A stretch of 64,000 nt of DNA, from positions 15,200-79,199 of the forward strand of contig CAZQCO010000003.1 of the NCBI GenBank assembly GCA_964592225.1. Reading direction: 5' to 3'. A program made the translations under genes and the position numbers. This document shows, in pieces, positions 1 to 64,000 of this stretch; within the stretch, counting starts at the first letter, position 1; each line of letters begins with the position of its first letter. This DNA is from an uncultured Bacteroidales bacterium. Its GTDB lineage: Bacteria; Bacteroidota; Bacteroidia; Bacteroidales; UBA10428. Below the pieces are notes generated by a model, which saw only the letters and a program-made list of their open reading frames with translations, ran no database searches and had not been told where the DNA came from.

Positions 1-1
1 T

Positions 2-403
2 ATCAAAAAAATATCTTTGGTAGTACTTATATTCAGCAGTTTTCTTCTTCTAATCGCTGTTGCGCTTATTAATAATACAATACGACTTGCCATTTATTCC
101 AAACGGTTTATTATTCGAACCATGCAACTTGTGGGTGCTACTGCAGGGTATATACGCAGACCATTTCTATTTCGGAGTGTTTTGCAGGGGATTATTGGAG
201 CATTGATAGCCTTGGCTGTATTAATCGGACTAATTTATTTTCTTCAGAATGAAATGAGTGGAATAATTCGCCTTGACGACATGAAAGTATTACTTTTACT
301 TTTTGCCATAGTTATGGTATTGGGAATAATAATAAACTGGCTCTCAACTTATGCTGCTGTATCAAAATATATACGCATTAAAACAGATAAATTATATACT
401 TAA
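2..403 (+). CDS. ftsX: FtsX-like permease, C-terminal part (5' end lies outside the window)
   Basis: Reading frame is open from the window edge. The C-terminal TM bundle '...RLAIYSKRFIIRTMQLVGATAGYIRRPF...' is typical of FtsX. It is followed by DUF3098 and uppP, as is common in Bacteroidota. Confidence 0.75.
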   Translation: MKKISLVVLIFSSFLLLIAVALINNTIRLAIYSKRFIIRTMQLVGATAGYIRRPFLFRSVLQGIIGALIALAVLIGLIYFLQNEMSGIIRLDDMKVLLLLFAIVMVLGIIINWLSTYAAVSKYIRIKTDKLYT

Positions 404-406
404 TAT

Positions 407-664
407 ATGACTCAAAAAGATATCAGTAAAAAAGATCTGGATAATTTTGCTTTACCCAAAGAAAATTACACCTATCTTCTTATTGGATTTGTGATAATTA
501 TTGTTGGATTTGTATTGATGATAGGAGGCAGAAGTGAAGATCCCAATGTATTTAACGGTAGTGAGATTTTCAGTTTCAGAAGAATTACGCTGGCACCCAT
601 TGTTGTTCTGGCTGGTTTCATTTTCGAAATGTGGGCCATTATGCGTAAACCCTCTGTGGAATAA
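407..664 (+). CDS. DUF3098-like small membrane protein
   Basis: 85 aa with two TM helices. The N-terminal pattern 'FALPKENYTYLLIGFVIIIVGFVLMIGG' and the position between ftsX and uppP both fit DUF3098. Confidence 0.6.
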   Translation: MTQKDISKKDLDNFALPKENYTYLLIGFVIIIVGFVLMIGGRSEDPNVFNGSEIFSFRRITLAPIVVLAGFIFEMWAIMRKPSVE

Positions 665-685
665 AAAATTTTTGATAATTAAGAG

Positions 686-1471
686 TTGATGAGTTGGATT
701 GAGGCCTTAGTGTTAGGGATCTTACAAGGATTGACGGAATTTTTACCTGTAAGTAGCAGCGGACATCTGGAGATTGGGAAAGCACTTCTGGGAGTTAAAT
801 TAACAGATAACCTTACTTTTGATCTTATTGTGCATGCAGGTACAGTATGCAGTACAATAGTGGTTTTTCGTAAAGAAATTATTAAGTTGTTCGAGGGATT
901 ATTCCAATTTTCATGGAATTATGAAACTCAGTATATTTCAAAACTGGTTTTATCAGCAATACCTGTAGCTTTTGTTGGTTTATATTTTAAAAGCTTTGTC
1001 GAAAAATTATTTGAAGGTAATTTGTTACTGGTAGGTTGTATGTTATTAGTAACAGCTATTTTATTGTCATTTACTTATTATGCACGACCCCGAGAAAAGA
1101 ATATTTCATTTCTCGATGCATTCATTATTGGAATAGCACAAGCCATCGCAATTTTACCTGGTATGTCACGTTCAGGAGCGACAATTGCCACCGCCCTTTT
1201 ATTAAAAAATAAACGCGAAAGTGCGGCAAAATTTTCTTTTCTAATGGTTTTGCTACCTATATTAGGCAAAGCAATGCTCGATATCATTAACGGTAAAATA
1301 ATTTCAGAAGAAATGGCAGTTAGTTCTTTATTAACAGGTTTTTTTACATCATTTCTGGTTGGGCTGTTGGCATGTAGTTTAATGCTGAGAATTGTCAAGA
1401 AGAGTAAATTGATCTATTTTGCAATATATTGTGCTGTTGTTGCTGGCCTTACAATTATATTTAGCTTATAA
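686..1471 (+). CDS. uppP: undecaprenyl-diphosphate phosphatase
   Basis: Polytopic membrane protein carrying the BacA/UppP motifs 'EFLPVSSSGHL' and 'PGMSRSGATI'. The track start at 686 is TTG; the ATG at 689 is an equally good start. Confidence 0.9.
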   Translation: MMSWIEALVLGILQGLTEFLPVSSSGHLEIGKALLGVKLTDNLTFDLIVHAGTVCSTIVVFRKEIIKLFEGLFQFSWNYETQYISKLVLSAIPVAFVGLYFKSFVEKLFEGNLLLVGCMLLVTAILLSFTYYARPREKNISFLDAFIIGIAQAIAILPGMSRSGATIATALLLKNKRESAAKFSFLMVLLPILGKAMLDIINGKIISEEMAVSSLLTGFFTSFLVGLLACSLMLRIVKKSKLIYFAIYCAVVAGLTIIFSL

Positions 1472-1479
1472 AGGAATAG

Positions 1480-2184
1480 ATGAATAATCTTTTTACCTTA
1501 GAAAAATTGGAGGAAGGATTAATCCTTCCTTTTGATAAGCCCTATAGGTGGACCTCGTTTGATCTGGTTAATATGGTGCGTAAAAATCTTTGTCAGTTTG
1601 TCGGGATAAAGAAATTAAAAGTTGGCCATGCCGGAACACTTGATCCACTTGCCACCGGATTGCTGATTCTTTGTACCGGAAGGGCAACAAAGAAAATTAA
1701 TTTAATTCAGGCTTTAACAAAGGAATATGAAGCTGAAATAACACTGGGAGCGACTACTCCTTCATTCGATTTAGAAACTAAAATTGATAAAACATATTCA
1801 ATTAATCATATAAGTAATTCATTATTAAATGAGAAGATAAAATTATTTAAAGGAAAAATAAAGCAAATTCCTCCAATATATTCTGCAAAAAAAATTAAAG
1901 GGATCAGGGCATATGAATTTGCCAGGGAAGGGATTGAAAAAAAAATGGAACCTGTTGAGATTGAAATATTCGATATAAATATAATCTCTTATAAAGTGCC
2001 AATATTACAAATTAGTATTAAGTGTAGCAAGGGAACTTACATTCGTTCATTCGCCCGCGATTTAGGAAAAAAACTAAATTCGGGAGCTTATCTCTCCGGC
2101 TTAAGAAGAACTGCAATAGGTCACTATAACATTAAGGGAGCAATTAATTTAGAAAAATTTCAAAATAAAGTAAACATTTCGTAA
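1480..2184 (+). CDS. truB: tRNA pseudouridine(55) synthase (short form without PUA domain)
   Basis: Catalytic-Asp motif 'GHAGTLDPLATGLLIL' and 'KGTYIRS' are present. Confidence 0.9.
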   Translation: MNNLFTLEKLEEGLILPFDKPYRWTSFDLVNMVRKNLCQFVGIKKLKVGHAGTLDPLATGLLILCTGRATKKINLIQALTKEYEAEITLGATTPSFDLETKIDKTYSINHISNSLLNEKIKLFKGKIKQIPPIYSAKKIKGIRAYEFAREGIEKKMEPVEIEIFDINIISYKVPILQISIKCSKGTYIRSFARDLGKKLNSGAYLSGLRRTAIGHYNIKGAINLEKFQNKVNIS

Positions 2185-2253
2185 CTCAAATTGCTTTTCT
2201 ACGTATAAAGGTCGTTTTAGTCATACATCACCTATTTTAAAGATATATTTAAT

Positions 2254-3303
2254 ATGAAGCTTTCGCAATATAAATACAATTTACCTGAAGATTTAATCGC
2301 TAAATATCCTGCTCCTACTCGCGACGAATCGCGATTAATGGTGTTGAACAGAAAAAACAAATCAATAGAGCACAAGATTTTTAAAGATATTATTGATTAT
2401 TTTAACGAACAGGATGTTATGGTGTTTAACAATACAAAAGTTTTTCCTGCTCGTTTGTATGGAAATAAAGAAAAAACCGGCGCTGAAATTGAAGTTTTTC
2501 TACTCCGTGAATTAAACAAAGAACAGAGACTTTGGGATGTGCTTGTGGATCCCGCCCGAAAAATCAGAATAGGGAATAAATTATATTTTGGTGATGATGA
2601 TCTGCTAGTTGCCGAAGTCATTGATAATACTACTTCAAGGGGTCGTACTTTGCGTTTTTTGTTTGATGGTGACTATGAAGATTTTAAAAAAACGCTTTAT
2701 GGTTTAGGTGAAACGCCGCTCCCTAAATTTATTAAACGTGAAGTTCAACCTGAAGATAAAGAGAGATATCAGACAATTTTCGCAAAGCATGAGGGTGCCG
2801 TTGCGGCCCCAACTGCCGGATTACATTTCAGTCGTGAATTATTGAAGCGTCTGGAGATTAAGGGTATTGAGTTTGCAGAAATAACTTTACATGTAGGATT
2901 AGGAAATTTTCGTACGGTCGATGTTGAAGATCTCACCAAGCATAAGATGGATTCAGAAAAAATCATTATTCCCGCAGAAGCTGTTAAAATAGTTAACAGG
3001 GCAAAGGATAACCGAAAAGAGATTTGTGCAGTGGGAACTACTGTTATGCGTACATTAGAAAGTTCAGTTTCAACTCAGGGATATTTAAAAGATTTCGACG
3101 GATGGACTAATAAATTTATTTTTCCACCCTACGATTTCAATGTCCCAACTTCAATGATTTCTAATTTTCATTTACCGCTTTCTACACTCTTGATGTCAGT
3201 TTCGGCATTTGCCGGATATGATTTTCTCTTCGACTCCTATAAGCTGGCCATAAAAGAGAAGTATCGATTTGGGACTTATGGCGATGCTATGTTAATTATT
3301 TAA
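2254..3303 (+). CDS. queA: S-adenosylmethionine:tRNA ribosyltransferase-isomerase
   Basis: 349 aa with QueA-like blocks along its full length: 'SRLMVL', 'VFPARLYG', '[12 protein letters not shown]', '[12 protein letters not shown]', 'SNFHLP'. Confidence 0.93.
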
Positions 3304-3307
3304 TTGC

Positions 3308-3347
3308 TTTGAGTGAATCTTGGAAAGTAGACACTCAAATTTTTTTA
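3308..3347 (+). terminator. rho-independent terminator after queA
   Basis: The 8-bp stem TTTGAGTG (3308-3315) pairs with CACTCAAA (3332-3339), with inner TCT/AGA pairs. An 8-T run follows at 3340-3347. Confidence 0.6.
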
Positions 3348-3358
3348 CAAAAAAAGTA

Positions 3359-3366
3359 TACTTTTG
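3359..3366 (+). promoter_or_regulatory. Bacteroides-type -7 promoter box (TAnnTTTG)
   Basis: TACTTTTG matches the established Bacteroides sigma-A -7 consensus TAnnTTTG. It lies ~60 nt upstream of the ATG at 3429 and just after the queA terminator. Confidence 0.45.
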
Positions 3367-3428
3367 TGCAACTTCCTGCTCGACTTATTGTCTACTTAAA
3401 GCAGAATTAAATAATAAGACAAAGAGTC

Positions 3429-4034
3429 ATGAAAAAGTTTGCAATTATAATTTCTGGCATTCTTATAATGTCCCTTACGCATGCTCAGGATAATGAGTTT
3501 AAAACTATTTTTCAGCGTAATGATGATAAACCTTTAATTGTTAGTGGATTTGGTGGTCCTATGATGGCATTTACTTCTATTGGTGATAATTTTGCCCATT
3601 TGATGGGCGGAGGTGGTGGCGTGATGCTGAATAACTTTTTCTTTGGTGGCTATGGATTGGGATTGACGACTCCAGTACCCTATAAAAATGAGTCGGAACA
3701 TAATCTGGAGTTTGGTCACGGTGGATTATGGTTTGGATTTATTCTGGGATCAAACCGACCGGTTCATCTTTCAATTTCTTCACTTCTAGGTTGGGGCGAT
3801 ATTTCAGAAAGTGACCCGCTTATCGTTGGTCTCGACCAATTATCATCTTATCCTGTTTTTGTTATTACTCCTCTGGTTGAAGTTGAACTTAATTTTTCTC
3901 GTTTCTTCAAAATGGGTGCCGGTACCTCTATAAGTTTTCTAAATGGACCGGGAATTGAGCAAACACCTTATTCTTTCAGAGACTTTGCAAAGCCTTCAGT
4001 ATTTCTATCATTTAAATTCGGATGGTTCAATTAA
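3429..4034 (+). CDS. exported Gly-rich hypothetical protein (possible small OM beta-barrel)
   Basis: Signal peptide 'MKKFAIIISGILIMSLTHAQ', Gly-rich segments, and an aromatic C-terminus '...FKFGWFN'. I recognise no family. Confidence 0.5.
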   Translation: MKKFAIIISGILIMSLTHAQDNEFKTIFQRNDDKPLIVSGFGGPMMAFTSIGDNFAHLMGGGGGVMLNNFFFGGYGLGLTTPVPYKNESEHNLEFGHGGLWFGFILGSNRPVHLSISSLLGWGDISESDPLIVGLDQLSSYPVFVITPLVEVELNFSRFFKMGAGTSISFLNGPGIEQTPYSFRDFAKPSVFLSFKFGWFN

Positions 4035-4104
4035 AACATATTTAAATTAATAAGCATACAATAGTTTCTACTTTGAATTATACTTCAATAAAAAATTATA
4101 TTAC

Positions 4105-4130
4105 AGAGGATTAATAGGATCCTCTTTTTT
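4105..4130 (+). terminator. rho-independent terminator
   Basis: The 7-bp stem AGAGGAT (4105-4111) pairs with ATCCTCT (4119-4125) across a 7-nt loop. The T run extends to 4130. Confidence 0.6.
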
Positions 4131-4266
4131 ATTTCTTCGTTATAAGCAATTAACATTTTTTATAAGGAATTCAGCAAGACTTAATTAGTGATGATTTATC
4201 CAACTTAATAAAATGATTATCTTAGTTGCCCCTAACTGATCGATAGTTAAAATTCAATTTTGACTG

Positions 4267-7200
4267 ATGAAAACATTACGTTTGTACAACAGAATTCTAG
4301 GTTGGAGTGTATTTATTATCGCTGCATCCATATATCTTTTAACTCTCGAACCAACTACAAGTCTCTGGGATTGTGGTGAATTTATTGCCAGCGCCTTCAA
4401 GTTACAGGTTGGTCATCCGCCAGGAGCTCCTTTATTTATGATCCTTGCCCGCTTTTTCTCGCTATTCGCCGGAGGCAATGTGTCAAAAGTTGCATTGATG
4501 ATCAATGCAATGTCGGGTTTGGCAAGTGCATTTACAATTATGTTTCTTTTCTGGACCATTACGCATTTGGCTGTTAAAGTGATCAACGCCGGCGAAAAAA
4601 TTAAATCGTGGCAAATCATAGCAATTTTGGGTAGTTCCCTTGTCGGATCGCTTGCCTATACGTTTTCAGATGCTTTTTGGTTCTCGGCAGTTGAAGGTGA
4701 AGTATATGCCAGTTCTTCACTATTTACCGCGATGGTTTTTTGGGCTATTCTAAAATGGGAAAATACAGCTGATGAAAAATATGCAAATCGCTGGCTGATT
4801 CTTATTGCTTATCTAATGGGTTTATCAATAGGCGTACATCTTTTAAATTTGCTGGCCATTCCGGCAATTGTTTTGGTTTACTATTATAAAAAATATACCT
4901 TTTCCTGGAGGGGTTTAATTGCAGCGCTTTCTATTTCAATCATTATTTTGGGGAGTGTAATGTACATTATAATACCAGGAGTAATATGGATAGCATCACG
5001 GTTTGAGCTTTTGTTCGTTAATACATTTGGATTACCTTACAATACAGGAGTATTATTCTATGCGGCTTTACTTATTGGGGGCCTGATATATGGGATTCTA
5101 TATACACACAGGCATAAAAAAGTACTGGCAAATACGGTGCTTTTAATACTCACGGTTATCATTCTGGGATATTCTTCTTTTTCGATGATTGTAATTCGGT
5201 CTCTTGCTGATCCGCCGATGGATGAAAACAGTCCTGAAACCGTATTTTCTTTAATGTACTATTTGAACCGTGAACAATATGGTGACAGACCTCTTTTTAA
5301 AGGACAATATTTTAATGCCCCCCGGCCAACAATTGAAGAAGGTAAACCTACTTATACTCAAATTGACGGCAAATATAAAGTAACTAACAGGAAAACTGTA
5401 GCTAAATATGATAAGAACTATACAACTTTATTTCCGCGGATGTACAGTAGCAGTCCGGAACATATTGAAATTTATTTGGAGTGGGGAGGTCTTAAAGAAA
5501 AGGATTTGTACTCTGCCCGATACAATGAGAGTGGAAAAATTATTACCAACCAGATGGGGCAAGTTGTATATGACAGGAACAGACCTAAAAAGAAACCTTC
5601 TTTTAGTTCTAACATTCGGTTTTTCTTTACCTATCAGCTCGGGCATATGTATTTCAGGTATTTCATGTGGAATTTTGCCGGTCGGCAAAATGACGAACAG
5701 GCTGATGGAGGACCGTTGAACGGGAACTGGATTACAGGTATTAACTTTATTGACAATTTGTTGATTGGCAGTACTGAAAAAATGCCGGATGAAATTAAAC
5801 ACCATCCTTCAAGAAATACTTATTTTTTGTTACCACTTCTACTTGGTATTTTAGGAATAATGTTGCAATCATCGAAAAATAAGAAAGATTTTTCAGTGGT
5901 TGGCATACTGTTTATTCTGACCGGAATTGCTATTGTTGTCTATTTGAATCAAACTCCTTTACAACCCAGAGAACGTGATTATGCCTATGCCGGATCATTT
6001 TATGCTTTTGCCATCTGGATAGGGCTTGGTGTGCTAGGTATAATCGATATAATTGGTAAGAAGGCAAAGAATATTCCAGTTGTTGTTATTATTACAATAG
6101 CTTGCCTGGTTTTAGTACCGGGTATAATGGCAAAAGAGAACTGGGACGATCATGACCGCTCCGGGAGGTATACTGCAAGAGATATTGCCTATAATTATCT
6201 CAATTCTTGTGCACCTAATGCCATCCTGTTTACGGGAGGAGATAACGATACTTTTCCACTTTGGTATGCACAGGAAGTCGAAGGAATTCGTACCGATGTT
6301 CGGGTAGTGAACCTTATGCTGTTGAATATGGACTGGTATATCGATCAGATGAAACGGAAAGTCTATGATTCGGAAGCAGTGCCTATTCTGATTGAATCGG
6401 AAAAATACCGAAATGGCACACGCGATGCAATACCTATTTACGAACGCACCGATCAGTCCTATGATGCAAAGGATATTATTGATTTCATTATTTCCGATTT
6501 AAGATCAACAAAATTACCTGCTCAATCGGGAGGAGAACTTGATTATGTACCTACACGTGCTTTCTTCTTCCCGGTCGATTCGGCCAGAGTTGTAAGCAAC
6601 GGAACTGTTAATCCGAAAAATGCGGATCAAATTGTTAAAAATGTAAAAGGTCGTATTACAGCAAGTTACTTAACCAAGAGTAATTTGGCAGCACTTGATT
6701 TATTACGGAATAATAATTGGGAAAGACCCATTTACTATGTAGGAACTAATCAGACAGATGAGCTGGGTTTAAGTAACTATTTGCAGCTTGACGGTCTCGC
6801 ATACAGACTTGTTCCGATAAAAACACCTAAGGTTACAAGCTTTGAAAAGGGGAGAATTGAAACGGAAATTCTCTATAATAACCTGATGAATATTTTTTTG
6901 TACAGGGGAATGAATGATGAAGATGTCTACTTTGATACTTTTCATCGCAGAACATTATCAGTGATAAGAATACGTTTTCGTTTTATAAGGCTTGCCAATC
7001 AACTAATTGAAGCAGGAGATAACGAAAGAGCTGAATTAGTGCTTGACAGAATTATGGAGATTCTTCCCAACAAGAATCTCCCCTATGATATGTTTATGCC
7101 TGGAATTGCCGAAACGTACTACAAAATTTCAAAATTCGAGAAAGGAATTGCTATTCAGGAAAAAATGATTGATATTTCGCAGCGACATCTTGAATATTAT

Positions 7201-7371
7201 AGTACGTTCAGTAAACAACAATTAAAACGTATCAACATGGAGGTGACTTATCATATGAGAATACTTGCCAATTCTGTGCAATTGGCCCGTGAGTATAATC
7301 AGACTGAATTGGCCTTGAAAGCGGAGGAATTGTTTAATAAATTTGGAGAGACTTTCTCAATAATGCAATAA
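4267..7371 (+). CDS. DUF2723 / GT-C-like (TMEM260-like) membrane glycosyltransferase family protein
   Basis: 1034 aa. The N-terminal 'TTSLWDCGEFIASAFKLQVGHPPGAPLF' motif, many TM helices and a long soluble helical C-terminus are characteristic of Bacteroidota DUF2723 proteins. Confidence 0.75.
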   Translation: MKTLRLYNRILGWSVFIIAASIYLLTLEPTTSLWDCGEFIASAFKLQVGHPPGAPLFMILARFFSLFAGGNVSKVALMINAMSGLASAFTIMFLFWTITHLAVKVINAGEKIKSWQIIAILGSSLVGSLAYTFSDAFWFSAVEGEVYASSSLFTAMVFWAILKWENTADEKYANRWLILIAYLMGLSIGVHLLNLLAIPAIVLVYYYKKYTFSWRGLIAALSISIIILGSVMYIIIPGVIWIASRFELLFVNTFGLPYNTGVLFYAALLIGGLIYGILYTHRHKKVLANTVLLILTVIILGYSSFSMIVIRSLADPPMDENSPETVFSLMYYLNREQYGDRPLFKGQYFNAPRPTIEEGKPTYTQIDGKYKVTNRKTVAKYDKNYTTLFPRMYSSSPEHIEIYLEWGGLKEKDLYSARYNESGKIITNQMGQVVYDRNRPKKKPSFSSNIRFFFTYQLGHMYFRYFMWNFAGRQNDEQADGGPLNGNWITGINFIDNLLIGSTEKMPDEIKHHPSRNTYFLLPLLLGILGIMLQSSKNKKDFSVVGILFILTGIAIVVYLNQTPLQPRERDYAYAGSFYAFAIWIGLGVLGIIDIIGKKAKNIPVVVIITIACLVLVPGIMAKENWDDHDRSGRYTARDIAYNYLNSCAPNAILFTGGDNDTFPLWYAQEVEGIRTDVRVVNLMLLNMDWYIDQMKRKVYDSEAVPILIESEKYRNGTRDAIPIYERTDQSYDAKDIIDFIISDLRSTKLPAQSGGELDYVPTRAFFFPVDSARVVSNGTVNPKNADQIVKNVKGRITASYLTKSNLAALDLLRNNNWERPIYYVGTNQTDELGLSNYLQLDGLAYRLVPIKTPKVTSFEKGRIETEILYNNLMNIFLYRGMNDEDVYFDTFHRRTLSVIRIRFRFIRLANQLIEAGDNERAELVLDRIMEILPNKNLPYDMFMPGIAETYYKISKFEKGIAIQEKMIDISQRHLEYYSTFSKQQLKRINMEVTYHMRILANSVQLAREYNQTELALKAEELFNKFGETFSIMQ

Positions 7372-7393
7372 AAAGGAAGAACGCGAATATAAT

Positions 7394-8368
7394 TTAATGC
7401 TCTCTTTCCATTATTTGTGTAAGTAATTGAATTATTGGATCTTTCCTATTGTCAGCAACCTTTACCTTAGTAAGATATTCTAATCCCGTAGAAAAAAACT
7501 TGTGTGTCAGATCTTTAGTTCTGGCCGGGATATTTAATCTTTCATAAATACTTTTTACAGCTTTTATTTTTTCATCTGTATTTGTCTTTTTCTCACTTAT
7601 CCAGTATTTGAGTTCGTTAATAAGATTTTTATCAGCTGTTTGCAGTGCGCTTAGTACCAGATATGTTTTTTTATTGGCAACAATATCGCCTCCAATAGTT
7701 TTCCCAAACTGATGATTATCTGCAAATGCATCCAGGTAATCATCCTGAAGCTGGAAGGCTATACCAATATTAAGACCAAATTGATATAAATTATTAATAT
7801 CGTCGGCTGTAGCATTAGCTGTTACTCCTCCTGTAGCTAAAGAAGCGGCAATTAATACTGCAGTTTTCAAACGTATCATTTCAAGATAATTATCAACAGT
7901 AACATCTGACAGCTTTTCGAAATTCATGTCCAGTTGCTGACCTTCGCATACTTCTAGGGCCGTCTTATTAAAAAGGCTGAAAACCTTTGGCAGCACATCA
8001 ATTTTTGTTCGTGAAATGAGTTGGTATGCCAGTATTAGCATGGCATCGCCTGAAAGGATTGCTGTGTTTTGATTCCATTTAATATGGACTGTCGGGGAAT
8101 TTCGACGCATAGGGGCATTGTCCATAATATCGTCATGCAAAAGTGTGAAATTATGAAAGATCTCAATTCCCAGGGCAGGTTCAATAACCGGCTCAACAGT
8201 ATCGGAGAATAAGGAATGCGACATTATGGCTAAACAAGGTCTGATCCGTTTACCACCGATAGAAAGAATATACTTAACAGGTTGGTAAAGCTCTACCGGA
8301 TTTCTTTCAAAGGATAGTGCAGAAAGACGATTTTCAACAATTTCAAAGCATTGGGAGTAATTCAACAT
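7394..8368 (-). CDS. polyprenyl diphosphate synthase (trans-isoprenyl synthase family)
   Basis: Both aspartate-rich motifs are present: 'LLHDDIMD' (FARM) and 'QLQDDYLD' (SARM). Product chain length cannot be read from the sequence. Confidence 0.88.
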   Translation of the reverse strand: MLNYSQCFEIVENRLSALSFERNPVELYQPVKYILSIGGKRIRPCLAIMSHSLFSDTVEPVIEPALGIEIFHNFTLLHDDIMDNAPMRRNSPTVHIKWNQNTAILSGDAMLILAYQLISRTKIDVLPKVFSLFNKTALEVCEGQQLDMNFEKLSDVTVDNYLEMIRLKTAVLIAASLATGGVTANATADDINNLYQFGLNIGIAFQLQDDYLDAFADNHQFGKTIGGDIVANKKTYLVLSALQTADKNLINELKYWISEKKTNTDEKIKAVKSIYERLNIPARTKDLTHKFFSTGLEYLTKVKVADNRKDPIIQLLTQIMEREH

Positions 8369-8512
8369 TATATTTCAATTCTATCTACAACAAAAATAAG
8401 ACATCTCAAATAAACAATGAGAAAAAATCTGGTTCTTGCTAAATGATAAACCGTTTCCTAATTGTCATTTTTATACTAATTTTGCGATCTGATTCTGGTA
8501 AATATAAACATC

Positions 8513-9994
8513 ATGCATTATCATTCACCTGCAAGGTTTATAGTATTATTTGTATTTTTATTCCTTATTCCTATTTCCCTTTGGTCAGCCTCACCTAAAA
8601 TTAAGGTTAAAATCAATGGTATGGCTGATACAACTATCATTCTTGCCCATTATCTTAATAAATCCATCTATCCCGACGATACAATAAATTTAAATTCCAG
8701 GGGTGAAGGAATTTTTAAGAGCATTAATGAGTACACACAGGGGATGTATCTTATTTACATGCCCTCAGGCAAATATGTTGAATTCATGATGGGGGAGGAC
8801 CAGGTTTTTTCTATTACAACCGACACATCCAATTTTATTACCGAGGCGAAAATCGAAGGCTCAGAAGAAAATACCATTTTTTTTGGTTTTCAGAATTACA
8901 TGATTGATAAACGGGATGAGATTAAAAGGTTCAGCGATATATTGAATAATTCGGATAACGAGGATGAAAAACGAACCGCTCATGCCGGAATTGAAGAATT
9001 GACCAATGAACGTAAGAAGAAAATTAAAAAAATTGTAACAGAAAATCCCGATTTGTTTGTTTCGGCATTCCTTAAAGCCACACTTGACATTGAGGTGCCT
9101 GATCCTCCTGCAAGCGAAGATGATACAATTGATTCCGAATGGCAATATAAATATTATAAGGCTCACTATTTCGATAATTTTAATCCAGCTGATGGAAGGT
9201 TGCTTCTTACGCCGTTGTACGAAGATAAAATCATGTATTATCTTGAAAAAGTGGTACTTCAAATTCCCGATTCACTAATTAAAGAGGTTGACTTTCTTAT
9301 TGATGGAGCTCGTGCCGATTCTTCGTTATTTCGTTATTTACTTATTACCCTGTTTAATCATTATGGTAACAGTAACATTATGGGGTTCGATGCAGTGCAG
9401 GTTCACCTGGCAGAAAAGTACTATCTTAAAGAAGCGTGGTGGAGCAGTGATCAATTTTTAAAAGAGCTTGAAGAGCGTGTTGAAATTCTGAAACCCTTAA
9501 TACTTGGTAAAGCAGCTCCGAATATTGAATTGTTGATTGTCCCATCTGATCATTTTAAAGCAGCTGAAAATGACGATGCACTCAAGAAATATCCACATGT
9601 GGGGGAATTGGTAAAAATTTACGATATACCTGCTGATTATACGGTACTATTCTTTTGGGAAGCCAATTGCAGCCATTGCAAAACGGCGGTTCCGAAAATG
9701 CATTCTATTTTTAAAGAGCAACTTGAATCCATGGGGGTCAAAGTGATAGCCATCAGCACTTTATTTGGTGAAGAAGGTAAAGTGAAATGGATCGATTTTG
9801 TCAATAGTCATAAAACCTATGATTGGATAAATGCATGGAACCCATATGACTACCAGTATAAAGTCATATATGATATACGATCGACACCACAAATTTTCGT
9901 TTTGGATAAGGATAAAAAAATAATTGGGAAAAGGATCGGTCCGGAACAAGTGCCTGAATTGATTGAAGCCTATAAAAAACAATCCGGAGAATAG
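8513..9994 (+). CDS. exported thioredoxin-fold (TlpA/redoxin-like) protein with DUF5106-like N-terminal region
   Basis: Signal peptide, then a C-terminal thioredoxin-like segment with CxxC in 'FFWEANCSHCK'. The middle region 'YYKAHYFDNFNPADGRLLLTP' resembles Bacteroidota DUF5106 proteins. Confidence 0.65.
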   Translation: MHYHSPARFIVLFVFLFLIPISLWSASPKIKVKINGMADTTIILAHYLNKSIYPDDTINLNSRGEGIFKSINEYTQGMYLIYMPSGKYVEFMMGEDQVFSITTDTSNFITEAKIEGSEENTIFFGFQNYMIDKRDEIKRFSDILNNSDNEDEKRTAHAGIEELTNERKKKIKKIVTENPDLFVSAFLKATLDIEVPDPPASEDDTIDSEWQYKYYKAHYFDNFNPADGRLLLTPLYEDKIMYYLEKVVLQIPDSLIKEVDFLIDGARADSSLFRYLLITLFNHYGNSNIMGFDAVQVHLAEKYYLKEAWWSSDQFLKELEERVEILKPLILGKAAPNIELLIVPSDHFKAAENDDALKKYPHVGELVKIYDIPADYTVLFFWEANCSHCKTAVPKMHSIFKEQLESMGVKVIAISTLFGEEGKVKWIDFVNSHKTYDWINAWNPYDYQYKVIYDIRSTPQIFVLDKDKKIIGKRIGPEQVPELIEAYKKQSGE

Positions 9995-10020
9995 AATATA
10001 AATACAACAAAAAATAAAAG

Positions 10021-11103
10021 TTGAAGATAAGTAGAGATATCAAGTTAGTGCTGGAAGATGGTACGGAATTTTATGGAAAATCTTTTGGATTTGAAAAATC
10101 TGTTTCAGGAGAAGTTGTTTTCAACACAGCGATGACTGGTTATCCTGAAAGTCTTACAGATCCTTCCTATAGGGGACAGATTCTAACATTAACCTATCCG
10201 ATAGTTGGTAATTATGGAGTGCCTGCCGCTGATATGGAAAATGGGATGCTTAAGTATTTTGAATCGAATGCATTACATATAACCGGACTTATTATTTCTG
10301 ATTACAGTAAAGATTACAGCCATTGGAATGCAAGTAAAAGTTTGGGGGCATGGCTAAAAGAGTTTCAGGTGCCCGGAATTTATGGCATTGATACACGAGA
10401 ACTTACTAAAATTCTTCGTGAAAAAGGTACTATGCTTGGAAAAATAATCTTTAACGAAGAAGATATACCACTTTATGATCCCAACAAGATCAATCTTGTT
10501 GATGAGGTAAGTATTAAAGAGAAGAAAATATTTGGTAATGGGAAATATAAAATTCTTTTAATTGATTGCGGTGTGAAGAATAATATTATACGAAACCTGA
10601 TCAAGCGTAATGTTACTGTAATTATGGTTCCGTGGGATTATGATATATCGAAGGAAAAATACGACGGGCTTTTTATTTCAAACGGACCTGGTGATCCGAA
10701 GCAATGCACCGCTACCATCAACAACCTAAAAGTAGCTTTCGACGGCAAACAGCCTATTTACGGGATTTGTTTAGGAAATCAGCTTATGGCACTTGCTTCG
10801 GGAGCCGATACCTACAAACTTAAATACGGTCACCGAAGTCATAATCAACCGGTTATTGAAAGCGGAACGAATAAAGCCTATATTACTTCACAAAATCATG
10901 GCTTTGCTACCGATAATAAAACCCTCTCGGGCGATTGGGAACCCTTATTTATTAATCTGAACGATGAAACAAACGAAGGTATCAGGCATAGATCAAAACC
11001 CTTTTTCTCTTCGCAATTTCATCCGGAAGCCTCCAGTGGTCCAACCGATACAGAATTTCTCTTCGACATGTTTATGGATACCGTAAAAAAATACGCTGGC
11101 TAA
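10021..11103 (+). CDS. carA: carbamoyl-phosphate synthase small (glutaminase) subunit
   Basis: The CPSase small-chain N-domain shows 'FNTAMTGYPESLTDPSYRGQIL'. The class-I GATase triad region shows 'GICLGNQL' and 'FSSQFHPE'. The start codon is TTG. Confidence 0.95.
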   Translation: MKISRDIKLVLEDGTEFYGKSFGFEKSVSGEVVFNTAMTGYPESLTDPSYRGQILTLTYPIVGNYGVPAADMENGMLKYFESNALHITGLIISDYSKDYSHWNASKSLGAWLKEFQVPGIYGIDTRELTKILREKGTMLGKIIFNEEDIPLYDPNKINLVDEVSIKEKKIFGNGKYKILLIDCGVKNNIIRNLIKRNVTVIMVPWDYDISKEKYDGLFISNGPGDPKQCTATINNLKVAFDGKQPIYGICLGNQLMALASGADTYKLKYGHRSHNQPVIESGTNKAYITSQNHGFATDNKTLSGDWEPLFINLNDETNEGIRHRSKPFFSSQFHPEASSGPTDTEFLFDMFMDTVKKYAG

Positions 11104-11149
11104 AGTAGGTGGCCAGCGCATACGAAATATGAATAGAAGTCGTAGGGAA

Positions 11150-11524
11150 TTAAGCAGCTTCAGCGTATTCTATATATCTGAAATCAGTTCTTAGTAGTAT
11201 GTCTTCGTAAATTTCAGCAGTTTCAACACTATCTTCATCACCTTCTTCAAAATACCAGTTTACTAATATTTCTTTTACTTTATTGTTAGCATCGAGATGA
11301 CGAAGCATTTCCATAATTTTCTTTGATGAAGATGTGTTAAAATATATCAAATTAATATCTAAGATTACTTTTGGAACGTCAAGCTGATCGACAAAGTCAA
11401 TTAACGGATTAAAAAATTGTGTGGCATTCTCTGGAATGGATCTTCCTTCCAATTTTAATCTCCCATCAATATTGAATTCTGCTAGAGGGAGAGAAGTGGT
11501 CGGTTCAATAAACAGTTTTTCCAT
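11150..11524 (-). CDS. DUF1987 / SiaC-like partner-switch phosphoprotein
   Basis: 124 aa. 'G.L.LEGRSIPENA..FF.P' and 'LIYFNTSSSKKIMEML' match the pattern I recall for Pseudomonas SiaC, including the phosphorylatable Thr in 'NTSS'. Confidence 0.6.
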   Translation of the reverse strand: MEKLFIEPTTSLPLAEFNIDGRLKLEGRSIPENATQFFNPLIDFVDQLDVPKVILDINLIYFNTSSSKKIMEMLRHLDANNKVKEILVNWYFEEGDEDSVETAEIYEDILLRTDFRYIEYAEAA

Positions 11525-11613
11525 TTTTTTATCTTTAACAGCAATTATTTTTATTATAAAATATTACGTTAGATGATGTTAATTGATAAGTAATTTTGAT
11601 CAATGGATAATAA

Positions 11614-12348
11614 ATGATGATTTTTATTATCAGATTAATGATCAATCAAATTATGGAAGGTGATAAAGATTTCAAAAAGAACTTGATTAATATTACTGCT
11701 GAAAAGACTATTCAAAATTGTTTGGATTCTTTCAAACTAGGTATAATTCAGGCAAATATAGTGTGCAAAGACTCAGCTGGTGAACTAATGGAATTTATGA
11801 ATGAATCGGTTTCCCGAGTGAAGGAGATATACGATCTTGAAAATATTAAATTAAATACAAATATTGCTGCTACAAGAGAAGCCTACCGGAAAATCGGTAA
11901 CGATCCTAACCGTTACCGACCAGCGGCCGATTCACTCATTCGGCGCATAGTAAAAGGACTTGGACTATATTCGGTAAATAATGCAGTAGATGTTCTTAAT
12001 CTGGTTTCCATTCATTCAGGTTATTCCGTATCAGGTTTCGATATATCAAAAATTCAGGGTGAGGTTTATTTTGGTATAGGTAAACAGGGAGAACCCTATA
12101 GAGGAATTGGCCGGGGAGAATTAAACATTCATAATTTACCAGTTTTACGCGATAGAATAGGAGCTTTTGGAACTCCAACAAGCGATTCGGAGCGAACAAT
12201 GATTACTCCGGAAACCCGGGAAATTGTATTTGTATTTTACGATTTTGATCTGTACAATTCATGTAGGGCAGCAATCGACTATTGTGAAAATCTTTTAATA
12301 CAATTTTGCGTGGCGTCAGATTTCGAAAAGGGAATGTTAAATTATTAA
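11614..12348 (+). CDS. B3/B4 (PheRS beta-subunit-like tRNA-binding) domain protein
   Basis: 'REAYRKIGNDPNRYRPAADSLIRRIVKG...NNAVDVLNLVSIHSGYSVSGFD' is typical of stand-alone B3/4 domain proteins. The start is uncertain; alternative Met codons run up to 11653. Confidence 0.65.
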   Translation: MMIFIIRLMINQIMEGDKDFKKNLINITAEKTIQNCLDSFKLGIIQANIVCKDSAGELMEFMNESVSRVKEIYDLENIKLNTNIAATREAYRKIGNDPNRYRPAADSLIRRIVKGLGLYSVNNAVDVLNLVSIHSGYSVSGFDISKIQGEVYFGIGKQGEPYRGIGRGELNIHNLPVLRDRIGAFGTPTSDSERTMITPETREIVFVFYDFDLYNSCRAAIDYCENLLIQFCVASDFEKGMLNY

Positions 12349-12703
12349 AGCAAGGAATGACCTTCCCTAATAGTATCAGCTTGGAGCAAATGTTATTAGA
12401 AATTATTTTTCGGGCTAGGTCTACAGAACAGGATTTATTAAGTTAGTTTCTGGTTAGAAGAAAAATGCTTTGCTTAACGAACTTCTTTAAGAGATATCCT
12501 TAGTAATATTTCATTAATGAGTAAATTAAGAGTTGCCATCCTTTTACTGTTTGTAATTTATTCCCTTCCGATCATTGCAGAAGTTGAAATAGTTGCAACC
12601 CGGGAACTGATTAAATGTCAATAATAAATTCTGGTTATTATAAATCTATTGACATAGGGGTGTCACTCCAGTAAATTATCTTGCAATATAAACTGCAAAA
12701 ACC

Positions 12704-13687
12704 ATGATTATACCGAATATTAAACCTTTTAATGAACAACACTGTGAAACTACTGCTACAGGAACCCTCTTAAATCAGTTGGGAATTTTCCTTTCGGAGC
12801 GTATGATTTTTGGGCTTGGAGAAGGTATTGGTTATATTATCTGGAAGATGAAAAATATGAAAGTTCCCTTTATCGGAGGAAGAACCAAACCGGATTTATT
12901 AACAGAAAACCTTATCCGGAATTTAAATTTAAAAATGAAGGTTCATGAAACTTCTTCCGAAACCAAAGCCTGGAAGATGTTAAAAGAAAAACTGGATCAG
13001 AAAATAATAGCAGGTTTGAAATTGGACTGCTAATATCTGGAATATTTCAACCATAAATTCCATTTTGCAGCTCATTATGTAGCTATGTATGGTTACGATT
13101 CTGAGTGGGCCTATCTTCTAGATACAAAGCAACAGGGAGGATTAGTAAAAACTTCATTAAAAAGCCTGGCTCTGGCACGAAACGAAAAGGGGCCTATGTC
13201 GTCGCGCAACAGGATGTATAGTATGAGTGCCAGTAAGAATTGTACTGAAATTGAAAAGGCCATACTACCTGCGATGCAAAGAAATGCTTTTAATTACCTG
13301 AATCCGCCAATACAAAACATAGGGTATAAAGGAATAATAAAAACAGCCTCGGAAATTAAAAAATGGTTCCAGGATAGGAATACGGCAACTGAATTTTGCA
13401 CAGTGGCTACCCTTATGGAAAAGGCAGGCACAGGAGGAGCTCTGTTTCGTAATCTTTACCGCGATTTTATTAAGGAGTCCTTTGAAATACTTGGGATCAA
13501 AGAATTTGAAAATATTTATTCTGATTTTTGTGTTGTAGCAGAACTGTGGACAAAAGTAGCATCCCTGTTTTTTAAGGCTGGAGAATCTGGAGAAGTCCGT
13601 TATATTAATGAAGCTTCAGATATTCTGCAAGAGCTTGCATTACTGGAAAAGGAGGCTATGATAAAAATTATGAATCTGGTAAAATAA
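12704..13687 (+). pseudogene. BtrH_N (C39/papain-like) + DUF4872 protein interrupted by a single in-frame TAA
   Basis: ORFs 12704-13033 and 13085-13687 are in the same frame. The 17 codons after the TAA at 13031-13033 are open ('DC*YLEYFNHKFHFAAHYVAMYGYD'). The Cys-containing N-terminal block 'HCETTATGTLL' and the His block 'AAHYVAMYGYD' fall on opposite sides of the stop. Confidence 0.6.
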
Positions 13688-13698
13688 TTTTTATCCGA

Positions 13699-16515
13699 CT
13701 AAGTAAACCATTTCTGTAATGCAACTTTTACTGCTTCGGTCTTAACGGGTTTGGTTATATAATCGTTCATACCGGATGTCATTGCATTATCCCTACCTGC
13801 TTTAGAAACAGTAGCCGTCATAGCAATTATGGGCATCTGGAATCCGAGTCCTCGTATTTCAACGGTGGCATCTATACCATCTTTTTCAGGCATCTGCAGA
13901 TCCATAAATATAATATCGTAATTTTTCTTTTTTACCATTTCAACTACTTCTTTGCCATCCATAGCGATATCGATTTCATAGCCCAGGCTGCGGAAGATAG
14001 TTTCGGCTACTTTCTGATTTATCTGATTATCTTCTGCAATTAGAATATTTAAGTCTTTCTGGAGGCTTGAGAAATGTTCTTTTTCAAGTTCTTTAATGGA
14101 AGGAAACCATTTGTGGAGATAATTTTTCAGGATATTCTGTTCAAAGGGTTCAATCATGTAATAATCAACCTGGGCTATTTTTGTCTGCACATAATTTTCC
14201 TGTTTGTGCTTGGAACTGATCAGTATTACACGATAGTTGTCATTAATTTTTTCATGAAATAGCTGCCGGGCTATCCAAAGGCCGTCCAGGTTCAGTTCAT
14301 CCATTATGAAAAGCAACTGGTACTCCTTCTGTTTCAACTGGTTTTTAATACTTTGGATAAGATCTTTATCTTCTTTCAGTATTAGTGAATCACTCATAAT
14401 ACCCAAATGATTCAGAAATCCCTCAATACGTTTCTTGGATGGGATATTCTGTGTAATAATAAAGGCATTTACGTTATCGAAACTTTTTATTTCATTGAAA
14501 TCTAAATCTTTATCCAATTCTTCGTTCGAGAATACTTCTATAGTGAAACAGAATTTTGATCCGGGATATTTTTTGTTTTTAGAAATACCTGAAGGACTCT
14601 CAACCCAAATTTCGCCATGCATTAAATTAACGAGTTGTTTTGAAATGGTTGTACCTAATCCTGATCCTCCAAATTTACGGGAAGTGCTGTAATCGGCCTG
14701 AGTAAATGAGCTGAAAATGCTTTCACAACGTTCTTTTGGAATACCCGATCCTGTGTCTGCTACTTCAAAAAGCAGGGTCAGGTTTCCATTATATTTTTCA
14801 TCGAGTTTTACCGTAATCTGAATTTCTCCTTCGTTGGTAAATTTCACGGCATTGCTGATTAGATTTGATAATACCTGGCGCAGGCGAAATGGATCTCCAA
14901 TAATATCATCGGGTATTTCAGGATCGATATTAATACTCAATTTAAGCTCTTTCTCTTTAACGATGGTATTGAAAAGGTCGAGAGAAATTTTCACCTCTTC
15001 GCTGATTCGGAACGGAATTTCTTCAAGTTGCATTTTTCCGGCTTCAATTTTCGAGTAATCCAGAATATCATCGATTAGATTAAGAAGGAGGTCAGCCGAT
15101 CGTTTTACAATTTCAATATATTCTTTTTGTTCCTGATTGAGATTATCCAGATTTAAGGCATCAGTCATCCCGATTATTCCATTCATAGGAGTACGGATCT
15201 CATGACTCATTTTGGCGAGAAACTCCGACTTGGCTGTATTCGATGCAGCTTCGTATTTCCTCGACTTTTCTATTGAAGTTATATCAATGAATGCATTAAG
15301 TGTGTATTCACGGTTATCAATAATATAAGGATTTTCTTTTCGGAAGAGAACTACTTCATTTCCTTCTTTTTCATATAAAATGAACTGGTTACTGTCATAG
15401 GCCGAAGGTTTCATTTTAATCTTAGGTTGACGATTTGCCAAAAGGAATTTTTCTGTTATAGCATTTCCGGTTTCTTCTTCACCTTCTTTTATCTGAAACA
15501 TCTCCCGGGTAATCTGATTGATATAATAGATTTTATTTTTTTCATTGGAGATCAAAATACCTATAGGAAGATTGTGAAGAAAGCCACGAAGCAGTGCAAG
15601 TTCTTTCTCAGCTATTTCGTTTTTTTTTACATATTTTCCCTGTTGAAATACCAATAGATACACAGTTAGCAGAAAGAGAAGAGTAGTTATAATAGCCATC
15701 AGTATTAATCGGGAAAATATTTTTTCAAAAAAATATGTATTATCAAAACTAAAAGCGAGCCCGAAATTATGATCAAGAACATTTATAGGTTTATAAACAG
15801 TAATTAATTGAGACGATACGGAATCACTTATAACCTGGTGACGAAGGATATTTTCATGATTGTTACGAAGATTTTGGAATATTTCATCGGTGTTTTCTAT
15901 CGTAACATTCTTACCGGGGAAATTGGTTGTATAACTTTCGTCTTCAGGATCAAAAACCCACTGGTAGCTGATCTCGTTAAGGTAAAATTTGTTTAACTCA
16001 TCCAAAATATATTCTGATAAATTAACCGAAACAACAATATTACCATAAACCTGATTTTCCTTGAAAACAGGAATATAGTAATGGTATTCGTTTTTAAGCA
16101 TTTTAATCTCTTCTTTATCTACAAGACTGCGTTGTCGGTGCGCAATATATTTATCAGTAATAAAATTTTTATCCTTAAACAGGTTAAATACATTTTTATT
16201 ATTATCGTATATATCGATATTTTTAATAAGATTACTGTAAGAGGAATAGAATAACTCCAGCTTTCGTAAAGATTGTGAGAGATCGGAATTCTCACTGAAT
16301 AACTCGGAAATATCGTCAGAGAACAAAATATAATTCAGATCGCTATCAAAACGTACTAAAACATTGTTGATAGTTGAGGAACATAATTCAGCTTGCTTGA
16401 AAAGTATATTTTTCTGATAATTAATCTGTTCTTTATATAAGCTTTTAAAAACAAAAATATTGGCTGCTAATAACAATATTCCTGCAACTGTAACTATTAG
16501 AAAAGATTTTTTCAT
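13699..16515 (-). CDS. hybrid sensor histidine kinase/response regulator (extracytoplasmic sensor, HisKA, HATPase, degenerate receiver, receiver)
   Basis: Contains the H-box 'SHEIRTPMNGIIGM' and the ATPase boxes 'NLISNAVKFT', 'DTGSGIP' and 'GGSGLGTTI'. The C-terminal receiver shows 'ILIAEDN...IIFMDLQMP...AMTA...ITKPV'. Two TM segments flank a ~250-aa N-terminal sensor region. Confidence 0.9.
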   Translation of the reverse strand: MKKSFLIVTVAGILLLAANIFVFKSLYKEQINYQKNILFKQAELCSSTINNVLVRFDSDLNYILFSDDISELFSENSDLSQSLRKLELFYSSYSNLIKNIDIYDNNKNVFNLFKDKNFITDKYIAHRQRSLVDKEEIKMLKNEYHYYIPVFKENQVYGNIVVSVNLSEYILDELNKFYLNEISYQWVFDPEDESYTTNFPGKNVTIENTDEIFQNLRNNHENILRHQVISDSVSSQLITVYKPINVLDHNFGLAFSFDNTYFFEKIFSRLILMAIITTLLFLLTVYLLVFQQGKYVKKNEIAEKELALLRGFLHNLPIGILISNEKNKIYYINQITREMFQIKEGEEETGNAITEKFLLANRQPKIKMKPSAYDSNQFILYEKEGNEVVLFRKENPYIIDNREYTLNAFIDITSIEKSRKYEAASNTAKSEFLAKMSHEIRTPMNGIIGMTDALNLDNLNQEQKEYIEIVKRSADLLLNLIDDILDYSKIEAGKMQLEEIPFRISEEVKISLDLFNTIVKEKELKLSINIDPEIPDDIIGDPFRLRQVLSNLISNAVKFTNEGEIQITVKLDEKYNGNLTLLFEVADTGSGIPKERCESIFSSFTQADYSTSRKFGGSGLGTTISKQLVNLMHGEIWVESPSGISKNKKYPGSKFCFTIEVFSNEELDKDLDFNEIKSFDNVNAFIITQNIPSKKRIEGFLNHLGIMSDSLILKEDKDLIQSIKNQLKQKEYQLLFIMDELNLDGLWIARQLFHEKINDNYRVILISSKHKQENYVQTKIAQVDYYMIEPFEQNILKNYLHKWFPSIKELEKEHFSSLQKDLNILIAEDNQINQKVAETIFRSLGYEIDIAMDGKEVVEMVKKKNYDIIFMDLQMPEKDGIDATVEIRGLGFQMPIIAMTATVSKAGRDNAMTSGMNDYITKPVKTEAVKVALQKWFT

Positions 16516-16683
16516 TGTATACTTTTGCTCTTGAAAAGGAGTGATTATAAACTAGTCGACTAATATAAAATAAAAGTAGGGTTATTAAAAATATACGATT
16601 GTCATTTCCTGTTAATAAAAGACAAAAGTTATTATCGACAATTCTTCCATAGGTTTAGCTGTGCTATGCTAATGTAAAATGGA

Positions 16684-17604
16684 TTAGCGATATTTTGATC
16701 CCTCATCAGTCATAATATTAACATAACTCTTGTATCGTGAATATCCAATATGTCCGTCTTTTACTGCTTCGATGACAGCACAACCGGGTTCGTGCAAATG
16801 GGTACAATTATAAAATTTACAGTCTTTTGAAATACGGAATATTTCCTGAAAATAAAGACCTATTTCTTCCTTTTTCATATCAATGAGTCCGAAACCTTTA
16901 ATTCCCGGTGAATCAATAATATATGTATCTTCATCTAATTGAAAAATTTCAGAGAACGTAGTGGTGTGTTTACCCACATGATGATAATCGGATATATCTT
17001 CTATTTTCAGATTAAAAGAGGGGGCAATAGCATTGATGAACGAACTCTTACCCACGCCCGAGTTTCCTGCTATGAGGGACATTTTTCCTTTCATTAATGC
17101 ATAAGACTGTTGTACATTTATATTCTCAGTAACAGATAATTCCAGACATGTATAACCGGCCTTACTATAGGTCGATTTAAATTCATCCAGTTTTACATCA
17201 TCCTCTTTTTTAAGTAAATCGATCTTATTAATTAATATAATACTTTCAATATGATAGGCTTCTGCAGTTATTAGTAAACGGTCAATAAATTCAAAAGGGG
17301 AAGTAGGATATTTCAGACTAACCATAACTATTGCCTGATCGATGTTGGCAGCAAGCAGATGAGCCTCCTTGTTGAATCGGGTAGAACGACGAATAATATA
17401 GTTTTTACGTTCATCAATATTGCTAATAAGGCCGTTACCGTCTTCCATTATTTCATAATCAACCTTGTCTCCAACCGTAATGGGATTTGTAGTCACAATA
17501 TCCCTGGTCCGGAATTTGCCTTTTATTCTGCAACGTATTATATTACCTTTATTTTGAACCAGGTACCAGCTACCGGTCGATTTAATCACTAATCCTTTAT
17601 CCAT
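16684..17604 (-). CDS. rsgA: ribosome small-subunit-dependent GTPase A
   Basis: P-loop 'GNSGVGKSSFINA' and Zn-knuckle 'CKFYNCTHLHEPGCAV' are present. I prefer the internal ATG (MDKGLVIKSTG...) at 17604 over the track start at 17640. Confidence 0.9.
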   Translation of the reverse strand: MDKGLVIKSTGSWYLVQNKGNIIRCRIKGKFRTRDIVTTNPITVGDKVDYEIMEDGNGLISNIDERKNYIIRRSTRFNKEAHLLAANIDQAIVMVSLKYPTSPFEFIDRLLITAEAYHIESIILINKIDLLKKEDDVKLDEFKSTYSKAGYTCLELSVTENINVQQSYALMKGKMSLIAGNSGVGKSSFINAIAPSFNLKIEDISDYHHVGKHTTTFSEIFQLDEDTYIIDSPGIKGFGLIDMKKEEIGLYFQEIFRISKDCKFYNCTHLHEPGCAVIEAVKDGHIGYSRYKSYVNIMTDEGSKYR

Positions 17605-17688
17605 AGCGAAGTATGCAATAACAATACGAATGTAAGGCATTAATCGTATTTTAGCTCAAATTAATATGTCTTCTATATATGATTTACT

Positions 17689-18459
17689 ATGAGCCTACGT
17701 ATTCTATCATACAATGTCAATGGCGTAAGAGCTGCGCTTAATAAAGGATTGGCAATATGGATAAAGAGCGATTCGCCGGATATTATATGTATTCAGGAAA
17801 CTAAAGCCGGACCGGCACAAATTGATATTGCCTTATTTGAACATCTGGGATATCAGGTATACATTCATTCTGCAGTTAAGAAAGGATACAGCGGTGTTAT
17901 GACTCTTGTTAAAAATAAGCCTGAAAGCGTAGCTACAGGAATGGGATTAGAGAAATATGATTTGGAAGGGAGGGTGCTGAGAACTGATTTTCCTGATTTT
18001 ACCCTGATTAATGTATATATTCCAAGTGGCACCACAGGCGATATTCGCCAGGATTTCAAAATGGAATTCCTGGCCGATTTCATGACATTTATTCAAAAAC
18101 TCAGGAAGGAAAAAAAGAATCTGTTGATTTGTGGCGATTATAATATTTGCCATAAACCTATCGATATTAATCATCCGGAAAGACATCAGAAATCATCCGG
18201 TTTTTTGCCTGAAGAAAGAGCCTGGTTTGATACATTTATCAGCGATGGATTCATTGACACATTTCGTATATTCAATTCTGAACCGGAACAATACAGCTGG
18301 TGGAGCTATCGTGCCAATTCGAGAGAAAAAAATCTGGGGTGGCGCATTGATTACCATATTGTAACGAAAGAACTAGAACCGCATGTCATTAAAGCTGAAA
18401 TTCTTAGTGACATTAAGCATTCCGATCATTGTCCTGTTATGGTAACACTTGATTTTTAA
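17689..18459 (+). CDS. xth: exodeoxyribonuclease III (AP endonuclease)
   Basis: ExoIII family blocks are present: 'LRILSYNVNG', 'ICIQETK', 'CGDYNI', 'SDHCPVMV'. Confidence 0.9.
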   Translation: MSLRILSYNVNGVRAALNKGLAIWIKSDSPDIICIQETKAGPAQIDIALFEHLGYQVYIHSAVKKGYSGVMTLVKNKPESVATGMGLEKYDLEGRVLRTDFPDFTLINVYIPSGTTGDIRQDFKMEFLADFMTFIQKLRKEKKNLLICGDYNICHKPIDINHPERHQKSSGFLPEERAWFDTFISDGFIDTFRIFNSEPEQYSWWSYRANSREKNLGWRIDYHIVTKELEPHVIKAEILSDIKHSDHCPVMVTLDF

Positions 18460-18466
18460 GCTGAAA

Positions 18467-19348
18467 ATGAAGAAACAAAATCCGGGAAACAGGATATTGT
18501 TCATAGGTCTGAACACAATTGACATGCAATATCTGGTTGGACATTACCCGGAGACAAATACCAAGACAAAGGCAATACAGCACAAAATTTATGCCGGTGG
18601 TCCGGCAACCAATGCGGCCATTACTTGCACTTTTCTTGGCAGTGAAGTTGATTTACTTACTCCCATAGGCAAACATATTTTTTCACAATTCATAATTGAT
18701 AATGTTGAAGAATCTGGTGTATGTATTATTGATCCCATTACAAATCAACCTGGTTATCCTGTCGTATCAAGTATTATTACTTCGCAGGAGAATGGTGAAA
18801 GAACAGTTTTTTACTATCAGCCCAAAGTGAAAAGTGAAATGGTTTTTAGGTCAAATCAGGATTTGAAGAAATATAAAATAGTCATGTTTGATGGTTTCTA
18901 TCCTCATCTGGCAATTCCTATAGCAAAAATATGCCGGCAATATGGAATTACTACTGTTCTTGATGGTGGTAGCTGGAAACAAGATATCAGCGAATTATTT
19001 TACTATATTGATATTGCTATTTGTAGCAACGATTTTAATGCCCCGGGAAGTAAAACACCGTCAGATATCTTCAGTTACCTGCATGAACAGGGAGTTGAGT
19101 ATATTGCAATTACCAGGGGAGAAAAAAGTATTCTTTATTCGCATCAGAATGTCACAGGAGAAATACAGATCGATCCGGTTGAAATCATTGATACACTCGG
19201 AGCAGGAGATGTTTTTCATGGAGCGTTCTGTCATTATTACGGATCGGGAAAAAACCTCATCGAATCGCTGCATCTGGCATCAAAAGTGGCAGGTGAATCA
19301 TGCAAGACATTTGGTACACGACAGTGGATGAAAGACTTTACAAAATAA
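18467..19348 (+). CDS. PfkB/ribokinase-family sugar kinase
   Basis: 'GGPATNAA' and the PfkB signature 'DTLGAGDVFHGAF' are present. The start is moved to the ATG at 18467 (MKKQNPG...) to avoid overlap with xth. The substrate is unknown. Confidence 0.8.
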   Translation: MKKQNPGNRILFIGLNTIDMQYLVGHYPETNTKTKAIQHKIYAGGPATNAAITCTFLGSEVDLLTPIGKHIFSQFIIDNVEESGVCIIDPITNQPGYPVVSSIITSQENGERTVFYYQPKVKSEMVFRSNQDLKKYKIVMFDGFYPHLAIPIAKICRQYGITTVLDGGSWKQDISELFYYIDIAICSNDFNAPGSKTPSDIFSYLHEQGVEYIAITRGEKSILYSHQNVTGEIQIDPVEIIDTLGAGDVFHGAFCHYYGSGKNLIESLHLASKVAGESCKTFGTRQWMKDFTK

Positions 19349-19399
19349 TTCCGGGATGAATACAAATCATGACTTAATTTTGCAAAAACCTTTATAGTT

Positions 19400-19777
19400 G
19401 TGAGAACTATCCGACAAAAACATCACATTCCGGCAACACCGCAGGAGGTCTATCTGGCCCTTACTAATGCATTTACTATCGAGTTGTGGTCAGGCTATCC
19501 GGCAGAAATGTCAACCGAAGCAGGCAGCGAATTTTCTCTGTTTGATGGAGATATAGTCGGAAAAAACCTGGAATTTAAAGAAAATGAACTAATACGTCAG
19601 CAATGGTATTTTGAGGGAGAAACGGAGAAATCGGTGGTTACTATTGGCTTAATTCCCGAAAAGAAAAATACGGTAATTGAATTGCTGCATACTCATGTTC
19701 CCGATGAGGTATATGAAGAAATGGTTGATGGATGGAAAAAATTTTACTTTGGATCATTAAAGCAATTTTTCAAGTAA
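19400..19777 (+). CDS. SRPBCC/AHSA1-like small protein
   Basis: 125 aa with a GTG start. Size and the pattern 'IPATPQEVYLALTN...W...' fit START/AHSA1-like proteins, but this is a weak by-eye assignment. Confidence 0.5.
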   Translation: MRTIRQKHHIPATPQEVYLALTNAFTIELWSGYPAEMSTEAGSEFSLFDGDIVGKNLEFKENELIRQQWYFEGETEKSVVTIGLIPEKKNTVIELLHTHVPDEVYEEMVDGWKKFYFGSLKQFFK

Positions 19778-19797
19778 TAAATAGTAATTATCAGATA

Positions 19798-21087
19798 ATG
19801 AGGAGAGAGGATATTGAAATAATGGCACCTGTTGGTTCACACGAATCATTAATGGCTGCCATTCAGGCGGGAGCTGATTCGGTATACTTCGGATTGAATA
19901 AAATGAACATGAGGGCACGCTCATCTGCCAATTTTAATGAAGATGACCTCGAGCAAATTGTTGCCGTTTGTCAGGAACATAGTATAAAAACATATCTAAC
20001 GCTCAATATTGTAATCTATAACAATGAATTGAAACAGGCCTTTCAATTAGTGGACCTGGCAAAGAAAAGGGGAGTTACGGCTATTATTGCAAGCGATCAT
20101 GCAGTGATCAATTATGCCCACTCAAAGAATGTTGAGGTTCATATTTCAACCCAGGTAAACATCAGCAATATAGAATCGCTGAAGTTTTATGCGATGTTTG
20201 CCGATGTTATTATACTAGCACGCGAATTGGATCTCGATCAGGTAAAACAGATAAGTACTGCAATAGAAAAGGATAAAATTAAGGGACCCGGTGGAGAATT
20301 GATAAAAATCGAAATGTTTGTTCACGGAGCCTTGTGTATGTCAATCTCAGGCAAGTGTTATCTGAGTTTGCATGAACAGAACTATTCAGCTAACCGGGGA
20401 GCATGTCTTCAGAATTGCCGCAAAGGATACACAGTGAGAGAGAAAGAATCCGATCGCGAACTGGATATTGAGAACGAATACATAATGTCTCCAAAAGATT
20501 TATGCACTATACACTTTCTAAACAAAATTATCGATGCAGGTGTAAGAGTCATGAAAATTGAAGGTCGTGCACGGCCACCGGAATATGTTTATACTGTAGT
20601 CAAATGTTATCGTGAGGCGGTCGATAGTTACTTCAATGGCACGTATTCAGACGAAAAAATAGCCAGTTGGACCAATCAGCTGGAAAATGTATTCAACCGG
20701 GGATTTTGGGATGGATATTATTTAGGGCAACGCTTGGGAGAATGGAGCCATGTTTATGGTTCGAAGGCTAAAAAGCGCAAAATATATGTTGGGAAGGGGA
20801 TGAATTATTTTCCAAAAATTAAAGTGGCTGAGTTTCTTTGTGAGGCAACAGAGCTTATCGAAGGTGATGAAATTATAATTACAGGACCAACCACGGGAAT
20901 AATACAGGCAAAAGTTGAAGAAATACGCATTGATTTGAAAGAAGTAAAAATAGCAAAAAAGGGAGAACGCTTTTCAATCCCAGTTAAATCAATAATTCGT
21001 CGTTCCGATAAACTTTACAAGGTAGTAGATACACCGGAAATAAACTCTAAAGAAAATACTGCCGCCACAGATTCTCTTATTGATTAG
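19798..21087 (+). CDS. peptidase U32 family protein
   Basis: The U32 signature 'EMFVHGALCMSISGKCYLS' is present. The start is set at the ATG at 19798 (MRREDIEIMAPVGS), which removes the overlap with the upstream gene. Confidence 0.85.
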   Translation: MRREDIEIMAPVGSHESLMAAIQAGADSVYFGLNKMNMRARSSANFNEDDLEQIVAVCQEHSIKTYLTLNIVIYNNELKQAFQLVDLAKKRGVTAIIASDHAVINYAHSKNVEVHISTQVNISNIESLKFYAMFADVIILARELDLDQVKQISTAIEKDKIKGPGGELIKIEMFVHGALCMSISGKCYLSLHEQNYSANRGACLQNCRKGYTVREKESDRELDIENEYIMSPKDLCTIHFLNKIIDAGVRVMKIEGRARPPEYVYTVVKCYREAVDSYFNGTYSDEKIASWTNQLENVFNRGFWDGYYLGQRLGEWSHVYGSKAKKRKIYVGKGMNYFPKIKVAEFLCEATELIEGDEIIITGPTTGIIQAKVEEIRIDLKEVKIAKKGERFSIPVKSIIRRSDKLYKVVDTPEINSKENTAATDSLID

Positions 21088-21130
21088 TATAGTTTGGAAT
21101 TATGGGTTTTTATGAGTCTTTAGTCTTAAC

Positions 21131-21862
21131 TTAATGGGCAGATATCAGCATATCGTTCTTAATACTTTTCAGAAAGTGTCTTTTTAATTCAAGGGCCCGT
21201 TTGAGAGTTTTATTATTGTCGTATATACGAATAACATCCTCAGTACCGCAAAATCTGTATATTGTTCCCAGAGCTGCATCGAAATTGTAATTTTTAACGC
21301 TACGCTTAATCTTATACGTTATTTGCTCAAATTGCGCCCATTCCAAAGTATTTGGAATACGGATATAAATCTTTTCTCCTTCATTCAGATCACGGTATAA
21401 TCCTTCGGTCATTTCAATCAACCGGAAGGTTTTAAAAATTTTAATCTGGGCGAAATCATCAATTAGTTTGTAATCGAACAAATGTAAATCGTGTCTTTTA
21501 AAGAAATTCTGAACTACAGGTATATAAGAAAAATCTTCCAGGCCTTTAATACGAATACAGGGAAATATCAAGGATCGGATTATTAGCTCTCCAAAAGAAG
21601 GATAGCAGGCTGTAATTTTACTTGCCGCCAGGCTTTTATTAATACGGTTTATTTTTTCAGGAGCATATCTGTATTTAAGGATGATAAATATCGATCCAGG
21701 TTTGCTTTTAGTACCGACAGGATCAAGGCTAGACTGATTTCCGGGGAATGGATCAACATTTTTTAAAACCAGTGTATTTTTTAGCACATCGCATTCAAGA
21801 GAACGCAATTTTTCCATTTTTGTAATACTGCCAATCGTTTCAATTGCTTCACTAGGGTCCAT
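21131..21862 (-). CDS. hypothetical protein (no family recognised)
   Basis: Long uninterrupted ORF lying tail-to-head after the 951-aa gene on the same strand. It has no signal peptide and no motif I recognise. Confidence 0.4.
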   Translation of the reverse strand: MDPSEAIETIGSITKMEKLRSLECDVLKNTLVLKNVDPFPGNQSSLDPVGTKSKPGSIFIILKYRYAPEKINRINKSLAASKITACYPSFGELIIRSLIFPCIRIKGLEDFSYIPVVQNFFKRHDLHLFDYKLIDDFAQIKIFKTFRLIEMTEGLYRDLNEGEKIYIRIPNTLEWAQFEQITYKIKRSVKNYNFDAALGTIYRFCGTEDVIRIYDNNKTLKRALELKRHFLKSIKNDMLISAH

Positions 21863-22025
21863 AGTTAGATAATTAGCTGTAATTTGAAATTTTTCTTATA
21901 CGGGTGGCACTCCCGCGCACATAGCACATAATTAATACTTATTCCTAAATTACAAAATATGCTCGCCAATATCAATGATTAGTTCATACTAAATGAAAAA
22001 AAATAAATATTTTCTCGGATGTTAT

Positions 22026-24881
22026 TTAATATCCTGAAGTATTGATAGTTATACCAAAACCCACGTCAAATATTTTTTTCTCTGGCAGGTATGAAATACG
22101 AAACCCTGGTTGAAAAGGTATAAAAAATCGCAGAAAATGAATTTCAGAATAAAGAATTAAACCAAAAGATGAAAAATAATCATCGAAAATAACATAAGAA
22201 TTATTAATCTGCTGAGGATAACGCATTTTTACCGCATCGTAATACAGGCTGGCATGGATCCTTTTTATGTAGGCCAGGGGACCCAGGCTGAAATCGGGAT
22301 ATAATACAGGGAATGTATATTCAAATGTGCCACGCAGATTACTATAGTATTCCATATCGGGATCGTACCCCCGGGGAGGAGAAATACGACTGTTTAATAT
22401 CGGGACTTTCAATTCTTCATGTCCTTCATAGGAAATAGTCAACTGAATACCATGATGTCGGAATATTCCCGGAAAATACTGACTGTATTGTCCTATTACT
22501 ATATTAGTAAATAAACCAGGATGGATAAGAGGCTGGTTAAAAGCCAGAAACAAAGTTTGTCCAAACCGGGGTTGTAAATCACGATGCGATTTTTTTAGAA
22601 GATTACTGGCATAGATACTGGCTTCCAGATAGTTATTCCCTCTTCTTATGCCTAAATCACGTGTATAGTAGTAACGGTTTATATACCGATAACTTATTTC
22701 CGGCTTAACATAGCGATAGTATTTGTTTCGAGTAAGTTGCAGGGGCAAATAAGCTTCTATAGCAATACTATAATAAGGTTGCATGTCCGCTGGTTTCTCC
22801 AGGTTATTGGGCCAAAAATAAATAGCGGGTTTATTGGCAAATAGAGCGCTTATTTCAAAGACAGGAAATAATCCCTGCAATGCAAAGCGGGGCTCAATAT
22901 AATGGGTATGATCTTTATAATAATAGCTGAGTTGTGAAGTAAGCGTACTGAGTTTATTTTGCGAAAACAGGCTAAATCCCGGATATATTTCAGGATTCAG
23001 ACTGATCAGTGCATCGGGATCGGTATAAAATGGCAACCAGCTATGTAAGGTAAGAGTATGAAGAAGGCGATTATAGGATTTCGTGGGATACTCGGTCTGC
23101 GGAATTTTAACTTCTTGCAGATTTATACTACCCCGATCCTTAAAATCACTAATCCAAGAGTAACTATATTTTGAAACACTACCTATCGGAATATTACAAA
23201 TCGAATCGATTACTATATAGGCCGGTTGATAACCTTCCTTAGTATAATCGGAATAGTAAAGCTTATTATTCGATGCATCGTAAAAGGGGAATTCTGCACC
23301 ATGTCGTGAATGTGTAACCCGGTAAATTTCTTTTGATTGTAAATCCAGCAAATAAATATTTCGGGCCATTTCATAATCGTAGGTAAAGAACAGTTTTTCC
23401 CCGCCAGGCGAAAGATGCTCAATATCTGCAAAACCAGCACTGTATAATACACTATTACTTCTTTCATTTAAATTATACTCAATAATATGTTTTCCTTCAG
23501 CGTCAAGAACGATACAGGCAATTTTGTGTTCATTAATCCAGACTGGGCTGAAAACATTAGTGATTCCATGCAACGGAAGGGTATCAACTACTAAATCTGA
23601 AGAAATATCATAAATCAGTAAAGAAAAATTATTATGCAGATCGATAGAGACACATACAAGTGAATCACTGTTGGGCGATAGTTCAGGCGAAAACCAACGT
23701 GTTTTGGATTGCAGCACTTTAATTTTACCATTTCCCCGGTCGAGAACTTTTATCACAGAATAATTACGCTGAGCCCATCGCATATCAGGTATAATTTCCT
23801 CCCAGGCAATATATTTTTCCGATACACTTACGCGCGTATTATAATATAAGCCAGGAGTGTGTATAATAGTTTCCGAGGAATCATTGAGTAGTACAAATCT
23901 TGAAATATCATCAATTCCGGATCGGACAGCAAATAAATTTCCGCCAATTGGCTGAACATATCGATACTGGGTATAAAATTTATGCTGTTTTGTATTATAA
24001 TATAAATTGGTTGTTGAAGTATTAGTATCTAAATTGCTATTCCACAATATATTTAAGGAATCAAATGTATTATGATAGAGATCAGTTTTCGATATTCCCC
24101 CGGCTTTTTTCAGCCCAAGATAGAAAGGTGCAATAAGGTAAGGATTTCTGGCAACGTGGTTTAATGTTTGTTTCCAGAAATTATTCCCATACTTTAGTTT
24201 AGCAAATGCAACCATTTGATATCCATAGGAATAATGATCTGGAATAAAATTCTTGTAACTGCCCAGGTAGGACTGGTCATAACTATACCTTTTTTTCCCA
24301 TCGAGCTCAATAGCCCGAAGTTCTCTATCGAAATCAGTTAAGCGTCCCCTGCCACTTGATGAGAAGACAGTCTCTGACCAAACAGCATCGCCCTCAAGAA
24401 ACCAGAATGGCAAATAGCCTGCAATAGCTCCGGTTGCTGCTTCGCCAAAAACAAAATTTAGAATTCTCGTAATTCCCTGTTCCAGATTGTTCACCTGTAC
24501 AACATGGCGAAATTCATGCAGTGCAAGTTGTTCAAGCCAATCCTGACTATAACTTTCTATAGGGGGTGTGGTGATCCATTCCGCTCTTCGGGGAGCCCAT
24601 GCCACATAACCATTCGACATTACTGATTGATTATAAAGGATTATAGAAATTTTTTCGGGCTCCAGATCATAATCTGCGGAAATATAGGTATACATATATT
24701 CCAGCAGATTAGCTACCCGATTGGCTTCCCGGTAAAACTCATCTGGATAAACAACCTGAAAGTTTTCAGTTTGGATCTGTGCCCATTTTACTGAAGCAGG
24801 GGCCTGACCTGTGTTATAAAATTGTGAGGAAGCTGCCAGGCAAAAGAATAATATTATACACGAAGTGTAAAAAATCTTCAT
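22026..24881 (-). CDS. exported 951-aa protein: HExxH metalloprotease-like N-domain, TolB-like propeller-like middle, Tyr-rich barrel-like C-terminus
   Basis: Signal peptide 'MKIFYTSCIILFFCLAASSQ', then 'LALHEFRHVVQ' (HExxH) followed by 'FLEGDAVWSE'. The middle is repetitive, resembling WD40-like/TolB propellers. The C-terminal third is rich in alternating aromatics and ends '...GITINTSGY'. Confidence 0.55.
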   Translation of the reverse strand: MKIFYTSCIILFFCLAASSQFYNTGQAPASVKWAQIQTENFQVVYPDEFYREANRVANLLEYMYTYISADYDLEPEKISIILYNQSVMSNGYVAWAPRRAEWITTPPIESYSQDWLEQLALHEFRHVVQVNNLEQGITRILNFVFGEAATGAIAGYLPFWFLEGDAVWSETVFSSSGRGRLTDFDRELRAIELDGKKRYSYDQSYLGSYKNFIPDHYSYGYQMVAFAKLKYGNNFWKQTLNHVARNPYLIAPFYLGLKKAGGISKTDLYHNTFDSLNILWNSNLDTNTSTTNLYYNTKQHKFYTQYRYVQPIGGNLFAVRSGIDDISRFVLLNDSSETIIHTPGLYYNTRVSVSEKYIAWEEIIPDMRWAQRNYSVIKVLDRGNGKIKVLQSKTRWFSPELSPNSDSLVCVSIDLHNNFSLLIYDISSDLVVDTLPLHGITNVFSPVWINEHKIACIVLDAEGKHIIEYNLNERSNSVLYSAGFADIEHLSPGGEKLFFTYDYEMARNIYLLDLQSKEIYRVTHSRHGAEFPFYDASNNKLYYSDYTKEGYQPAYIVIDSICNIPIGSVSKYSYSWISDFKDRGSINLQEVKIPQTEYPTKSYNRLLHTLTLHSWLPFYTDPDALISLNPEIYPGFSLFSQNKLSTLTSQLSYYYKDHTHYIEPRFALQGLFPVFEISALFANKPAIYFWPNNLEKPADMQPYYSIAIEAYLPLQLTRNKYYRYVKPEISYRYINRYYYTRDLGIRRGNNYLEASIYASNLLKKSHRDLQPRFGQTLFLAFNQPLIHPGLFTNIVIGQYSQYFPGIFRHHGIQLTISYEGHEELKVPILNSRISPPRGYDPDMEYYSNLRGTFEYTFPVLYPDFSLGPLAYIKRIHASLYYDAVKMRYPQQINNSYVIFDDYFSSFGLILYSEIHFLRFFIPFQPGFRISYLPEKKIFDVGFGITINTSGY

Positions 24882-24882
24882 A

Positions 24883-25458
24883 TCAGGGCCGAAGTGAGAA
24901 AAATTTTCTTTTTGATATCTTATCCGGCATATCGTAAACAGGTTGACTGACGAAGCGGATATCTTCGATGGTATAGAATGCTTTCGGATTGTACTCCTTT
25001 ATCTTTTTAACATAGTTTGTAATACTTTTCCGATTGATAACCGAATAGAGTATGCCCACTTCACCACTGCTTCCTTCAGCATGAATAGCTGTAACTCCAA
25101 ACCCTTCATTTCTAAGTACTTCAATAAGCTTTGTAGCATCCTTTCGGGTAATAATACGGATCAGCTGTACCCCGAGTGCCAGTTTCTCCTCAATCTTGAT
25201 TCCGATATAGGTACCCATTGCAAAGCCACATGCATAAGCAATATAGCAGGCCCAATTATCCAAATTCTGAAAAATTCGGGTAACCGCCAACAACCATACA
25301 AGGACTTCAAAAAATCCAAGGATGGGGGCCAGCATCTTGTTTCCTCTGGAGATTAATATAATTTTCAATGTACCTATAGATACATCGACAACACGAGCCA
25401 GAGCAATCAGCAATGGCAATAACAGGTAATCAAATAAATCGTTTTCCAGAAATTCCAT
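24883..25458 (-). CDS. UPF0316 (DUF5698/DUF2179) membrane protein
   Basis: The N-terminal TM region 'LLIALARVVDVSIGTLKIILISRG' plus a soluble C-terminal DUF2179-like domain fit the family. Its TGA stop is 1 nt from the ATG of the 951-aa gene (TGAtATG on the minus strand). Confidence 0.65.
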   Translation of the reverse strand: MEFLENDLFDYLLLPLLIALARVVDVSIGTLKIILISRGNKMLAPILGFFEVLVWLLAVTRIFQNLDNWACYIAYACGFAMGTYIGIKIEEKLALGVQLIRIITRKDATKLIEVLRNEGFGVTAIHAEGSSGEVGILYSVINRKSITNYVKKIKEYNPKAFYTIEDIRFVSQPVYDMPDKISKRKFFSLRP

Positions 25459-25510
25459 AGTATTTCAACTTTCTGAAAAGTTAGGAATAAAAAAGTACAT
25501 GATTGTTATA

Positions 25511-26899
25511 TTATACTTCGCGGTTTTTCCAACGGCCTAATTTAAAAACTATAATCCCCATTATAGCCAGGACAGCTTCTGAGATCAGGATGGCATAAAA
25601 AACACCATTCTCTCTCATTCCGATAACTTTTGCCAAATAATAGGCAAGCGGAATTTGAACAATCCAGAATGCGAATAGATTCAGTAGGGTAGGCGTGTAA
25701 GTGTCGCCGGCACCATTAAAAGCTTGTGCCACTATCATTTCAAAGCCATAAAATACCATACCCATTCCCATTATCTTTAGGCAGGATACAGCAACATCGT
25801 ACGACACATTTCCTTTTGCCGAAAATAGGTGTATAAAAAAATGAGGCATAACCAGGAAAGCCAGCATAATAATTGCCATATAGATACTGCAAACCAGCGA
25901 AGTCTTCCAAACCGATCGTTCAGCGCGTTGCGGATCTTTAGCCCCAAGATTTTGCCCTACCAGTGTAGAGGCTGCATTGCTGATACCCCAGGCAGGGAGA
26001 AGGAAAAATACAAAAACTCTTATTGCAATTGTATAGCCTGCAATAACTTCACTTTTGTACTCGGCAAGAATTCGATAAAGTACAATCCAACTTGAGGTAG
26101 CAATCAGGTGCTGGAAAATACCTCCACCGGAAAGATAAAGCACTTTCCATATAATTTTGAGATTGAGCCGGAAATCGCGCAAGAATAATTCAATCCTCGA
26201 TTTTTTTGCAAAAAGCAGGTAAAACTGGTACAACACTCCTATTCCCCTGCCAATATTGGTGGCAATAGCAGCTCCGGTCACACCCAGTTCGGGGAAATGG
26301 CCTAATCCGAAGATCAGGCAGGGATCGAGGATGATATTTATAAGGTTGGCAATCAGCAGAACTCTCATCGACAATGCAGGGGCACCCGCGCTTCGGAAAA
26401 TGGCATTATTTATAAATAATAACATAATAACAACATTCCCTCCTAGCATTATTTGTGAAAACCCGGACCCCAGTCGAATAACTTCTTTTTCGGCATGCAT
26501 AAGTCCAAGAATTTTCGGGGCATATAGTACTCCTGGGATAGCAATTACAACAGAAATAATAATACCTAGCAAAATGGCTTGTGAGGAGGATACTGCTGCT
26601 GCCCGATCCTGTTTTTCACCAATACGTCGCGCCACAATACCGGTTGTAGCCAGAGCCATTCCCACAGCAATGGCATAAATCATAGTCATTAATGATTCGG
26701 TAAGTCCAACAACAGCAAGAGCTTCATCACCCAGACGCGAAACGAAATACATATCAAAAATAGCAAAGACCGATTCCATGAGCATTTCCAGCACCATCGG
26801 AATTGCCAGCAACATAATAGCTTTACCCAGACTGATCTTGGTATAATCATGTTCAAAGCCACGAATGGCATCCCAAATATCGCGTAACAGTTGTTTCAT
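25511..26899 (-). CDS. MATE family efflux transporter
   Basis: ~460 aa with 12 TM-like segments in a typical MATE layout. I prefer the ATG at 26899 (MKQLLRDIWD...) over the upstream TTG at 26929. Confidence 0.88.
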   Translation of the reverse strand: MKQLLRDIWDAIRGFEHDYTKISLGKAIMLLAIPMVLEMLMESVFAIFDMYFVSRLGDEALAVVGLTESLMTMIYAIAVGMALATTGIVARRIGEKQDRAAAVSSSQAILLGIIISVVIAIPGVLYAPKILGLMHAEKEVIRLGSGFSQIMLGGNVVIMLLFINNAIFRSAGAPALSMRVLLIANLINIILDPCLIFGLGHFPELGVTGAAIATNIGRGIGVLYQFYLLFAKKSRIELFLRDFRLNLKIIWKVLYLSGGGIFQHLIATSSWIVLYRILAEYKSEVIAGYTIAIRVFVFFLLPAWGISNAASTLVGQNLGAKDPQRAERSVWKTSLVCSIYMAIIMLAFLVMPHFFIHLFSAKGNVSYDVAVSCLKIMGMGMVFYGFEMIVAQAFNGAGDTYTPTLLNLFAFWIVQIPLAYYLAKVIGMRENGVFYAILISEAVLAIMGIIVFKLGRWKNREV

Positions 26900-26966
26900 G
26901 GGTTTTAAGAAAAGTTGTAAAACTAGCAAAAACAGGAGAATTAATTGAACCTGATTTCTTCGATTC

Positions 26967-27875
26967 CTAGATTTTCTTTTTTACTACAGTTAGTACAACT
27001 CCGATAATTACTGTTAGTGCTCCGGCAATAGATATCCAGGTGAATTTTTCGTGTGCAATCCATTGAATATCAAGGAGAATTAATCCAGCCAATGCGCTAA
27101 AAGTAATAATAGGATTCAGCGTTATAATTACACTTACTTTGTTCGCATCGAGGTATTTTAATGCATAGGCCAACGATCCGTAAGCAATAAGTGTATTTAT
27201 ACCGAGGAAAATTAAAACAGCCCAGATACCCAATGATAAATTCATGAATTCACCAAAATCAACAAAGGGGATAAATGCAAGAGCTGGCAGGATAAAAAGT
27301 ACAAGGTTCAACATCATTGGATCGTACCTTCGAACCAGTCCTTTTTGTATTATAGCGTAACATACCCACATTACACCTCCTGATATAGTTAAACACACAC
27401 CCTTCTCGTACTTCGAAACATTTTCAGCCAATACTACAATCTGATCGTGGTAAAAGATTCCCATTCCTCCGAAAACCAGAATAATACCCAGCAAATGTTT
27501 TGCAGATATTTTTTCACGAAAAAAGACAAATCCTGAAATGGCCAGAAGAATGGCTCCTGTTTGGATAAAAATCTCGGCAATTGCAGGAGTAGTATAATGA
27601 ACACCGGTAATAAACCCCAAATAATTCAATCCCAAACATACAGCAGCCAAAACGAGCAGAGGGGGAGGATTAATAATGATTTTTAGTCCGGAAGGTTTCT
27701 TTATCAGAAAGTAAACAATGAGCATAATGCTGGCTGAGAAAAATCGGAACCAGGTTACGCTGACAGGAGATATGGAGTTCAGTATGATTTTAAGAATAAT
27801 AGGAAGGAATCCCCATAAAATAGTTGTAATAAAGGCGAATAAAATTCCCTTATGGGCATTATGAATGGTATTCAT
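26967..27875 (-). CDS. DMT superfamily (EamA-like) transporter
   Basis: 302 aa with ten TM-like segments arranged as two EamA-like halves. Confidence 0.8.
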   Translation of the reverse strand: MNTIHNAHKGILFAFITTILWGFLPIILKIILNSISPVSVTWFRFFSASIMLIVYFLIKKPSGLKIIINPPPLLVLAAVCLGLNYLGFITGVHYTTPAIAEIFIQTGAILLAISGFVFFREKISAKHLLGIILVFGGMGIFYHDQIVVLAENVSKYEKGVCLTISGGVMWVCYAIIQKGLVRRYDPMMLNLVLFILPALAFIPFVDFGEFMNLSLGIWAVLIFLGINTLIAYGSLAYALKYLDANKVSVIITLNPIITFSALAGLILLDIQWIAHEKFTWISIAGALTVIIGVVLTVVKKKI

Positions 27876-27950
27876 ATTATAATTGTGTAAGGGGGCAAAA
27901 ATAAAATATTATGGTAAACACAAAAATGAGTTTCATATCTTTGGTATATC

Positions 27951-28352
27951 ATGACGGGTAGAAAAAATTTAAATACGCTGATCAGGAATCTGAAGCCCAC
28001 CCTGCATATCGGGCAGTATGTTTTTGTTGTATGCCCTGATACGGCAGAAATACCTTTACATGATGTCCTGGCAATGTTTCGTGAGGATGAAGGTGTTACG
28101 CTGATTATGGAAAGAAAAAAAGCTGATGAGTCGAGGTGGGAATATAGTTTTGTCGCTGCCTGGATAACACTTATGGTACATTCTTCGCTTGAGGCAGTGG
28201 GATTGACAGCTCGTGTATCGGAAACCTTGGCAAAAGAAGGAATTAGCTGTAACGCTATTGCAGCAAACCATCACGACCATATCTTCGTTCCCTATCGCGA
28301 TGCACATAGAGCTATGGCCGTATTAACCAAATTAAATCAGGATAAGAAATAG
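27951..28352 (+). CDS. ACT-domain (ACT_7-like) protein
   Basis: 133 aa. The pattern 'GQYVFVV...EGVTLIM...WITLMVHSSLEAVGLTA...LAKEGISCNAIAANHHDHIFVP' is typical of small ACT_7 proteins. Confidence 0.55.
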   Translation: MTGRKNLNTLIRNLKPTLHIGQYVFVVCPDTAEIPLHDVLAMFREDEGVTLIMERKKADESRWEYSFVAAWITLMVHSSLEAVGLTARVSETLAKEGISCNAIAANHHDHIFVPYRDAHRAMAVLTKLNQDKK

Positions 28353-28390
28353 AGTTGAGGTCCATCAAGACTTATAATAACAAAAGGGAC

Positions 28391-29128
28391 TCATTCCATT
28401 TTACTAATAGCTTTTAATTCAGGGATATTTAAAAGAATAATTTTTTTACCCAGGGTTTGAATCAATCCTTCAGTTTTAAAACTGTTCAGGGTTCGGATGG
28501 CGTTCGATGTGGTCATATTCGAAAAATGCGCCAGGTTATCACGGGTAAAAGTTGAGTTTAATGTTTTACCATCGGATTCAAACCCGTATATATCTTTAAT
28601 AAGCAGTAAAGTTTCGGCCAGGCGTCCACGAATATCTTTCTGAGTTAGATTTATCAAACGGTTATAGTTAAATCCCAACTCATTAGCCAGTGCTTTTATA
28701 ATTTCTCTCGAGAAGCGGGGATTTTTATCAATAATCGAAAACAATGCTTCCTTTTCATATATTAAAATTTCAGAATCCAGTATAGCTTCAGCATTTGAAG
28801 TATGCGGTTTTTCAGCAAATAGAGCTTTATAACCGACAAAACTTAGCGGTTTAACTAACCGAACGATTTGTTCTCTTCCTCCGGCTCCGATCATAAATAG
28901 TTTTACACTTCCACGGGTAAGATAGATTAATCCTTTAGGATATTCGCCTTCACGAAAAATCACTTGTCCTTTACGAACAATTTGGAAGACACTTTTTTCA
29001 TTTAATAATGATTGTTCAGAATAAGTCAGTGTTGAGAAAATGAAATTGGGATCGTTTTCCTTATTAAATAAATATTCACTCAGGTTTTTTTTCATTATTA
29101 CTAGGTCGCTGTAATTGGAATATTTCAA
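28391..29128 (-). CDS. Crp/Fnr family transcriptional regulator
   Basis: A cNMP-binding-like beta-roll ('REGEYPKGLIYLTRGSVKL') is followed by a C-terminal HTH ('NLAHFSNMTTSNAIRTLNSFKTEGLI'). The track start is TTG; the ATG at 29095 (MKKNLSEY...) is an alternative. Confidence 0.82.
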   Translation of the reverse strand: MKYSNYSDLVIMKKNLSEYLFNKENDPNFIFSTLTYSEQSLLNEKSVFQIVRKGQVIFREGEYPKGLIYLTRGSVKLFMIGAGGREQIVRLVKPLSFVGYKALFAEKPHTSNAEAILDSEILIYEKEALFSIIDKNPRFSREIIKALANELGFNYNRLINLTQKDIRGRLAETLLLIKDIYGFESDGKTLNSTFTRDNLAHFSNMTTSNAIRTLNSFKTEGLIQTLGKKIILLNIPELKAISKME

Positions 29129-29159
29129 TAATACGAACGAGGATAAATTATTTAACTAA

Positions 29160-29167
29160 CAAAAATA
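29160..29167 (-). promoter_or_regulatory. Bacteroides-type -7 promoter box for the Crp/Fnr gene
   Basis: The minus strand reads TATTTTTG (TAnnTTTG), 30-65 nt upstream of the candidate start codons. Confidence 0.4.
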
Positions 29168-29638
29168 GCATATTAGATTTTATTAGTTACTAAAATAATA
29201 ATTGAGTTGATACAGATTACCAGATAATAAAAACTCTCAGACACAGCTACTGGAGTGCCCTTTCTAACACGCAGTGGATCACAAAAGTTAAATGACTTAT
29301 ATAAATATCTTATTACGAAGAACTATTAATAACTATAACATCAAAGTTATTCGCATTTAATTAAAATCTGGTTGCGCATAATATTCAAAAAGTGCCGATA
29401 CTACTCATACGAAGGATATATGAAGAATATCTCTGAGGAAGAAATAAATATTCTTTTCAAATTTTATAAATAAATAAACTTCGGGCTGAATGTAAGATTT
29501 TTCAAAGTAATTCAGGGTAGCGCAATAATAAGAATACCATTTATTACAGTACAATTAACAGCCATTCGGCACTCTAATTTTTTCTTTATTTAAAGATTTT
29601 CTGAAAAGCAAATGTGAATTCCTTTGCGTTTATTATAA

Positions 29639-30967
29639 TTAGTTCATTTTCAACAACAAGAGTGAAATAATTTCTTCAGGAAAATCGTTTCTCATTCGGT
29701 CACTATCCGAGAAGCCTAACTGGATGGCTCTTTTAAGTAACTCCCGGACGCGATCGGGATGACCGGTTTTGTAGTCAAAGAGTGCTGAAAAATAATACAT
29801 ATCCGGATTTTCAGGTTCAATTAGCGCATAGATAGCCAATAATCTCTCGGTCATTGACAGATCATTATTTCTGAGGCTGTTATTGCACAGTGAGTAACAC
29901 ATTATTCCCAGAAATCCTTTTATACGTCTAAGCGCAAAATTCCTGTAGGGGTCTTTCTCCTCAAGAATATTTTTATTGAGAGAGGCAATTTCCTGTTTCC
30001 ACCATTCCAAATTCTCATAATTCAGTGCAGAGTAGTAGGCATTACGTACGGTTAATTCAAAGCGTATACTCTCTCTAAGGCTATTCAGCGCATTATTAAA
30101 ATCGGTACTGTACTCAAGAGTCTTCAGCCGGTCATCAGATGCTGTATTCTCAATCTTTGAAAGATTTCTGGCTAGCAGTCCGGCTTCAATATAGTTTTTC
30201 GATTCCAACAGAGAATCGCATCTGTGGATCTGAGATTCAGCGAAATCATTAATTCTTCCTTTTACTAAAGCACATTCCTTGTAATTATTCTGATTTAAAA
30301 TCAACATTCCCACGGCATTGTTCAAAGTATTTTCTCCGGGCCAGGCATGAGTATCTTCGGTAAACTGAAGGTTCAAAACAGAAGGCGCCTGTTCCGGATT
30401 AAAAATATATTGTGCTGCCTCAACGAAATTGAAATCGGCCATACCGATAATACACATAATAGGAAATTTGATAGATTTAAGTTGTTCCGGTGTTGCTAAT
30501 GCTCCGCATACAATAATTCCATTGACCGGATAATACTGTGCATAATTTAGTACCATTCGGGCACCGCCTGAGAACCCGGCCAAAAACAAAACCTTTCCTG
30601 ATGAATATTTTACACGTGCGTCATCGAACAGTATATTTAATGTGGCAATATATTCCTGACTGCCATTTTTTATACTGTTTGAGGCCAGAATGATGCAATT
30701 AAAATGACGGGCTGCTTTTTTGAATTTTTTAACAGCCAGTTTACCATCTCCTTTTGGATCAATAACAATCAGTAAAGGCATATCAGCACATTTAGCATCA
30801 ATTTTTGGCATATAAATTTCATAGGTGATCTTAGGAGACAGGTCACACGAATCTGATATCTCAATAATTTTATCTGAATAGGATTTCTGGTTAGTATTTT
30901 GGCATGAAAAAAATGTTACTGAACCAAATATTAGAAAACATAAGAAAGTTAAAAACTGTAGTTTCAT
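29639..30967 (-). CDS. lipoprotein with alpha/beta-hydrolase (esterase-like) N-domain and helical-repeat C-domain
   Basis: Contains a lipobox-like 'VTFFSCQ', the nucleophile elbow GxSxG in 'LAGFSGGA', and a TPR-like helical C-terminal half. Confidence 0.5.
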   Translation of the reverse strand: MKLQFLTFLCFLIFGSVTFFSCQNTNQKSYSDKIIEISDSCDLSPKITYEIYMPKIDAKCADMPLLIVIDPKGDGKLAVKKFKKAARHFNCIILASNSIKNGSQEYIATLNILFDDARVKYSSGKVLFLAGFSGGARMVLNYAQYYPVNGIIVCGALATPEQLKSIKFPIMCIIGMADFNFVEAAQYIFNPEQAPSVLNLQFTEDTHAWPGENTLNNAVGMLILNQNNYKECALVKGRINDFAESQIHRCDSLLESKNYIEAGLLARNLSKIENTASDDRLKTLEYSTDFNNALNSLRESIRFELTVRNAYYSALNYENLEWWKQEIASLNKNILEEKDPYRNFALRRIKGFLGIMCYSLCNNSLRNNDLSMTERLLAIYALIEPENPDMYYFSALFDYKTGHPDRVRELLKRAIQLGFSDSDRMRNDFPEEIISLLLLKMN

Positions 30968-31039
30968 ATTGTTAATAGGATAAAGCAGTAAACTTATATA
31001 ATTTTAGTGATTAAGGAGACTAAATATATGGTTAGTAGA

Positions 31040-33208
31040 TTATTCGGCCGGAGGTATTGTGAAATAAAATATTGAACCTTTTCCCACTTCACTTTCAGCC
31101 CAGATCCTTCCCTGATTTCTTTCAATGAATTCTTTGCTCAGGATGAGCCCCAGACCGGTACTTTGATAGACATCATAACTGAGTGCAGCACTTTTCTTAT
31201 TTATTTTAAACAGATATTTCATATCCTCACTATTAATTCCTGTTCCGGTATCGGCAACTGATATCTCTATATGCTTGAGCATTTTTCGGCTTGCAATATG
31301 TATTTTACCATTTGCATCGGTAAATTTAATTGCGTTGCTGATGAGATTCCGAAATATAGCTTTTACCATATTTAAATCGGCTATTCCTCTCATGTCAAAA
31401 TCAATATCGATGGTAACATGAAGATTTTTCTCCTGAATTTTCAGATTCATCAACTCAATGCTTTCTTCTGCCAATTTTTTGATTTCGAGTGTTTGGGGAA
31501 TAACTTTAATTTTTCCTTCCTGCAAACGGGCCCAATCCAAAAGGTTAATCAGAAGTTGATAAGTGTTTTCTGCAGAATTGTAAATATTTCCGGCAATAAA
31601 TTTTCTGTCCTGATCCGATATGGAATTATAGTTGGTTTTTAATAGATGAGAAAATCCCATAATAGCATGAAAAGGATTTTTCAGATCGTGAGCTATAAGG
31701 GATAAAAACCGGTCCTTTGTGCGATTAGCAATTCGTAGTTTCTGTTCCGATTCGCGAAGAGCAGTTTCCGTAATCCTGATATCCGTAATGTCGGTAAATA
31801 TACCAACCAGCCCTATTTTCTTTTTTTGTATTAAAAGAGAAGCCTTATAGTAGAGCAAATTATGTATATTGCCATCGGGATATTTAAGTCGAATTTCTGA
31901 TATTTTTACCGCATCGTTCCGTATAGTTCTTATTTTTTTTCTTGGTTTGATTTTCTGGAATATTTTCTCAATACGCATTTCTTTCAATTCGGCTCTACTT
32001 TTACCTGTGAGCAATTCAAAAGCTTTGTTGCATCCGAATTCATGATTGATCCAATTAACATAGAAAATAGGATGCTGCAGTGTCTGGATCATTGTATTCA
32101 GGAACTGGTAATGCATTCTTCTTTGTTCAAGGGCCTCGTTCTTTTGAATTCTTACTGTACTGTATATCCAGGTTAATGTTAGAATAATAATAAGAGCCGA
32201 AAGAGCAAAAACTAAATATTTTCGAAGTATGGGAGCATAAATCAATTGATAAATCTGGCTTTTATCAGTATGCATTAGAAGTATCCACTCCCGGCAGGGT
32301 TTAGGGATTAAATTAACGGTGGTGCCTGAACGGGAAAGAAAATAGGTACAAAGATTAAACTTTAAAAAAGAAAATTGTCCATGGCTGGTATTAAAATGGC
32401 CACTGGTTTTATTTCCCTGAATGGCTTTCCACTCCTGTGGAAAATATTGAGTAAAATTGTTATTGATACTGTCAGGGAAATGAAAACTCCATTCCATTGT
32501 CGGTGAGGGTCCAATAAGATAGTAACCCTTCTGATTTAAAAGATAGCAAGGCATGGAAGCGGATTCCTGTTTGGTACGGATTTGGCGAAACATATTATCA
32601 CCCAAATAATTTATTATCAAAAAAATACGATTGTTATTCTCAGGGTTGGTAATACTTTTACCGAATCTGAGCATAGGTGTAAAAGGTAGTTCAATGGCCC
32701 CAAATTCCACATTAAGGTCGAAGGGAGAGATATAAAATTCTCCGGGATTCAGAGATTTCAACGCAGGAAAGTAGTAACGGTCGGTTTTATTCTGAAGCTG
32801 TTCCTTATTATATACAATAACATCACCTTGCCGTAGATCTAATCTTATTTTTTCAAAACCAAGTGTATCGATAAGACGAAGCTGATGATAAAATTTCCGG
32901 TTCTTTATAAAGGAATAAAAGAGATTCTGTATGTGAACGTAATTAATAGATTCATCATCATAGAAATGCACTATTTCAGGCATTTCTGAAAGAAAACAAA
33001 TATCACTGTAAATCTGATCAATTGTATTCTGAATGATAGTGCTGTTTTCTTTTAAGAGATTTTCCCTGATGATATGAAGGTTGTTTTTCCGGTTGGCTAT
33101 TTCAATCAGTGCAATATATGCCAATATTACTAAAATAATGAAGTATAAAGGAATAAATACAGTTACCAGGTTTTTCAGTAAAGTCTTATTGAAATTTTTT
33201 TTAGTCAT
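31040..33208 (-). CDS. sensor histidine kinase (TM-bounded extracytoplasmic sensor, PAS, HisKA, HATPase)
   Basis: Contains the H-box 'LIAHDLKNPFHAI' and the ATPase boxes 'NLISNAIKFT', 'DTGTGI' and 'STGLGLIL'. I prefer the ATG at 33208 over the GTG at 33226. No cognate response regulator is adjacent. Confidence 0.85.
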   Translation of the reverse strand: MTKKNFNKTLLKNLVTVFIPLYFIILVILAYIALIEIANRKNNLHIIRENLLKENSTIIQNTIDQIYSDICFLSEMPEIVHFYDDESINYVHIQNLFYSFIKNRKFYHQLRLIDTLGFEKIRLDLRQGDVIVYNKEQLQNKTDRYYFPALKSLNPGEFYISPFDLNVEFGAIELPFTPMLRFGKSITNPENNNRIFLIINYLGDNMFRQIRTKQESASMPCYLLNQKGYYLIGPSPTMEWSFHFPDSINNNFTQYFPQEWKAIQGNKTSGHFNTSHGQFSFLKFNLCTYFLSRSGTTVNLIPKPCREWILLMHTDKSQIYQLIYAPILRKYLVFALSALIIILTLTWIYSTVRIQKNEALEQRRMHYQFLNTMIQTLQHPIFYVNWINHEFGCNKAFELLTGKSRAELKEMRIEKIFQKIKPRKKIRTIRNDAVKISEIRLKYPDGNIHNLLYYKASLLIQKKKIGLVGIFTDITDIRITETALRESEQKLRIANRTKDRFLSLIAHDLKNPFHAIMGFSHLLKTNYNSISDQDRKFIAGNIYNSAENTYQLLINLLDWARLQEGKIKVIPQTLEIKKLAEESIELMNLKIQEKNLHVTIDIDFDMRGIADLNMVKAIFRNLISNAIKFTDANGKIHIASRKMLKHIEISVADTGTGINSEDMKYLFKINKKSAALSYDVYQSTGLGLILSKEFIERNQGRIWAESEVGKGSIFYFTIPPAE

Positions 33209-33449
33209 TTTATGAGTGAAGAACACTTGCTTTGAAAAAATTACTAAAAAAACAAGGATTTTCTAATATTATGCGGGATAAATGTCGGAGTATAAACGTC
33301 GGCAATTATACAAGAAGGAGTTAACTGGCAATAATGCGCAGAGAATAATAAAGAATTTTGGATTCAGTTAATAACACACAAATAAGTAGTTTTTAATGGA
33401 AGAGTGTGATACTTTACTGAATTCTCACTAGCAGAGGCTTATTGAAATT

Positions 33450-34013
33450 TTATTTTTTAATTAATTCTATCGCCCTGCTTCGATTTATGGAATTAATTTT
33501 ATGTTTGGAAAAACCGCATTCCCCGGCAATTTCAAGACTTTTTTGCCATGCCTGTTCATCAACATGCCCTTTGGGTTCGAGTAGCAGGACTTTTGCTCCT
33601 TTTTTCATAGCAGTAGAAATTTCGGAAAATAGTTTAGACTGATCCGGCACCTCGTGAACTACATAAGCTAATAAACAAAAATCAATTTGGTTTTCTAAAA
33701 ATGCAATATTCTGAGAATTATTAATGGACAGGCATAACTCTATTTCATCTTCAACACCTTTTCTTTTTGCCCGTTTGTTCAGTTTTTTCAGCATCTTTTT
33801 CTGAATGTCGACACAATATACTTTTCCGGATTTGCCTGTCATTTTTGCCAGAGGGATGCTAAAGAATCCCATACCCGGACCGATTTCCAGAATTTTCATT
33901 CCTGGTTGTATATATGGGCTAAGCATTTTAACAGGATTCTCAAGAAGTTTTCTTAATGGATTTGCTAAAATATATCCAATCCAAACCGGACAAACATGTG
34001 TTTTTGTTTCCAT
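33450..34013 (-). CDS. class I SAM-dependent methyltransferase
   Basis: Motif I 'ILEIGPGMGFFS' and the acidic motif II 'VYCVDIQ' are present. Confidence 0.78.
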   Translation of the reverse strand: METKTHVCPVWIGYILANPLRKLLENPVKMLSPYIQPGMKILEIGPGMGFFSIPLAKMTGKSGKVYCVDIQKKMLKKLNKRAKRKGVEDEIELCLSINNSQNIAFLENQIDFCLLAYVVHEVPDQSKLFSEISTAMKKGAKVLLLEPKGHVDEQAWQKSLEIAGECGFSKHKINSINRSRAIELIKK

Positions 34014-34154
34014 GGTTTTTGATACTTTATGGTGATTATCAAAGGAATTAAAATATTCTTTTCCGTGATAATGATTTTAAGTCAGCAGGGTTATTTTATC
34101 GGTAAAAAAACTTACCGGAGCGGTAAAATAGGTATCGGGACAATCTGGGAACAG

Positions 34155-34829
34155 CTATTCGAAATAACTTTTTAATTGTCGGAAATCACTAATTATCCGG
34201 TCGATGTAACTAAATTGTGAAAACTTACTACGATTTTCTTCAAAATCGGCAGCTATTATTATTCCTGCCCCTGCATTTTTCGCAGCCTGAATCCCTCCCT
34301 TCGAATCTTCGATAACCATGCATTCAGCCATAGGTATCCCTAATTTTGCTGAAGCTGCCAGAAATATATCGGGATGAGGTTTTCCAAGAAATTCGCCCGA
34401 ATCATAAATAACCTGATTGGGCTGAAACCAACGCTCAAGATTAAATATTTTGAAATACAGTTTAACATTTGGCAGATAGGAAGCTGTAGCAATAGTACGG
34501 GGAATATTTTTTTTACAGAGGAAACCTATAAAATCCTCGGCTCCTTCAGTAAGCATGCATTTTTCAGGATGATCGTGACAAACTGACCGGTAGAGATTTT
34601 CTTTTTCTTCGTAAAGATTTATTAATTCCTTCTCTGCTAATGGTCGTTGGAAAAGGTATTCAAGAATTTCGCGGTTTGTAAAGCCGTGTATATTTTTATC
34701 TAGTTCATCGGGGGTTAGAGTTTTACCATATTTTAAGGCAAATTCTTTCCATGCTTTATTATGAAAAGAAGTGTCGTTAAAGAGTGTGCCGTTAAAATCA
34801 AAGATTACGGCGTTTATTACCTGTAACAT
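34155..34829 (-). CDS. HAD-IA family hydrolase (beta-phosphoglucomutase-like subfamily)
   Basis: Motif I is 'VIFDFNGTL' (note Asn at the Asp+2 position). Motif II is 'TIATAS', motif III is 'GKPHPDIF' and motif IV is 'VIEDSKGGIQAAKNAG'. Confidence 0.78.
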   Translation of the reverse strand: MLQVINAVIFDFNGTLFNDTSFHNKAWKEFALKYGKTLTPDELDKNIHGFTNREILEYLFQRPLAEKELINLYEEKENLYRSVCHDHPEKCMLTEGAEDFIGFLCKKNIPRTIATASYLPNVKLYFKIFNLERWFQPNQVIYDSGEFLGKPHPDIFLAASAKLGIPMAECMVIEDSKGGIQAAKNAGAGIIIAADFEENRSKFSQFSYIDRIISDFRQLKSYFE

Positions 34830-34835
34830 GTTTTT

Positions 34836-36647
34836 TTATTCATGGTTCTTGGGGAAGGCAGAAACAGCATTTTCATTTTTTCTCACAGGATTTTCAAGAA
34901 TAGGCAACATGCTGCTAAGTGGTTTACGGGTGCCTTCCATTTCGATATTGTTTAACAGAATAGCATTGGGCACAATAAAACTTGAAGGTATGCCGGCCAG
35001 GCCATTGCTGTTGTTTCCACCCGGAGGCAGTAATGTGTTATGTACCATTACAGAATCGGAGAAAACAGGAAAATGTCTTAAAGCCTGCAGAGTAAGATTT
35101 TTTAACCGAACGGAGCGAACCAGTTTTTCTTCTCCGGTTGTCACATCAACAAGGAAAAAGTTGAAGGGTTTATCCGAGCCACCTATTTCCAGCGATTTAA
35201 TCATCATGGCATAATCCAGTCCTTCTTCCCGTGCCCGATCAAGTAATTGTTGCTTTAATTTATCACGAGATACAGGATTGGAATTTTCAATCCGGATAAC
35301 ACCGGGTCCGGTTTGTGTATTCAAGCCATTATAGCTGTAGTTGAAGCGCATATGTCCGTTCGATTGGGGAACCTGACGCGATGGAGTACGGCCATTCAGC
35401 AAGGTTTTAAGAATTCCGTGCTGTACCAGTACCAGTCGTTCCTGGGGTATTACACCTTCTGCATCAATATCGAAAGTACCAATAAGCGGAATATTCTGAA
35501 ACTCTCTCAGAAATGGTTCAGCTGTTATAGTGAGATCACTGGAAATAATGGATTTATTGATTCGCGCTTGAAGGGCATTATTATTTTCTTCATAATAAAT
35601 ATTCATCTGGTCACTGCTTTGCAGGTTTTCTCGTGAGGCTATCAAAGCATCAGAGCCGGAGAACAGAAATCGTTCCAGGGTTTCAGCTGCTACCTCACCT
35701 ACAATCAATACAGGTCCGTAATAATTATCATCATAGCGTTCAGCACTCCTGAGGGCCAGTAAATTATCAACCATTTTCAGGATATCCTTTTTAATAGAAT
35801 CTGCGGAAGGCAACTCATCGGGTAAAAAAACCGTATAGGTGATATTCTTATTGAGGCGTTCACTATCGTCGGACAAGGTCCCTGCATACACGGATAGTGT
35901 TGTAATATTAAAAGGAAATTGTACTTCCGTCCCTTCGCTGTTATTAAAATATACTGTCGATCTGAAAATACTAAGAGCCACGGATGAAGAATATATTTCG
36001 GGAAAATTTTTCAGTATTTCAGAAATGAATTTCACTTTTTCTTCAAGTATTTTCTTTTGATTATCGGGTGCCTGATAATAGGTATATTTTTTAACCATTG
36101 GGGAACGGCTGAAATCGGCAATTTCCAGATCGGTTCCTTCAAGTTGTTTGTGTTCAATTTGGGCAATCTTGTTTTTATAGGTTTGAGCAGCTGAGTAATA
36201 TATATTATTGGTTGTCAGCCACAAAGAACGACGAATTCCGAGATAATCATCATCTACAGGCATATCGATACTAGGGCGGAACATAGTTTCTTCAGGCTGT
36301 GAGGAAGAGAAATTTTCATCATTGATTTCGTAATCACCTACCATCAAACGCACATGCCAGTCTTTGTATTTCAAATCGCTCGAACGAACCAGTGCACCCA
36401 ATGTGGCAATGATCTGAATTTGTTCGGCATCGGCAATTGTGTAGGCAATAAAGAAGGGTTTGTCCAGGTCCTCTGCATTTAATCCCTGCATGTTCCGGTA
36501 TAATTCATCGCGCATGGCGCTCATAATAATGCTATCGGAAGATGTTTGTGAAAAAAGTTTTATGGCAGGAGCAATCAGGAGAATAGAAAATATAAACAAC
36601 AGGCAAGCATTACGGGATTTTATATATTTTTTAAATAAACACATCAT
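34836..36647 (-). CDS. exported TldE/PmbA-like protein (no metal-binding motif)
   Basis: Has a signal peptide and is collinear with the upstream TldD-like paralog. The region aligning to HExxxH reads 'VAAETLERFLFSGSDAL', with no His. Confidence 0.65.
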   Translation of the reverse strand: MMCLFKKYIKSRNACLLFIFSILLIAPAIKLFSQTSSDSIIMSAMRDELYRNMQGLNAEDLDKPFFIAYTIADAEQIQIIATLGALVRSSDLKYKDWHVRLMVGDYEINDENFSSSQPEETMFRPSIDMPVDDDYLGIRRSLWLTTNNIYYSAAQTYKNKIAQIEHKQLEGTDLEIADFSRSPMVKKYTYYQAPDNQKKILEEKVKFISEILKNFPEIYSSSVALSIFRSTVYFNNSEGTEVQFPFNITTLSVYAGTLSDDSERLNKNITYTVFLPDELPSADSIKKDILKMVDNLLALRSAERYDDNYYGPVLIVGEVAAETLERFLFSGSDALIASRENLQSSDQMNIYYEENNNALQARINKSIISSDLTITAEPFLREFQNIPLIGTFDIDAEGVIPQERLVLVQHGILKTLLNGRTPSRQVPQSNGHMRFNYSYNGLNTQTGPGVIRIENSNPVSRDKLKQQLLDRAREEGLDYAMMIKSLEIGGSDKPFNFFLVDVTTGEEKLVRSVRLKNLTLQALRHFPVFSDSVMVHNTLLPPGGNNSNGLAGIPSSFIVPNAILLNNIEMEGTRKPLSSMLPILENPVRKNENAVSAFPKNHE

Positions 36648-36653
36648 AGTTAC

Positions 36654-38360
36654 TTACTTTCGGTTAAAAGACTTGTCGGGATTGGGCAACAAAGGTAACT
36701 GGCTATTGTATTCCGGAGTTTTCTGGGTCTCGATCTTCCTTACCAGAAGTGCCGGAGCGATAGTCGTTACTGGAATATGTCCCGATTCAGCTCCGCAAAA
36801 ACCAGTGAACACTTCTTTTTCTTTCCCGGCAGCAATAATATTAGAGAACATGGTTAGCGGAGTTCCTATAAGTTCTACACCCGAAACCAGTTCATCGGGC
36901 CGGCCATCGACATATATTCGGTATACTTCAATAGGATTTATATCGAAGACATTGGCATTGTACCTGTCGGTAAATGTTAAACCTCCGATCACTTCCTTAA
37001 AATAATAGCCATAGTCTTTTTTCTGCTTTTTACATTCTTTGATCAGCATTTTCCTCAGCTCATTATCATCATAAGGTTTTGAACTTTCTATAATGAGATT
37101 CGACTGACGTGATACTGGAGCAAAACCTGGCTGAGCCCTACCATGGCCGTTTGAATTTGCGAATTCCCGTATCGGACGACGTGACATCAGAAAACCCTGA
37201 AGGATACCATCTTTCACCAGGATCACCCTTTGTGCTTTAATTCCCTGATCGTCATATTTATAAGTCCCGATAAGATCCTGACCCTGCCATTCCTGGAGAG
37301 TGGGATCAGAGTTTACCTGAAACTCTTCGGGGAGTACTTCTTTACCAAGCTTATCTTTAAAGGTCTGACCATCGTCAAGACTTTCGAGCCGATGTCCTTC
37401 AACTCGGTGCCCGAAAATTTCATGAAAAAATACTCCGGCAGCTGCAGGTGAAAGTATAGCTGGCCCGGCATAGGGTTCTGCCATAACAGCCTGGTTCATA
37501 CTTAGCAGTTCGTCATAGAGTTTATGAAAATCGTTCAACATTGTTTCATGTGAGGGAAGGTCCTCAATCTGAAAAGCTGTATAGGATTTTTGAATGGGCA
37601 AAACAACACCACTTTTGTGGCGAATGCTGCCAATAAATTGTAGCTGACAATACTTTGAATTCTGAACAATACAACTTCCTTCCGAAGTAAGCAGGTATTT
37701 TCTTTGTAGAACTACATTGACTGAAGCTTCGCTATGGAAAATAAGTGTGTCGTCACCAAATATCGATGTATATTCTAATAACCTGGAGGTCCATTCGTCC
37801 TCGTCGAAATTCAGTTCTTGTTCGCTAAAAGGAGGATCGTAATATACGGTAGGGGTCTCTTTTGAAAAATCGCCGGAAGTATTATCGGAAGGAGGTATCT
37901 TCATATTCTGTAACGCGGTAAATTTACTCGCGGCATTCTTATAGGCCTGGTCGGATAATCGCCAAAGCACTTGTTTAATGGCATCCGATTCATTTTCGAA
38001 AGGAAGACTTGAACCTATAACTTCCATCTGTTCCGACATGGAAAAATTGCCCTGTAATTCGTGTGTATTATCGAATGAATAATCGCCAACCCTTACCATA
38101 ACTGTCAGAGCTCTGCTATGTGAGTTGTTTTTGCCAACAAGACTGCCAAAGGAAGCACGCAAATTGTATGAAGTTATTTCATCAACCCTGTAATCGATAT
38201 AGTAAAGCGAAGGATCCTGCCCGGAGAGTTCATCTACTTCCCGGTAAAGTTCTTCTTTAAGTATGTTGACCAGTGTATCTTTAGCCTGTAAAGGGAAAAC
38301 AGCAAAACAAAATAGTGCAAACACAACATAATAGAATCGATTTTTCCATACACTTCTCAT
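36654..38360 (-). CDS. exported TldD-like metallopeptidase
   Basis: Signal peptide 'MRSVWKNRFYYVVFALFCFAVFPLQA' and the TldD-type zinc motif 'FFHEIFGHRVEGH' (HExxxH) are present. Confidence 0.78.
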   Translation of the reverse strand: MRSVWKNRFYYVVFALFCFAVFPLQAKDTLVNILKEELYREVDELSGQDPSLYYIDYRVDEITSYNLRASFGSLVGKNNSHSRALTVMVRVGDYSFDNTHELQGNFSMSEQMEVIGSSLPFENESDAIKQVLWRLSDQAYKNAASKFTALQNMKIPPSDNTSGDFSKETPTVYYDPPFSEQELNFDEDEWTSRLLEYTSIFGDDTLIFHSEASVNVVLQRKYLLTSEGSCIVQNSKYCQLQFIGSIRHKSGVVLPIQKSYTAFQIEDLPSHETMLNDFHKLYDELLSMNQAVMAEPYAGPAILSPAAAGVFFHEIFGHRVEGHRLESLDDGQTFKDKLGKEVLPEEFQVNSDPTLQEWQGQDLIGTYKYDDQGIKAQRVILVKDGILQGFLMSRRPIREFANSNGHGRAQPGFAPVSRQSNLIIESSKPYDDNELRKMLIKECKKQKKDYGYYFKEVIGGLTFTDRYNANVFDINPIEVYRIYVDGRPDELVSGVELIGTPLTMFSNIIAAGKEKEVFTGFCGAESGHIPVTTIAPALLVRKIETQKTPEYNSQLPLLPNPDKSFNRK

Positions 38361-38444
38361 ATGCTTTTCTGTTTTTCCGGGGGAGTCAATTTTATTATTA
38401 CAGCGCTCTAAAGCGGCACAAGGTATATATTAAAACACAGATTT

Positions 38445-38452
38445 CAAACCTA
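38445..38452 (-). promoter_or_regulatory. Bacteroides-type -7 promoter box upstream of the TldD-like operon
   Basis: The minus strand reads TAGGTTTG (TAnnTTTG), ~85 nt upstream of the ATG at 38360. Confidence 0.35.
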
Positions 38453-38614
38453 TTATTATCTGTTCACCTATTAAGATTTGTTAAAATAACAAGCCGGTAA
38501 GAACGGTTTCATTATACTATAACCAAATATTTGTAGTTTGGTTCTTTCCTTTTCTTGATATGGCGACTTTGTATTCAACTATTTTTAAGTTTTGCCGAAA
38601 AAGCTAATAAATAC

Positions 38615-39241
38615 TTAATCACAAATCACATCTTTGCCGGGATGATCGTAAAAACCGAACATAATATTAATTTGTTCGCGGGTAACGCGCAATTCTGAAA
38701 GCACAGGAATTTCGTCACGACTGAACCAGTCAACTTCAGTTGTTTCCATGCCGGGCTTAACATCCTGGCCGGAATCACTACACAGGATAAATAGTTTATA
38801 TACATGATAAATATCGGGAGGATGGCTGTGCTTCATTTTATCGAATACTGCTAGCAGGCGTTCTGGAGTAACCTTTATACCGGCCTCTTCGAACACTTCT
38901 TTTTCAGCAATTTCGAAAGGTGAAAAACCTACATCGGCCCAGCCTCCGGGAAGTGTCCACTTGCCATCGAGGGCTTCACGAACCATTAAAATTTTTCCTT
39001 TTCGGAAAATGACTCCCCGAACATCGACTTTGGGAGTCTGGTAACCTTCTTCGCTGGCAAACAGGTTTCGGATTTTTTCAACGGGGGCACCGGTATATTC
39101 CTGTAAAATTCTGATGCTTAACTCCCTTAACCTCTGGTATCGATCGATATCGAATTTATTCTCACTATAGGCAAGTCCTGCCTGGGCGATGGATTGAATT
39201 TCTTTTGCTATTTGCAACCAGTCAAAGCTCATGCTTTCCAT
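38615..39241 (-). CDS. NUDIX hydrolase with Nudix_N_2-type N-terminal domain
   Basis: The N-terminal 'WLQIAKEIQSIAQAGLAYSENKFDIDRYQRL' is followed by a Nudix-box-like 'PGGWADVGFSPFEIAEKEVFEEAGI'. The gene starts 9 nt after the carB stop. Confidence 0.82.
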   Translation of the reverse strand: MESMSFDWLQIAKEIQSIAQAGLAYSENKFDIDRYQRLRELSIRILQEYTGAPVEKIRNLFASEEGYQTPKVDVRGVIFRKGKILMVREALDGKWTLPGGWADVGFSPFEIAEKEVFEEAGIKVTPERLLAVFDKMKHSHPPDIYHVYKLFILCSDSGQDVKPGMETTEVDWFSRDEIPVLSELRVTREQINIMFGFYDHPGKDVICD

Positions 39242-39250
39242 TTATTTGTG

Positions 39251-42200
39251 TTAGGTTCGACCGTCAGGTTTATATTCATCCCAGCTTTTTATTTTGATAT
39301 CTTCTGCCGAAAGTTTACAAATTCCGGTAAGGAAAGCGCTAGCAAGTCTTGCATTTGTAATAATTGGAATATTGAAGTCTACGGCACTTCTACGTATAGT
39401 ATAATCGTTGCTCAATTCAGTTGAAGTAAGATCTTTTGGTATGTTTATAACAAGATCAATTTTTCCACCGCTTAAATAATCGAGTGTATTGGGTTTCTTC
39501 TTTTCATCGGGCCATGCAAGTATAGTACTTGCCAATCCATTCATTTTAAGAAACTGAGCCGTTCCACGCGTGGCGAATAGGTTATATCCTTTTTCGGCAA
39601 GCAATCGGCAACTGTTTAATAATTCAACCTTTGAACGCATGGGACCTGTTGAAAGCAGGATATTCTTCTTCGGGAAATTATAACCTACGGATAACATGGC
39701 TTTCAGGATGGCTTCATAGAAATCGTCCCCGATACAACCTACTTCTCCTGTCGATGACATATCGACACCCAGTATGGGATCGGCTTTCGAAAGGCGGGAG
39801 AATGAAAATTGTGGAGCTTTCACGCCCAAATATTCCAGATCGAAAATAGTGGAACTGGGTTTTTCCACTTCTTTACCCAGCATAACCTGGGTTGCCAGAT
39901 CGATTAAATTAGTTTTAAGGACTTTCGAAACAAACGGAAAGCTTCGTGAAGCCCTGAGGTTGCATTCTATTACTTTAATATCATTATCCTTTGCCAGGAA
40001 TTGCATGTTGAAGGGACCACTGATATCGAGTGCTTTTGCAATTTGCCTGCTGATTTTTTTAATGCGCCGCAGTGTTTCGAAATAGACTTTTTGTGCAGGA
40101 AAAACCATAGTGGCATCGCCGGAATGCACCCCTGCAAATTCAACATGTTCGCTAATGGCATAGGCTACAAGTTCGCCTTTTTTTGCGACCGCATCGATCT
40201 CAATTTCTTTTGCCTGCTGAATGAACTCGGAAACTACCACGGGGTATTGTTTTGACACTTTGGCAGCAAGATTCAGAAAATGTTCCATTTCATCCGGATT
40301 TGATACTACATTCATAGCAGCTCCCGAAAGCACATAGGAAGGACGGATAAGAATGGGGAAACCCACTTCGTCGACAAATTTATTTATATCCTTAATACTG
40401 CTTAATTCTTTCCACCGGGGTTGATCGATTTTCAGGGTATCGAGTAGACTTGAAAATTTGTGTCGGTTTTCAGCATTATCAATACTCTCGGGCGATGTTC
40501 CCAGAATTTTCACATCTTGTCCGTGAAGGCGCATAGCCAGATTATTGGGTATTTGTCCTCCAACCGATACTATAACTCCTTTTGGATGTTCAAGATCAAT
40601 AATATCCATTACCCGCTCGAATGTGAGCTCATCAAAATATAAACGGTCACACATATCATAATCGGTACTCACAGTTTCCGGGTTATAGTTGATCATAACC
40701 GAGCGGTAACCTTCCTGGTTAATAGTATAGAGAGAATTTACACTGCACCAGTCGAATTCGACACTGCTTCCGATCCTGTATGCCCCTGATCCCAATACAA
40801 TTACGGATTTATCGTTATCGTTATAATCGAGATCGTGTTTGATACCTCCGTATGTCAGGTAGAGATAGTTGGTTTGTGCAGGAAATTCGGCAGCCAGTGT
40901 ATCAATTTGTTTGACAACTGGGACAATACCTTTTTGGATACGATGAGATCGAACCTTGAGAAGATTGGTTTCAATATATTCATGGGTGTCTTTTAAGACA
41001 AATCGTGCAATCTGGAAATCGGAAAAGCCCATCTCCTTAGCTCTGAGGAGATCTTCATCGGGCAATTCATCCAGAGAATTAAATTGTTCGAGCTTTTTCT
41101 CATTCTCATGAATAGCCTGTAATTTATAGAGAAACCAGGGATCGATTTTTGTTAAATCGTGGATTTGTTTGACAGAATAACCTTTTTCGAAAGCTGCAGC
41201 TATAACAAAAATCCGCATATCGGTCGGATTTGAAAGTTCTTTATCTATATCCCCGAATTCAAGATCCCGGTTTCCGACAAATCCATGCATTCCCTGACCA
41301 ATCATACGCAGGCCTTTTTGTATTACCTCCTCAAAACTTCTTCCAATAGCCATCACCTCACCAACGCTCTTCATGCTACTCCCTATATGCTTTTCAACAC
41401 CGATAAATTTATTGAGGTCCCAGCGTGGAATTTTACATACTATATAGTCGAGGGCAGGCTCAAAAAAGGCGGGTGTTGTTTTTGTGATCGAGTTTTTCAG
41501 TTCATGCAAACCGTAACCGAGACCGAGTTTTGCTGCTACAAAAGCCAACGGATAGCCTGTCGCTTTTGAAGCCAGCGCGCTGGAACGGGAAAGGCGGGCA
41601 TTTACCTCAATTACCCGGTAGTCTTCCGATTGGGGATCGAGTGCATACTGGATATTACATTCACCGATAATGCCTATATGGCGGATAATTTTTATGGCAA
41701 GCTGACGCAAGCCATGATATTCTGAATTAGTAAGTGTCTGTGAAGGAGCAACCACAATGCTTTCACCTGTATGTATACCTAATGGATCAAAATTCTCCAT
41801 GTTACATACGGTGATACAATTATCATATTTATCGCGTACAACCTCGTACTCAACTTCTTTCCAACCCTTTAACGATTTTTCGACCAGGATTTGTTTTGAA
41901 TAGGAAAATGCCTGACTTGCCCGATGTTTCATTTCTTCTGGCGTATTACAGAATCCCGATCCCTGGCCACCAAGTGTATAGGCCGCCCTGATGATAACCG
42001 GATAACCAAGATTTTTAGCGGCCTTGAGAGCATCGTCCACAGTAGCTACTGCAACACTTTTTATTGTTTTAATCTGGATCTGATCGAGTTTTTTCACGAA
42101 CAACTCACGATCTTCCGTATCCATTATTGCCTGTACTGGTGTTCCTAAAACCTTTACATTGTTTCGAGCCAGTGCTCCCGATTTATGGAGTTCTATCCCG

Positions 42201-42487
42201 CAATTTAGTGCTGTTTGTCCGCCAAATGAAAGCAAAATACCCTGGGGCTTTTCTTTCTCCAATATTTTTTCGACGAAATAAGGAGTCACCGGAAGGAAAT
42301 AAATCTTATCGGCGATACCTTCAGTAGTTTGAACCGTTGCAATATTTGGATTAATAAGGATAGTTTTTACTCCTTCTTCTTTAAGTGCTTTAAGTGCCTG
42401 AGAACCAGAATAATCAAATTCGCCTGCTTCACCGATTTTGAGTGCGCCAGAGCCCAAAATAACTATCTTATTAATTGATTTATCCAT
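39251..42487 (-). CDS. carB: carbamoyl-phosphate synthase large subunit
   Basis: 1078 aa with duplicated ATP-grasp halves ('ILGSGALKIGEAGEFDYSG' and 'VLGSGAYRIGSSVEFDWC'), an oligomerisation domain and a C-terminal MGS-like domain. Confidence 0.97.
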   Translation of the reverse strand: MDKSINKIVILGSGALKIGEAGEFDYSGSQALKALKEEGVKTILINPNIATVQTTEGIADKIYFLPVTPYFVEKILEKEKPQGILLSFGGQTALNCGIELHKSGALARNNVKVLGTPVQAIMDTEDRELFVKKLDQIQIKTIKSVAVATVDDALKAAKNLGYPVIIRAAYTLGGQGSGFCNTPEEMKHRASQAFSYSKQILVEKSLKGWKEVEYEVVRDKYDNCITVCNMENFDPLGIHTGESIVVAPSQTLTNSEYHGLRQLAIKIIRHIGIIGECNIQYALDPQSEDYRVIEVNARLSRSSALASKATGYPLAFVAAKLGLGYGLHELKNSITKTTPAFFEPALDYIVCKIPRWDLNKFIGVEKHIGSSMKSVGEVMAIGRSFEEVIQKGLRMIGQGMHGFVGNRDLEFGDIDKELSNPTDMRIFVIAAAFEKGYSVKQIHDLTKIDPWFLYKLQAIHENEKKLEQFNSLDELPDEDLLRAKEMGFSDFQIARFVLKDTHEYIETNLLKVRSHRIQKGIVPVVKQIDTLAAEFPAQTNYLYLTYGGIKHDLDYNDNDKSVIVLGSGAYRIGSSVEFDWCSVNSLYTINQEGYRSVMINYNPETVSTDYDMCDRLYFDELTFERVMDIIDLEHPKGVIVSVGGQIPNNLAMRLHGQDVKILGTSPESIDNAENRHKFSSLLDTLKIDQPRWKELSSIKDINKFVDEVGFPILIRPSYVLSGAAMNVVSNPDEMEHFLNLAAKVSKQYPVVVSEFIQQAKEIEIDAVAKKGELVAYAISEHVEFAGVHSGDATMVFPAQKVYFETLRRIKKISRQIAKALDISGPFNMQFLAKDNDIKVIECNLRASRSFPFVSKVLKTNLIDLATQVMLGKEVEKPSSTIFDLEYLGVKAPQFSFSRLSKADPILGVDMSSTGEVGCIGDDFYEAILKAMLSVGYNFPKKNILLSTGPMRSKVELLNSCRLLAEKGYNLFATRGTAQFLKMNGLASTILAWPDEKKKPNTLDYLSGGKIDLVINIPKDLTSTELSNDYTIRRSAVDFNIPIITNARLASAFLTGICKLSAEDIKIKSWDEYKPDGRT

Positions 42488-42527
42488 TTATTCCTCGTAG
42501 TATTGAATCGTATTAATTTAACCGGCG

Positions 42528-42535
42528 CAAAAGTA
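42528..42535 (-). promoter_or_regulatory. Bacteroides-type -7 promoter box for carB
   Basis: The minus strand reads TACTTTTG (TAnnTTTG), ~40 nt upstream of the carB ATG at 42487. Confidence 0.45.
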
Positions 42536-42574
42536 CAAATAATTTGAATATACGGTTTGTTAATTAAAGGAAAT

Positions 42575-42609
42575 TGCATATTTTTGCACGATCAATGAAT
42601 AATTATTCA
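42575..42609. promoter_or_regulatory. tandem ARG boxes (ArgR operator) overlapping the argR promoter
   Basis: Box 1 is TGCATATTTTTGCA (42575-42588). Box 2 is the perfect palindrome TGAATAATTATTCA (42596-42609). Their centres are 21 bp apart, as in canonical paired ARG boxes (core TGAAT-w4-ATTCA). Box 1 contains a TAnnTTTG -7 box (TATTTTTG, 42579-42586), and box 2 ends 1 nt before the argR ATG. Confidence 0.65.
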
Positions 42610-42610
42610 G

Positions 42611-43084
42611 ATGGGAAACAGGACCGAACGTTTATTAACCATTAAAGAATTGATTTCTTCCCTGAAGATCTCCAGTCAGGAAGAATTACTTGGTCTCTTA
42701 GAGGAACGTGGATTGACTTACACACAGGCCACGCTTTCAAGAGATTTAAAATTTTTAAAAGTAAATAAGATAGCAGATCCGGAGAAGGGATATATATATG
42801 AGCTCCCGGAGCAGCATGTGGTTATGAGTGATGTGGCAGAATCATATGCTGCTCAGGGATTTATATCCATAAAATTCGCAAATAACCTGGGAGTTATCAA
42901 AACTATGCCAGGATATGCCCCAAGTATAGCGTCGATGATTGATAAATCAAATCCTTTCGAAATTGTCGGGACTATTGCGGGTGATGATACAATCCTGATT
43001 ATCCCTCACGATAATGTATCTGAGAGGGATGTTTTAAATACTCTTATACTTATAATCCCTGAGTTAAAAGAAAAACTGGGATAG
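42611..43084 (+). CDS. argR: arginine repressor
   Basis: The winged-helix N-domain shows 'TQATLSRDLKFLKV'. The C-terminal arginine-binding motif shows 'VGTIAGDDTILII'. Confidence 0.9.
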   Translation: MGNRTERLLTIKELISSLKISSQEELLGLLEERGLTYTQATLSRDLKFLKVNKIADPEKGYIYELPEQHVVMSDVAESYAAQGFISIKFANNLGVIKTMPGYAPSIASMIDKSNPFEIVGTIAGDDTILIIPHDNVSERDVLNTLILIIPELKEKLG

Positions 43085-43192
43085 CATATTAGGGTTGACC
43101 GTTGAGTAGTTACATAACTCTTTTCATAGATAAACTAAGCTATACTGCACTTCGGTCAACCTGTTTTCTGTGAATGATTTAAAAAACAATAT

Positions 43193-44437
43193 ATGAAAAG
43201 CAATAAAGTAGTTTTAGCATACAGTGGAGGACTTGATACTTCGGTGATTTTAAAATGGCTGATCGATAAAAACTATGAGGTTATAGCCTATGTGGCTGAT
43301 GTGGGGCAGGATGATGATTTTGAGGAAGTAAAGGTGAAGGCTCTTAAGATAGGAGCATCGAAGGTATTTATTGAAGATCTGCAAAAGGAATTTGTAACCG
43401 ATTATATTTTCCCGGCTATAAAAGCAAATGCTATGTACGAGGGTCGCTATCTTTTGGGAACTGCTCTCGCACGGCCCCTAATTGCAAAAAGACATATTGA
43501 GATTGCCGCTAAAGAAGGAGCTGAGTATGTATCGCATGGTGCTACCGGAAAAGGAAACGACCAGGTGAGATTTGAACTTACTTTTTATGCACTTGAACCT
43601 AAAATAAAAGTTCTGGCTCCATGGAAAATGCAGGAATTTCTTGATAAATTCAAGGGGAGGACCGATATGCTCAATTATGCTGAAAAATATAATATTCCTG
43701 TAAAGGCTTCCCTGAAGAAACCGTATAGTGAGGACGACAATCTCATGCATATAAGTCATGAAGCAGGAATACTTGAAGATCCGAAATATAAAGCTGAAAA
43801 GGAAATGCTGGTTAAAATGGTGACTCCCCAGGATGCTCCTGATAAAGAAACAAGTCTTGAGATTCATTTCAAGGACGGGATCCCTGTTAAAGTAATAGAT
43901 ACTACTAACGGAATTACAAAAAAAGATCCGCTGGAATTGTTTTTATACCTTAATAAGCTCGGGGGAGAAAACGGAATTGGCCTACTCGATATGGTGGAAA
44001 ATCGCTTTGTAGGGATTAAATCAAGAGGAGTGTACGAAACTCCTGCAGGTGAAATTCTTATTAAGGCTCACATGGATATAGAAGGGATAGCAATGGACCG
44101 CGAAGTGATGCGGCTGCGAAATATGCTTTCGCCAGTTTTCAGTGAAATAGTATACAATGGCTTCTGGTTCAGTCCTGAGATGGATTTTTTAATGGCTTCC
44201 ATCGATAAAAGCCAGGAGTTAATAGATGGCATTGTATACCTTACTCTTTATAAGGGCAACGTAATAATTAATGGGCGTGAATCACCGAGCTCACTTTATA
44301 ACCAGGATCTATCAAGTATGGATATCGAGGGAGGTTTCGATCAAAAAGACAGTGCCGGATTTATTAAAATCAATGCAATCCGGCTTATGGCACATAATGC
44401 GATACTTAAGAAACAGGGAGAAAAAATTATTAAATAA
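43193..44437 (+). CDS. argG: argininosuccinate synthase
   Basis: Contains the N-type ATP-pyrophosphatase motif '[12 protein letters not shown]', plus '[15 protein letters not shown]' and '[16 protein letters not shown]'. Confidence 0.95.
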
Positions 44438-44445
44438 TCTGATTT

Positions 44446-45777
44446 ATGAAACTCTGGCAAAAGGAGACAGAAATCAATAAACGAATTGAGAAATTTACGA
44501 TTGGTCGCGATCGTGAACTGGATCTTTTATTGGCCGGATACGATGTTTTAGGCTCGCTTGCCCATATTGCTATGCTTTGCAAAGTAGGATTACTTGATTC
44601 GTCGGAATATAAATTATTGAAAACAGAGTTAAAGGCAATCTATAGAAAGATTGAAGCAGGAAGTTTTACAATCGATGAAGGCATTGAAGATATTCATTCA
44701 CAGATAGAGTTTTTGCTTACCCAGAAGTTAGGTAATGCAGGTAAAAAGATACATAGTGCCCGCTCTCGCAATGACCAGATACTGGTCGACCTTAAATTAT
44801 TTACTCGCCATAATCTGTTTCAGATTGTGGATGCCGTTACAACTCTGTTTAATACACTTATAGCATTAAGCGAGAAACATAAAACCATTTTAATGCCTGG
44901 CTATACCCATCTTCAGGTTGCCATGCCATCGTCATTTGGTCTATGGTTTGGGGCTTACGCGGAAAGTTTTACGGATGATTTATTACTGTTGCAAACCGCT
45001 TTACGGATCACCAATCAGAATCCATTAGGTTCGGCAGCTGGCTATGGTTCTTCATTTCCGATTGACAGGCAGATGACAACAGATCTTTTAGGTTTCGATT
45101 CCCTGAATTATAATGTTATTTATGCTCAGATGGGTCGTGGCAAAGTTGAAAGAACAGTTGCCTATGCGCTAAGCTCTGTAGCCAGTACACTCTCAAAAAT
45201 GGCCTATGACTGCTGTCTCTTCATGAGTCAGAATTTTGGGTTTATCAGTCTTCCTGAAGAATTAACTACAGGTTCGAGTATAATGCCACATAAAAAAAAT
45301 CCGGATGTATTTGAATTAGTACGTGCAAAAAGTAATAAAATCATGGCCCTGGCTGCTGAAATACATTTGATAGGAAATAACTTGCCTTCGGGCTATTTCA
45401 GAGATTTTCAGATTATTAAGGAATCCTATCTGGAATCATTCGGTACTTTGCTTGATTGCCTTGAAATAACAAATTATGTTATCGGAAGAATTGAAGTCAG
45501 AAATGACTTGCTCGAAGAAGAAAAATACAAATACATTTTTAGTGTGGAAGAGGTAAATCGTGAAGTTTTAAAAGGTGTGCCTTTCAGAGAATCCTATAAG
45601 CTTGTAGGAGATAAGATCAGAAAAGGTGAATATAAACCTGACAGGACGATCCAGCATACACACGAAGGGAGTATCGGAAACTTAAGCAACAAAAATATTA
45701 AAAAGAAATTTGTCGGAATTTTGGCTGAATTTAACCGCGAAAAAGTGGAGCAGGCCGAAAGGGAACTGTTAAAATGA
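44446..45777 (+). CDS. argH: argininosuccinate lyase
   Basis: Contains the fumarate-lyase signature 'GSSIMPHKKNPD', plus 'HSARSRNDQ' and 'PGYTHLQVAMP'. Confidence 0.95.
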   Translation: MKLWQKETEINKRIEKFTIGRDRELDLLLAGYDVLGSLAHIAMLCKVGLLDSSEYKLLKTELKAIYRKIEAGSFTIDEGIEDIHSQIEFLLTQKLGNAGKKIHSARSRNDQILVDLKLFTRHNLFQIVDAVTTLFNTLIALSEKHKTILMPGYTHLQVAMPSSFGLWFGAYAESFTDDLLLLQTALRITNQNPLGSAAGYGSSFPIDRQMTTDLLGFDSLNYNVIYAQMGRGKVERTVAYALSSVASTLSKMAYDCCLFMSQNFGFISLPEELTTGSSIMPHKKNPDVFELVRAKSNKIMALAAEIHLIGNNLPSGYFRDFQIIKESYLESFGTLLDCLEITNYVIGRIEVRNDLLEEEKYKYIFSVEEVNREVLKGVPFRESYKLVGDKIRKGEYKPDRTIQHTHEGSIGNLSNKNIKKKFVGILAEFNREKVEQAERELLK

Positions 45778-45783
45778 TAGTTT

Positions 45784-46458
45784 ATGTGTAAAAGCAGGAT
45801 TGTAGTGCGTATCGAAATATCGACACTTTCAAATTCCGATGGGAAATTTAACCATCAGAAAATGGATCGTTTGGCCATGGTTCTGTCCAATTTAAATAAC
45901 AGTGGCAAACAGGTAATTGTGGTAAGTTCGGGAGCTATTGCTCTAGGAATAGATAAAATGAAAATAAAAAATCAACCAACAAGCTATGAGGAGATGCAGG
46001 CTATTGCTGCCATTGGACAGGCAGAACTCATCAGGTTTTACCAACATTATTTCGATCAGTATAACCAAATAGTGGCTCAGGTGTTACTCATTGGTGACAT
46101 TATGGATAATGCCACGAGGGTTAAGAATACACAAAATACATTTGATACACTACTTGAAATGAATATCATTCCGATAGTGAATGAAAATGATGCTGTATCT
46201 CTTACGGATATTGAACTTGATGATAATTATGTACTTGCATTGCAAGTAGCAAAAATCACTAAAGCAGATATTATCCTCATTAAAATGGATACCAATAGCA
46301 AATTCATTATTCAACCGCGTAATAAACTGAATGCAAAACTTGTTTCTGACGAAACCCAACTTTTTAAAGAACTGGAGAAGACCTGTAATGAAATAGTTTG
46401 TGACGATTCTGCAGAATTATTTTTTCCTGAATCGATTAAAGATATTGTCTTGAATTAA
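45784..46458 (+). CDS. truncated, degenerate glutamate-5-kinase (amino-acid kinase family) paralog
   Basis: 224 aa, collinear with the N-terminal ~210 aa of the adjacent ProB ('VVSSGAIALG', 'AAIGQAELIRFY', 'VAQVLL', 'IIPIVNENDAV'). Catalytic or nucleotide-binding blocks are altered: 'VKVGTSSL' becomes 'VRIEISTL' and 'FGDNDTLSA' becomes 'LDDNYVLAL'. The C-terminal 'GTGGMVTK' block is absent. Confidence 0.6.
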   Translation: MCKSRIVVRIEISTLSNSDGKFNHQKMDRLAMVLSNLNNSGKQVIVVSSGAIALGIDKMKIKNQPTSYEEMQAIAAIGQAELIRFYQHYFDQYNQIVAQVLLIGDIMDNATRVKNTQNTFDTLLEMNIIPIVNENDAVSLTDIELDDNYVLALQVAKITKADIILIKMDTNSKFIIQPRNKLNAKLVSDETQLFKELEKTCNEIVCDDSAELFFPESIKDIVLN

Positions 46459-46463
46459 AGCTA

Positions 46464-47282
46464 ATGATAAACATGAGGGAAAGTTTTAAATATAAAAAGC
46501 GAATAGTAGTTAAAGTCGGAACATCTTCACTATCCTATGCAAATGGGCGATTAAACTTTCAGCGAATTGCTAATTTATCATATGTCTTAAGTGCTCTTCG
46601 TAATCGAAATCTGGAAATTGTTTTGGTAAGTTCAGGGGCGATTGGTGTTGGAGCCGGCCGTCTGGGAATGCTAAACAAACCTGTTGAACTTTCAAAAAAA
46701 CAGGCGTTGGCAGCCGTCGGTCAGGCAGAATTGATAAAGATTTATCAAAAATTTTTCGAAGGATATAATCAGACTGTGGCACAGGTTTTACTTACAAAAG
46801 ATATAGTTACTATACCCGACAGACATCAGAATGCGAAAAGTACGCTACTAAAGTTAATGGAGATGGGGATCATTCCAATAATCAATGAGAACGATACCAT
46901 TTCTACCTACGAAATAGAATTTGGCGATAACGATACACTTTCAGCCAATGTTGCTCAACTCATAGAGGCCGATCTCCTTATTTTACTTAGCGATATCGAC
47001 GGATTATATTCTGCTGATCCGAAAAAAGAAGATAAAGCAGAAATTATCCGCTCGGTAGATAAGATCACTCCCGAACTGGAAAAACTGGCTTCGGGGACAG
47101 GCACATCATTTGGAACCGGCGGAATGGTTACCAAGATATCTGCGGCTAAAATTTGCATCGATGCCAATATCGATACCATTATAACTAATGGGAACGATCC
47201 TTCGATTATATTTGATATTCTTGAAGGGAAAGAAGTAGGAACTCATTTCGTTGCTAATAAATCTGTTATTTTAAAAGATTAA
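46464..47282 (+). CDS. proB: glutamate 5-kinase (short form without PUA domain)
   Basis: All expected blocks are present: 'RIVVKVGTSSL', 'VSSGAIGVG', 'IINENDT', 'FGDNDTLSA', 'GTGGMVTKISAAK'. Confidence 0.9.
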   Translation: MINMRESFKYKKRIVVKVGTSSLSYANGRLNFQRIANLSYVLSALRNRNLEIVLVSSGAIGVGAGRLGMLNKPVELSKKQALAAVGQAELIKIYQKFFEGYNQTVAQVLLTKDIVTIPDRHQNAKSTLLKLMEMGIIPIINENDTISTYEIEFGDNDTLSANVAQLIEADLLILLSDIDGLYSADPKKEDKAEIIRSVDKITPELEKLASGTGTSFGTGGMVTKISAAKICIDANIDTIITNGNDPSIIFDILEGKEVGTHFVANKSVILKD

Positions 47283-47289
47283 CACTATC

Positions 47290-48540
47290 ATGAATCAGGT
47301 TTTACTTCAGAAAGGGAATAATGTAAAAACTGCTGCAAGAAAATTGGTGAAATATACCACCGATAAAAAGAATGCTGCGCTTGCATTAATTGCTGAAGAA
47401 ATTGAAGTTCATCGCAACGATATAAAAAAAGCAAACGCAATTGATTTAAGTCAGGGTAAGAAAAAAGGGCTCTCAACAGCTTTTCTTGACCGTCTTGAAC
47501 TTACCGATAAGCGGATCGATGGGATGATCAGAATTTTGCACGATGTAATAAGTCTGAAAGATCCTGTCGGAGAAATTATTGGAATGAATACTTTACCCAA
47601 TGGATTGCGGGTTGGACAAATGCGAATGCCCCTTGGGGTTATTGGGATTATTTTTGAATCACGGCCAAATGTATGTATCGAAGTAGCTGCGCTTACAATA
47701 AAATCGGCAAACGGAGTAATATTACGGGGTGGATCGGATGCGATTCATTCCAATATTGCACTCACAAAAATCATTAAAGCCGGATTAAAAAAGGCAGGAC
47801 TTCCTGAATCCTCAGTAGAAGTGATCGAAGATACCGATCGTGAGTCAGTAAAGGAGCTTCTTCGCATGCGCGATTATATCGATATTATTATCCCACGCGG
47901 GAGTTTAAATCTGATTCGTTTTGTAGAGGAACACTCCTTAATACCAGTAATTCGTCACGATCTGGGAATCTGTCATACCTATGTTGATGAATATGCCGAT
48001 ATGGATATGGCAATATCGGTGGCTTATAACGCAAAAGTTCAACGACCAGGAGTTTGCAACTCAATGGAAACTTTATTGGTGCATCAAAAAATAGCTGCTG
48101 AGTTTTTACCAAGAATTAAAACTGAATACGACAAAGCCGGAGTGGAACTTAGAGGATGTCGAAAAACAAAAAAATATTTATCCGCTATAAAAGACGCAAC
48201 CGAAGAAGACTGGAAAACAGAATACCTCGATCTGATATTATCGATAAAAACAGTAAACTCTGTCGATGAGGCCATCGATCATATTAATAATTATGGTTCG
48301 CATCACAGCGATGCTATTATAAGTGAAAATTATACCCATTGTATGCAATTTCTTAATGAAGTGGATTCAGCGGCCTGCTTTATTAATGCGTCTACACGTT
48401 TCACTGATGGTAATGAGTTCGGACTTGGAGCTGAAATGGGGATCAGCAATCAAAAACTTCATGTTCGCGGTCCAATGGGATTAAAAGAATTAACCTCAGC
48501 CAAGTACATTATTTTTGGTAGCGGACAAATTAGAAATTAA
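47290..48540 (+). CDS. proA: glutamate-5-semialdehyde dehydrogenase
   Basis: 416 aa. Contains 'IFESRPNV', catalytic-Cys block 'RPGVCNSMETLLVH' and 'NASTRFTDGNEFGLGAEMGIS'. Confidence 0.95.
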   Translation: MNQVLLQKGNNVKTAARKLVKYTTDKKNAALALIAEEIEVHRNDIKKANAIDLSQGKKKGLSTAFLDRLELTDKRIDGMIRILHDVISLKDPVGEIIGMNTLPNGLRVGQMRMPLGVIGIIFESRPNVCIEVAALTIKSANGVILRGGSDAIHSNIALTKIIKAGLKKAGLPESSVEVIEDTDRESVKELLRMRDYIDIIIPRGSLNLIRFVEEHSLIPVIRHDLGICHTYVDEYADMDMAISVAYNAKVQRPGVCNSMETLLVHQKIAAEFLPRIKTEYDKAGVELRGCRKTKKYLSAIKDATEEDWKTEYLDLILSIKTVNSVDEAIDHINNYGSHHSDAIISENYTHCMQFLNEVDSAACFINASTRFTDGNEFGLGAEMGISNQKLHVRGPMGLKELTSAKYIIFGSGQIRN

Positions 48541-48655
48541 GAGCAATTTAGAAAAATTAAAAAACAAAATATGAGCTATAAATCAGACCAGATATATTAT
48601 CAATTCATTGTTTGGCAACACTGTCCTAAAATTTAGTACAAACTTGAAAATTTAA

Positions 48656-50011
48656 ATGGCTATGGATTTTCTTAATCATTTGGATCAGCTTTCAATCGAT
48701 GTATCGCAAATCGATAAAGAATTATTTACACGATTCGATGTCAAACGGGGACTTCGAAATCAGAATGGATCAGGAGTACTTGTCGGGCTCACTAATATTG
48801 GTGATGTTGTTGGCTATGAAAAGGAAGGAGATAAAGTGATCCCGGCGCATGGACGTTTATATTATCGCGGTCTTGAGGTGACTGAACTGGTAAAGGGATT
48901 CCAGGAAGACGGACGGCATGGATATGACGAAACCGTATTTTTGCTGCTATCAGGTAAACTTCCTACTAAGGATGAATTAATGCGCTTCACCTCATATTTA
49001 GCAGGATTACGTGATTTACCACAATATTTTACGAAAAACATGATACTCTCTTTACGAGGAAGAAATATCATGAATATGTTGGCAAGGTCAGCATTGGTTT
49101 TGTATACAATGGACGATTATGCCGAGGACCATTCACATATGAATGTTCTGCGCCAGTCGCTCGATCTTATCGCTAAATTCCCGGTCATCACAGCCTATTC
49201 ATATTTTGGATTCCGGCATTCCTATCAGCGAAAATCGCTTATTATTCGTCATCCGGAGCCAGGTCTCAGTACGGCTGAAAATTTCTTGTATATGATTAAA
49301 GGCGACAGATACACGCGTTTGGAAGCAGATATTCTAGATCTTAACCTGGTGCTTCATGCCGAGCATGGCGGAGGTAACAATTCAACTTTTACAACACGTG
49401 TTGTCAGCTCAGCCGGAACCGATACCTATTCAACAATTGCAGCAGCCCTTGGTTCCTTAAAAGGTTTCTTACACGGTGGAGCCAATCTTCAGGTGGTAGA
49501 AATGATGAGAGATATAAAGAAAAATGTGAAGGATTGGACAGATAAAAAAGAATTATCAGAATACTTAATAAAAATTCTGCATGGACATGCCGGAGATGGT
49601 TCAGGGAAAATATATGGAATTGGACATGCCATATATACCTTATCGGACCCAAGAGCCATACTCTTAAAACAAAAGGCTATGGAACTTGCTGAGGAAAAGG
49701 GTAAAACAGATGAATTTTCACTTTACGATAATATAGAACAGCTTGCGCCTGAAGTATTAGCCAAATTCAAAGGAGGCAATAATGTTAAGACTGTAAGTCC
49801 GAATGTAGATTTTTATTCAGGATTTGTATATCGTTGCATCGATCTTCCCATGGAACTATATACTCCGATTTTTGCTGTTTCACGTATGGCAGGGTGGTGT
49901 GCACATCGTATCGAGGAAATTACATCCAGCTCAAAACGTATTATTCGGCCTGCCTATAAAAATGTATACGGACAGGTAGAATACCAGAAGCTTGAAGAAA
50001 GAACTCGATAA
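48656..50011 (+). CDS. gltA: citrate synthase
   Basis: Citrate synthase blocks are present: 'LVLHAEHGGGNNSTF', 'GIGHAIYTLSDPRA', 'PNVDFYSG'. Confidence 0.88.
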   Translation: MAMDFLNHLDQLSIDVSQIDKELFTRFDVKRGLRNQNGSGVLVGLTNIGDVVGYEKEGDKVIPAHGRLYYRGLEVTELVKGFQEDGRHGYDETVFLLLSGKLPTKDELMRFTSYLAGLRDLPQYFTKNMILSLRGRNIMNMLARSALVLYTMDDYAEDHSHMNVLRQSLDLIAKFPVITAYSYFGFRHSYQRKSLIIRHPEPGLSTAENFLYMIKGDRYTRLEADILDLNLVLHAEHGGGNNSTFTTRVVSSAGTDTYSTIAAALGSLKGFLHGGANLQVVEMMRDIKKNVKDWTDKKELSEYLIKILHGHAGDGSGKIYGIGHAIYTLSDPRAILLKQKAMELAEEKGKTDEFSLYDNIEQLAPEVLAKFKGGNNVKTVSPNVDFYSGFVYRCIDLPMELYTPIFAVSRMAGWCAHRIEEITSSSKRIIRPAYKNVYGQVEYQKLEERTR

Positions 50012-50089
50012 GCAATTGTATATTTATACAAAACTTGTTCATATTTATAAAAAATACTTTTAATTCTTTTCTGAATTAAAGAAATATAC

Positions 50090-50097
50090 TATATTTG
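50090..50097 (+). promoter_or_regulatory. Bacteroides-type -7 promoter box upstream of the gltB leader
   Basis: TATATTTG matches TAnnTTTG. It lies 168 nt upstream of the gltB ATG and ~20 nt upstream of the sORF at 50118. Confidence 0.4.
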
Positions 50098-50117
50098 CTA
50101 GCTCTAAGACACCCATT

Positions 50118-50171
50118 ATGAAGACTAAAAAGAACGATAAATTTTTTAATAAAAAGACAGATTCTGCGTAA
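50118..50171 (+). other. 17-codon upstream sORF (MKTKKNDKFFNKKTDSA) in the gltB leader
   Basis: The ATG-to-TAA frame was read directly. It lies between the candidate promoter and the leader terminator. There is no evidence of translation. Confidence 0.25.
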
Positions 50172-50198
50172 AAATGGTTTTTAAATAACTTATTATTT

Positions 50199-50230
50199 AA
50201 GCCATTCTCGCATGTCAGAATGGCTTTTTT
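50199..50230 (+). terminator. strong rho-independent terminator 35 nt upstream of the gltB start
   Basis: A perfect 10-bp stem AAGCCATTCT (50199-50208) pairs with AGAATGGCTT (50217-50226) across an 8-nt loop. The T run extends to 50230. It is unidirectional, since the opposite strand has no T run. Confidence 0.7.
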
Positions 50231-50264
50231 ATAAACGATGGGTTGAATAAGAAAATAAAGTATT

Positions 50265-53200
50265 ATGATTAAAGGATTTCCAGAAGCACAGGGGTTGTAT
50301 GACCCTAATAATGAGCATGATAGCTGCGGAATTGGATTTGTAACCCAAATTAAAGGAAAAAAATCACACGATATCATTAAAAAGGGGCTTGAGGTTTTAG
50401 TGAATATGACTCACAGAGGAGCTGAGAGTGCTGATAATTTATCGGGCGATGGCGCAGGAATACTGATTCAACTACCACACGACTTTTTTATTCAGAAGGG
50501 TATCAGGGTGCCTGCAGAGGGTAGATATGGAACAGGTCTGGTTTTTCTTCCAAAGGACATAAAAAATAGAAAACAGTGTGAGGAAATTCTTTTAAATACC
50601 ATAACAAGTGAAGGTTTGGATGTTATTGAATTCACTGATGTAAAAGTTGATAATACAGTACTGGGAGAAATATCTCATGCCACCGAACCTTTTATTAAGC
50701 AAATATTCGTTACAGGTGACTATCCTGAACAGGAAATGCTTGAACGGAAACTATTTATAGCCCGTAAACTAACTGAAAGAGCTGTACGTGAATCTAATAT
50801 AAAAGAAAAAAAGGTATTTTATATTCCCAGTCTCTCATCAAAAATTTTTATATACAAGGGAATGTTAACTCCCGATCAGGTTGAAAGATATTTTGTTGAT
50901 CTGCGAGATCCCAATATAATTAGTGCTATTGCACTGGTACATTCACGTTTTTCAACAAACACTTTTCCAACCTGGGATTTAGCTCAGCCATTTCGATTTC
51001 TTGCACATAATGGAGAAATCAATACCATAAAAGGGAATCGTATGTGGATGACTGCCCGTGAATCGATAATGAAATCGGATTTGTTTGGCGATGATCTTGA
51101 AAAATTGTTTCCTATTATTGAACCGAATAAATCTGACTCGGCTTCTTTTGATAATGTACTGGAATTCCTGGTATTAACAGGTAAATCATTACCACATGCA
51201 CTAAGCATGTTAATACCTGAGTCGTGGAACGATAAAAATCCAATACCCCCTAGCCTGAAAGCTTTTTATGAATACCAGTCAACTCTGATGGAGCCCTGGG
51301 ACGGACCTGCATCGTTGGTCTTCAGCGATGGACGGTATATTGGCGGCACGCTCGATCGGAATGGTTTGCGCCCCTCGCGTTATATTATAACCAAAGACGA
51401 TTTAATAGTTATGGGTTCGGAGGTGGGTGTACAGATTTTCGAAGCGGAACAAATTAAAGAAAAAGGGCGCCTTCGTCCGGGTAAAATCCTGTTAGTCGAT
51501 ACAAAAATGGGTGTTATTGTACCTGATGAAGAAGTGAAGCACCAGCTGACCGACAGAAATCCTTATGCCCAATGGTTGGCTGAGAGCAGAGTTGAACTTG
51601 GAGAAATCAAAGTAAGAAAGCGGGTTCCCACCAGCCTTGGAGATAATTTTGAAGCATACCTGAGAGAATTCGGGTATACAAAAGAAGATATAGATTTTCT
51701 TTTAAAACCAATGGGATTGCAGGGTCAGGAACCGATTCATTCTATGGGCAACGACACACCTTTAGCACTTTTCTCCGATAAGCCACAACGCTTCTTCAAT
51801 TATTTTAAGCAGCTTTTTGCCCAGGTAACCAATCCTCCAATAGACCCAATTCGGGAAGGTCTTGTAATGGCGTTAACCAATTATATAGGATCGGTTTCAA
51901 AAAATATACTCGTCGAATCTTCAAGTCATTGCAAACTTATTAAGTTTCTTTCACCCATAGTTTCTAATACCGATCTGAACAAACTCCGAAATCTCAGGGA
52001 GGAAAATTTTTCCTATATTGATATCCCTATTCTTTTTCCTGCGAAAGGCAAAGGATTAGGTAAAGGTCTTGAAATGGCCCTGGAAGATATTTGCCAAAAA
52101 GCTGAGCAAGCTGTGGATGCCGGTAAAAACTTCATTATTCTGACCGACCGGGGCATTAATGAAGATATGGCTCCTATCCCTTCCTTACTGGCTACATCAG
52201 CTGTTCATCATCATTTAATACGTTCAAAAAAGCGTATGCAGGTTGGCGTAGTAGTAGAGACTGCCGAAGCCCGCGAAATAAACCATTTTGCGTTGCTTAT
52301 CGGATATGGCGCCAGTGTTGTAAATCCCTATGCAGCATTTGCTGTTATTGAAGATAAATGCCTTAAAGGTGAAATTGAAATAGATTACGTTATAGCACGC
52401 GAAAACTATATTAAAGCAATTGACAAGGGCTTATTAAAAATTCTTTCCAAGATGGGGATATCTACTTTAAGGAGTTATCATGGTTCTCAGATTTATGAAG
52501 CCCTGGGGATAGGCAATGAAATTATTGAGAAGTATTTTACAGGAACAGACTCTAGAATTGGTGGTATCGGTTTTGAGGAAACAGCAAAAGAAGTGCTGAT
52601 TAATCATTCCATTGCTTTCGGGAACGACCCGAAATTACTTCACGTACTTAAAACGGAAGGCATCTACCATTTTCGCTACGATGGTGAAAGACATGGATGG
52701 AATCCGGAATCGATCGGATTACTTCAATGGGCCACCCGGGCGAAAGATTACAACAAATTTAAAGAATTTACCACGCTGGTAGATCATGAAAATCGGAAAC
52801 CCCATTTTTTGCGTGGTTGTGTAAATATTAAAAAGTGTGATCCTATACCTATCGACGAAGTTGAAGCGGTTGATACGATCATGAAACGTTTTGTCACCGG
52901 AGCTATGTCATATGGATCAATAAGTAAAGAAGCACATGAGGCATTAGCCATTGCTATGAACAGGATTGGAGGCAAAAGCAATACGGGCGAGGGAGGTGAA
53001 GACACGGAACGATTTAAGCCGAGAGAAAATGGCACATGGGCTCGGAGTGCCATTAAACAGGTAGCTTCCGGACGGTTTGGGGTTACTACCAATTACCTGG
53101 TAAATGCCGACGAAATTCAGATAAAAATTGCCCAGGGAGCAAAACCAGGCGAAGGTGGACAATTACCGGGCTACAAAGTGGATAAAGTTATCGCCCGTCT

Positions 53201-54809
53201 ACGGCACAGTACACCGGGTATTACGCTGATATCTCCCCCACCTCACCATGATATTTATTCTATCGAAGATCTTGCACAATTGATTTTCGACCTGAAATGC
53301 ACAAACCCAAAAGCTAGAATTAACGTTAAACTGGTTTCTGAGAAAGGAGTTGGTACAGTTGCTGCAGGCGTTGCCAAAGCTTATGCCGACAGTATTACTA
53401 TTTCTGGTGCTGAAGGAGGTACAGGAGCAAGTCCTGCCAGTTCAATTAAACATGCCGGATTACCTATGGAACTGGGGATCTCTGAAGTTCAGCAAACCCT
53501 GGTTATGAACAATCTTCGTGACAGGGTTCGTCTGCAAACCGACGGGCAGCTGAAAACAGGACACGATGTGATTTATGCGGCACTATTGGGTGCTGAAGAA
53601 TTTGGATTTGCAACTGTAGCCCTGGTTGTGTTAGGGTGTATTATGATGAGAAAATGCCATCTGAATACCTGTCCTGTAGGTGTTGCCACACAAGATCAAG
53701 AATTGCGCAAGCGTTTTCTTGGTAAATCGGAGTTTGTAATAACTTACTTTAATTTTTTAGCACAGGAAATCCGTGAATATCTGGCCGAAATGGGATTTCG
53801 CAAATTCGATGATATTGTAGGACGTACCGATCTGCTGGAACAACGCTCTGATATTCAACACTGGAAAGCTTCGAAAGTTGATTTATCAAAAATACTCTTC
53901 CGTCCCAAAGAAGCCGATATTTACGAAAACCATTGCGTATGTTTCCAAAATCATAAAATAGAGGATATTATGGATCGCGGTTTAATAAAACAGGCTGCTA
54001 GTTCCATAAAAAACAAAAATAAAGTCTGGATTTCGCGCAAAATACAAAATACGGATCGAACGGTGGGAGCTATGCTATCGGGTGAAATATGTCTTGTATA
54101 CGGCGAAGAGGGGCTACCCGATAAAACAATAAATTGTATGTTCACCGGTTCTGCGGGACAGAGTTTTGGAGCCTTTCTTGTTAAAGGGCTTAATTTCTAC
54201 CTGGAAGGCGATGCGAATGATTATCTGGGAAAAGGATTGTCGGGGGGACGTATTATTGTTGTTCCTCCTAAAGGATCTATCTTCAAACCTGAAGAAAACA
54301 TTATCATCGGTAATACTGTCCTTTATGGGGCTACAGACGGTGAAGCATATATTCGGGGTGTTGCCGGTGGTAGGTTCTGTGTTCGAAATTCGGGGGCCAG
54401 AGCTGTTGTGGAAGGTGTAGGCGACCATTGTTGTGAATACATGACAGGTGGCTGCACTGTTGTTCTTGGACAAACAGGACGTAATTTTGCGGCAGGTATG
54501 AGTGGTGGAATTGCTTATGTCCTGAATCAGAATGGAAATTTCGATTATTTCTGTAATAAAGGCATGGTGGAACTTGGACCTATTTCCGACAGGGATGATG
54601 AAATGGAACTCCAGGAGATGATTAACAACCACCTGAATTATACTGGTTCGGAACTGGCAAGAGAAATCCTGGTGAACTGGGAAGTTTACCTTCCTCGATT
54701 TGTTAAGGTGATTCCTTTTGAATACAAAAAAATCCTTCAGGAAATTAAACTTGAACAAATAAAGAGTGAAATTGAAAAAACGGAGGACGAACCGCATTTT
54801 CAATATTAA
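50265..54809 (+). CDS. gltB: glutamate synthase large subunit
   Basis: 1514 aa. The Ntn-amidotransferase Cys appears in 'EHDSCGIGFV'. The central, FMN and 3Fe-4S domains show 'GEGGE', 'KIAQGAKPGEGGQLPG' and 'CIMMRKCHLNTCPVG'. A C-terminal GXGXG domain follows. Confidence 0.97.
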   Translation: MIKGFPEAQGLYDPNNEHDSCGIGFVTQIKGKKSHDIIKKGLEVLVNMTHRGAESADNLSGDGAGILIQLPHDFFIQKGIRVPAEGRYGTGLVFLPKDIKNRKQCEEILLNTITSEGLDVIEFTDVKVDNTVLGEISHATEPFIKQIFVTGDYPEQEMLERKLFIARKLTERAVRESNIKEKKVFYIPSLSSKIFIYKGMLTPDQVERYFVDLRDPNIISAIALVHSRFSTNTFPTWDLAQPFRFLAHNGEINTIKGNRMWMTARESIMKSDLFGDDLEKLFPIIEPNKSDSASFDNVLEFLVLTGKSLPHALSMLIPESWNDKNPIPPSLKAFYEYQSTLMEPWDGPASLVFSDGRYIGGTLDRNGLRPSRYIITKDDLIVMGSEVGVQIFEAEQIKEKGRLRPGKILLVDTKMGVIVPDEEVKHQLTDRNPYAQWLAESRVELGEIKVRKRVPTSLGDNFEAYLREFGYTKEDIDFLLKPMGLQGQEPIHSMGNDTPLALFSDKPQRFFNYFKQLFAQVTNPPIDPIREGLVMALTNYIGSVSKNILVESSSHCKLIKFLSPIVSNTDLNKLRNLREENFSYIDIPILFPAKGKGLGKGLEMALEDICQKAEQAVDAGKNFIILTDRGINEDMAPIPSLLATSAVHHHLIRSKKRMQVGVVVETAEAREINHFALLIGYGASVVNPYAAFAVIEDKCLKGEIEIDYVIARENYIKAIDKGLLKILSKMGISTLRSYHGSQIYEALGIGNEIIEKYFTGTDSRIGGIGFEETAKEVLINHSIAFGNDPKLLHVLKTEGIYHFRYDGERHGWNPESIGLLQWATRAKDYNKFKEFTTLVDHENRKPHFLRGCVNIKKCDPIPIDEVEAVDTIMKRFVTGAMSYGSISKEAHEALAIAMNRIGGKSNTGEGGEDTERFKPRENGTWARSAIKQVASGRFGVTTNYLVNADEIQIKIAQGAKPGEGGQLPGYKVDKVIARLRHSTPGITLISPPPHHDIYSIEDLAQLIFDLKCTNPKARINVKLVSEKGVGTVAAGVAKAYADSITISGAEGGTGASPASSIKHAGLPMELGISEVQQTLVMNNLRDRVRLQTDGQLKTGHDVIYAALLGAEEFGFATVALVVLGCIMMRKCHLNTCPVGVATQDQELRKRFLGKSEFVITYFNFLAQEIREYLAEMGFRKFDDIVGRTDLLEQRSDIQHWKASKVDLSKILFRPKEADIYENHCVCFQNHKIEDIMDRGLIKQAASSIKNKNKVWISRKIQNTDRTVGAMLSGEICLVYGEEGLPDKTINCMFTGSAGQSFGAFLVKGLNFYLEGDANDYLGKGLSGGRIIVVPPKGSIFKPEENIIIGNTVLYGATDGEAYIRGVAGGRFCVRNSGARAVVEGVGDHCCEYMTGGCTVVLGQTGRNFAAGMSGGIAYVLNQNGNFDYFCNKGMVELGPISDRDDEMELQEMINNHLNYTGSELAREILVNWEVYLPRFVKVIPFEYKKILQEIKLEQIKSEIEKTEDEPHFQY

Positions 54810-54841
54810 AAATATCAAAATCACTATTTAAGCAGATAATT

Positions 54842-56290
54842 ATGGGAAATCCAAAAGGGTTTATGACCATAGAGCGAAAGCCGGCAGGATATCGTCCAAA
54901 AGACGAAAGGGTTAAAGATTATAGTGAAGTTGAGCAGGTTTTAAACGAAAAGGACAGAAAAGATCAGGCCTCGCGTTGCATGGATTGCGGTATACCTTTC
55001 TGTCAATGGGGATGCCCTGTTATAAATAACATGCCCGAATGGCAGGATGCCATTTTCAGGGGTGACTGGCAGGAAGCAATAGATAATCTTCAGGTAACCA
55101 ATAATTTCCCCGAATTTACGGGTAGAGTTTGTCCGGCACCCTGTGAACATGCATGCACCCTGAATATTAATGAAGAACCTGTTACCATACGTGAAAATGA
55201 ATGTGCCACGGCCGATCAGGCGTTTGACAGGGGTCTGATAATACCAAGACCTCCGAAGCTACGTACAGGTAAAAAAGTTGCAGTAGTTGGCTCGGGTCCG
55301 GCAGGTCTTGCCTGTGCCGATCTTTTAAATAAGTGGGGACATACGGTTACTGTTTATGAAAAAGATGAAGCAATAGGAGGTTTACTTCGGTATGGGATTC
55401 CTGATTTCAAGCTTGGAAAAAACGTTATCGACCGGCGGCTGAATATTCTGCTGGCCGAAGGTCTTCAGTTTAAAACCAATTGCCACGTGGGGGCCGATGT
55501 GAAAGGGGAAGAACTTCTTAAGAATTTTGATGCGCTGGTGTTGGCAATAGGTGCAATGAAACCAAGAGATCTGAATGTTGAAGGAAGAAAACTGAAAGGG
55601 GTGCATTTTGCCATGGAATTTCTTACCCAGCAGAACAGGGTAATTGCCGGTACAAAAATTGTGAATGGAGACCGAATTTCAGCTACCGGCAAAAATGTAC
55701 TGATTATTGGCGGCGGCGATACGGGTTCCGATTGTGTAGGGACTTCGGTAAGGCAAGGCGCTGCCAGTTTACAACAGATTGAAATATTGCCCAAACCTCC
55801 CGATAAGCGATCACTTAATAATCCCTGGCCATACTGGGCCAATACCCTTCGCACATCGTCATCGCATCAGGAAGGTTGTGAACGTTCGTGGGGGCTTAAT
55901 ACAACAAAGCTTATTGGAGATAAAGATGGCAATGTTAAAGCAACTGAAGTGGTGGAAGTGGAGTGGAAGAAGGAAAACCTGCCTGACGGCAAGGCAGGAG
56001 GCCAGTTTACGATGATAGAAAAGCCAGAAACAAAACGACAGATTAAAGCCGATCTTGTGCTGCTTTCCATGGGATTTGTACATTGTTATCACGAAGGTTT
56101 AGCAAGCGAGCTGGGAGTTACATTCGACAAACGTGGAAACATAGCAACCGATACATCCGATAGAACCTCCGGCGCAAAGGTATTTGCTGCCGGCGATGCG
56201 GTTTCAGGAGCCAGCCTGGTAGTAAGGGCCATTGCTTCGGGCCGGAAGGCAGCCGATAATGTGCATGATTACTTGATGAAGATTAAATAG
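54842..56290 (+). CDS. gltD: glutamate synthase small subunit (NAD(P)H-dependent)
   Basis: Fe-S Cys clusters are 'CMDCGIPFCQWGCP' and 'CPAPCEHAC'. Dinucleotide folds are 'VAVVGSGPAGLA' and 'VLIIGGGDTGSD'. Confidence 0.95.
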   Translation: MGNPKGFMTIERKPAGYRPKDERVKDYSEVEQVLNEKDRKDQASRCMDCGIPFCQWGCPVINNMPEWQDAIFRGDWQEAIDNLQVTNNFPEFTGRVCPAPCEHACTLNINEEPVTIRENECATADQAFDRGLIIPRPPKLRTGKKVAVVGSGPAGLACADLLNKWGHTVTVYEKDEAIGGLLRYGIPDFKLGKNVIDRRLNILLAEGLQFKTNCHVGADVKGEELLKNFDALVLAIGAMKPRDLNVEGRKLKGVHFAMEFLTQQNRVIAGTKIVNGDRISATGKNVLIIGGGDTGSDCVGTSVRQGAASLQQIEILPKPPDKRSLNNPWPYWANTLRTSSSHQEGCERSWGLNTTKLIGDKDGNVKATEVVEVEWKKENLPDGKAGGQFTMIEKPETKRQIKADLVLLSMGFVHCYHEGLASELGVTFDKRGNIATDTSDRTSGAKVFAAGDAVSGASLVVRAIASGRKAADNVHDYLMKIK

Positions 56291-56311
56291 CAAATACAAA
56301 ACATAAATAGA

Positions 56312-56338
56312 ATGCCGGATTATATCCCGGCATTTTTT
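56312..56338 (+). terminator. rho-independent terminator after gltD
   Basis: Stem ATGCCGG (56312-56318) pairs with CCGGCAT (56327-56333), and a 6-T run follows directly. Confidence 0.7.
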
Positions 56339-56790
56339 ATTTGTACATGAATATCTTCCTTCAGCACGTTAGAAACTCACAATTGAAAAGTAAAGGAGAC
56401 AAAACTTCTTTATAAGATAAAGAAGAGTAAGTATAAGTGAAATCCCTGTGAATTCTTTCCGTCTTTCCCTTACATAAATCGCTTAATTTACTACTCATTT
56501 TTTAATGATTGAGGAATTAGGGTTATTTTAACGCCAGTGTAAATTTCAACTGGATATGACTACGATTGTTATAAAAGAATTTTTTTCAGAAATGGTTGTG
56601 AGGCTTTACATATAAACGTATATCAACATAAAAAATATGGGGGAAGGATATTTTATAAGTATTAAAACCGCGAAAAAAACGAGATGTGCTTTTAACAATA
56701 TCCCAAACCAATCCCATGAAAGGAAATGTAAGCTGTAAATATAAAAATGAGTGTTAACAATAATTTCTTTGAGAATTTATTTGCATAATA

Positions 56791-57792
56791 ATGAAAATCA
56801 TGGCTGATTTAACAACAAAATACCTGGATTTCGAACTGAAAAATCCGATCATTGTGGGGAGTTGCAGTTTAACAGCATCGGTTGAGGATATTGTGCAATT
56901 GGAACAAAACGGAGCCGCTGCCATTGTTCTTAAATCGATTTTTGAAGAAGAGATTCTTCTTAAGGCGGATCACGATTTAAAAATAGCCAAGAAAAGCAAT
57001 TTTATCTATTCGGAGTTATCGGAAACGCTGGATTATATTGATATTCATACAAAAGTAAAGCGTCTGGGAGAATACCTGAAGATGATACAGGATGTAAAAA
57101 AGAAAATACTCATTCCTGTTATTGCCAGTATAAATTGTATCACCAATCTGGAATGGGCTTTTTTTGCAGCAAAAATCCAGGATGCGGGAGCCGATGCAAT
57201 CGAGCTGAATATTTCTCTTAATCCAATGGATACCGGAAAAAGGGATTATGAGAAATTGATCCAAAATATAGTAACCAAAGTTTTAAAATCAGTGAGCATC
57301 CCGGTTTCTGTTAAATTAAGCGATTGTTTTACCAATTTATCACATACTATCCTTGAAATATCAAAAACGGGAATTAAAGGGATAGTAATGTTTAACAGGT
57401 TTTATACCCCTGATATTGATATATATAATTTGAATATTGTATCGGGCAGAATGCATAGTTGTGAGACAGAATATGTTAAACCATTACGATGGATTGCGCT
57501 GTTGTCTGACAAAATTGATTGTAGTATTGCAGCTTCAACCGGCATTCACGATGCCAACACCGTGGTAAAACAAATACTGGCAGGGGCCGATGCGGTTCAG
57601 GTGGTCTCTGCGTTGTATCTGAATGGGAAAGGTTATATCAATCAATTGCTGACAGGTATTGAGAAATGGATGCTCGATAAAGGATATTTCTCTGTACAGC
57701 AATTCAAAGGATTGGCCAGCTACAAAAAGACCACCAATCCTGCAGCGTACGAGAGAATCCAGTTTATGAAGTATTTTGGAAGAATTGGTTAA
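56791..57792 (+). CDS. dihydroorotate dehydrogenase-like (DHOD/DHPD family TIM-barrel) protein of unknown substrate
   Basis: 333 aa. 'LKNPIIVGSCSLT', 'AIELNIS', 'PVSVKLS', 'NRFYTPDIDI' and 'IAASTGIHDA' follow the DHOD-family FMN-barrel layout. It resembles the uncharacterised 'DHOD-like protein' group rather than PyrD proper. The ATG at 56800 is an alternative start. Confidence 0.65.
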   Translation: MKIMADLTTKYLDFELKNPIIVGSCSLTASVEDIVQLEQNGAAAIVLKSIFEEEILLKADHDLKIAKKSNFIYSELSETLDYIDIHTKVKRLGEYLKMIQDVKKKILIPVIASINCITNLEWAFFAAKIQDAGADAIELNISLNPMDTGKRDYEKLIQNIVTKVLKSVSIPVSVKLSDCFTNLSHTILEISKTGIKGIVMFNRFYTPDIDIYNLNIVSGRMHSCETEYVKPLRWIALLSDKIDCSIAASTGIHDANTVVKQILAGADAVQVVSALYLNGKGYINQLLTGIEKWMLDKGYFSVQQFKGLASYKKTTNPAAYERIQFMKYFGRIG

Positions 57793-57921
57793 TCTGTTCT
57801 CCGGGGCACGGCAGAAAACCTATATTTTCCGTAAAAACTAAAATCGCTTTCACACGGGCCTTTTCGGCCTGATACCTTATAATCGAATAAACTTTCTTCT
57901 TCCTGCACAGCAGTGTTTTAT

Positions 57922-57929
57922 TACCTTTG
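57922..57929 (+). promoter_or_regulatory. Bacteroides-type -7 promoter box upstream of the giant sensor gene
   Basis: TACCTTTG matches TAnnTTTG. It lies ~95 nt upstream of the TTG at 58024 and ~150 nt upstream of the ATG at 58078. Confidence 0.35.
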
Positions 57930-58023
57930 CACTGTATAAATTCTTTTAAAAATTTTAATTTCGGTTTTATCAGAGGATATCGAAGCGAATACAGTCTGAA
58001 TCTGACCAGGAAATTCACCGGGT

Positions 58024-61000
58024 TTGAAGAGGGTCACGCGAAGTATCATTAGTAAACAGTTACAAACAGCTAATTGTATGCATAAATCAAATATAGTACA
58101 GGAAGACGATAACAAGGCGATAGTTATTCAAAAAATTTTAGCTCTTCTGAATAATTCTGATTCATTGGCTGCTTCGCTTCAGGAAATATGTAACCTATTG
58201 CCCGGAGCTTACGCAAATTCTGATTTGGTCTCAGCAAAAATGGTGATTGATGATAAGGTTTTTTATTCAAAAAATTTTAAAGAAACCCAATGGCAGGAAA
58301 AGCATGTTTTTGAAACACCGGGAATTAAAGAGTCGGCAGTTGAAATATATTTCACACATAATTATCTTGAAAAAGCGGGGCAGGATTTCATTCTCAAGGA
58401 CACTAATTTTCTGGTTGCGGTAGCTACTTTGTTAAGTGGAGCCATATCGCGTTCTGAGCTGAAAAAACTTCTCTATGAAAATACGGAACGGCTCAAGGAA
58501 TTGCGGGGAATCAACCGGACTGCCGATATACTCAGTCGTGGAACTACGTTGGAGGAGTCGTTACAGGAAATATGTTCCTTTCTACCTGAGGCCTGGCAAT
58601 ATCCTGAATTTACAGTTACTCGCATAACCTATGAAGATAAGGTTTTTAAAGGAAGAAATTTTAAGGTAACACCCTGGGTACAAAGCCAGCAATTCGAGAC
58701 TCCCGATGGGAAAAAAGGTCTTATCGAGATATACTACCTGAAAGAGTTTCCTTTATCTTTCGAAGGGCCGTTTCTTCAGGAAGAACGCAATCTCATCGAT
58801 AATCTGGCTGCACTTATTTCAGGAACTGTTTCAAAAAATACCCTGCAGAAATTATTGATCCAAAATACGGAAAGGCTGAAAGAATTGCGCGGCATTAACC
58901 AGACATCTTTGATTCTAAAGCAAAGCAAGTCGATCGAAGAATCACTGAAAATGATTTGTTCCATATTGCCCGAAGCCTGGCAATATCCTGAATATACGGC
59001 AGTGAGGATTATATTCGAGAAACAGGTTTTTTCCAGTATTAATTTTAAAAAAACCCGATGGGTTCAAAAACAGTTTTTTGAAACCCCGGGGCATAAAAAA
59101 GGAACAATAGAAGTTTATTATCTTAAAGAATTTCCACAGGAAGATGAAGGTCCTTTTTTAAAAGAAGAACGGAACCTTTTAATTAATCTGGCCAACCTGA
59201 TTGCGGGTTCAGCCAGCCGGCATGTGTTAAGCAAATTATTAAGTGAAAATAAAGAACGATTAAAGGAACTTAAAGCGATTAATCAAACCTCAAAAATTAT
59301 TGCTGAAGGAAAATCGATTGATGAAACCCTGCAGGAAATCTGTTCCATTTTACCCCGGTCGTGGCAATATCCCAAATATACCGGAACCCGGATCATATAC
59401 GAAAGAAAAACTTATGTCAGTCACGAATTTCCCGAAACAGTTTGGTCACAAAGGGAAAACTTCGTTACCATTGATAATAAAAAGGGTACTATCGAAGTAT
59501 TCTATCTCAAGGAATTCCCAAAAGAATATGAAGGCCCTTTCCTTAAAGAGGAGAGAAATTTGCTTATCAATTTAGGCAAGCTCATTAGCGGATATTTGAA
59601 TAATTACAAAGGGAGGGAAATGGTTCGTAAAAATATTTTCGGGGAACGTGAAAAGAGCCCTTCGACCGATTATCGCGAATCGCTGGTTCGGAATAAACAA
59701 CCTCTGCAGTTATTCTTTAACAAACAGGTACTCGATAAGTATATATATCTTGATATGATGAAATTTAAAGTGAAAGAGATCCTGTTTGTTGCCACATTAT
59801 ACGATGCCTTTACGTTACAGGCCGAAGATAATTTTTTCGAACGCTTTATGGGGGTAATTTATCAATACAGTTTATTCTCATTGCCACGTATCACAGGAGT
59901 AACTTCACCTGATGAGGCAATTGAGTTGCTTGATACTACCCGCTTTGATCTGGTGATTCTAATGGTAGGACTTGACAGGGAATCGCCAATAATGCTAAGT
60001 GAACGAATAAAACAACAGCAGCCCGATCTGCTGGTTTACCTGTTATTGAACCAGAGAAGTAATATCAACTATTTTGAAGAACTTGTTCCTCGATTGCCAT
60101 CGATCGATAAAATATTTACCTGGAATGGTGATTCGCAAATATTTTTTGCCATTGTAAAATCAACGGAAGATAAGGCAAATGTCGATAACGATACCATAAT
60201 CGGGTTGGTAAGGATTATTTTACTGGTCGAAGATTCGGCCCCATACTATTCAAAATACCTGCAGATTCTTTATTCTATTGTTTTCGATCAGGTTCAACAA
60301 TTATTACCGGAAGTTGAAAAAAATGAACTCGATAAGATTGCTAAAATGCGGTCGCGACCAAAAATACTTCTTGCCCGTAATTATGAAGATGCGCAATATA
60401 TCTTCAATAGGTATAAGGATTTTATGCTGTGTGTGATTTCCGATGTAGAGTTCGAAAAGGACGGGAAACTCGATAAAAAAGCAGGCATTAAGTTCATTAA
60501 TTACGTAAAATCGCACATTATTAACCTTCCAATTATTTTACAATCATCGGATGATAAAAATAAGAAACTGGCAAATGAACTGAAGGTCAGTTTTATCAAT
60601 AAAAATTCTGAAACCCTATTAACCGATCTGAAAAAATTTCTGACACAATACCTGGGATTCGGTGATTTTATTTTCAGGGATAAAGAGGGGAATCCCATTG
60701 CCAGAGCTCATTCGCTAAGAGAATTTGAAACATTGCTGCAAAAAATTTCCGATGAGACTTTCTACTTTCATGCACGCGAGAATCAGTTCTCGCTTTGGCT
60801 AATGGCCCGCGGAGAAATTCAACTTGCCAGAACACTGAATCCGATGAGGGTTAACAATATTTATAATATTAAAAATTCGAAATATCAGTTTCTTAAAACC
60901 CTTAAGCAGTACAAGGAAGAGAAAAAAAGGGGGAAAGTACTGAATTATGAGGAAACATCGACTTTAGACGAAAAGAACATCATTGCCTATTCTTCCGGAT

Positions 61001-62667
61001 CATTTGGAGGGAAAGGCAGAGGCCTTGCATTTATTAACGTACTGATTAATAATCTCGATTTTACTTCCTTTAACAAGAAAATCAATATACGTACTCCAAA
61101 AACAGTTATCATCGGGACCGATGAATTCGAAAGCTTTCTTGAGATCAATAGATTTTATGATGTTATCATTAATAAGAAAATAAACTATCAGCAGCTGAGA
61201 TCGTTATTTGTAAACGGAGAACTCTCCACAACACTTACCGAGAGGCTTAGAATATTTCTTGATCAGGTGGATCGTCCTGTTGCAGTGCGTTCGTCGAGCT
61301 TGCTTGAAGATTCTATTTCACAGCCTTTTGCAGGAATATTTGATACCTATATTATTCCCTATAAGAAGGGTATGCAAAAGAAAACCACACTCGAAAAACT
61401 ATCAAAAGCCATTAAACTGGTTTTTGCATCGGTATATTCCGATGAAGCCCGGGCCTATTTCAATACGATACATCATAAAATAGAGGAAGAAAAGATGGCA
61501 GTTGTGCTGCAGGAACTAGTGGGAAAACAGTTTGATAGTTATTACTATCCCCATATTAGCGGGGTGGCTCAATCCTATAATTTCTACCCGGTGGCTCACA
61601 TGGACCCCGAAGAAGGATTTGCTGTTATTGCATTAGGCTTGGGAGCATATGTTGTTGGGGGAAGAAATTCGTACCGCTTTTCGCCAAAATATCCAAAAGT
61701 TGAGATGTATTCCTCCAGAGACATACTAAACAGTTCACAGGTTCAGTTCTATGCACTCGATTTATCTAAAAAAAATATCGATTATGTAAAAGAGGGAGAA
61801 CTGGCTTCATTAACACTTCTTGATATAGATATTGCCGAGAAACAGGGAACACTTAAACATCTGGCTTCGGTATACAATTCAGAGAATGATCGTATCGATT
61901 CCGGCTTGAGCGCTGCAGGTCCACGGATAATGAATTTTGCTGATATTTTGAAATACGATTACATTCCACTGGCCGAAACTATTGATATGATGCTGACTAC
62001 TATTAAAGATGCCTTGGGATCTCCGGTCGAAATTGAATTTGCTGTTGATCTGAATCCAACTCTGAACGAACTGCCTTCTTTTTACCTGCTACAGGTTAAA
62101 CCTCTTGTAGGTAACCAGTATAGCAATAATATTGATTTTTCCCAGTTAGATAGATCCAGAATGATCCTGTACACGGAAACATCGCTTGGTAATGGTGAGT
62201 TTAACGATATATATGATGTAATATGTATCGATGTAACTCATTTCGATAAATTAAAAACACTCGAAATGGCTGCCGAAGTGGAATATCTGAACGATAAGCT
62301 TAAAAAACAGAATAGGCAGTATATACTTATCGGACCCGGACGCTGGGGCACACGCGATCGTTTTCTTGGAATACCTGTCAACTGGAATCAGATCTCAAAT
62401 GCCAAAGTGATTGTTGAAATCAGTCTGGCCAATTATCCGCTCGACTCATCGCTGGGATCGCATTTTTTTCACAATATTACTTCCATGAATATTGGATATT
62501 TCTCTGTTCTCGATTCAGCGGATAATAATTTTATTAAATGGAAATTACTGGACCGTGAAAATTTAAGCAGCCGGACCAAATATTTTAAGCACATTCAATT
62601 CGAAAAGCCGTTAACGGTTTTAATGAATGGTAAAACAAGAAGTGCTGCAATTATTGATAATTCCTGA
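58024..62667 (+). CDS. multidomain signalling protein: 4 tandem GAF-like sensor repeats, pseudo-receiver, receiver, PPDK_N-type ATP-grasp (PEP/pyruvate-binding) domain
   Basis: Residues ~26-537 hold four 128-aa repeats ('SLQEIC..LP.AWQYPE.T..RI...F..T.W....FETP..KKG.IE.YYLKEFP...EGPFL.EERNL'). Residues ~583-715 are receiver-like but lack the acidic pocket ('ILFVATLYDAF', 'DLVILMVGLD'). Residues ~729-876 form a receiver with 'ILLVEDS', 'LCVISDVEF' (D807, codon 60442-60444), 'PIILQSS' and 'FINKN'. Residues ~880-1547 carry PPDK_N hallmarks: 'SFGGKGRGLAFIN', 'PVAVRSSSLLEDSISQPFAGIFDT', 'MAVVLQELVG...ISGVAQS', 'VEIEFAVD', 'YLLQVKPL'. The start is either TTG 58024 (track) or ATG 58078. Confidence 0.8.
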   Translation: MKRVTRSIISKQLQTANCMHKSNIVQEDDNKAIVIQKILALLNNSDSLAASLQEICNLLPGAYANSDLVSAKMVIDDKVFYSKNFKETQWQEKHVFETPGIKESAVEIYFTHNYLEKAGQDFILKDTNFLVAVATLLSGAISRSELKKLLYENTERLKELRGINRTADILSRGTTLEESLQEICSFLPEAWQYPEFTVTRITYEDKVFKGRNFKVTPWVQSQQFETPDGKKGLIEIYYLKEFPLSFEGPFLQEERNLIDNLAALISGTVSKNTLQKLLIQNTERLKELRGINQTSLILKQSKSIEESLKMICSILPEAWQYPEYTAVRIIFEKQVFSSINFKKTRWVQKQFFETPGHKKGTIEVYYLKEFPQEDEGPFLKEERNLLINLANLIAGSASRHVLSKLLSENKERLKELKAINQTSKIIAEGKSIDETLQEICSILPRSWQYPKYTGTRIIYERKTYVSHEFPETVWSQRENFVTIDNKKGTIEVFYLKEFPKEYEGPFLKEERNLLINLGKLISGYLNNYKGREMVRKNIFGEREKSPSTDYRESLVRNKQPLQLFFNKQVLDKYIYLDMMKFKVKEILFVATLYDAFTLQAEDNFFERFMGVIYQYSLFSLPRITGVTSPDEAIELLDTTRFDLVILMVGLDRESPIMLSERIKQQQPDLLVYLLLNQRSNINYFEELVPRLPSIDKIFTWNGDSQIFFAIVKSTEDKANVDNDTIIGLVRIILLVEDSAPYYSKYLQILYSIVFDQVQQLLPEVEKNELDKIAKMRSRPKILLARNYEDAQYIFNRYKDFMLCVISDVEFEKDGKLDKKAGIKFINYVKSHIINLPIILQSSDDKNKKLANELKVSFINKNSETLLTDLKKFLTQYLGFGDFIFRDKEGNPIARAHSLREFETLLQKISDETFYFHARENQFSLWLMARGEIQLARTLNPMRVNNIYNIKNSKYQFLKTLKQYKEEKKRGKVLNYEETSTLDEKNIIAYSSGSFGGKGRGLAFINVLINNLDFTSFNKKINIRTPKTVIIGTDEFESFLEINRFYDVIINKKINYQQLRSLFVNGELSTTLTERLRIFLDQVDRPVAVRSSSLLEDSISQPFAGIFDTYIIPYKKGMQKKTTLEKLSKAIKLVFASVYSDEARAYFNTIHHKIEEEKMAVVLQELVGKQFDSYYYPHISGVAQSYNFYPVAHMDPEEGFAVIALGLGAYVVGGRNSYRFSPKYPKVEMYSSRDILNSSQVQFYALDLSKKNIDYVKEGELASLTLLDIDIAEKQGTLKHLASVYNSENDRIDSGLSAAGPRIMNFADILKYDYIPLAETIDMMLTTIKDALGSPVEIEFAVDLNPTLNELPSFYLLQVKPLVGNQYSNNIDFSQLDRSRMILYTETSLGNGEFNDIYDVICIDVTHFDKLKTLEMAAEVEYLNDKLKKQNRQYILIGPGRWGTRDRFLGIPVNWNQISNAKVIVEISLANYPLDSSLGSHFFHNITSMNIGYFSVLDSADNNFIKWKLLDRENLSSRTKYFKHIQFEKPLTVLMNGKTRSAAIIDNS
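58099..59634 (+). repeat. four intragenic tandem repeats with an exact 384-nt (128-aa) period
   Basis: The equivalent codons T154, T282 and K410 of '(T/K)ERLKEL' start at 58483, 58867 and 59251, each 384 nt apart. 'SLQEIC' of repeat 1 and repeat 2 are also 128 aa apart. By my hand count repeats 2 and 3 are ~60% identical at protein level; repeat 1 is the most diverged. Confidence 0.9.
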
Positions 62668-62672
62668 AAACT

Positions 62673-63326
62673 ATGATACAGGTAGGCATCTATGATGAAC
62701 ACAAACTGGCCCAGGAAGGATTAAGGTCACTTCTTGAGGAGGTAATGGATGTTGAAGTTGTATTTGCAGCCGAAACTAAAGATATGCTTTTTGAAAAACT
62801 GAATGCTGCCCCGGTTCATATACTCTTAGTGAATATTCACTCGCTTACTACCCAGTTTCTGAATGCCATTATGCAGGTGAATATCGGATTCCCAAAAATA
62901 AATATTCTGGTAATGTCCGCCCATAATGATGAAGACACTATTTTAAAAACAATAAAAACAGGGGCTAAAGGATTTCTCGCACGCAATACCGATAAGAATG
63001 AACTTATCGAAGCCATTTATTCCCTGCGAGGCGGACATGATTTCTACAGTAAGTCGATAACTCACTTATTGATAAATAAATATATCACACGATTACAGAA
63101 TGAAGGAAATGAAAATATAAATAATATTCAGAGTTTGAGTACCCGCGAAATTGAGATAATAAAATTATGGGGAAGGAGTCAGACCAATAAAGAAATTGCC
63201 GATAAATTGTTTATTAGCGTGAGGACAGTCGAATCGCATAAAAACCATATTATGCAAAAACTTAACCTGAAAACTGCGGTCGATCTGGTAAAGTTTGCTA
63301 TCAAGAATAATATCATTGAAATATAA
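62673..63326 (+). CDS. LuxR/NarL-family regulator with atypical (Asp-less) receiver domain
   Basis: The C-terminal GerE/LuxR HTH reads 'LSTREIEIIKLWGRSQTNKEIADKLFISVRTVESHKNHIMQKL'. The N-terminal receiver fold keeps 'YDEH' and 'ILVMSA'. The phospho-acceptor position reads 'HILLVNIHSL' (Asn54, AAT at 62832-62834). The conserved Lys position reads 'GFLARN' (Arg104). The gene starts 5 nt after the stop of the upstream gene. Confidence 0.85.
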   Translation: MIQVGIYDEHKLAQEGLRSLLEEVMDVEVVFAAETKDMLFEKLNAAPVHILLVNIHSLTTQFLNAIMQVNIGFPKINILVMSAHNDEDTILKTIKTGAKGFLARNTDKNELIEAIYSLRGGHDFYSKSITHLLINKYITRLQNEGNENINNIQSLSTREIEIIKLWGRSQTNKEIADKLFISVRTVESHKNHIMQKLNLKTAVDLVKFAIKNNIIEI

Positions 63327-63503
63327 CCCGATAAAGGCTTTCAGAAATTCACTTAATGTTATAGGTATTTCACGGAATCTGAACCTTTAGAATTATCACC
63401 TATAATAAAGTTAGTTATTTTCAGGCCCGAAAAGGGATAGATATCTTTTTTTGTCTTTTTCGATACTGGATAACAGAGGAGAAAAAGAACTTTTACAGAT
63501 TAA

Positions 63504-64000
<497 letters not shown>

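Follow-up and report, generated by a model that had tools for sequence, protein, structure and literature searches.

Bacteroidota rank among the major bacteria of the gut, the rumen, sediments and the sea, and the way they control ammonium assimilation is poorly understood next to the PII/NtrBC systems of Proteobacteria. Both PII/NtrBC and GlnR/TnrA match ammonium assimilation genes (gdhA, gltBD) to 2-oxoglutarate/nitrogen status.

The combination of response regulator receivers (REC) with a PPDK domain has been recorded as 'Bacteroides-like', without an assigned function, in the relevant passage of the census by Galperin et al. (2018; PMC5847659). Likewise, the corresponding passages of Maule et al. 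(2015; PMC4395418) list PPDK among the effector domains enriched with aspartate-less receivers, assign no function to it, and describe aspartate-less receivers as able to work without phosphorylation. Proteins with a REC+PPDK architecture number in the thousands in databases. The architecture is therefore already on record and does not represent an undescribed signalling system, as had been proposed in an earlier note on this DNA. Literature searches covering PPDK_N with response regulators, DUF5752, the NCBI product name and Bacteroides glutamate dehydrogenase (GDH) regulation retrieved no functional study, in line with the note, whose author knew of no characterised function for the architecture. 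The census passages do not mention the GAF-like extensions (0-4), the His-loop tail, the aspartate-less LuxR partner, the tandem paralogues or the linkage to gdhA described below.

Gene model, domain architecture and distribution

The window (the whole 64-kb stretch of DNA analysed) contains an open reading frame (58024..62667, + strand) of 1547 aa when read from a TTG start. ATG 58078 is the likely start because the database copy of the sensor-enzyme, 1529 aa in length, begins there (MHKSN...). Residue numbers are counted from this ATG, whereas those of the earlier note were counted from TTG 58024 and are higher by 18. The gene product is a soluble multidomain signalling enzyme with GAF-like modules on long connecting helices, in which four such modules precede two receivers, a helical DUF5752-like linker, a PPDK_N ATP-grasp domain and a C-terminal domain:

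58078..62667, + strand: sensor-enzyme gene, 1529 aa from ATG 58078 (mechanical open reading frame from TTG 58024)
58078..58482, + strand: GAF-like repeat 1, residues 1-135, more divergent than the other copies
58483..58866, + strand: GAF-like repeat 2, residues 136-263, opening with an ERLKELRGIN linker helix
58867..59250, + strand: GAF-like repeat 3, residues 264-391
59251..59652, + strand: GAF-like repeat 4, residues 392-525, its long terminal helix running into REC1
59770..60201, + strand: REC1, aspartate-less pseudo-receiver, residues ~565-708, acidic pair and acceptor Asp missing
60214..60651, + strand: REC2, complete receiver, residues ~713-858, with E718/D719, D789 (codon 60442-60444), S823 and K842
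60655..60972, + strand: helical linker, residues 860-965, with weak similarity to DUF5752 (PF19027) and a conserved H..N.FS.WL..RGE motif
61000..62112, + strand: PPDK_N ATP-grasp domain, residues 975-1345, with K979, R1071, E1077, D1078, E1320 and Q1339 intact
62113..62664, + strand: family-specific C-terminal domain, residues 1346-1529, with GPGRWG (1419-1424), SLGSHFFHN and the invariant H1462 (codon 62461-62463)

Pfam, AlphaFold and Foldseek together bear out the architecture of four GAF-like modules, two receivers and PPDK_N that had been read from the sequence; the AlphaFold models of two segments had pLDDT values of 78.5 and 77.3. The note had also found no HisKA/HATPase, canonical swivel-His or PEP TIM-barrel domain, and this holds: HisKA, HATPase_c, PEP-utilizers (PF00391) and PEP-utilizers_C had no Pfam match at E<=1 in the whole protein and none at E<=10 in its C-terminal 208 aa. 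The pairing of HisKA (or an equivalent DHp domain) with HATPase_c that characterizes histidine kinases was thus not detected by Pfam at E<=1. Furthermore, neither Pfam nor NCBIfam matched an acceptor-substrate domain (the PEP/pyruvate TIM barrel PF02896 or a rifampicin-binding domain), and the scores of the sensor protein against full-length NCBIfam equivalogs were far under their cut-offs.

Members of this family were identified in at least 598 species genomes, mainly of Bacteroidota, and share a constant REC-REC-grasp-tail core preceded by 0-4 N-terminal GAF-like modules. Cultured carriers include Marinifilum, Mariniphaga, Carboxylicivirga and Odoribacter; in Marinifilum caeruleilacunae (L077), gdhA is divergent from the sensor gene.

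Sensor repeats and receiver pair

The four repeats are each about 128 aa long, and repeats 1, 2 and 4 share 36%, 64% and 57% identity with repeat 3, respectively. Helices of the type LLxxNxERLKELxxIN occur at three repeat junctions with a spacing of exactly 128 residues, which confirms the linker helices noted previously. With E-values of 1e-4 to 7e-3 and probabilities of up to 1.0, Foldseek matched the four-repeat model to proteins of the tandem-GAF, GAF-PHY and PDE types, and each repeat has four strands within its 128 aa in the predicted structure. The Pfam GAF and PAS models did not match the repeats even at E<=10. At the level of the predicted fold, the sensor modules appear GAF-like.

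The model of residues 565-860 matched receiver domains in Foldseek, the best match being the REC-REC pair of PleD (E=3.5e-8). The Pfam Response_reg model reaches 24 bits in this protein versus a cut-off of 30, and is listed for many homologues. Although REC1 adopts a receiver fold, neither the acidic pair nor the acceptor Asp is present in it, and the same holds for 108 relatives; the earlier note had likewise described a receiver-like domain without the acidic pocket. REC2 combines the receiver fold with an acidic pair (E718, D719), an acceptor Asp (D789), a Ser/Thr (S823) and a Lys (K842), all of which had been recognized before under the numbers E735/D736, D807, S841 and K860; between 94 and 104 of 108 diverse relatives retain them. 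Based on these conserved pocket residues, REC2 is predicted to be a genuine phospho-site.

The ATP-grasp domain and the C-terminal domain

The PPDK_N/ATP-grasp assignment of the C-terminal region is well founded. Residues 975-1345 score 133.6 bits with PF01326 (E=1.2e-38; cut-off 27 bits), Foldseek matches PPDK 1ggo over 689 aligned columns (E=1.7e-5), and a family profile searched against PDB sequences hit structures of rifampicin phosphotransferase and of PEP synthase (E about 1e-11), aligning the RSS..ED..FAG core of the grasp with both. K979, R1071, E1077, D1078, E1320 and Q1339, which include the catalytic Lys and Arg and the acidic/Gln metal ligands of the PpsA/PPDK/RPH superfamily, are retained in 258-259 of 259 modules. 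Judged by these residues, the PPDK-type ATP-grasp is probably catalytically intact.

The last 185 residues or so form a well-predicted, strongly conserved family-specific domain with the motifs GPGRWG and S.G[ST]HFF.N. The residues G1421, R1422, G1424, E1447, S1458, G1460 and H1462 are as invariant as the catalytic residues of the ATP-grasp, being conserved in 257-258 of 259 modules even where identity falls to about 30%. H1462 is preceded by Ser/Thr; in the AlphaFold model, it comes just before a helix, in the domain's sole loop of low pLDDT. The sole member without the grasp residues (P0195) is also the sole member without H1462, a co-loss seen in one sequence. The tail directly follows the grasp, in the same position as the swivel domain of PpsA and PPDK. 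This position and the conservation suggest that the tail is part of the catalytic machinery.

Whether the tail is a canonical swivel domain was addressed by several comparisons, none of which supported it. PF00391 had no match at E<=10 in the target tail or in 36 diverse tails, and the GG.[TC][SC]H motif of the swivel phosphohistidine domain was not found, its position being filled by the His-loop domain. A tail profile recovered no swivel domain from all PDB sequences; with a grasp-plus-tail profile, the only stretch aligning the tail with the His domain of RPH scored 0.5 bits. When compared by hhalign with the swivel domains of E. coli PpsA and PtsI, the tail aligned with probabilities below 1%, and a search using the more canonical second module of another member (P0168) returned nothing. 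Marginal PDB profile matches to longin domains (E=0.008-0.03) were taken as chance. The domain at the swivel position thus appears to be either different or undetectably diverged from the PF00391 swivel; homology is not demonstrable, and by position and motif the tail is a candidate phosphohistidine carrier. Accordingly, the earlier note was right about the missing canonical swivel-His, but its conclusion that the acceptor must be something else was premature given a conserved tail with an invariant [ST]-His at this position.

Genomic neighbourhood

Within the window, the sensor gene is part of a run comprising carB, argG, argH, proB, proA, citrate synthase, gltB, gltD, a DHO_dh-like gene, the sensor, a response regulator and gdhA, of which the following features are closest:

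50265-54809, + strand: gltB, glutamate synthase large subunit
54842-56290, + strand: gltD, glutamate synthase small subunit
56309-56336: terminator-like hairpin downstream of gltD
56791..57792, + strand: dihydroorotate-dehydrogenase-like gene, directly upstream of the sensor, as also in L001/L002 and 5 survey loci
62673..63326, + strand: REC-GerE (LuxR/NarL-type) regulator, starting 5 nt past the sensor stop codon, its phosphoacceptor position occupied by Asn and its conserved Lys replaced by Arg
63537..64000, + strand: 5' part of gdhA (NADP-type glutamate dehydrogenase), cut by the window end

The regulator contains a NarL/LuxR-type output domain (GerE, PF00196, E=4.6e-18), and its receiver has Asn and Arg at the positions of NarL D59 and K109, respectively, and hence no canonical phosphoacceptor. 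Among 17 orthologues, the D59 column holds Asn in nine, Val in three, Ser, Ile and Glu in one each, and Asp in one, and the Lys of the K109 column is kept in five. Canonical phosphotransfer to this LuxR neighbour, an assay for which the earlier note had suggested, was rejected on these grounds, and transfer in that sense is unlikely. A LuxR partner is present in 16 of 80 loci, most loci being without one; at many loci, a regulator or a tandem paralogue is the immediate partner of the sensor.

The survey of neighbours that had been called for identified gdhA as the most consistent one, lying within about 1-2 genes (about 4 kb) of the sensor in 28 of 80 species loci. This linkage, seen in 35% of loci and mostly with repeat-bearing forms, occurs in at least five arrangements, including gdhA downstream after the response regulator, downstream after a paralogue, divergent 70-300 nt upstream, divergent with the response regulator in between, and convergent. 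Common descent within Bacteroidales may account for some of it. Next in consistency are 2-oxoacid:acceptor oxidoreductase genes, whose subunits are encoded immediately upstream of the sensor and in the same orientation in 13-15 loci, and gltBD; further recurrent neighbours are GltD/NfnB-like, NfnA-like and glutamate racemase genes. In a Syntrophomonadaceae-labelled MAG (L085), gdhA, the sensor and korAB lie in a row.

A sigma-70 promoter scan, which is ill-suited to Bacteroidota, gave a count no better than shuffles. The earlier note had overlooked both H1462 and the strongest functional clue, namely that the sensor gene is linked with gdhA, with gltBD and with genes for 2-oxoacid:acceptor oxidoreductase.

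According to its title as cited in PMC4539542, a study by Baggio and Morrison (1996) reported that GDH activity in B. thetaiotaomicron depends on trans-acting gene(s) near gdhA, which may or may not be related to the sensor family. A link of the family to gut Bacteroides was not sustained, the closest relatives of the locus labelled 'Bacteroides sp.' all being environmental MAGs.

Proposed function and alternatives

As the sensor family adjoins gdhA and other glutamate/2-oxoglutarate genes, it probably controls nitrogen assimilation, and we infer from this context that it acts at the 2-oxoglutarate/glutamate (carbon/nitrogen) node. We tentatively propose that the protein is a sensor-enzyme of carbon/nitrogen status that acts on the glutamate node through PPDK-type phosphotransfer. 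In this scheme, binding of a metabolite by the GAF-like modules and phosphorylation of D789 by a separate kinase would set the conformation or dimer state of the receiver pair, which in turn would switch the ATP-grasp on. The grasp would load a phosphoryl group onto a carrier His, putatively H1462 in the mobile C-terminal loop, as occurs in PpsA, PPDK and rifampicin phosphotransferase, and the group would then be handed to a target controlling glutamate dehydrogenase expression or activity. Candidate acceptors are the co-transcribed aspartate-less LuxR regulator (via a non-Asp residue, or via REC-REC docking), D789 in cis, the tandem paralogue of other genomes, and GDH itself.

The protein could also be an ordinary response regulator with enzymatic output, whose grasp would directly phosphorylate or ligate a metabolite of the glutamate/2-oxoglutarate node and whose tail would be a substrate-binding or lid domain, with H1462 being catalytic rather than a carrier. 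We consider this unlikely, yet deserving of serious attention. The census papers, in their passages on REC-PPDK, class it as a response regulator with enzymatic output (PMC5847659; PMC4395418). The commonest architecture in the family is the GAF-less REC-REC-module form, as expected for a response regulator, swivel homology is undetectable by Pfam, PDB profile and hhalign, and PigC, RedH and rifampicin phosphotransferase, going by their NCBIfam names, are PPDK_N enzymes that act on small molecules. The neighbours are metabolic enzymes and not signalling proteins, although at many loci the immediate partner is a regulator or paralogue. Furthermore, a carrier role would suit the invariant [ST]-His, which sits in a mobile loop just past the grasp, and to our knowledge no characterized PPDK_N enzyme transfers straight from grasp to substrate, all of them using a carrier histidine.

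It is quite unlikely, in our estimation, that the protein is a self-contained, non-canonical histidine-kinase analogue, in which the grasp and tail would stand in for HisKA/HATPase, the grasp would load H1462, H1462~P would donate to D789 in cis or across a dimer, and the receiver pair, once phosphorylated, would control partners such as the LuxR-type regulator or the paralogue through docking. No linked histidine kinase was found to recur in 80 neighbourhoods (two kinases lie within the window, 25-45 kb from the sensor gene), the module invariably shares its chain with a complete, conserved receiver pocket, and tandem paralogues suggest hetero-oligomers. Moreover, as the partner regulators are unable to accept phosphate on Asp, Asp chemistry would have to end inside the large protein. 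However, orphan response regulators are common, so that a missing linked kinase is weak evidence, and receivers that control an output are usually placed N-terminal to it, as here. In about 10% of the family, D789 has been lost while the grasp module remains, and we know of no precedent for a PPDK-type His~P donating to Asp. A related but bolder claim, that the grasp and His-loop tail represent a hitherto unrecognized route to protein phosphohistidine in signalling, replace HisKA/HATPase, relay H1462~P to D789 or to a protein (LuxR, paralogue or GDH) and serve Bacteroidota as their main carbon/nitrogen switch governing ammonium assimilation, seems to us decidedly unlikely.

The adjacency to gdhA, gltBD and kor genes might be inherited synteny without functional meaning, with the protein regulating something unrelated. 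One order-level clade supplies most loci, gdhA is missing from the flanks in 65% of them, and recurrent FabD, GTP cyclohydrolase I and SOD neighbours look like plain synteny. This explanation is nonetheless improbable, as the multiple orders and orientations in which gdhA adjoins the sensor argue for selection on the linkage, the GOGAT, KorAB-type oxidoreductase, glutamate racemase and NfnAB-like neighbours share one metabolite pool, and the gdhA, sensor and korAB row recurs in the Syntrophomonadaceae-labelled MAG. Finally, a grasp serving as a non-catalytic nucleotide (ATP/AMP energy-charge) sensor in a scaffold that sequesters or releases the aspartate-less LuxR regulator is highly improbable: control by protein-protein contact is plausible for a partner without a phosphoacceptor, and phosphorylation-free function is described for aspartate-less receivers in the passage seen in PMC4395418, but invariant catalytic residues, including metal ligands, are unexpected for a binding-only domain and most loci lack the LuxR partner.

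With its genes near gdhA, gltBD and 2-oxoacid oxidoreductase genes, the family is a concrete candidate for the control of ammonium assimilation in Bacteroidota, and the cultured carriers make this candidate role testable. Its study would show what a PPDK-type ATP-grasp does apart from pyruvate/PEP chemistry, under two-component and ligand control, and could reveal a new kind of phosphohistidine carrier domain.

Comparison with known systems

The resemblance to PII/NtrBC and GlnR/TnrA is one of functional analogy only, with the sensor's role deduced from gene context and homology confined to the receiver domain. The REC-PPDK regulators in the census passages (PMC5847659; PMC4395418) have the same domain combination, including aspartate-less receivers as in REC1. 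PpsA, PPDK and rifampicin phosphotransferase (PDB 5hv1, 5fbs and 1ggo) contain a homologous PPDK_N domain with GGKG, RSS..ED..FAG and E/Q metal-ligand motifs. Like PpsA and PPDK, the sensor-enzyme has an extra His-bearing domain directly after the grasp, and like rifampicin phosphotransferase, it has no PEP/pyruvate barrel. Unlike these three enzymes, it has no detectable PF00391 swivel, PEP/pyruvate TIM barrel or rifampicin-binding domain, and its grasp is fused to receivers and GAF-like sensors. Tandem-GAF enzymes and phytochromes (PDE5/6, CyaB2, GAF-PHY) share the small alpha/beta modules, the long signalling helices and the catalytic output, whereas the modules of the sensor-enzyme span 128 aa, have four strands, stand four in a row and have no Pfam GAF/PAS match. 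In PleD (REC-REC-GGDEF), a pair of one phosphorylatable receiver and one adaptor is likewise placed ahead of an enzymatic output; in the sensor-enzyme, the order is reversed, the pseudo-receiver coming first, and the output is an ATP-grasp instead of a diguanylate cyclase.

Domain architecture of the sensor protein

The sensor protein is encoded by a single long open reading frame (ORF) on the + strand (58024-62667). Mechanical ORF calling starts at TTG 58024 and yields 1547 aa, and the identical database protein starts at ATG 58078 (MHKSN...) and has 1529 aa; residues are numbered here from ATG 58078, so that positions in the earlier note equal these plus 18. A Pfam scan of the whole protein identified PPDK_N (residues 975-1345; 133.6 bits, cut-off 27; E=1.2e-38), Response_reg at 605-657 below the threshold and a faint match to DUF5752 at 876-922, and detected no HisKA, HATPase_c, PEP-utilizers or PEP-utilizers_C domains. 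NCBIfam models for PEP synthase, PigC/RedH and rifampicin phosphotransferase matched only partially, covering the first half of the ATP-grasp, with scores far under their full-length cut-offs. Together with repeat comparison, a family profile, Foldseek and two AlphaFold models (residues 1-545 and 545-1529, from alignments of 65 homologues), these searches bear out the earlier note, which had described an ORF with four repeats, receivers and a C-terminal PPDK_N/ATP-grasp region lacking HisKA and HATPase. What the note described is thus real and accurately rendered; two points of its interpretation need correcting, one on phosphotransfer to the LuxR neighbour and one on a His domain being absent altogether.

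The N-terminal 525 residues form four repeats of ~128 aa, of which repeats 1, 2 and 4 share 36%, 64% and 57% identity with repeat 3, and which are connected through ERLKEL helices at an exact spacing of 128 residues. In the model of residues 1-545 (pLDDT 77.3), each unit comprises two helices, four strands and a long helix, and Foldseek matched the array to tandem-GAF proteins (E=1e-4 to 7e-3, probability up to 1.0), including phytochrome GAF-PHY domains, a bacteriophytochrome photosensory module, PDE5/6 and CyaB2. Because no Pfam GAF or PAS model matched the repeats even at E<=10, 'GAF-like' is a statement about the fold only; the four GAF-like sensor modules proposed previously stand as repeats with a fold-level resemblance to GAF. 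All four repeats (58078-59652) contain a Cys within IC..LP.(A/S)(W/Y)(Q/A), which is Val in some relatives. The lowest-E Foldseek match of the array (58078-59712) is 7jsr (E=4e-5, but probability 0.57 and TM 0.09), the 180-kDa large glutamate dehydrogenase of M. smegmatis, in its N-terminal regulatory region, a curious match beside the linkage to the NADP-type glutamate dehydrogenase gene (gdhA) described below.

In the model of residues 545-1529 (pLDDT 78.5), two alpha/beta domains of receiver type are followed by a helical linker and the ATP-grasp, and the C-terminus folds as an alpha/beta domain of its own. The first receiver (REC1, residues ~565-708) had been noted to lack the acidic pocket, and judging from 108 diverse relatives it is aspartate-less across the whole family, with Ser/Ala and Ser/Thr at the acidic-pair positions and Thr/Ile/Val or Met at the acceptor position. 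The complete phospho-chemistry residues reported for the second (REC2, ~713-858) were likewise found, with E718, D719, D789, S823 and K842 kept in 102, 94, 96, 103 and 104 of the 108 relatives, and REC2 thus looks like a working phospho-acceptor.

ATP-grasp output module and C-terminal tail

When residues 860-1529 were searched against 1.84 billion representatives, 3251 relatives were retrieved, 731 of them with E <1e-30. The ATP-grasp catalytic residues K979, R1071, E1077, D1078, E1320 and Q1339 are retained in 258-259 of 259 aligned modules, and the family profile aligned the RSS..ED..FAG core to that of PEP synthases and of rifampicin phosphotransferase (5hv1, 5fbs) at ~1e-11; activity of the grasp is therefore very probable.

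The tail (residues 1346-1529) has the consensus lGnG..i.d...LiGpGRWGs.D..LGiPV.W..Is.a..ivE...pSqG.HFF.N...gY (145 diverse tails). G1421, R1422, G1424, E1447, S1458, G1460 and H1462 are retained in 257-258 of the 259 modules, a level equal to that of the grasp catalytic residues, and the sole member without the grasp residues (P0195) is also the sole one without H1462. By this conservation the tail is not a spacer. H1462 directly follows Ser or Thr and precedes a helix, and its loop is the only low-confidence one in an otherwise well-predicted domain. As the tail occupies the position that the swivel domain has in PpsA, directly after the grasp, it was tested as a diverged swivel phosphohistidine domain, and every sequence test was negative: PF00391 was not found by Pfam at E<=10, and no swivel homology was detected by the tail profile against PDB sequences, by a grasp-plus-tail profile or by hhalign to the PpsA/PtsI swivel domains. 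The claim that no swivel-His is present thus holds for the canonical domain, but a constrained, His-bearing domain sits in its place. All PPDK_N enzymes characterised so far work, to our knowledge, through a carrier histidine; by this analogy and from its position, H1462 is the leading candidate for the phosphoryl carrier, and the tail is possibly a new phosphohistidine carrier domain. Marginal matches of the tail profile (62113-62664) to longin domains (VAMP7 and related, E=0.008-0.03), spanning the His-motif region, are probably due to chance.

Distribution and tandem paralogues

With two tail motifs as queries, relatives were identified in at least 598 GTDB species genomes. Carriers among the listed matches are mostly Bacteroidales or Marinilabiliales, isolates include Mariniphaga anaerophila DSM 26910, Marinifilum, Carboxylicivirga and Odoribacter, and a few carrier MAGs are labelled Chlorobiota, Cloacimonadota, Spirochaetes, Firmicutes or Alphaproteobacteria; no named gut Bacteroides was among the relatives found. 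Among the relatives retrieved with residues 860-1529, the commonest form (~1000 aa) consists of two receivers and the module with nothing else in front, and in the best 80 loci length classes of ~990, 1150, 1280, 1400 and 1530 aa correspond to 0, 1, 2, 3 and 4 repeats. The GAF-like modules would add small-molecule inputs to a constant core. One relative (P0325) has PAS_3 among its Pfam domains. Three others (P0168, P0232, P0251; ~1520-1650 aa) carry two PPDK_N-plus-tail modules with one GAF-like module between them, followed in P0251 by a C-terminal nucleotidyltransferase domain.

In at least 19 loci (22 with incomplete ones), a repeat-bearing and a repeat-less copy lie in tandem, in that order and 0-100 nt apart, and both have intact motifs. 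Examples are locus L036 (4079-7561, GAF-bearing, then 7561-10563, GAF-less) and loci L015, L018, L027, L032, L033, L035, L037, L039, L047, L063, L070, L075, L082 and others. These pairs are often followed by gdhA, and the LuxR partner is absent from every tandem-paralogue locus.

Genomic context

The sensor gene lies in a run comprising carB, argG, argH, proB, proA, citrate synthase, gltB, gltD, a DHO_dh-like gene, the sensor gene, a regulator gene and gdhA; the order sensor-regulator-gdhA is shared with a 6.2-Mb genome and a Prolixibacteraceae MAG. Genes in the window include:

56791-57792, 'dihydroorotate dehydrogenase-like protein' (NF005741), adjoining the sensor gene upstream
62673-63326, + strand, REC-GerE (LuxR/NarL-type) regulator
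13699-16515, - strand, hybrid histidine kinase (HisKA-HATPase-REC)
31040-33226, - strand, sensor histidine kinase (HK_sensor_dom_bact-PAS-HisKA-HATPase)
22026-24881, - strand, 950 aa, without Pfam match at E<=1e-5
29639-30967, - strand, 441 aa, without Pfam match at E<=1e-5
34836-38360, - strand, TldD/PmbA-type metallopeptidase pair
4267-7371, + strand, 1034-aa TMEM260-like protein O-mannosyltransferase homologue

No kinases besides these two histidine kinases were seen in the window, and nothing connects them with REC2. The regulator gene begins 5 nt past the sensor stop codon. Compared with NarL, its product has Asn at the acceptor position and Arg for the conserved Lys, and the acceptor column of 17 orthologues adjoining family members includes 9 Asn, 3 Val, one each of Ser, Ile and Glu, and a single Asp; by sequence it is thus a LuxR-type regulator of the aspartate-less kind. 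The transfer put forward earlier, if it is of the classical His-to-Asp type, is therefore unlikely for this neighbour.

Neighbours of family members, from unbiased clustering of all flanking ORFs (best 80 loci)
NADP-type glutamate dehydrogenase: 28/80
Aspartate-less LuxR regulator: 16/80
2-oxoacid:acceptor oxidoreductase beta / alpha (same strand, directly upstream): 15/80 / 13/80
Glutamate racemase: 11/80
GltD/NfnB-like: 9/80
NfnA-like: 6/80
NuoE/F-like: 5-6/80
DHO_dh-like: 5/80

Among these loci, gdhA is close by in at least five arrangements (downstream of either the regulator gene or a tandem paralogue; divergent, either 70-300 nt upstream or with the regulator gene in between; and convergent), and at least one repeat is present in 24 of the 26 gdhA-linked loci with a complete sensor gene. 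From this context we infer that the family acts at the 2-oxoglutarate/glutamate node, and a role of the enzyme in nitrogen assimilation is probable. In locus L001 (4448-7795) the DHO_dh-like gene also adjoins the sensor gene upstream and itself comes after an NfnA-like gene and a GltD-like gene, a trio that recurs near glutamate genes. In a Prolixibacteraceae MAG (L003/L004, 218-6749), a Cas12a (Cpf1)-Cas1-Cas2 locus and a Bro-N gene lie just upstream of the sensor gene.

Proposed function

We propose that ligand binding and D789 phosphorylation would gate the ATP-grasp, which would load a phosphoryl group onto H1462 for transfer to a target controlling glutamate dehydrogenase expression or activity. 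Of this scheme, the analysis shows the architecture, the conservation and the gene linkage, whereas catalysis via H1462, the kind of ligands and the target are inferred. Alternatively, the protein could act as a kinase or ligase on a small molecule, its tail serving as the substrate domain; this would suit a tail in which no swivel homology was detected and, set beside the carrier histidine of characterised enzymes, appears unlikely. A self-contained kinase analogue feeding D789 would fit the intact REC2 site and the negative search for a linked histidine kinase in 80 neighbourhoods, and is rather improbable. That the synteny has no functional meaning is less probable still, with gdhA recurring in several arrangements, and a non-catalytic nucleotide sensor, with near-invariant catalytic residues, is the least probable.

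Relatives are named 'hypothetical protein', 'PEP/pyruvate-binding domain-containing protein', 'DUF5752 family protein' or 'pyruvate, phosphate dikinase' in the source databases. The earlier note had proposed an undescribed signalling system, but the architecture as such is on record: REC-PPDK is listed in response-regulator censuses as 'Bacteroides-like' (Galperin et al. 2018; PMC5847659), and Maule et al. (2015; PMC4395418) list PPDK among the effector domains highly associated with aspartate-less receivers. The accompanying remark that no characterised function is known for it agrees with the literature searched, in which no functional study of the family was found. The family thus represents a widespread, uncharacterised signalling enzyme. 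With its constant core of REC-REC, grasp and tail, it is formally a response regulator with enzymatic output. In Foldseek searches with residues 545-1529 the top match was PleD (E=3.5e-8), a REC-REC-output protein that the sensor protein resembles in its receiver pair preceding the output. Pyruvate phosphate dikinase 1ggo came next (E=1.7e-5 over 689 aligned columns), ahead of PorX and of single receiver domains.

Follow-up and report, generated by a model that had tools for sequence, protein, structure and literature searches.

How ammonium assimilation is regulated in Bacteroidota is little understood, and to our knowledge these bacteria lack an NtrBC-type system. A stretch of 64,000 nucleotides from an uncultured Bacteroidales bacterium (GCA_964592225.1, CAZQCO010000003.1:15200-79199; hereafter the window, from whose first letter all positions are counted) raises the question of how a LuxR-type regulator whose receiver lacks the phospho-acceptor aspartate could be switched, and which gene it would control. 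The locus supplies a candidate for the regulator, a well-delimited putative operator ahead of gdhA and a conserved ATP-binding, sensor-like partner.

The gene at 62673–63326 (plus strand) is an ORF of 217 codons, and Pfam and PDB comparisons identify its predicted product as a full-length NarL/LuxR-type regulator without the phospho-acceptor Asp. Residues 6–115 match Response_reg (PF00072; 42.9 bits against a cut-off of 30.2), and residues 153–209, encoded by 63129–63299 (plus strand), match GerE over the full profile (1–57 of 57; 65 bits); according to the conservation profile, this helix-turn-helix is the best-conserved part of the protein. Searching the PDB with phmmer gave full-length matches to VraR, NarL, ChrA, EvgA, RcsB and DevR, of which VraR is the best relative (E 3e-21), while VpsT matches over the C-terminal part only. 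The preliminary description of this DNA had aligned the receiver by eye, placing an asparagine at the acceptor position and an arginine at that of the conserved lysine, and had judged the rest of the fold and the GerE domain to be intact. HMMER alignments arrive at the same placement: with VraR (5hev), the query L-L-V-N54-I-H lies under I-L-M-D-L-V and G-F-L-A-R104 under G-Y-L-L-K, and with NarL (1a04), the N54 region lies under L-L-D-L-N and the R104 region under L-L-K. By both alignments, Asn54 (AAT, 62832–62834) occupies the phospho-acceptor position, which closes beta-3; it opens the Asn-Ile-His triplet AAT ATT CAC (62832–62840, plus strand), in which His56 (CAC) stands at D+2, and Arg104 (CGC, 62982–62984, plus strand) takes the place of the conserved Lys at the end of beta-5. 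The other active-site residues, namely the acidic pair D8 and E9 and the Ser/Thr position S82, are all retained, and the integrity of the receiver fold and of the GerE domain is borne out by Pfam and the PDB alignments.

Whether Asn54 characterises a family or a single genome was addressed at two levels. Logan contigs from four independent salt-marsh metagenome runs cover 62400–63400 at depth 4–7; they differ from the window at 62484, 62741, 63155 and 63165 only, and the A at 62832 is the same in all four assemblies. Relatives were taken from the best 120 database matches (59–100% identity to the regulator) and from 80 species-representative genome loci (53–71% identity). Position 54 is Asn in 119 of these 120 homologues, with one Ser, and Asn in 74 of the 80 loci, with Val, Ser and Gly in two each; Asp is found in none of either set (0/120 and 0/80), and for this reason Asn54 is regarded as a family trait. 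Together with His56 (H in 119 and Y in one of the 120; H in about 71 of the 80, and Y, R or Q in seven), it defines the regulator subfamily as delimited by these alignments. The second change fared differently. Position 104 carries K in 73, R in 45 and S in two of the 120 homologues, and K in about 52, R in 16 and other residues in about ten of the 80 loci, so that the loss of Lys, which had been set beside that of Asp, does not extend to the family; judged from these counts, Arg104 is real but a lineage variant of a mostly kept Lys. The remaining pocket is nearly constant, with D8 in 120/120 homologues and 77/80 loci, E9 in 119 homologues (D in the other one) and 78/80 loci, and S82 in all 120 and all 80. 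Since Val, Ser or Gly can stand in for Asn54, and Tyr, Arg or Gln for His56, neither side chain can be chemically indispensable.

The wider clade was examined by an exhaustive HMMER search of cluster representatives. In the nearest roughly 30 clusters (39–53% identity), the pockets are degenerate in many different ways, and below about 40% identity canonical DD...D...S/T...K regulators predominate among the representatives. The regulator therefore sits within a wider Bacteroidota clade of pseudo-receiver LuxR proteins, and such varied degeneracy reads as the signature of a clade that would work without phosphotransfer. A metagenome scan with P0209 returned two loci only.

An aspartate-less pseudo-receiver is a known kind of protein and, alone, not very surprising. 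Asn makes up 16% of ALR substitutions (PMC4395418), and the change from K to R is common in pseudo-receivers (PMC12632262). RitR of Streptococcus pneumoniae likewise joins a receiver with Asn for the phospho-Asp to a DNA-binding domain and has no kinase in its operon, but it belongs to the OmpR type and its pocket is more degenerate (Lys10, Asp81), whereas the present regulator has a GerE/LuxR output, keeps D8, E9 and S82, and has its gene locked to a REC-PPDK_N partner. In SecR (RcsB-like), BldM/WhiI and VpsT/CsgD, a LuxR-type HTH stands behind an unphosphorylated receiver-like domain, as would be the case here; however, none of these is paired with an ATP-grasp/PPDK_N protein, and their sequence identity to the regulator is low. 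GlnR of actinomycetes is an OmpR-type orphan that keeps the Asp. It shares with the regulator an atypical character and, probably, a link to nitrogen, but no homology beyond the receiver fold; it has been described as an atypical response regulator acting on the genes of nitrogen assimilation (PMC3087709).

What distinguishes the locus is the gene directly upstream, at 58024–62667 (plus strand), which as the longest ORF encodes 1547 aa from a TTG. This start is uncertain: an in-frame ATG lies 18 codons on, at 58078, and the alignments of orthologues begin only at residues 11–55. Internal BLAST and repeat alignment resolve the N-terminal third into four tandem repeats of about 130 aa each (58063–59625, plus strand; residues about 14–534; consensus ERLKEL..IN.T...LP.AWQYP...EGPFL.EER.L), which have a weak profile match to the GAF domains of Aquifex Nlh1/Nlh2 (E 0.02–0.09) and are putatively GAF-like sensor domains. 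A word-indexed search with the repeat profile gave 24 short matches, and a few relatives named GAF domain-containing or carrying HisKA hint that such repeats are used in histidine kinases as well. Orthologues have two, three or four copies and a related family of about 1150 aa has one, so the repeat number evolves quickly.

Two receivers follow. The first, REC1, was placed by pattern at approximately 59761–60123 (plus strand); it has a weak Pfam Response_reg match at residues 623–675 and appears to be a pseudo-receiver, with an invariant Met647 (column M88 of the relatives' alignment) at the phospho-Asp place. The second, REC2 (60211–60633, plus strand; delimited by invariant columns, conservation and Foldseek), looks canonical, and its quintet E736, D737, D807, S841 and K860 is invariant throughout (columns E177, D178, D248, S282 and K301). 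An AlphaFold2 model of residues 560–1547 (pLDDT 78) was searched against the PDB; the best structural match of REC1–REC2 is the tandem receivers of PleD (Foldseek E about 1e-7), and the PPDK_N region matches the PPDK structures 1kbl and 5jvl. This PPDK_N nucleotide-binding domain of the ATP-grasp type (PF01326, 133.6 bits) occupies 61000–62112 (plus strand; residues 993–1363), and its motifs GGKGRG, RSSS..EDS and FAG are invariant.

The last part of the protein is a domain of about 185 aa (62113–62664, plus strand; residues 1364–1547) marked by the motifs GPGRWG and GSHFFHN, both invariant in 88 of the 88 relatives checked. No Pfam family matches it, a profile search of PDB sequences with residues 1355–1547 found no match, and its stand-alone AlphaFold2 model (pLDDT 85.6) has no significant Foldseek hit (best E 0.012, probability 0.35); it may be an undescribed domain. 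A G-S-H motif at a helix start had raised the suspicion of a divergent phospho-histidine swivel, which was dropped for want of PDB sequence or fold support, the PPDK/PEPS swivel domain being absent among the top 50 Foldseek matches. Likewise, a PEP/pyruvate TIM barrel was not detected: the Pfam and NCBIfam matches of the protein to PEP synthase models reach no further than the N-terminal part of these. Hence, the giant protein shares a homologous nucleotide-binding domain with PPDK, PEP synthase and rifampicin phosphotransferase but, unlike those dikinases, comes without a detected swivel and TIM barrel. With neither a phospho-carrier nor a PEP/pyruvate domain, the database label "pyruvate, phosphate dikinase" is not justified and is probably wrong. 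The combination of receiver and PPDK domains has been listed as "Bacteroides-like" in a census of two-component systems (PMC5847659), which was the only mention of REC-PPDK proteins in the literature searched, where a functional study was not found. The giant protein has the same receiver and PPDK nucleotide-binding architecture as the census entry, adding to it four GAF-like repeats as well as an Asp-less LuxR partner of its own.

The pairing of the two genes is close and nearly invariant. The ATG of the regulator begins 5 nt after the TGA of the giant gene (spacer 62668–62672, plus strand), and an orthologue of the giant protein (60–73% identity) lies directly upstream of the regulator in 79 of the 80 loci, the sole exception being a contig end. 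The intergenic gap ranges from −8 to a few tens of nucleotides, with 3, 4, −4 and −8 nt as the most frequent values among loci in which both ends could be placed. A metatranscriptome contig, X18 (248 nt, about 98% identical), covers 62469–62716 and so crosses the junction, which lends modest support to co-transcription, as it is a single contig and DNA carry-over is possible. The terminator scan detected no terminator-like site between or after the two genes; neither this nor the sigma-70 promoter scan was informative, as expected for Bacteroidota. Altogether, the adjacency, the short gaps and the RNA contig uphold the tight gene pair, which had been proposed at the outset to be one operon. 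Neither the operon nor the neighbourhood conserved around the regulator across the 80 loci holds a histidine kinase; the two that the window does encode (13699–16515 and 31040–33226) are more than 25 kb away, and an unlinked partner may exist.

The likely regulated gene is gdhA, encoding glutamate dehydrogenase, whose 5′ part (Pfam ELFV_dehydrog_N) occupies 63537–64000 (plus strand) of the window. It lies downstream of the regulator on the same strand in 71 of the 80 loci, mostly within 110–500 nt. Counting k-mers in the regulator–gdhA spacers gave the palindrome TTACGTG-AAA-CACGTAA, of the type TTACGTG-N3-CACGTAA, the perfect site being TTACGTGAAACACGTAA. The pattern TACGTR-N3-YACGTA has 46 matches in 1.27 Mb of related loci, where well under one is expected by chance, and all 46 stand about 100–150 nt before gdhA. 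The palindrome moves with gdhA in six loci in which that gene is displaced by 1.3–5 kb from the regulator; it occurs in L083, where gdhA comes after a 53%-identical regulator, and no copy stands ahead of gdhA in L081, L086 and L088, which lack the regulator. An inverted repeat of 15–17 bp with TAC...GTA edges resembles the sites of NarL-type proteins.

In the window, the alignment of spacers from close relatives places a degenerate copy of the palindrome, box A (TTCAGAAATTCACTTAA), at 63340–63356, and a second one, box B (ATAGGTATTTCACGGAA; also found by pattern match), at 63361–63377, 21 bp away centre to centre (both unstranded). Each departs from the 17-mer by 3–4 mismatches; box B corresponds to the TTACGTG-AAA-CACGTAA of more distant relatives, and the tandem arrangement at 21 bp is common to the window and its closest relatives. 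Within the 64 kb, CACKKAA-N14-CACKKAA is matched exactly just once, at boxes A and B. Downstream of the boxes lies a conserved AAAGTTA..TTA..TTT block, which may be a promoter. The co-occurrence of palindrome and regulator suggests that the regulator binds the boxes before gdhA. Three targets had been proposed for it; gdhA has gained plausibility from the conserved palindrome, but for gltB and the operon's own promoter no match precedes gltB or the giant gene in the 80 loci, and gltB control or autoregulation via this palindrome was rejected. The other palindrome matches in the window all have three mismatches and are no more numerous than chance. A half-perfect copy, TACGTGAAACAGCAA, not above chance, is located at 49872–49886 (minus strand) within the citrate synthase gene, at its 3′ end, some 390 nt ahead of gltB.

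Relatives of the giant protein extend the picture to loci with and without a regulator. The family of about 1150 aa, with its single N-terminal repeat, is 53% identical to the giant protein over its whole length. In Lentimicrobium (L082), a gene of this family and a LuxR regulator gene form a divergent pair, and that regulator, too, carries Asn in place of the acceptor. Other Bacteroidales lineages (L081, L087, L088 and L089) carry a tandem of two PPDK_N-REC genes, which in L081, L088 and L089 lies downstream of genes for 2-oxoacid:ferredoxin oxidoreductase (POR family). The tandem members measure about 1150 and about 990 aa, and L085 was grouped with these loci too. In L081 and L088 gdhA follows the tandem with no regulator directly beside it, and L086, again with no regulator, has gdhA and the PPDK_N gene in divergent orientation. 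A LuxR paralogue in L081 that adjoins a histidine kinase retains the Asp. The PPDK_N family is tied to the 2-oxoglutarate/glutamate node, with a regulator or with none.

On these observations we lean, with a confidence not far above even, towards a phosphorylation-independent pseudo-receiver factor that has gdhA under its control and is linked in function to the upstream protein. It would be co-transcribed with, and functionally coupled to, the GAF-like/pseudo-REC/REC/PPDK_N protein; its dimers would bind boxes of the TTACGTG-N3-CACGTAA type just upstream of the gdhA promoter, and this binding would set the expression of glutamate dehydrogenase. The position of the boxes upstream of the conserved promoter-like block would suggest activation of gdhA. 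The activity of the regulator would be set by the upstream protein, either through direct contact or through an ATP-dependent modification, and not by His-to-Asp transfer. By analogy with BldM–WhiI and with RcsB and its auxiliary partners, receiver–receiver contact is our preferred guess for the coupling; BldM and WhiI act via receiver heterodimers (PMC4125116). ATP-dependent modification of the regulator by the upstream protein is the alternative, and the more novel of the two. More generally, nitrogen assimilation in these Bacteroidota is probably under the control of the regulator, through a non-classical switch.

This reading is supported by the complete lack of Asp in both sets of relatives, the 79/80 pairing, the RNA contig, the linkage to gdhA in 71/80 loci and the 46 palindromes, and we also count in its favour the Lentimicrobium regulator with Asn, set against the kinase-linked paralogue that kept Asp. 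On the other hand, D8, E9 and S82 are more nearly invariant than a dead pocket needs, and P0245 is a related regulator with N-I-H that stands as an orphan; these, together with the regulator-less PPDK_N-REC genes at gdhA and the degenerate boxes of the window itself, count against it. Since PPDK_N-REC proteins occur beside gdhA without a regulator, the giant protein does not depend on this regulator as its output, and the view of the regulator as "the" output of this protein needs qualifying.

A bolder version, to which we give little credence, takes the pair as a two-gene module in which an ATP-grasp enzyme replaces the histidine kinase. The GAF-like repeats and the phosphorylatable receiver would then gate an ATP-dependent reaction, which would either form an acyl-phosphate on Asp807 or modify the Asp-less partner and so reach gdhA transcription. 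If true, such a module would be an unrecognised route of nitrogen/2-oxoglutarate sensing in Bacteroidota.

Against the coupled reading stands, as an unlikely yet substantial rival, an autonomous gdhA factor that is constitutive or controlled by a ligand in its altered pocket, its upstream neighbour being merely co-expressed and acting elsewhere at the 2-oxoglutarate/glutamate node. In its favour are the PPDK_N-REC relatives linked to gdhA and POR-family genes without the regulator, and the orphan relatives of the regulator. It also has a model in SecR, a NarL-type protein that forms a stable dimer, has no partner kinase and is encoded beside the metabolic genes that it activates (PMC13199381). 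However, adjacency in 79/80 loci with overlapping or near-abutting frames is tighter than co-regulation alone usually keeps, and the pairing recurs in Lentimicrobium in the other orientation.

We consider it improbable that the upstream ATP-grasp domain covalently modifies the regulator at His56 or at a Ser/Thr, a proposal that draws on the chemistry of the PPDK_N family, whose members normally phosphorylate a histidine carried by a mobile domain; no such domain was found in the giant protein, and His56 is present in 119/120 homologues beside the kept D8, E9 and S82. We know of no precedent for a PPDK_N ATP-grasp modification of such a regulator, and the conservation is less strict in the genome set, where His56 is replaced by Y, R or Q in 7/80 and Asn54 by V, G or S in 6/80; in P0241, furthermore, D8 is replaced by Cys and the linkage to gdhA is kept. 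The substitutions tolerated at positions 54 and 56 argue against His56 as an obligatory acceptor and equally against deamidation of Asn54, and the case for His56 as a universal alternative phospho-acceptor is weakened by them.

Deamidation would turn Asn54 into Asp, after which the protein would serve an unlinked histidine kinase as a normal response regulator. Spontaneous deamidation is at its slowest in certain sequence contexts, Asn before Ile, Met, Leu or Val among them. According to the ALR study (PMC4395418), reversion to Asp is possible for an Asn at this site, the remainder of the quintet (D8, E9, S82 and K/R104) is kept, and the two kinases elsewhere in the window might serve; yet Val, Gly or Ser replaces Asn54 in six of the 80 genomes and no kinase is conserved at the locus, so that this explanation appears highly improbable. 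Finally, the initial worry that AAT, one base from GAT, reflects a sequencing error or a strain variant is refuted, and with it the idea of a decaying pseudogene, by the four concordant assemblies, the absence of Asp from all 200 relatives, both homologues and genome loci, and a full-length ORF with a highly conserved HTH.

What is new here is that the regulator is near-invariantly paired with a GAF-like/REC/REC/ATP-grasp protein that is itself uncharacterised, and that a sharply conserved candidate operator stands before gdhA. The literature searched on PPDK_N with response regulators and on Bacteroidetes gdhA regulators contained no functional study and did not cover the pair. The locus holds three receivers, the canonical one with Asp807 and two without the aspartate, carrying Met647 and Asn54, and so offers a compact system for the study of pseudo-receiver switching, which a review of pseudo-receivers terms a mystery (PMC12632262).

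The genomic setting is centred on glutamate, with gdhA downstream and, upstream, argR, argG, argH, two amino-acid kinase genes, a proA-like gene, citrate synthase, gltB, gltD and a dihydroorotate-dehydrogenase-like gene. From argR to gltD (42611–56290), this glutamate-family cluster is contiguous on the same strand and leads into the regulator locus; its proA-like gene is an aldehyde dehydrogenase, and one of the amino-acid kinase genes encodes just 224 aa. Farther away, the minus strand carries an ORF of 951 aa (22026–24881) to which Pfam assigns no family at E ≤ 1e-6. The dihydroorotate-dehydrogenase-like gene (56791–57792; NCBIfam PRK07565, 371 bits) lies between gltD and the giant gene, and in L001, L003, L004 and L016 its counterpart comes after a paralogue of gltD (about 33% identity), which suggests that the gltD paralogue and the dihydroorotate-dehydrogenase-like protein form a separate two-subunit oxidoreductase linked to the locus.
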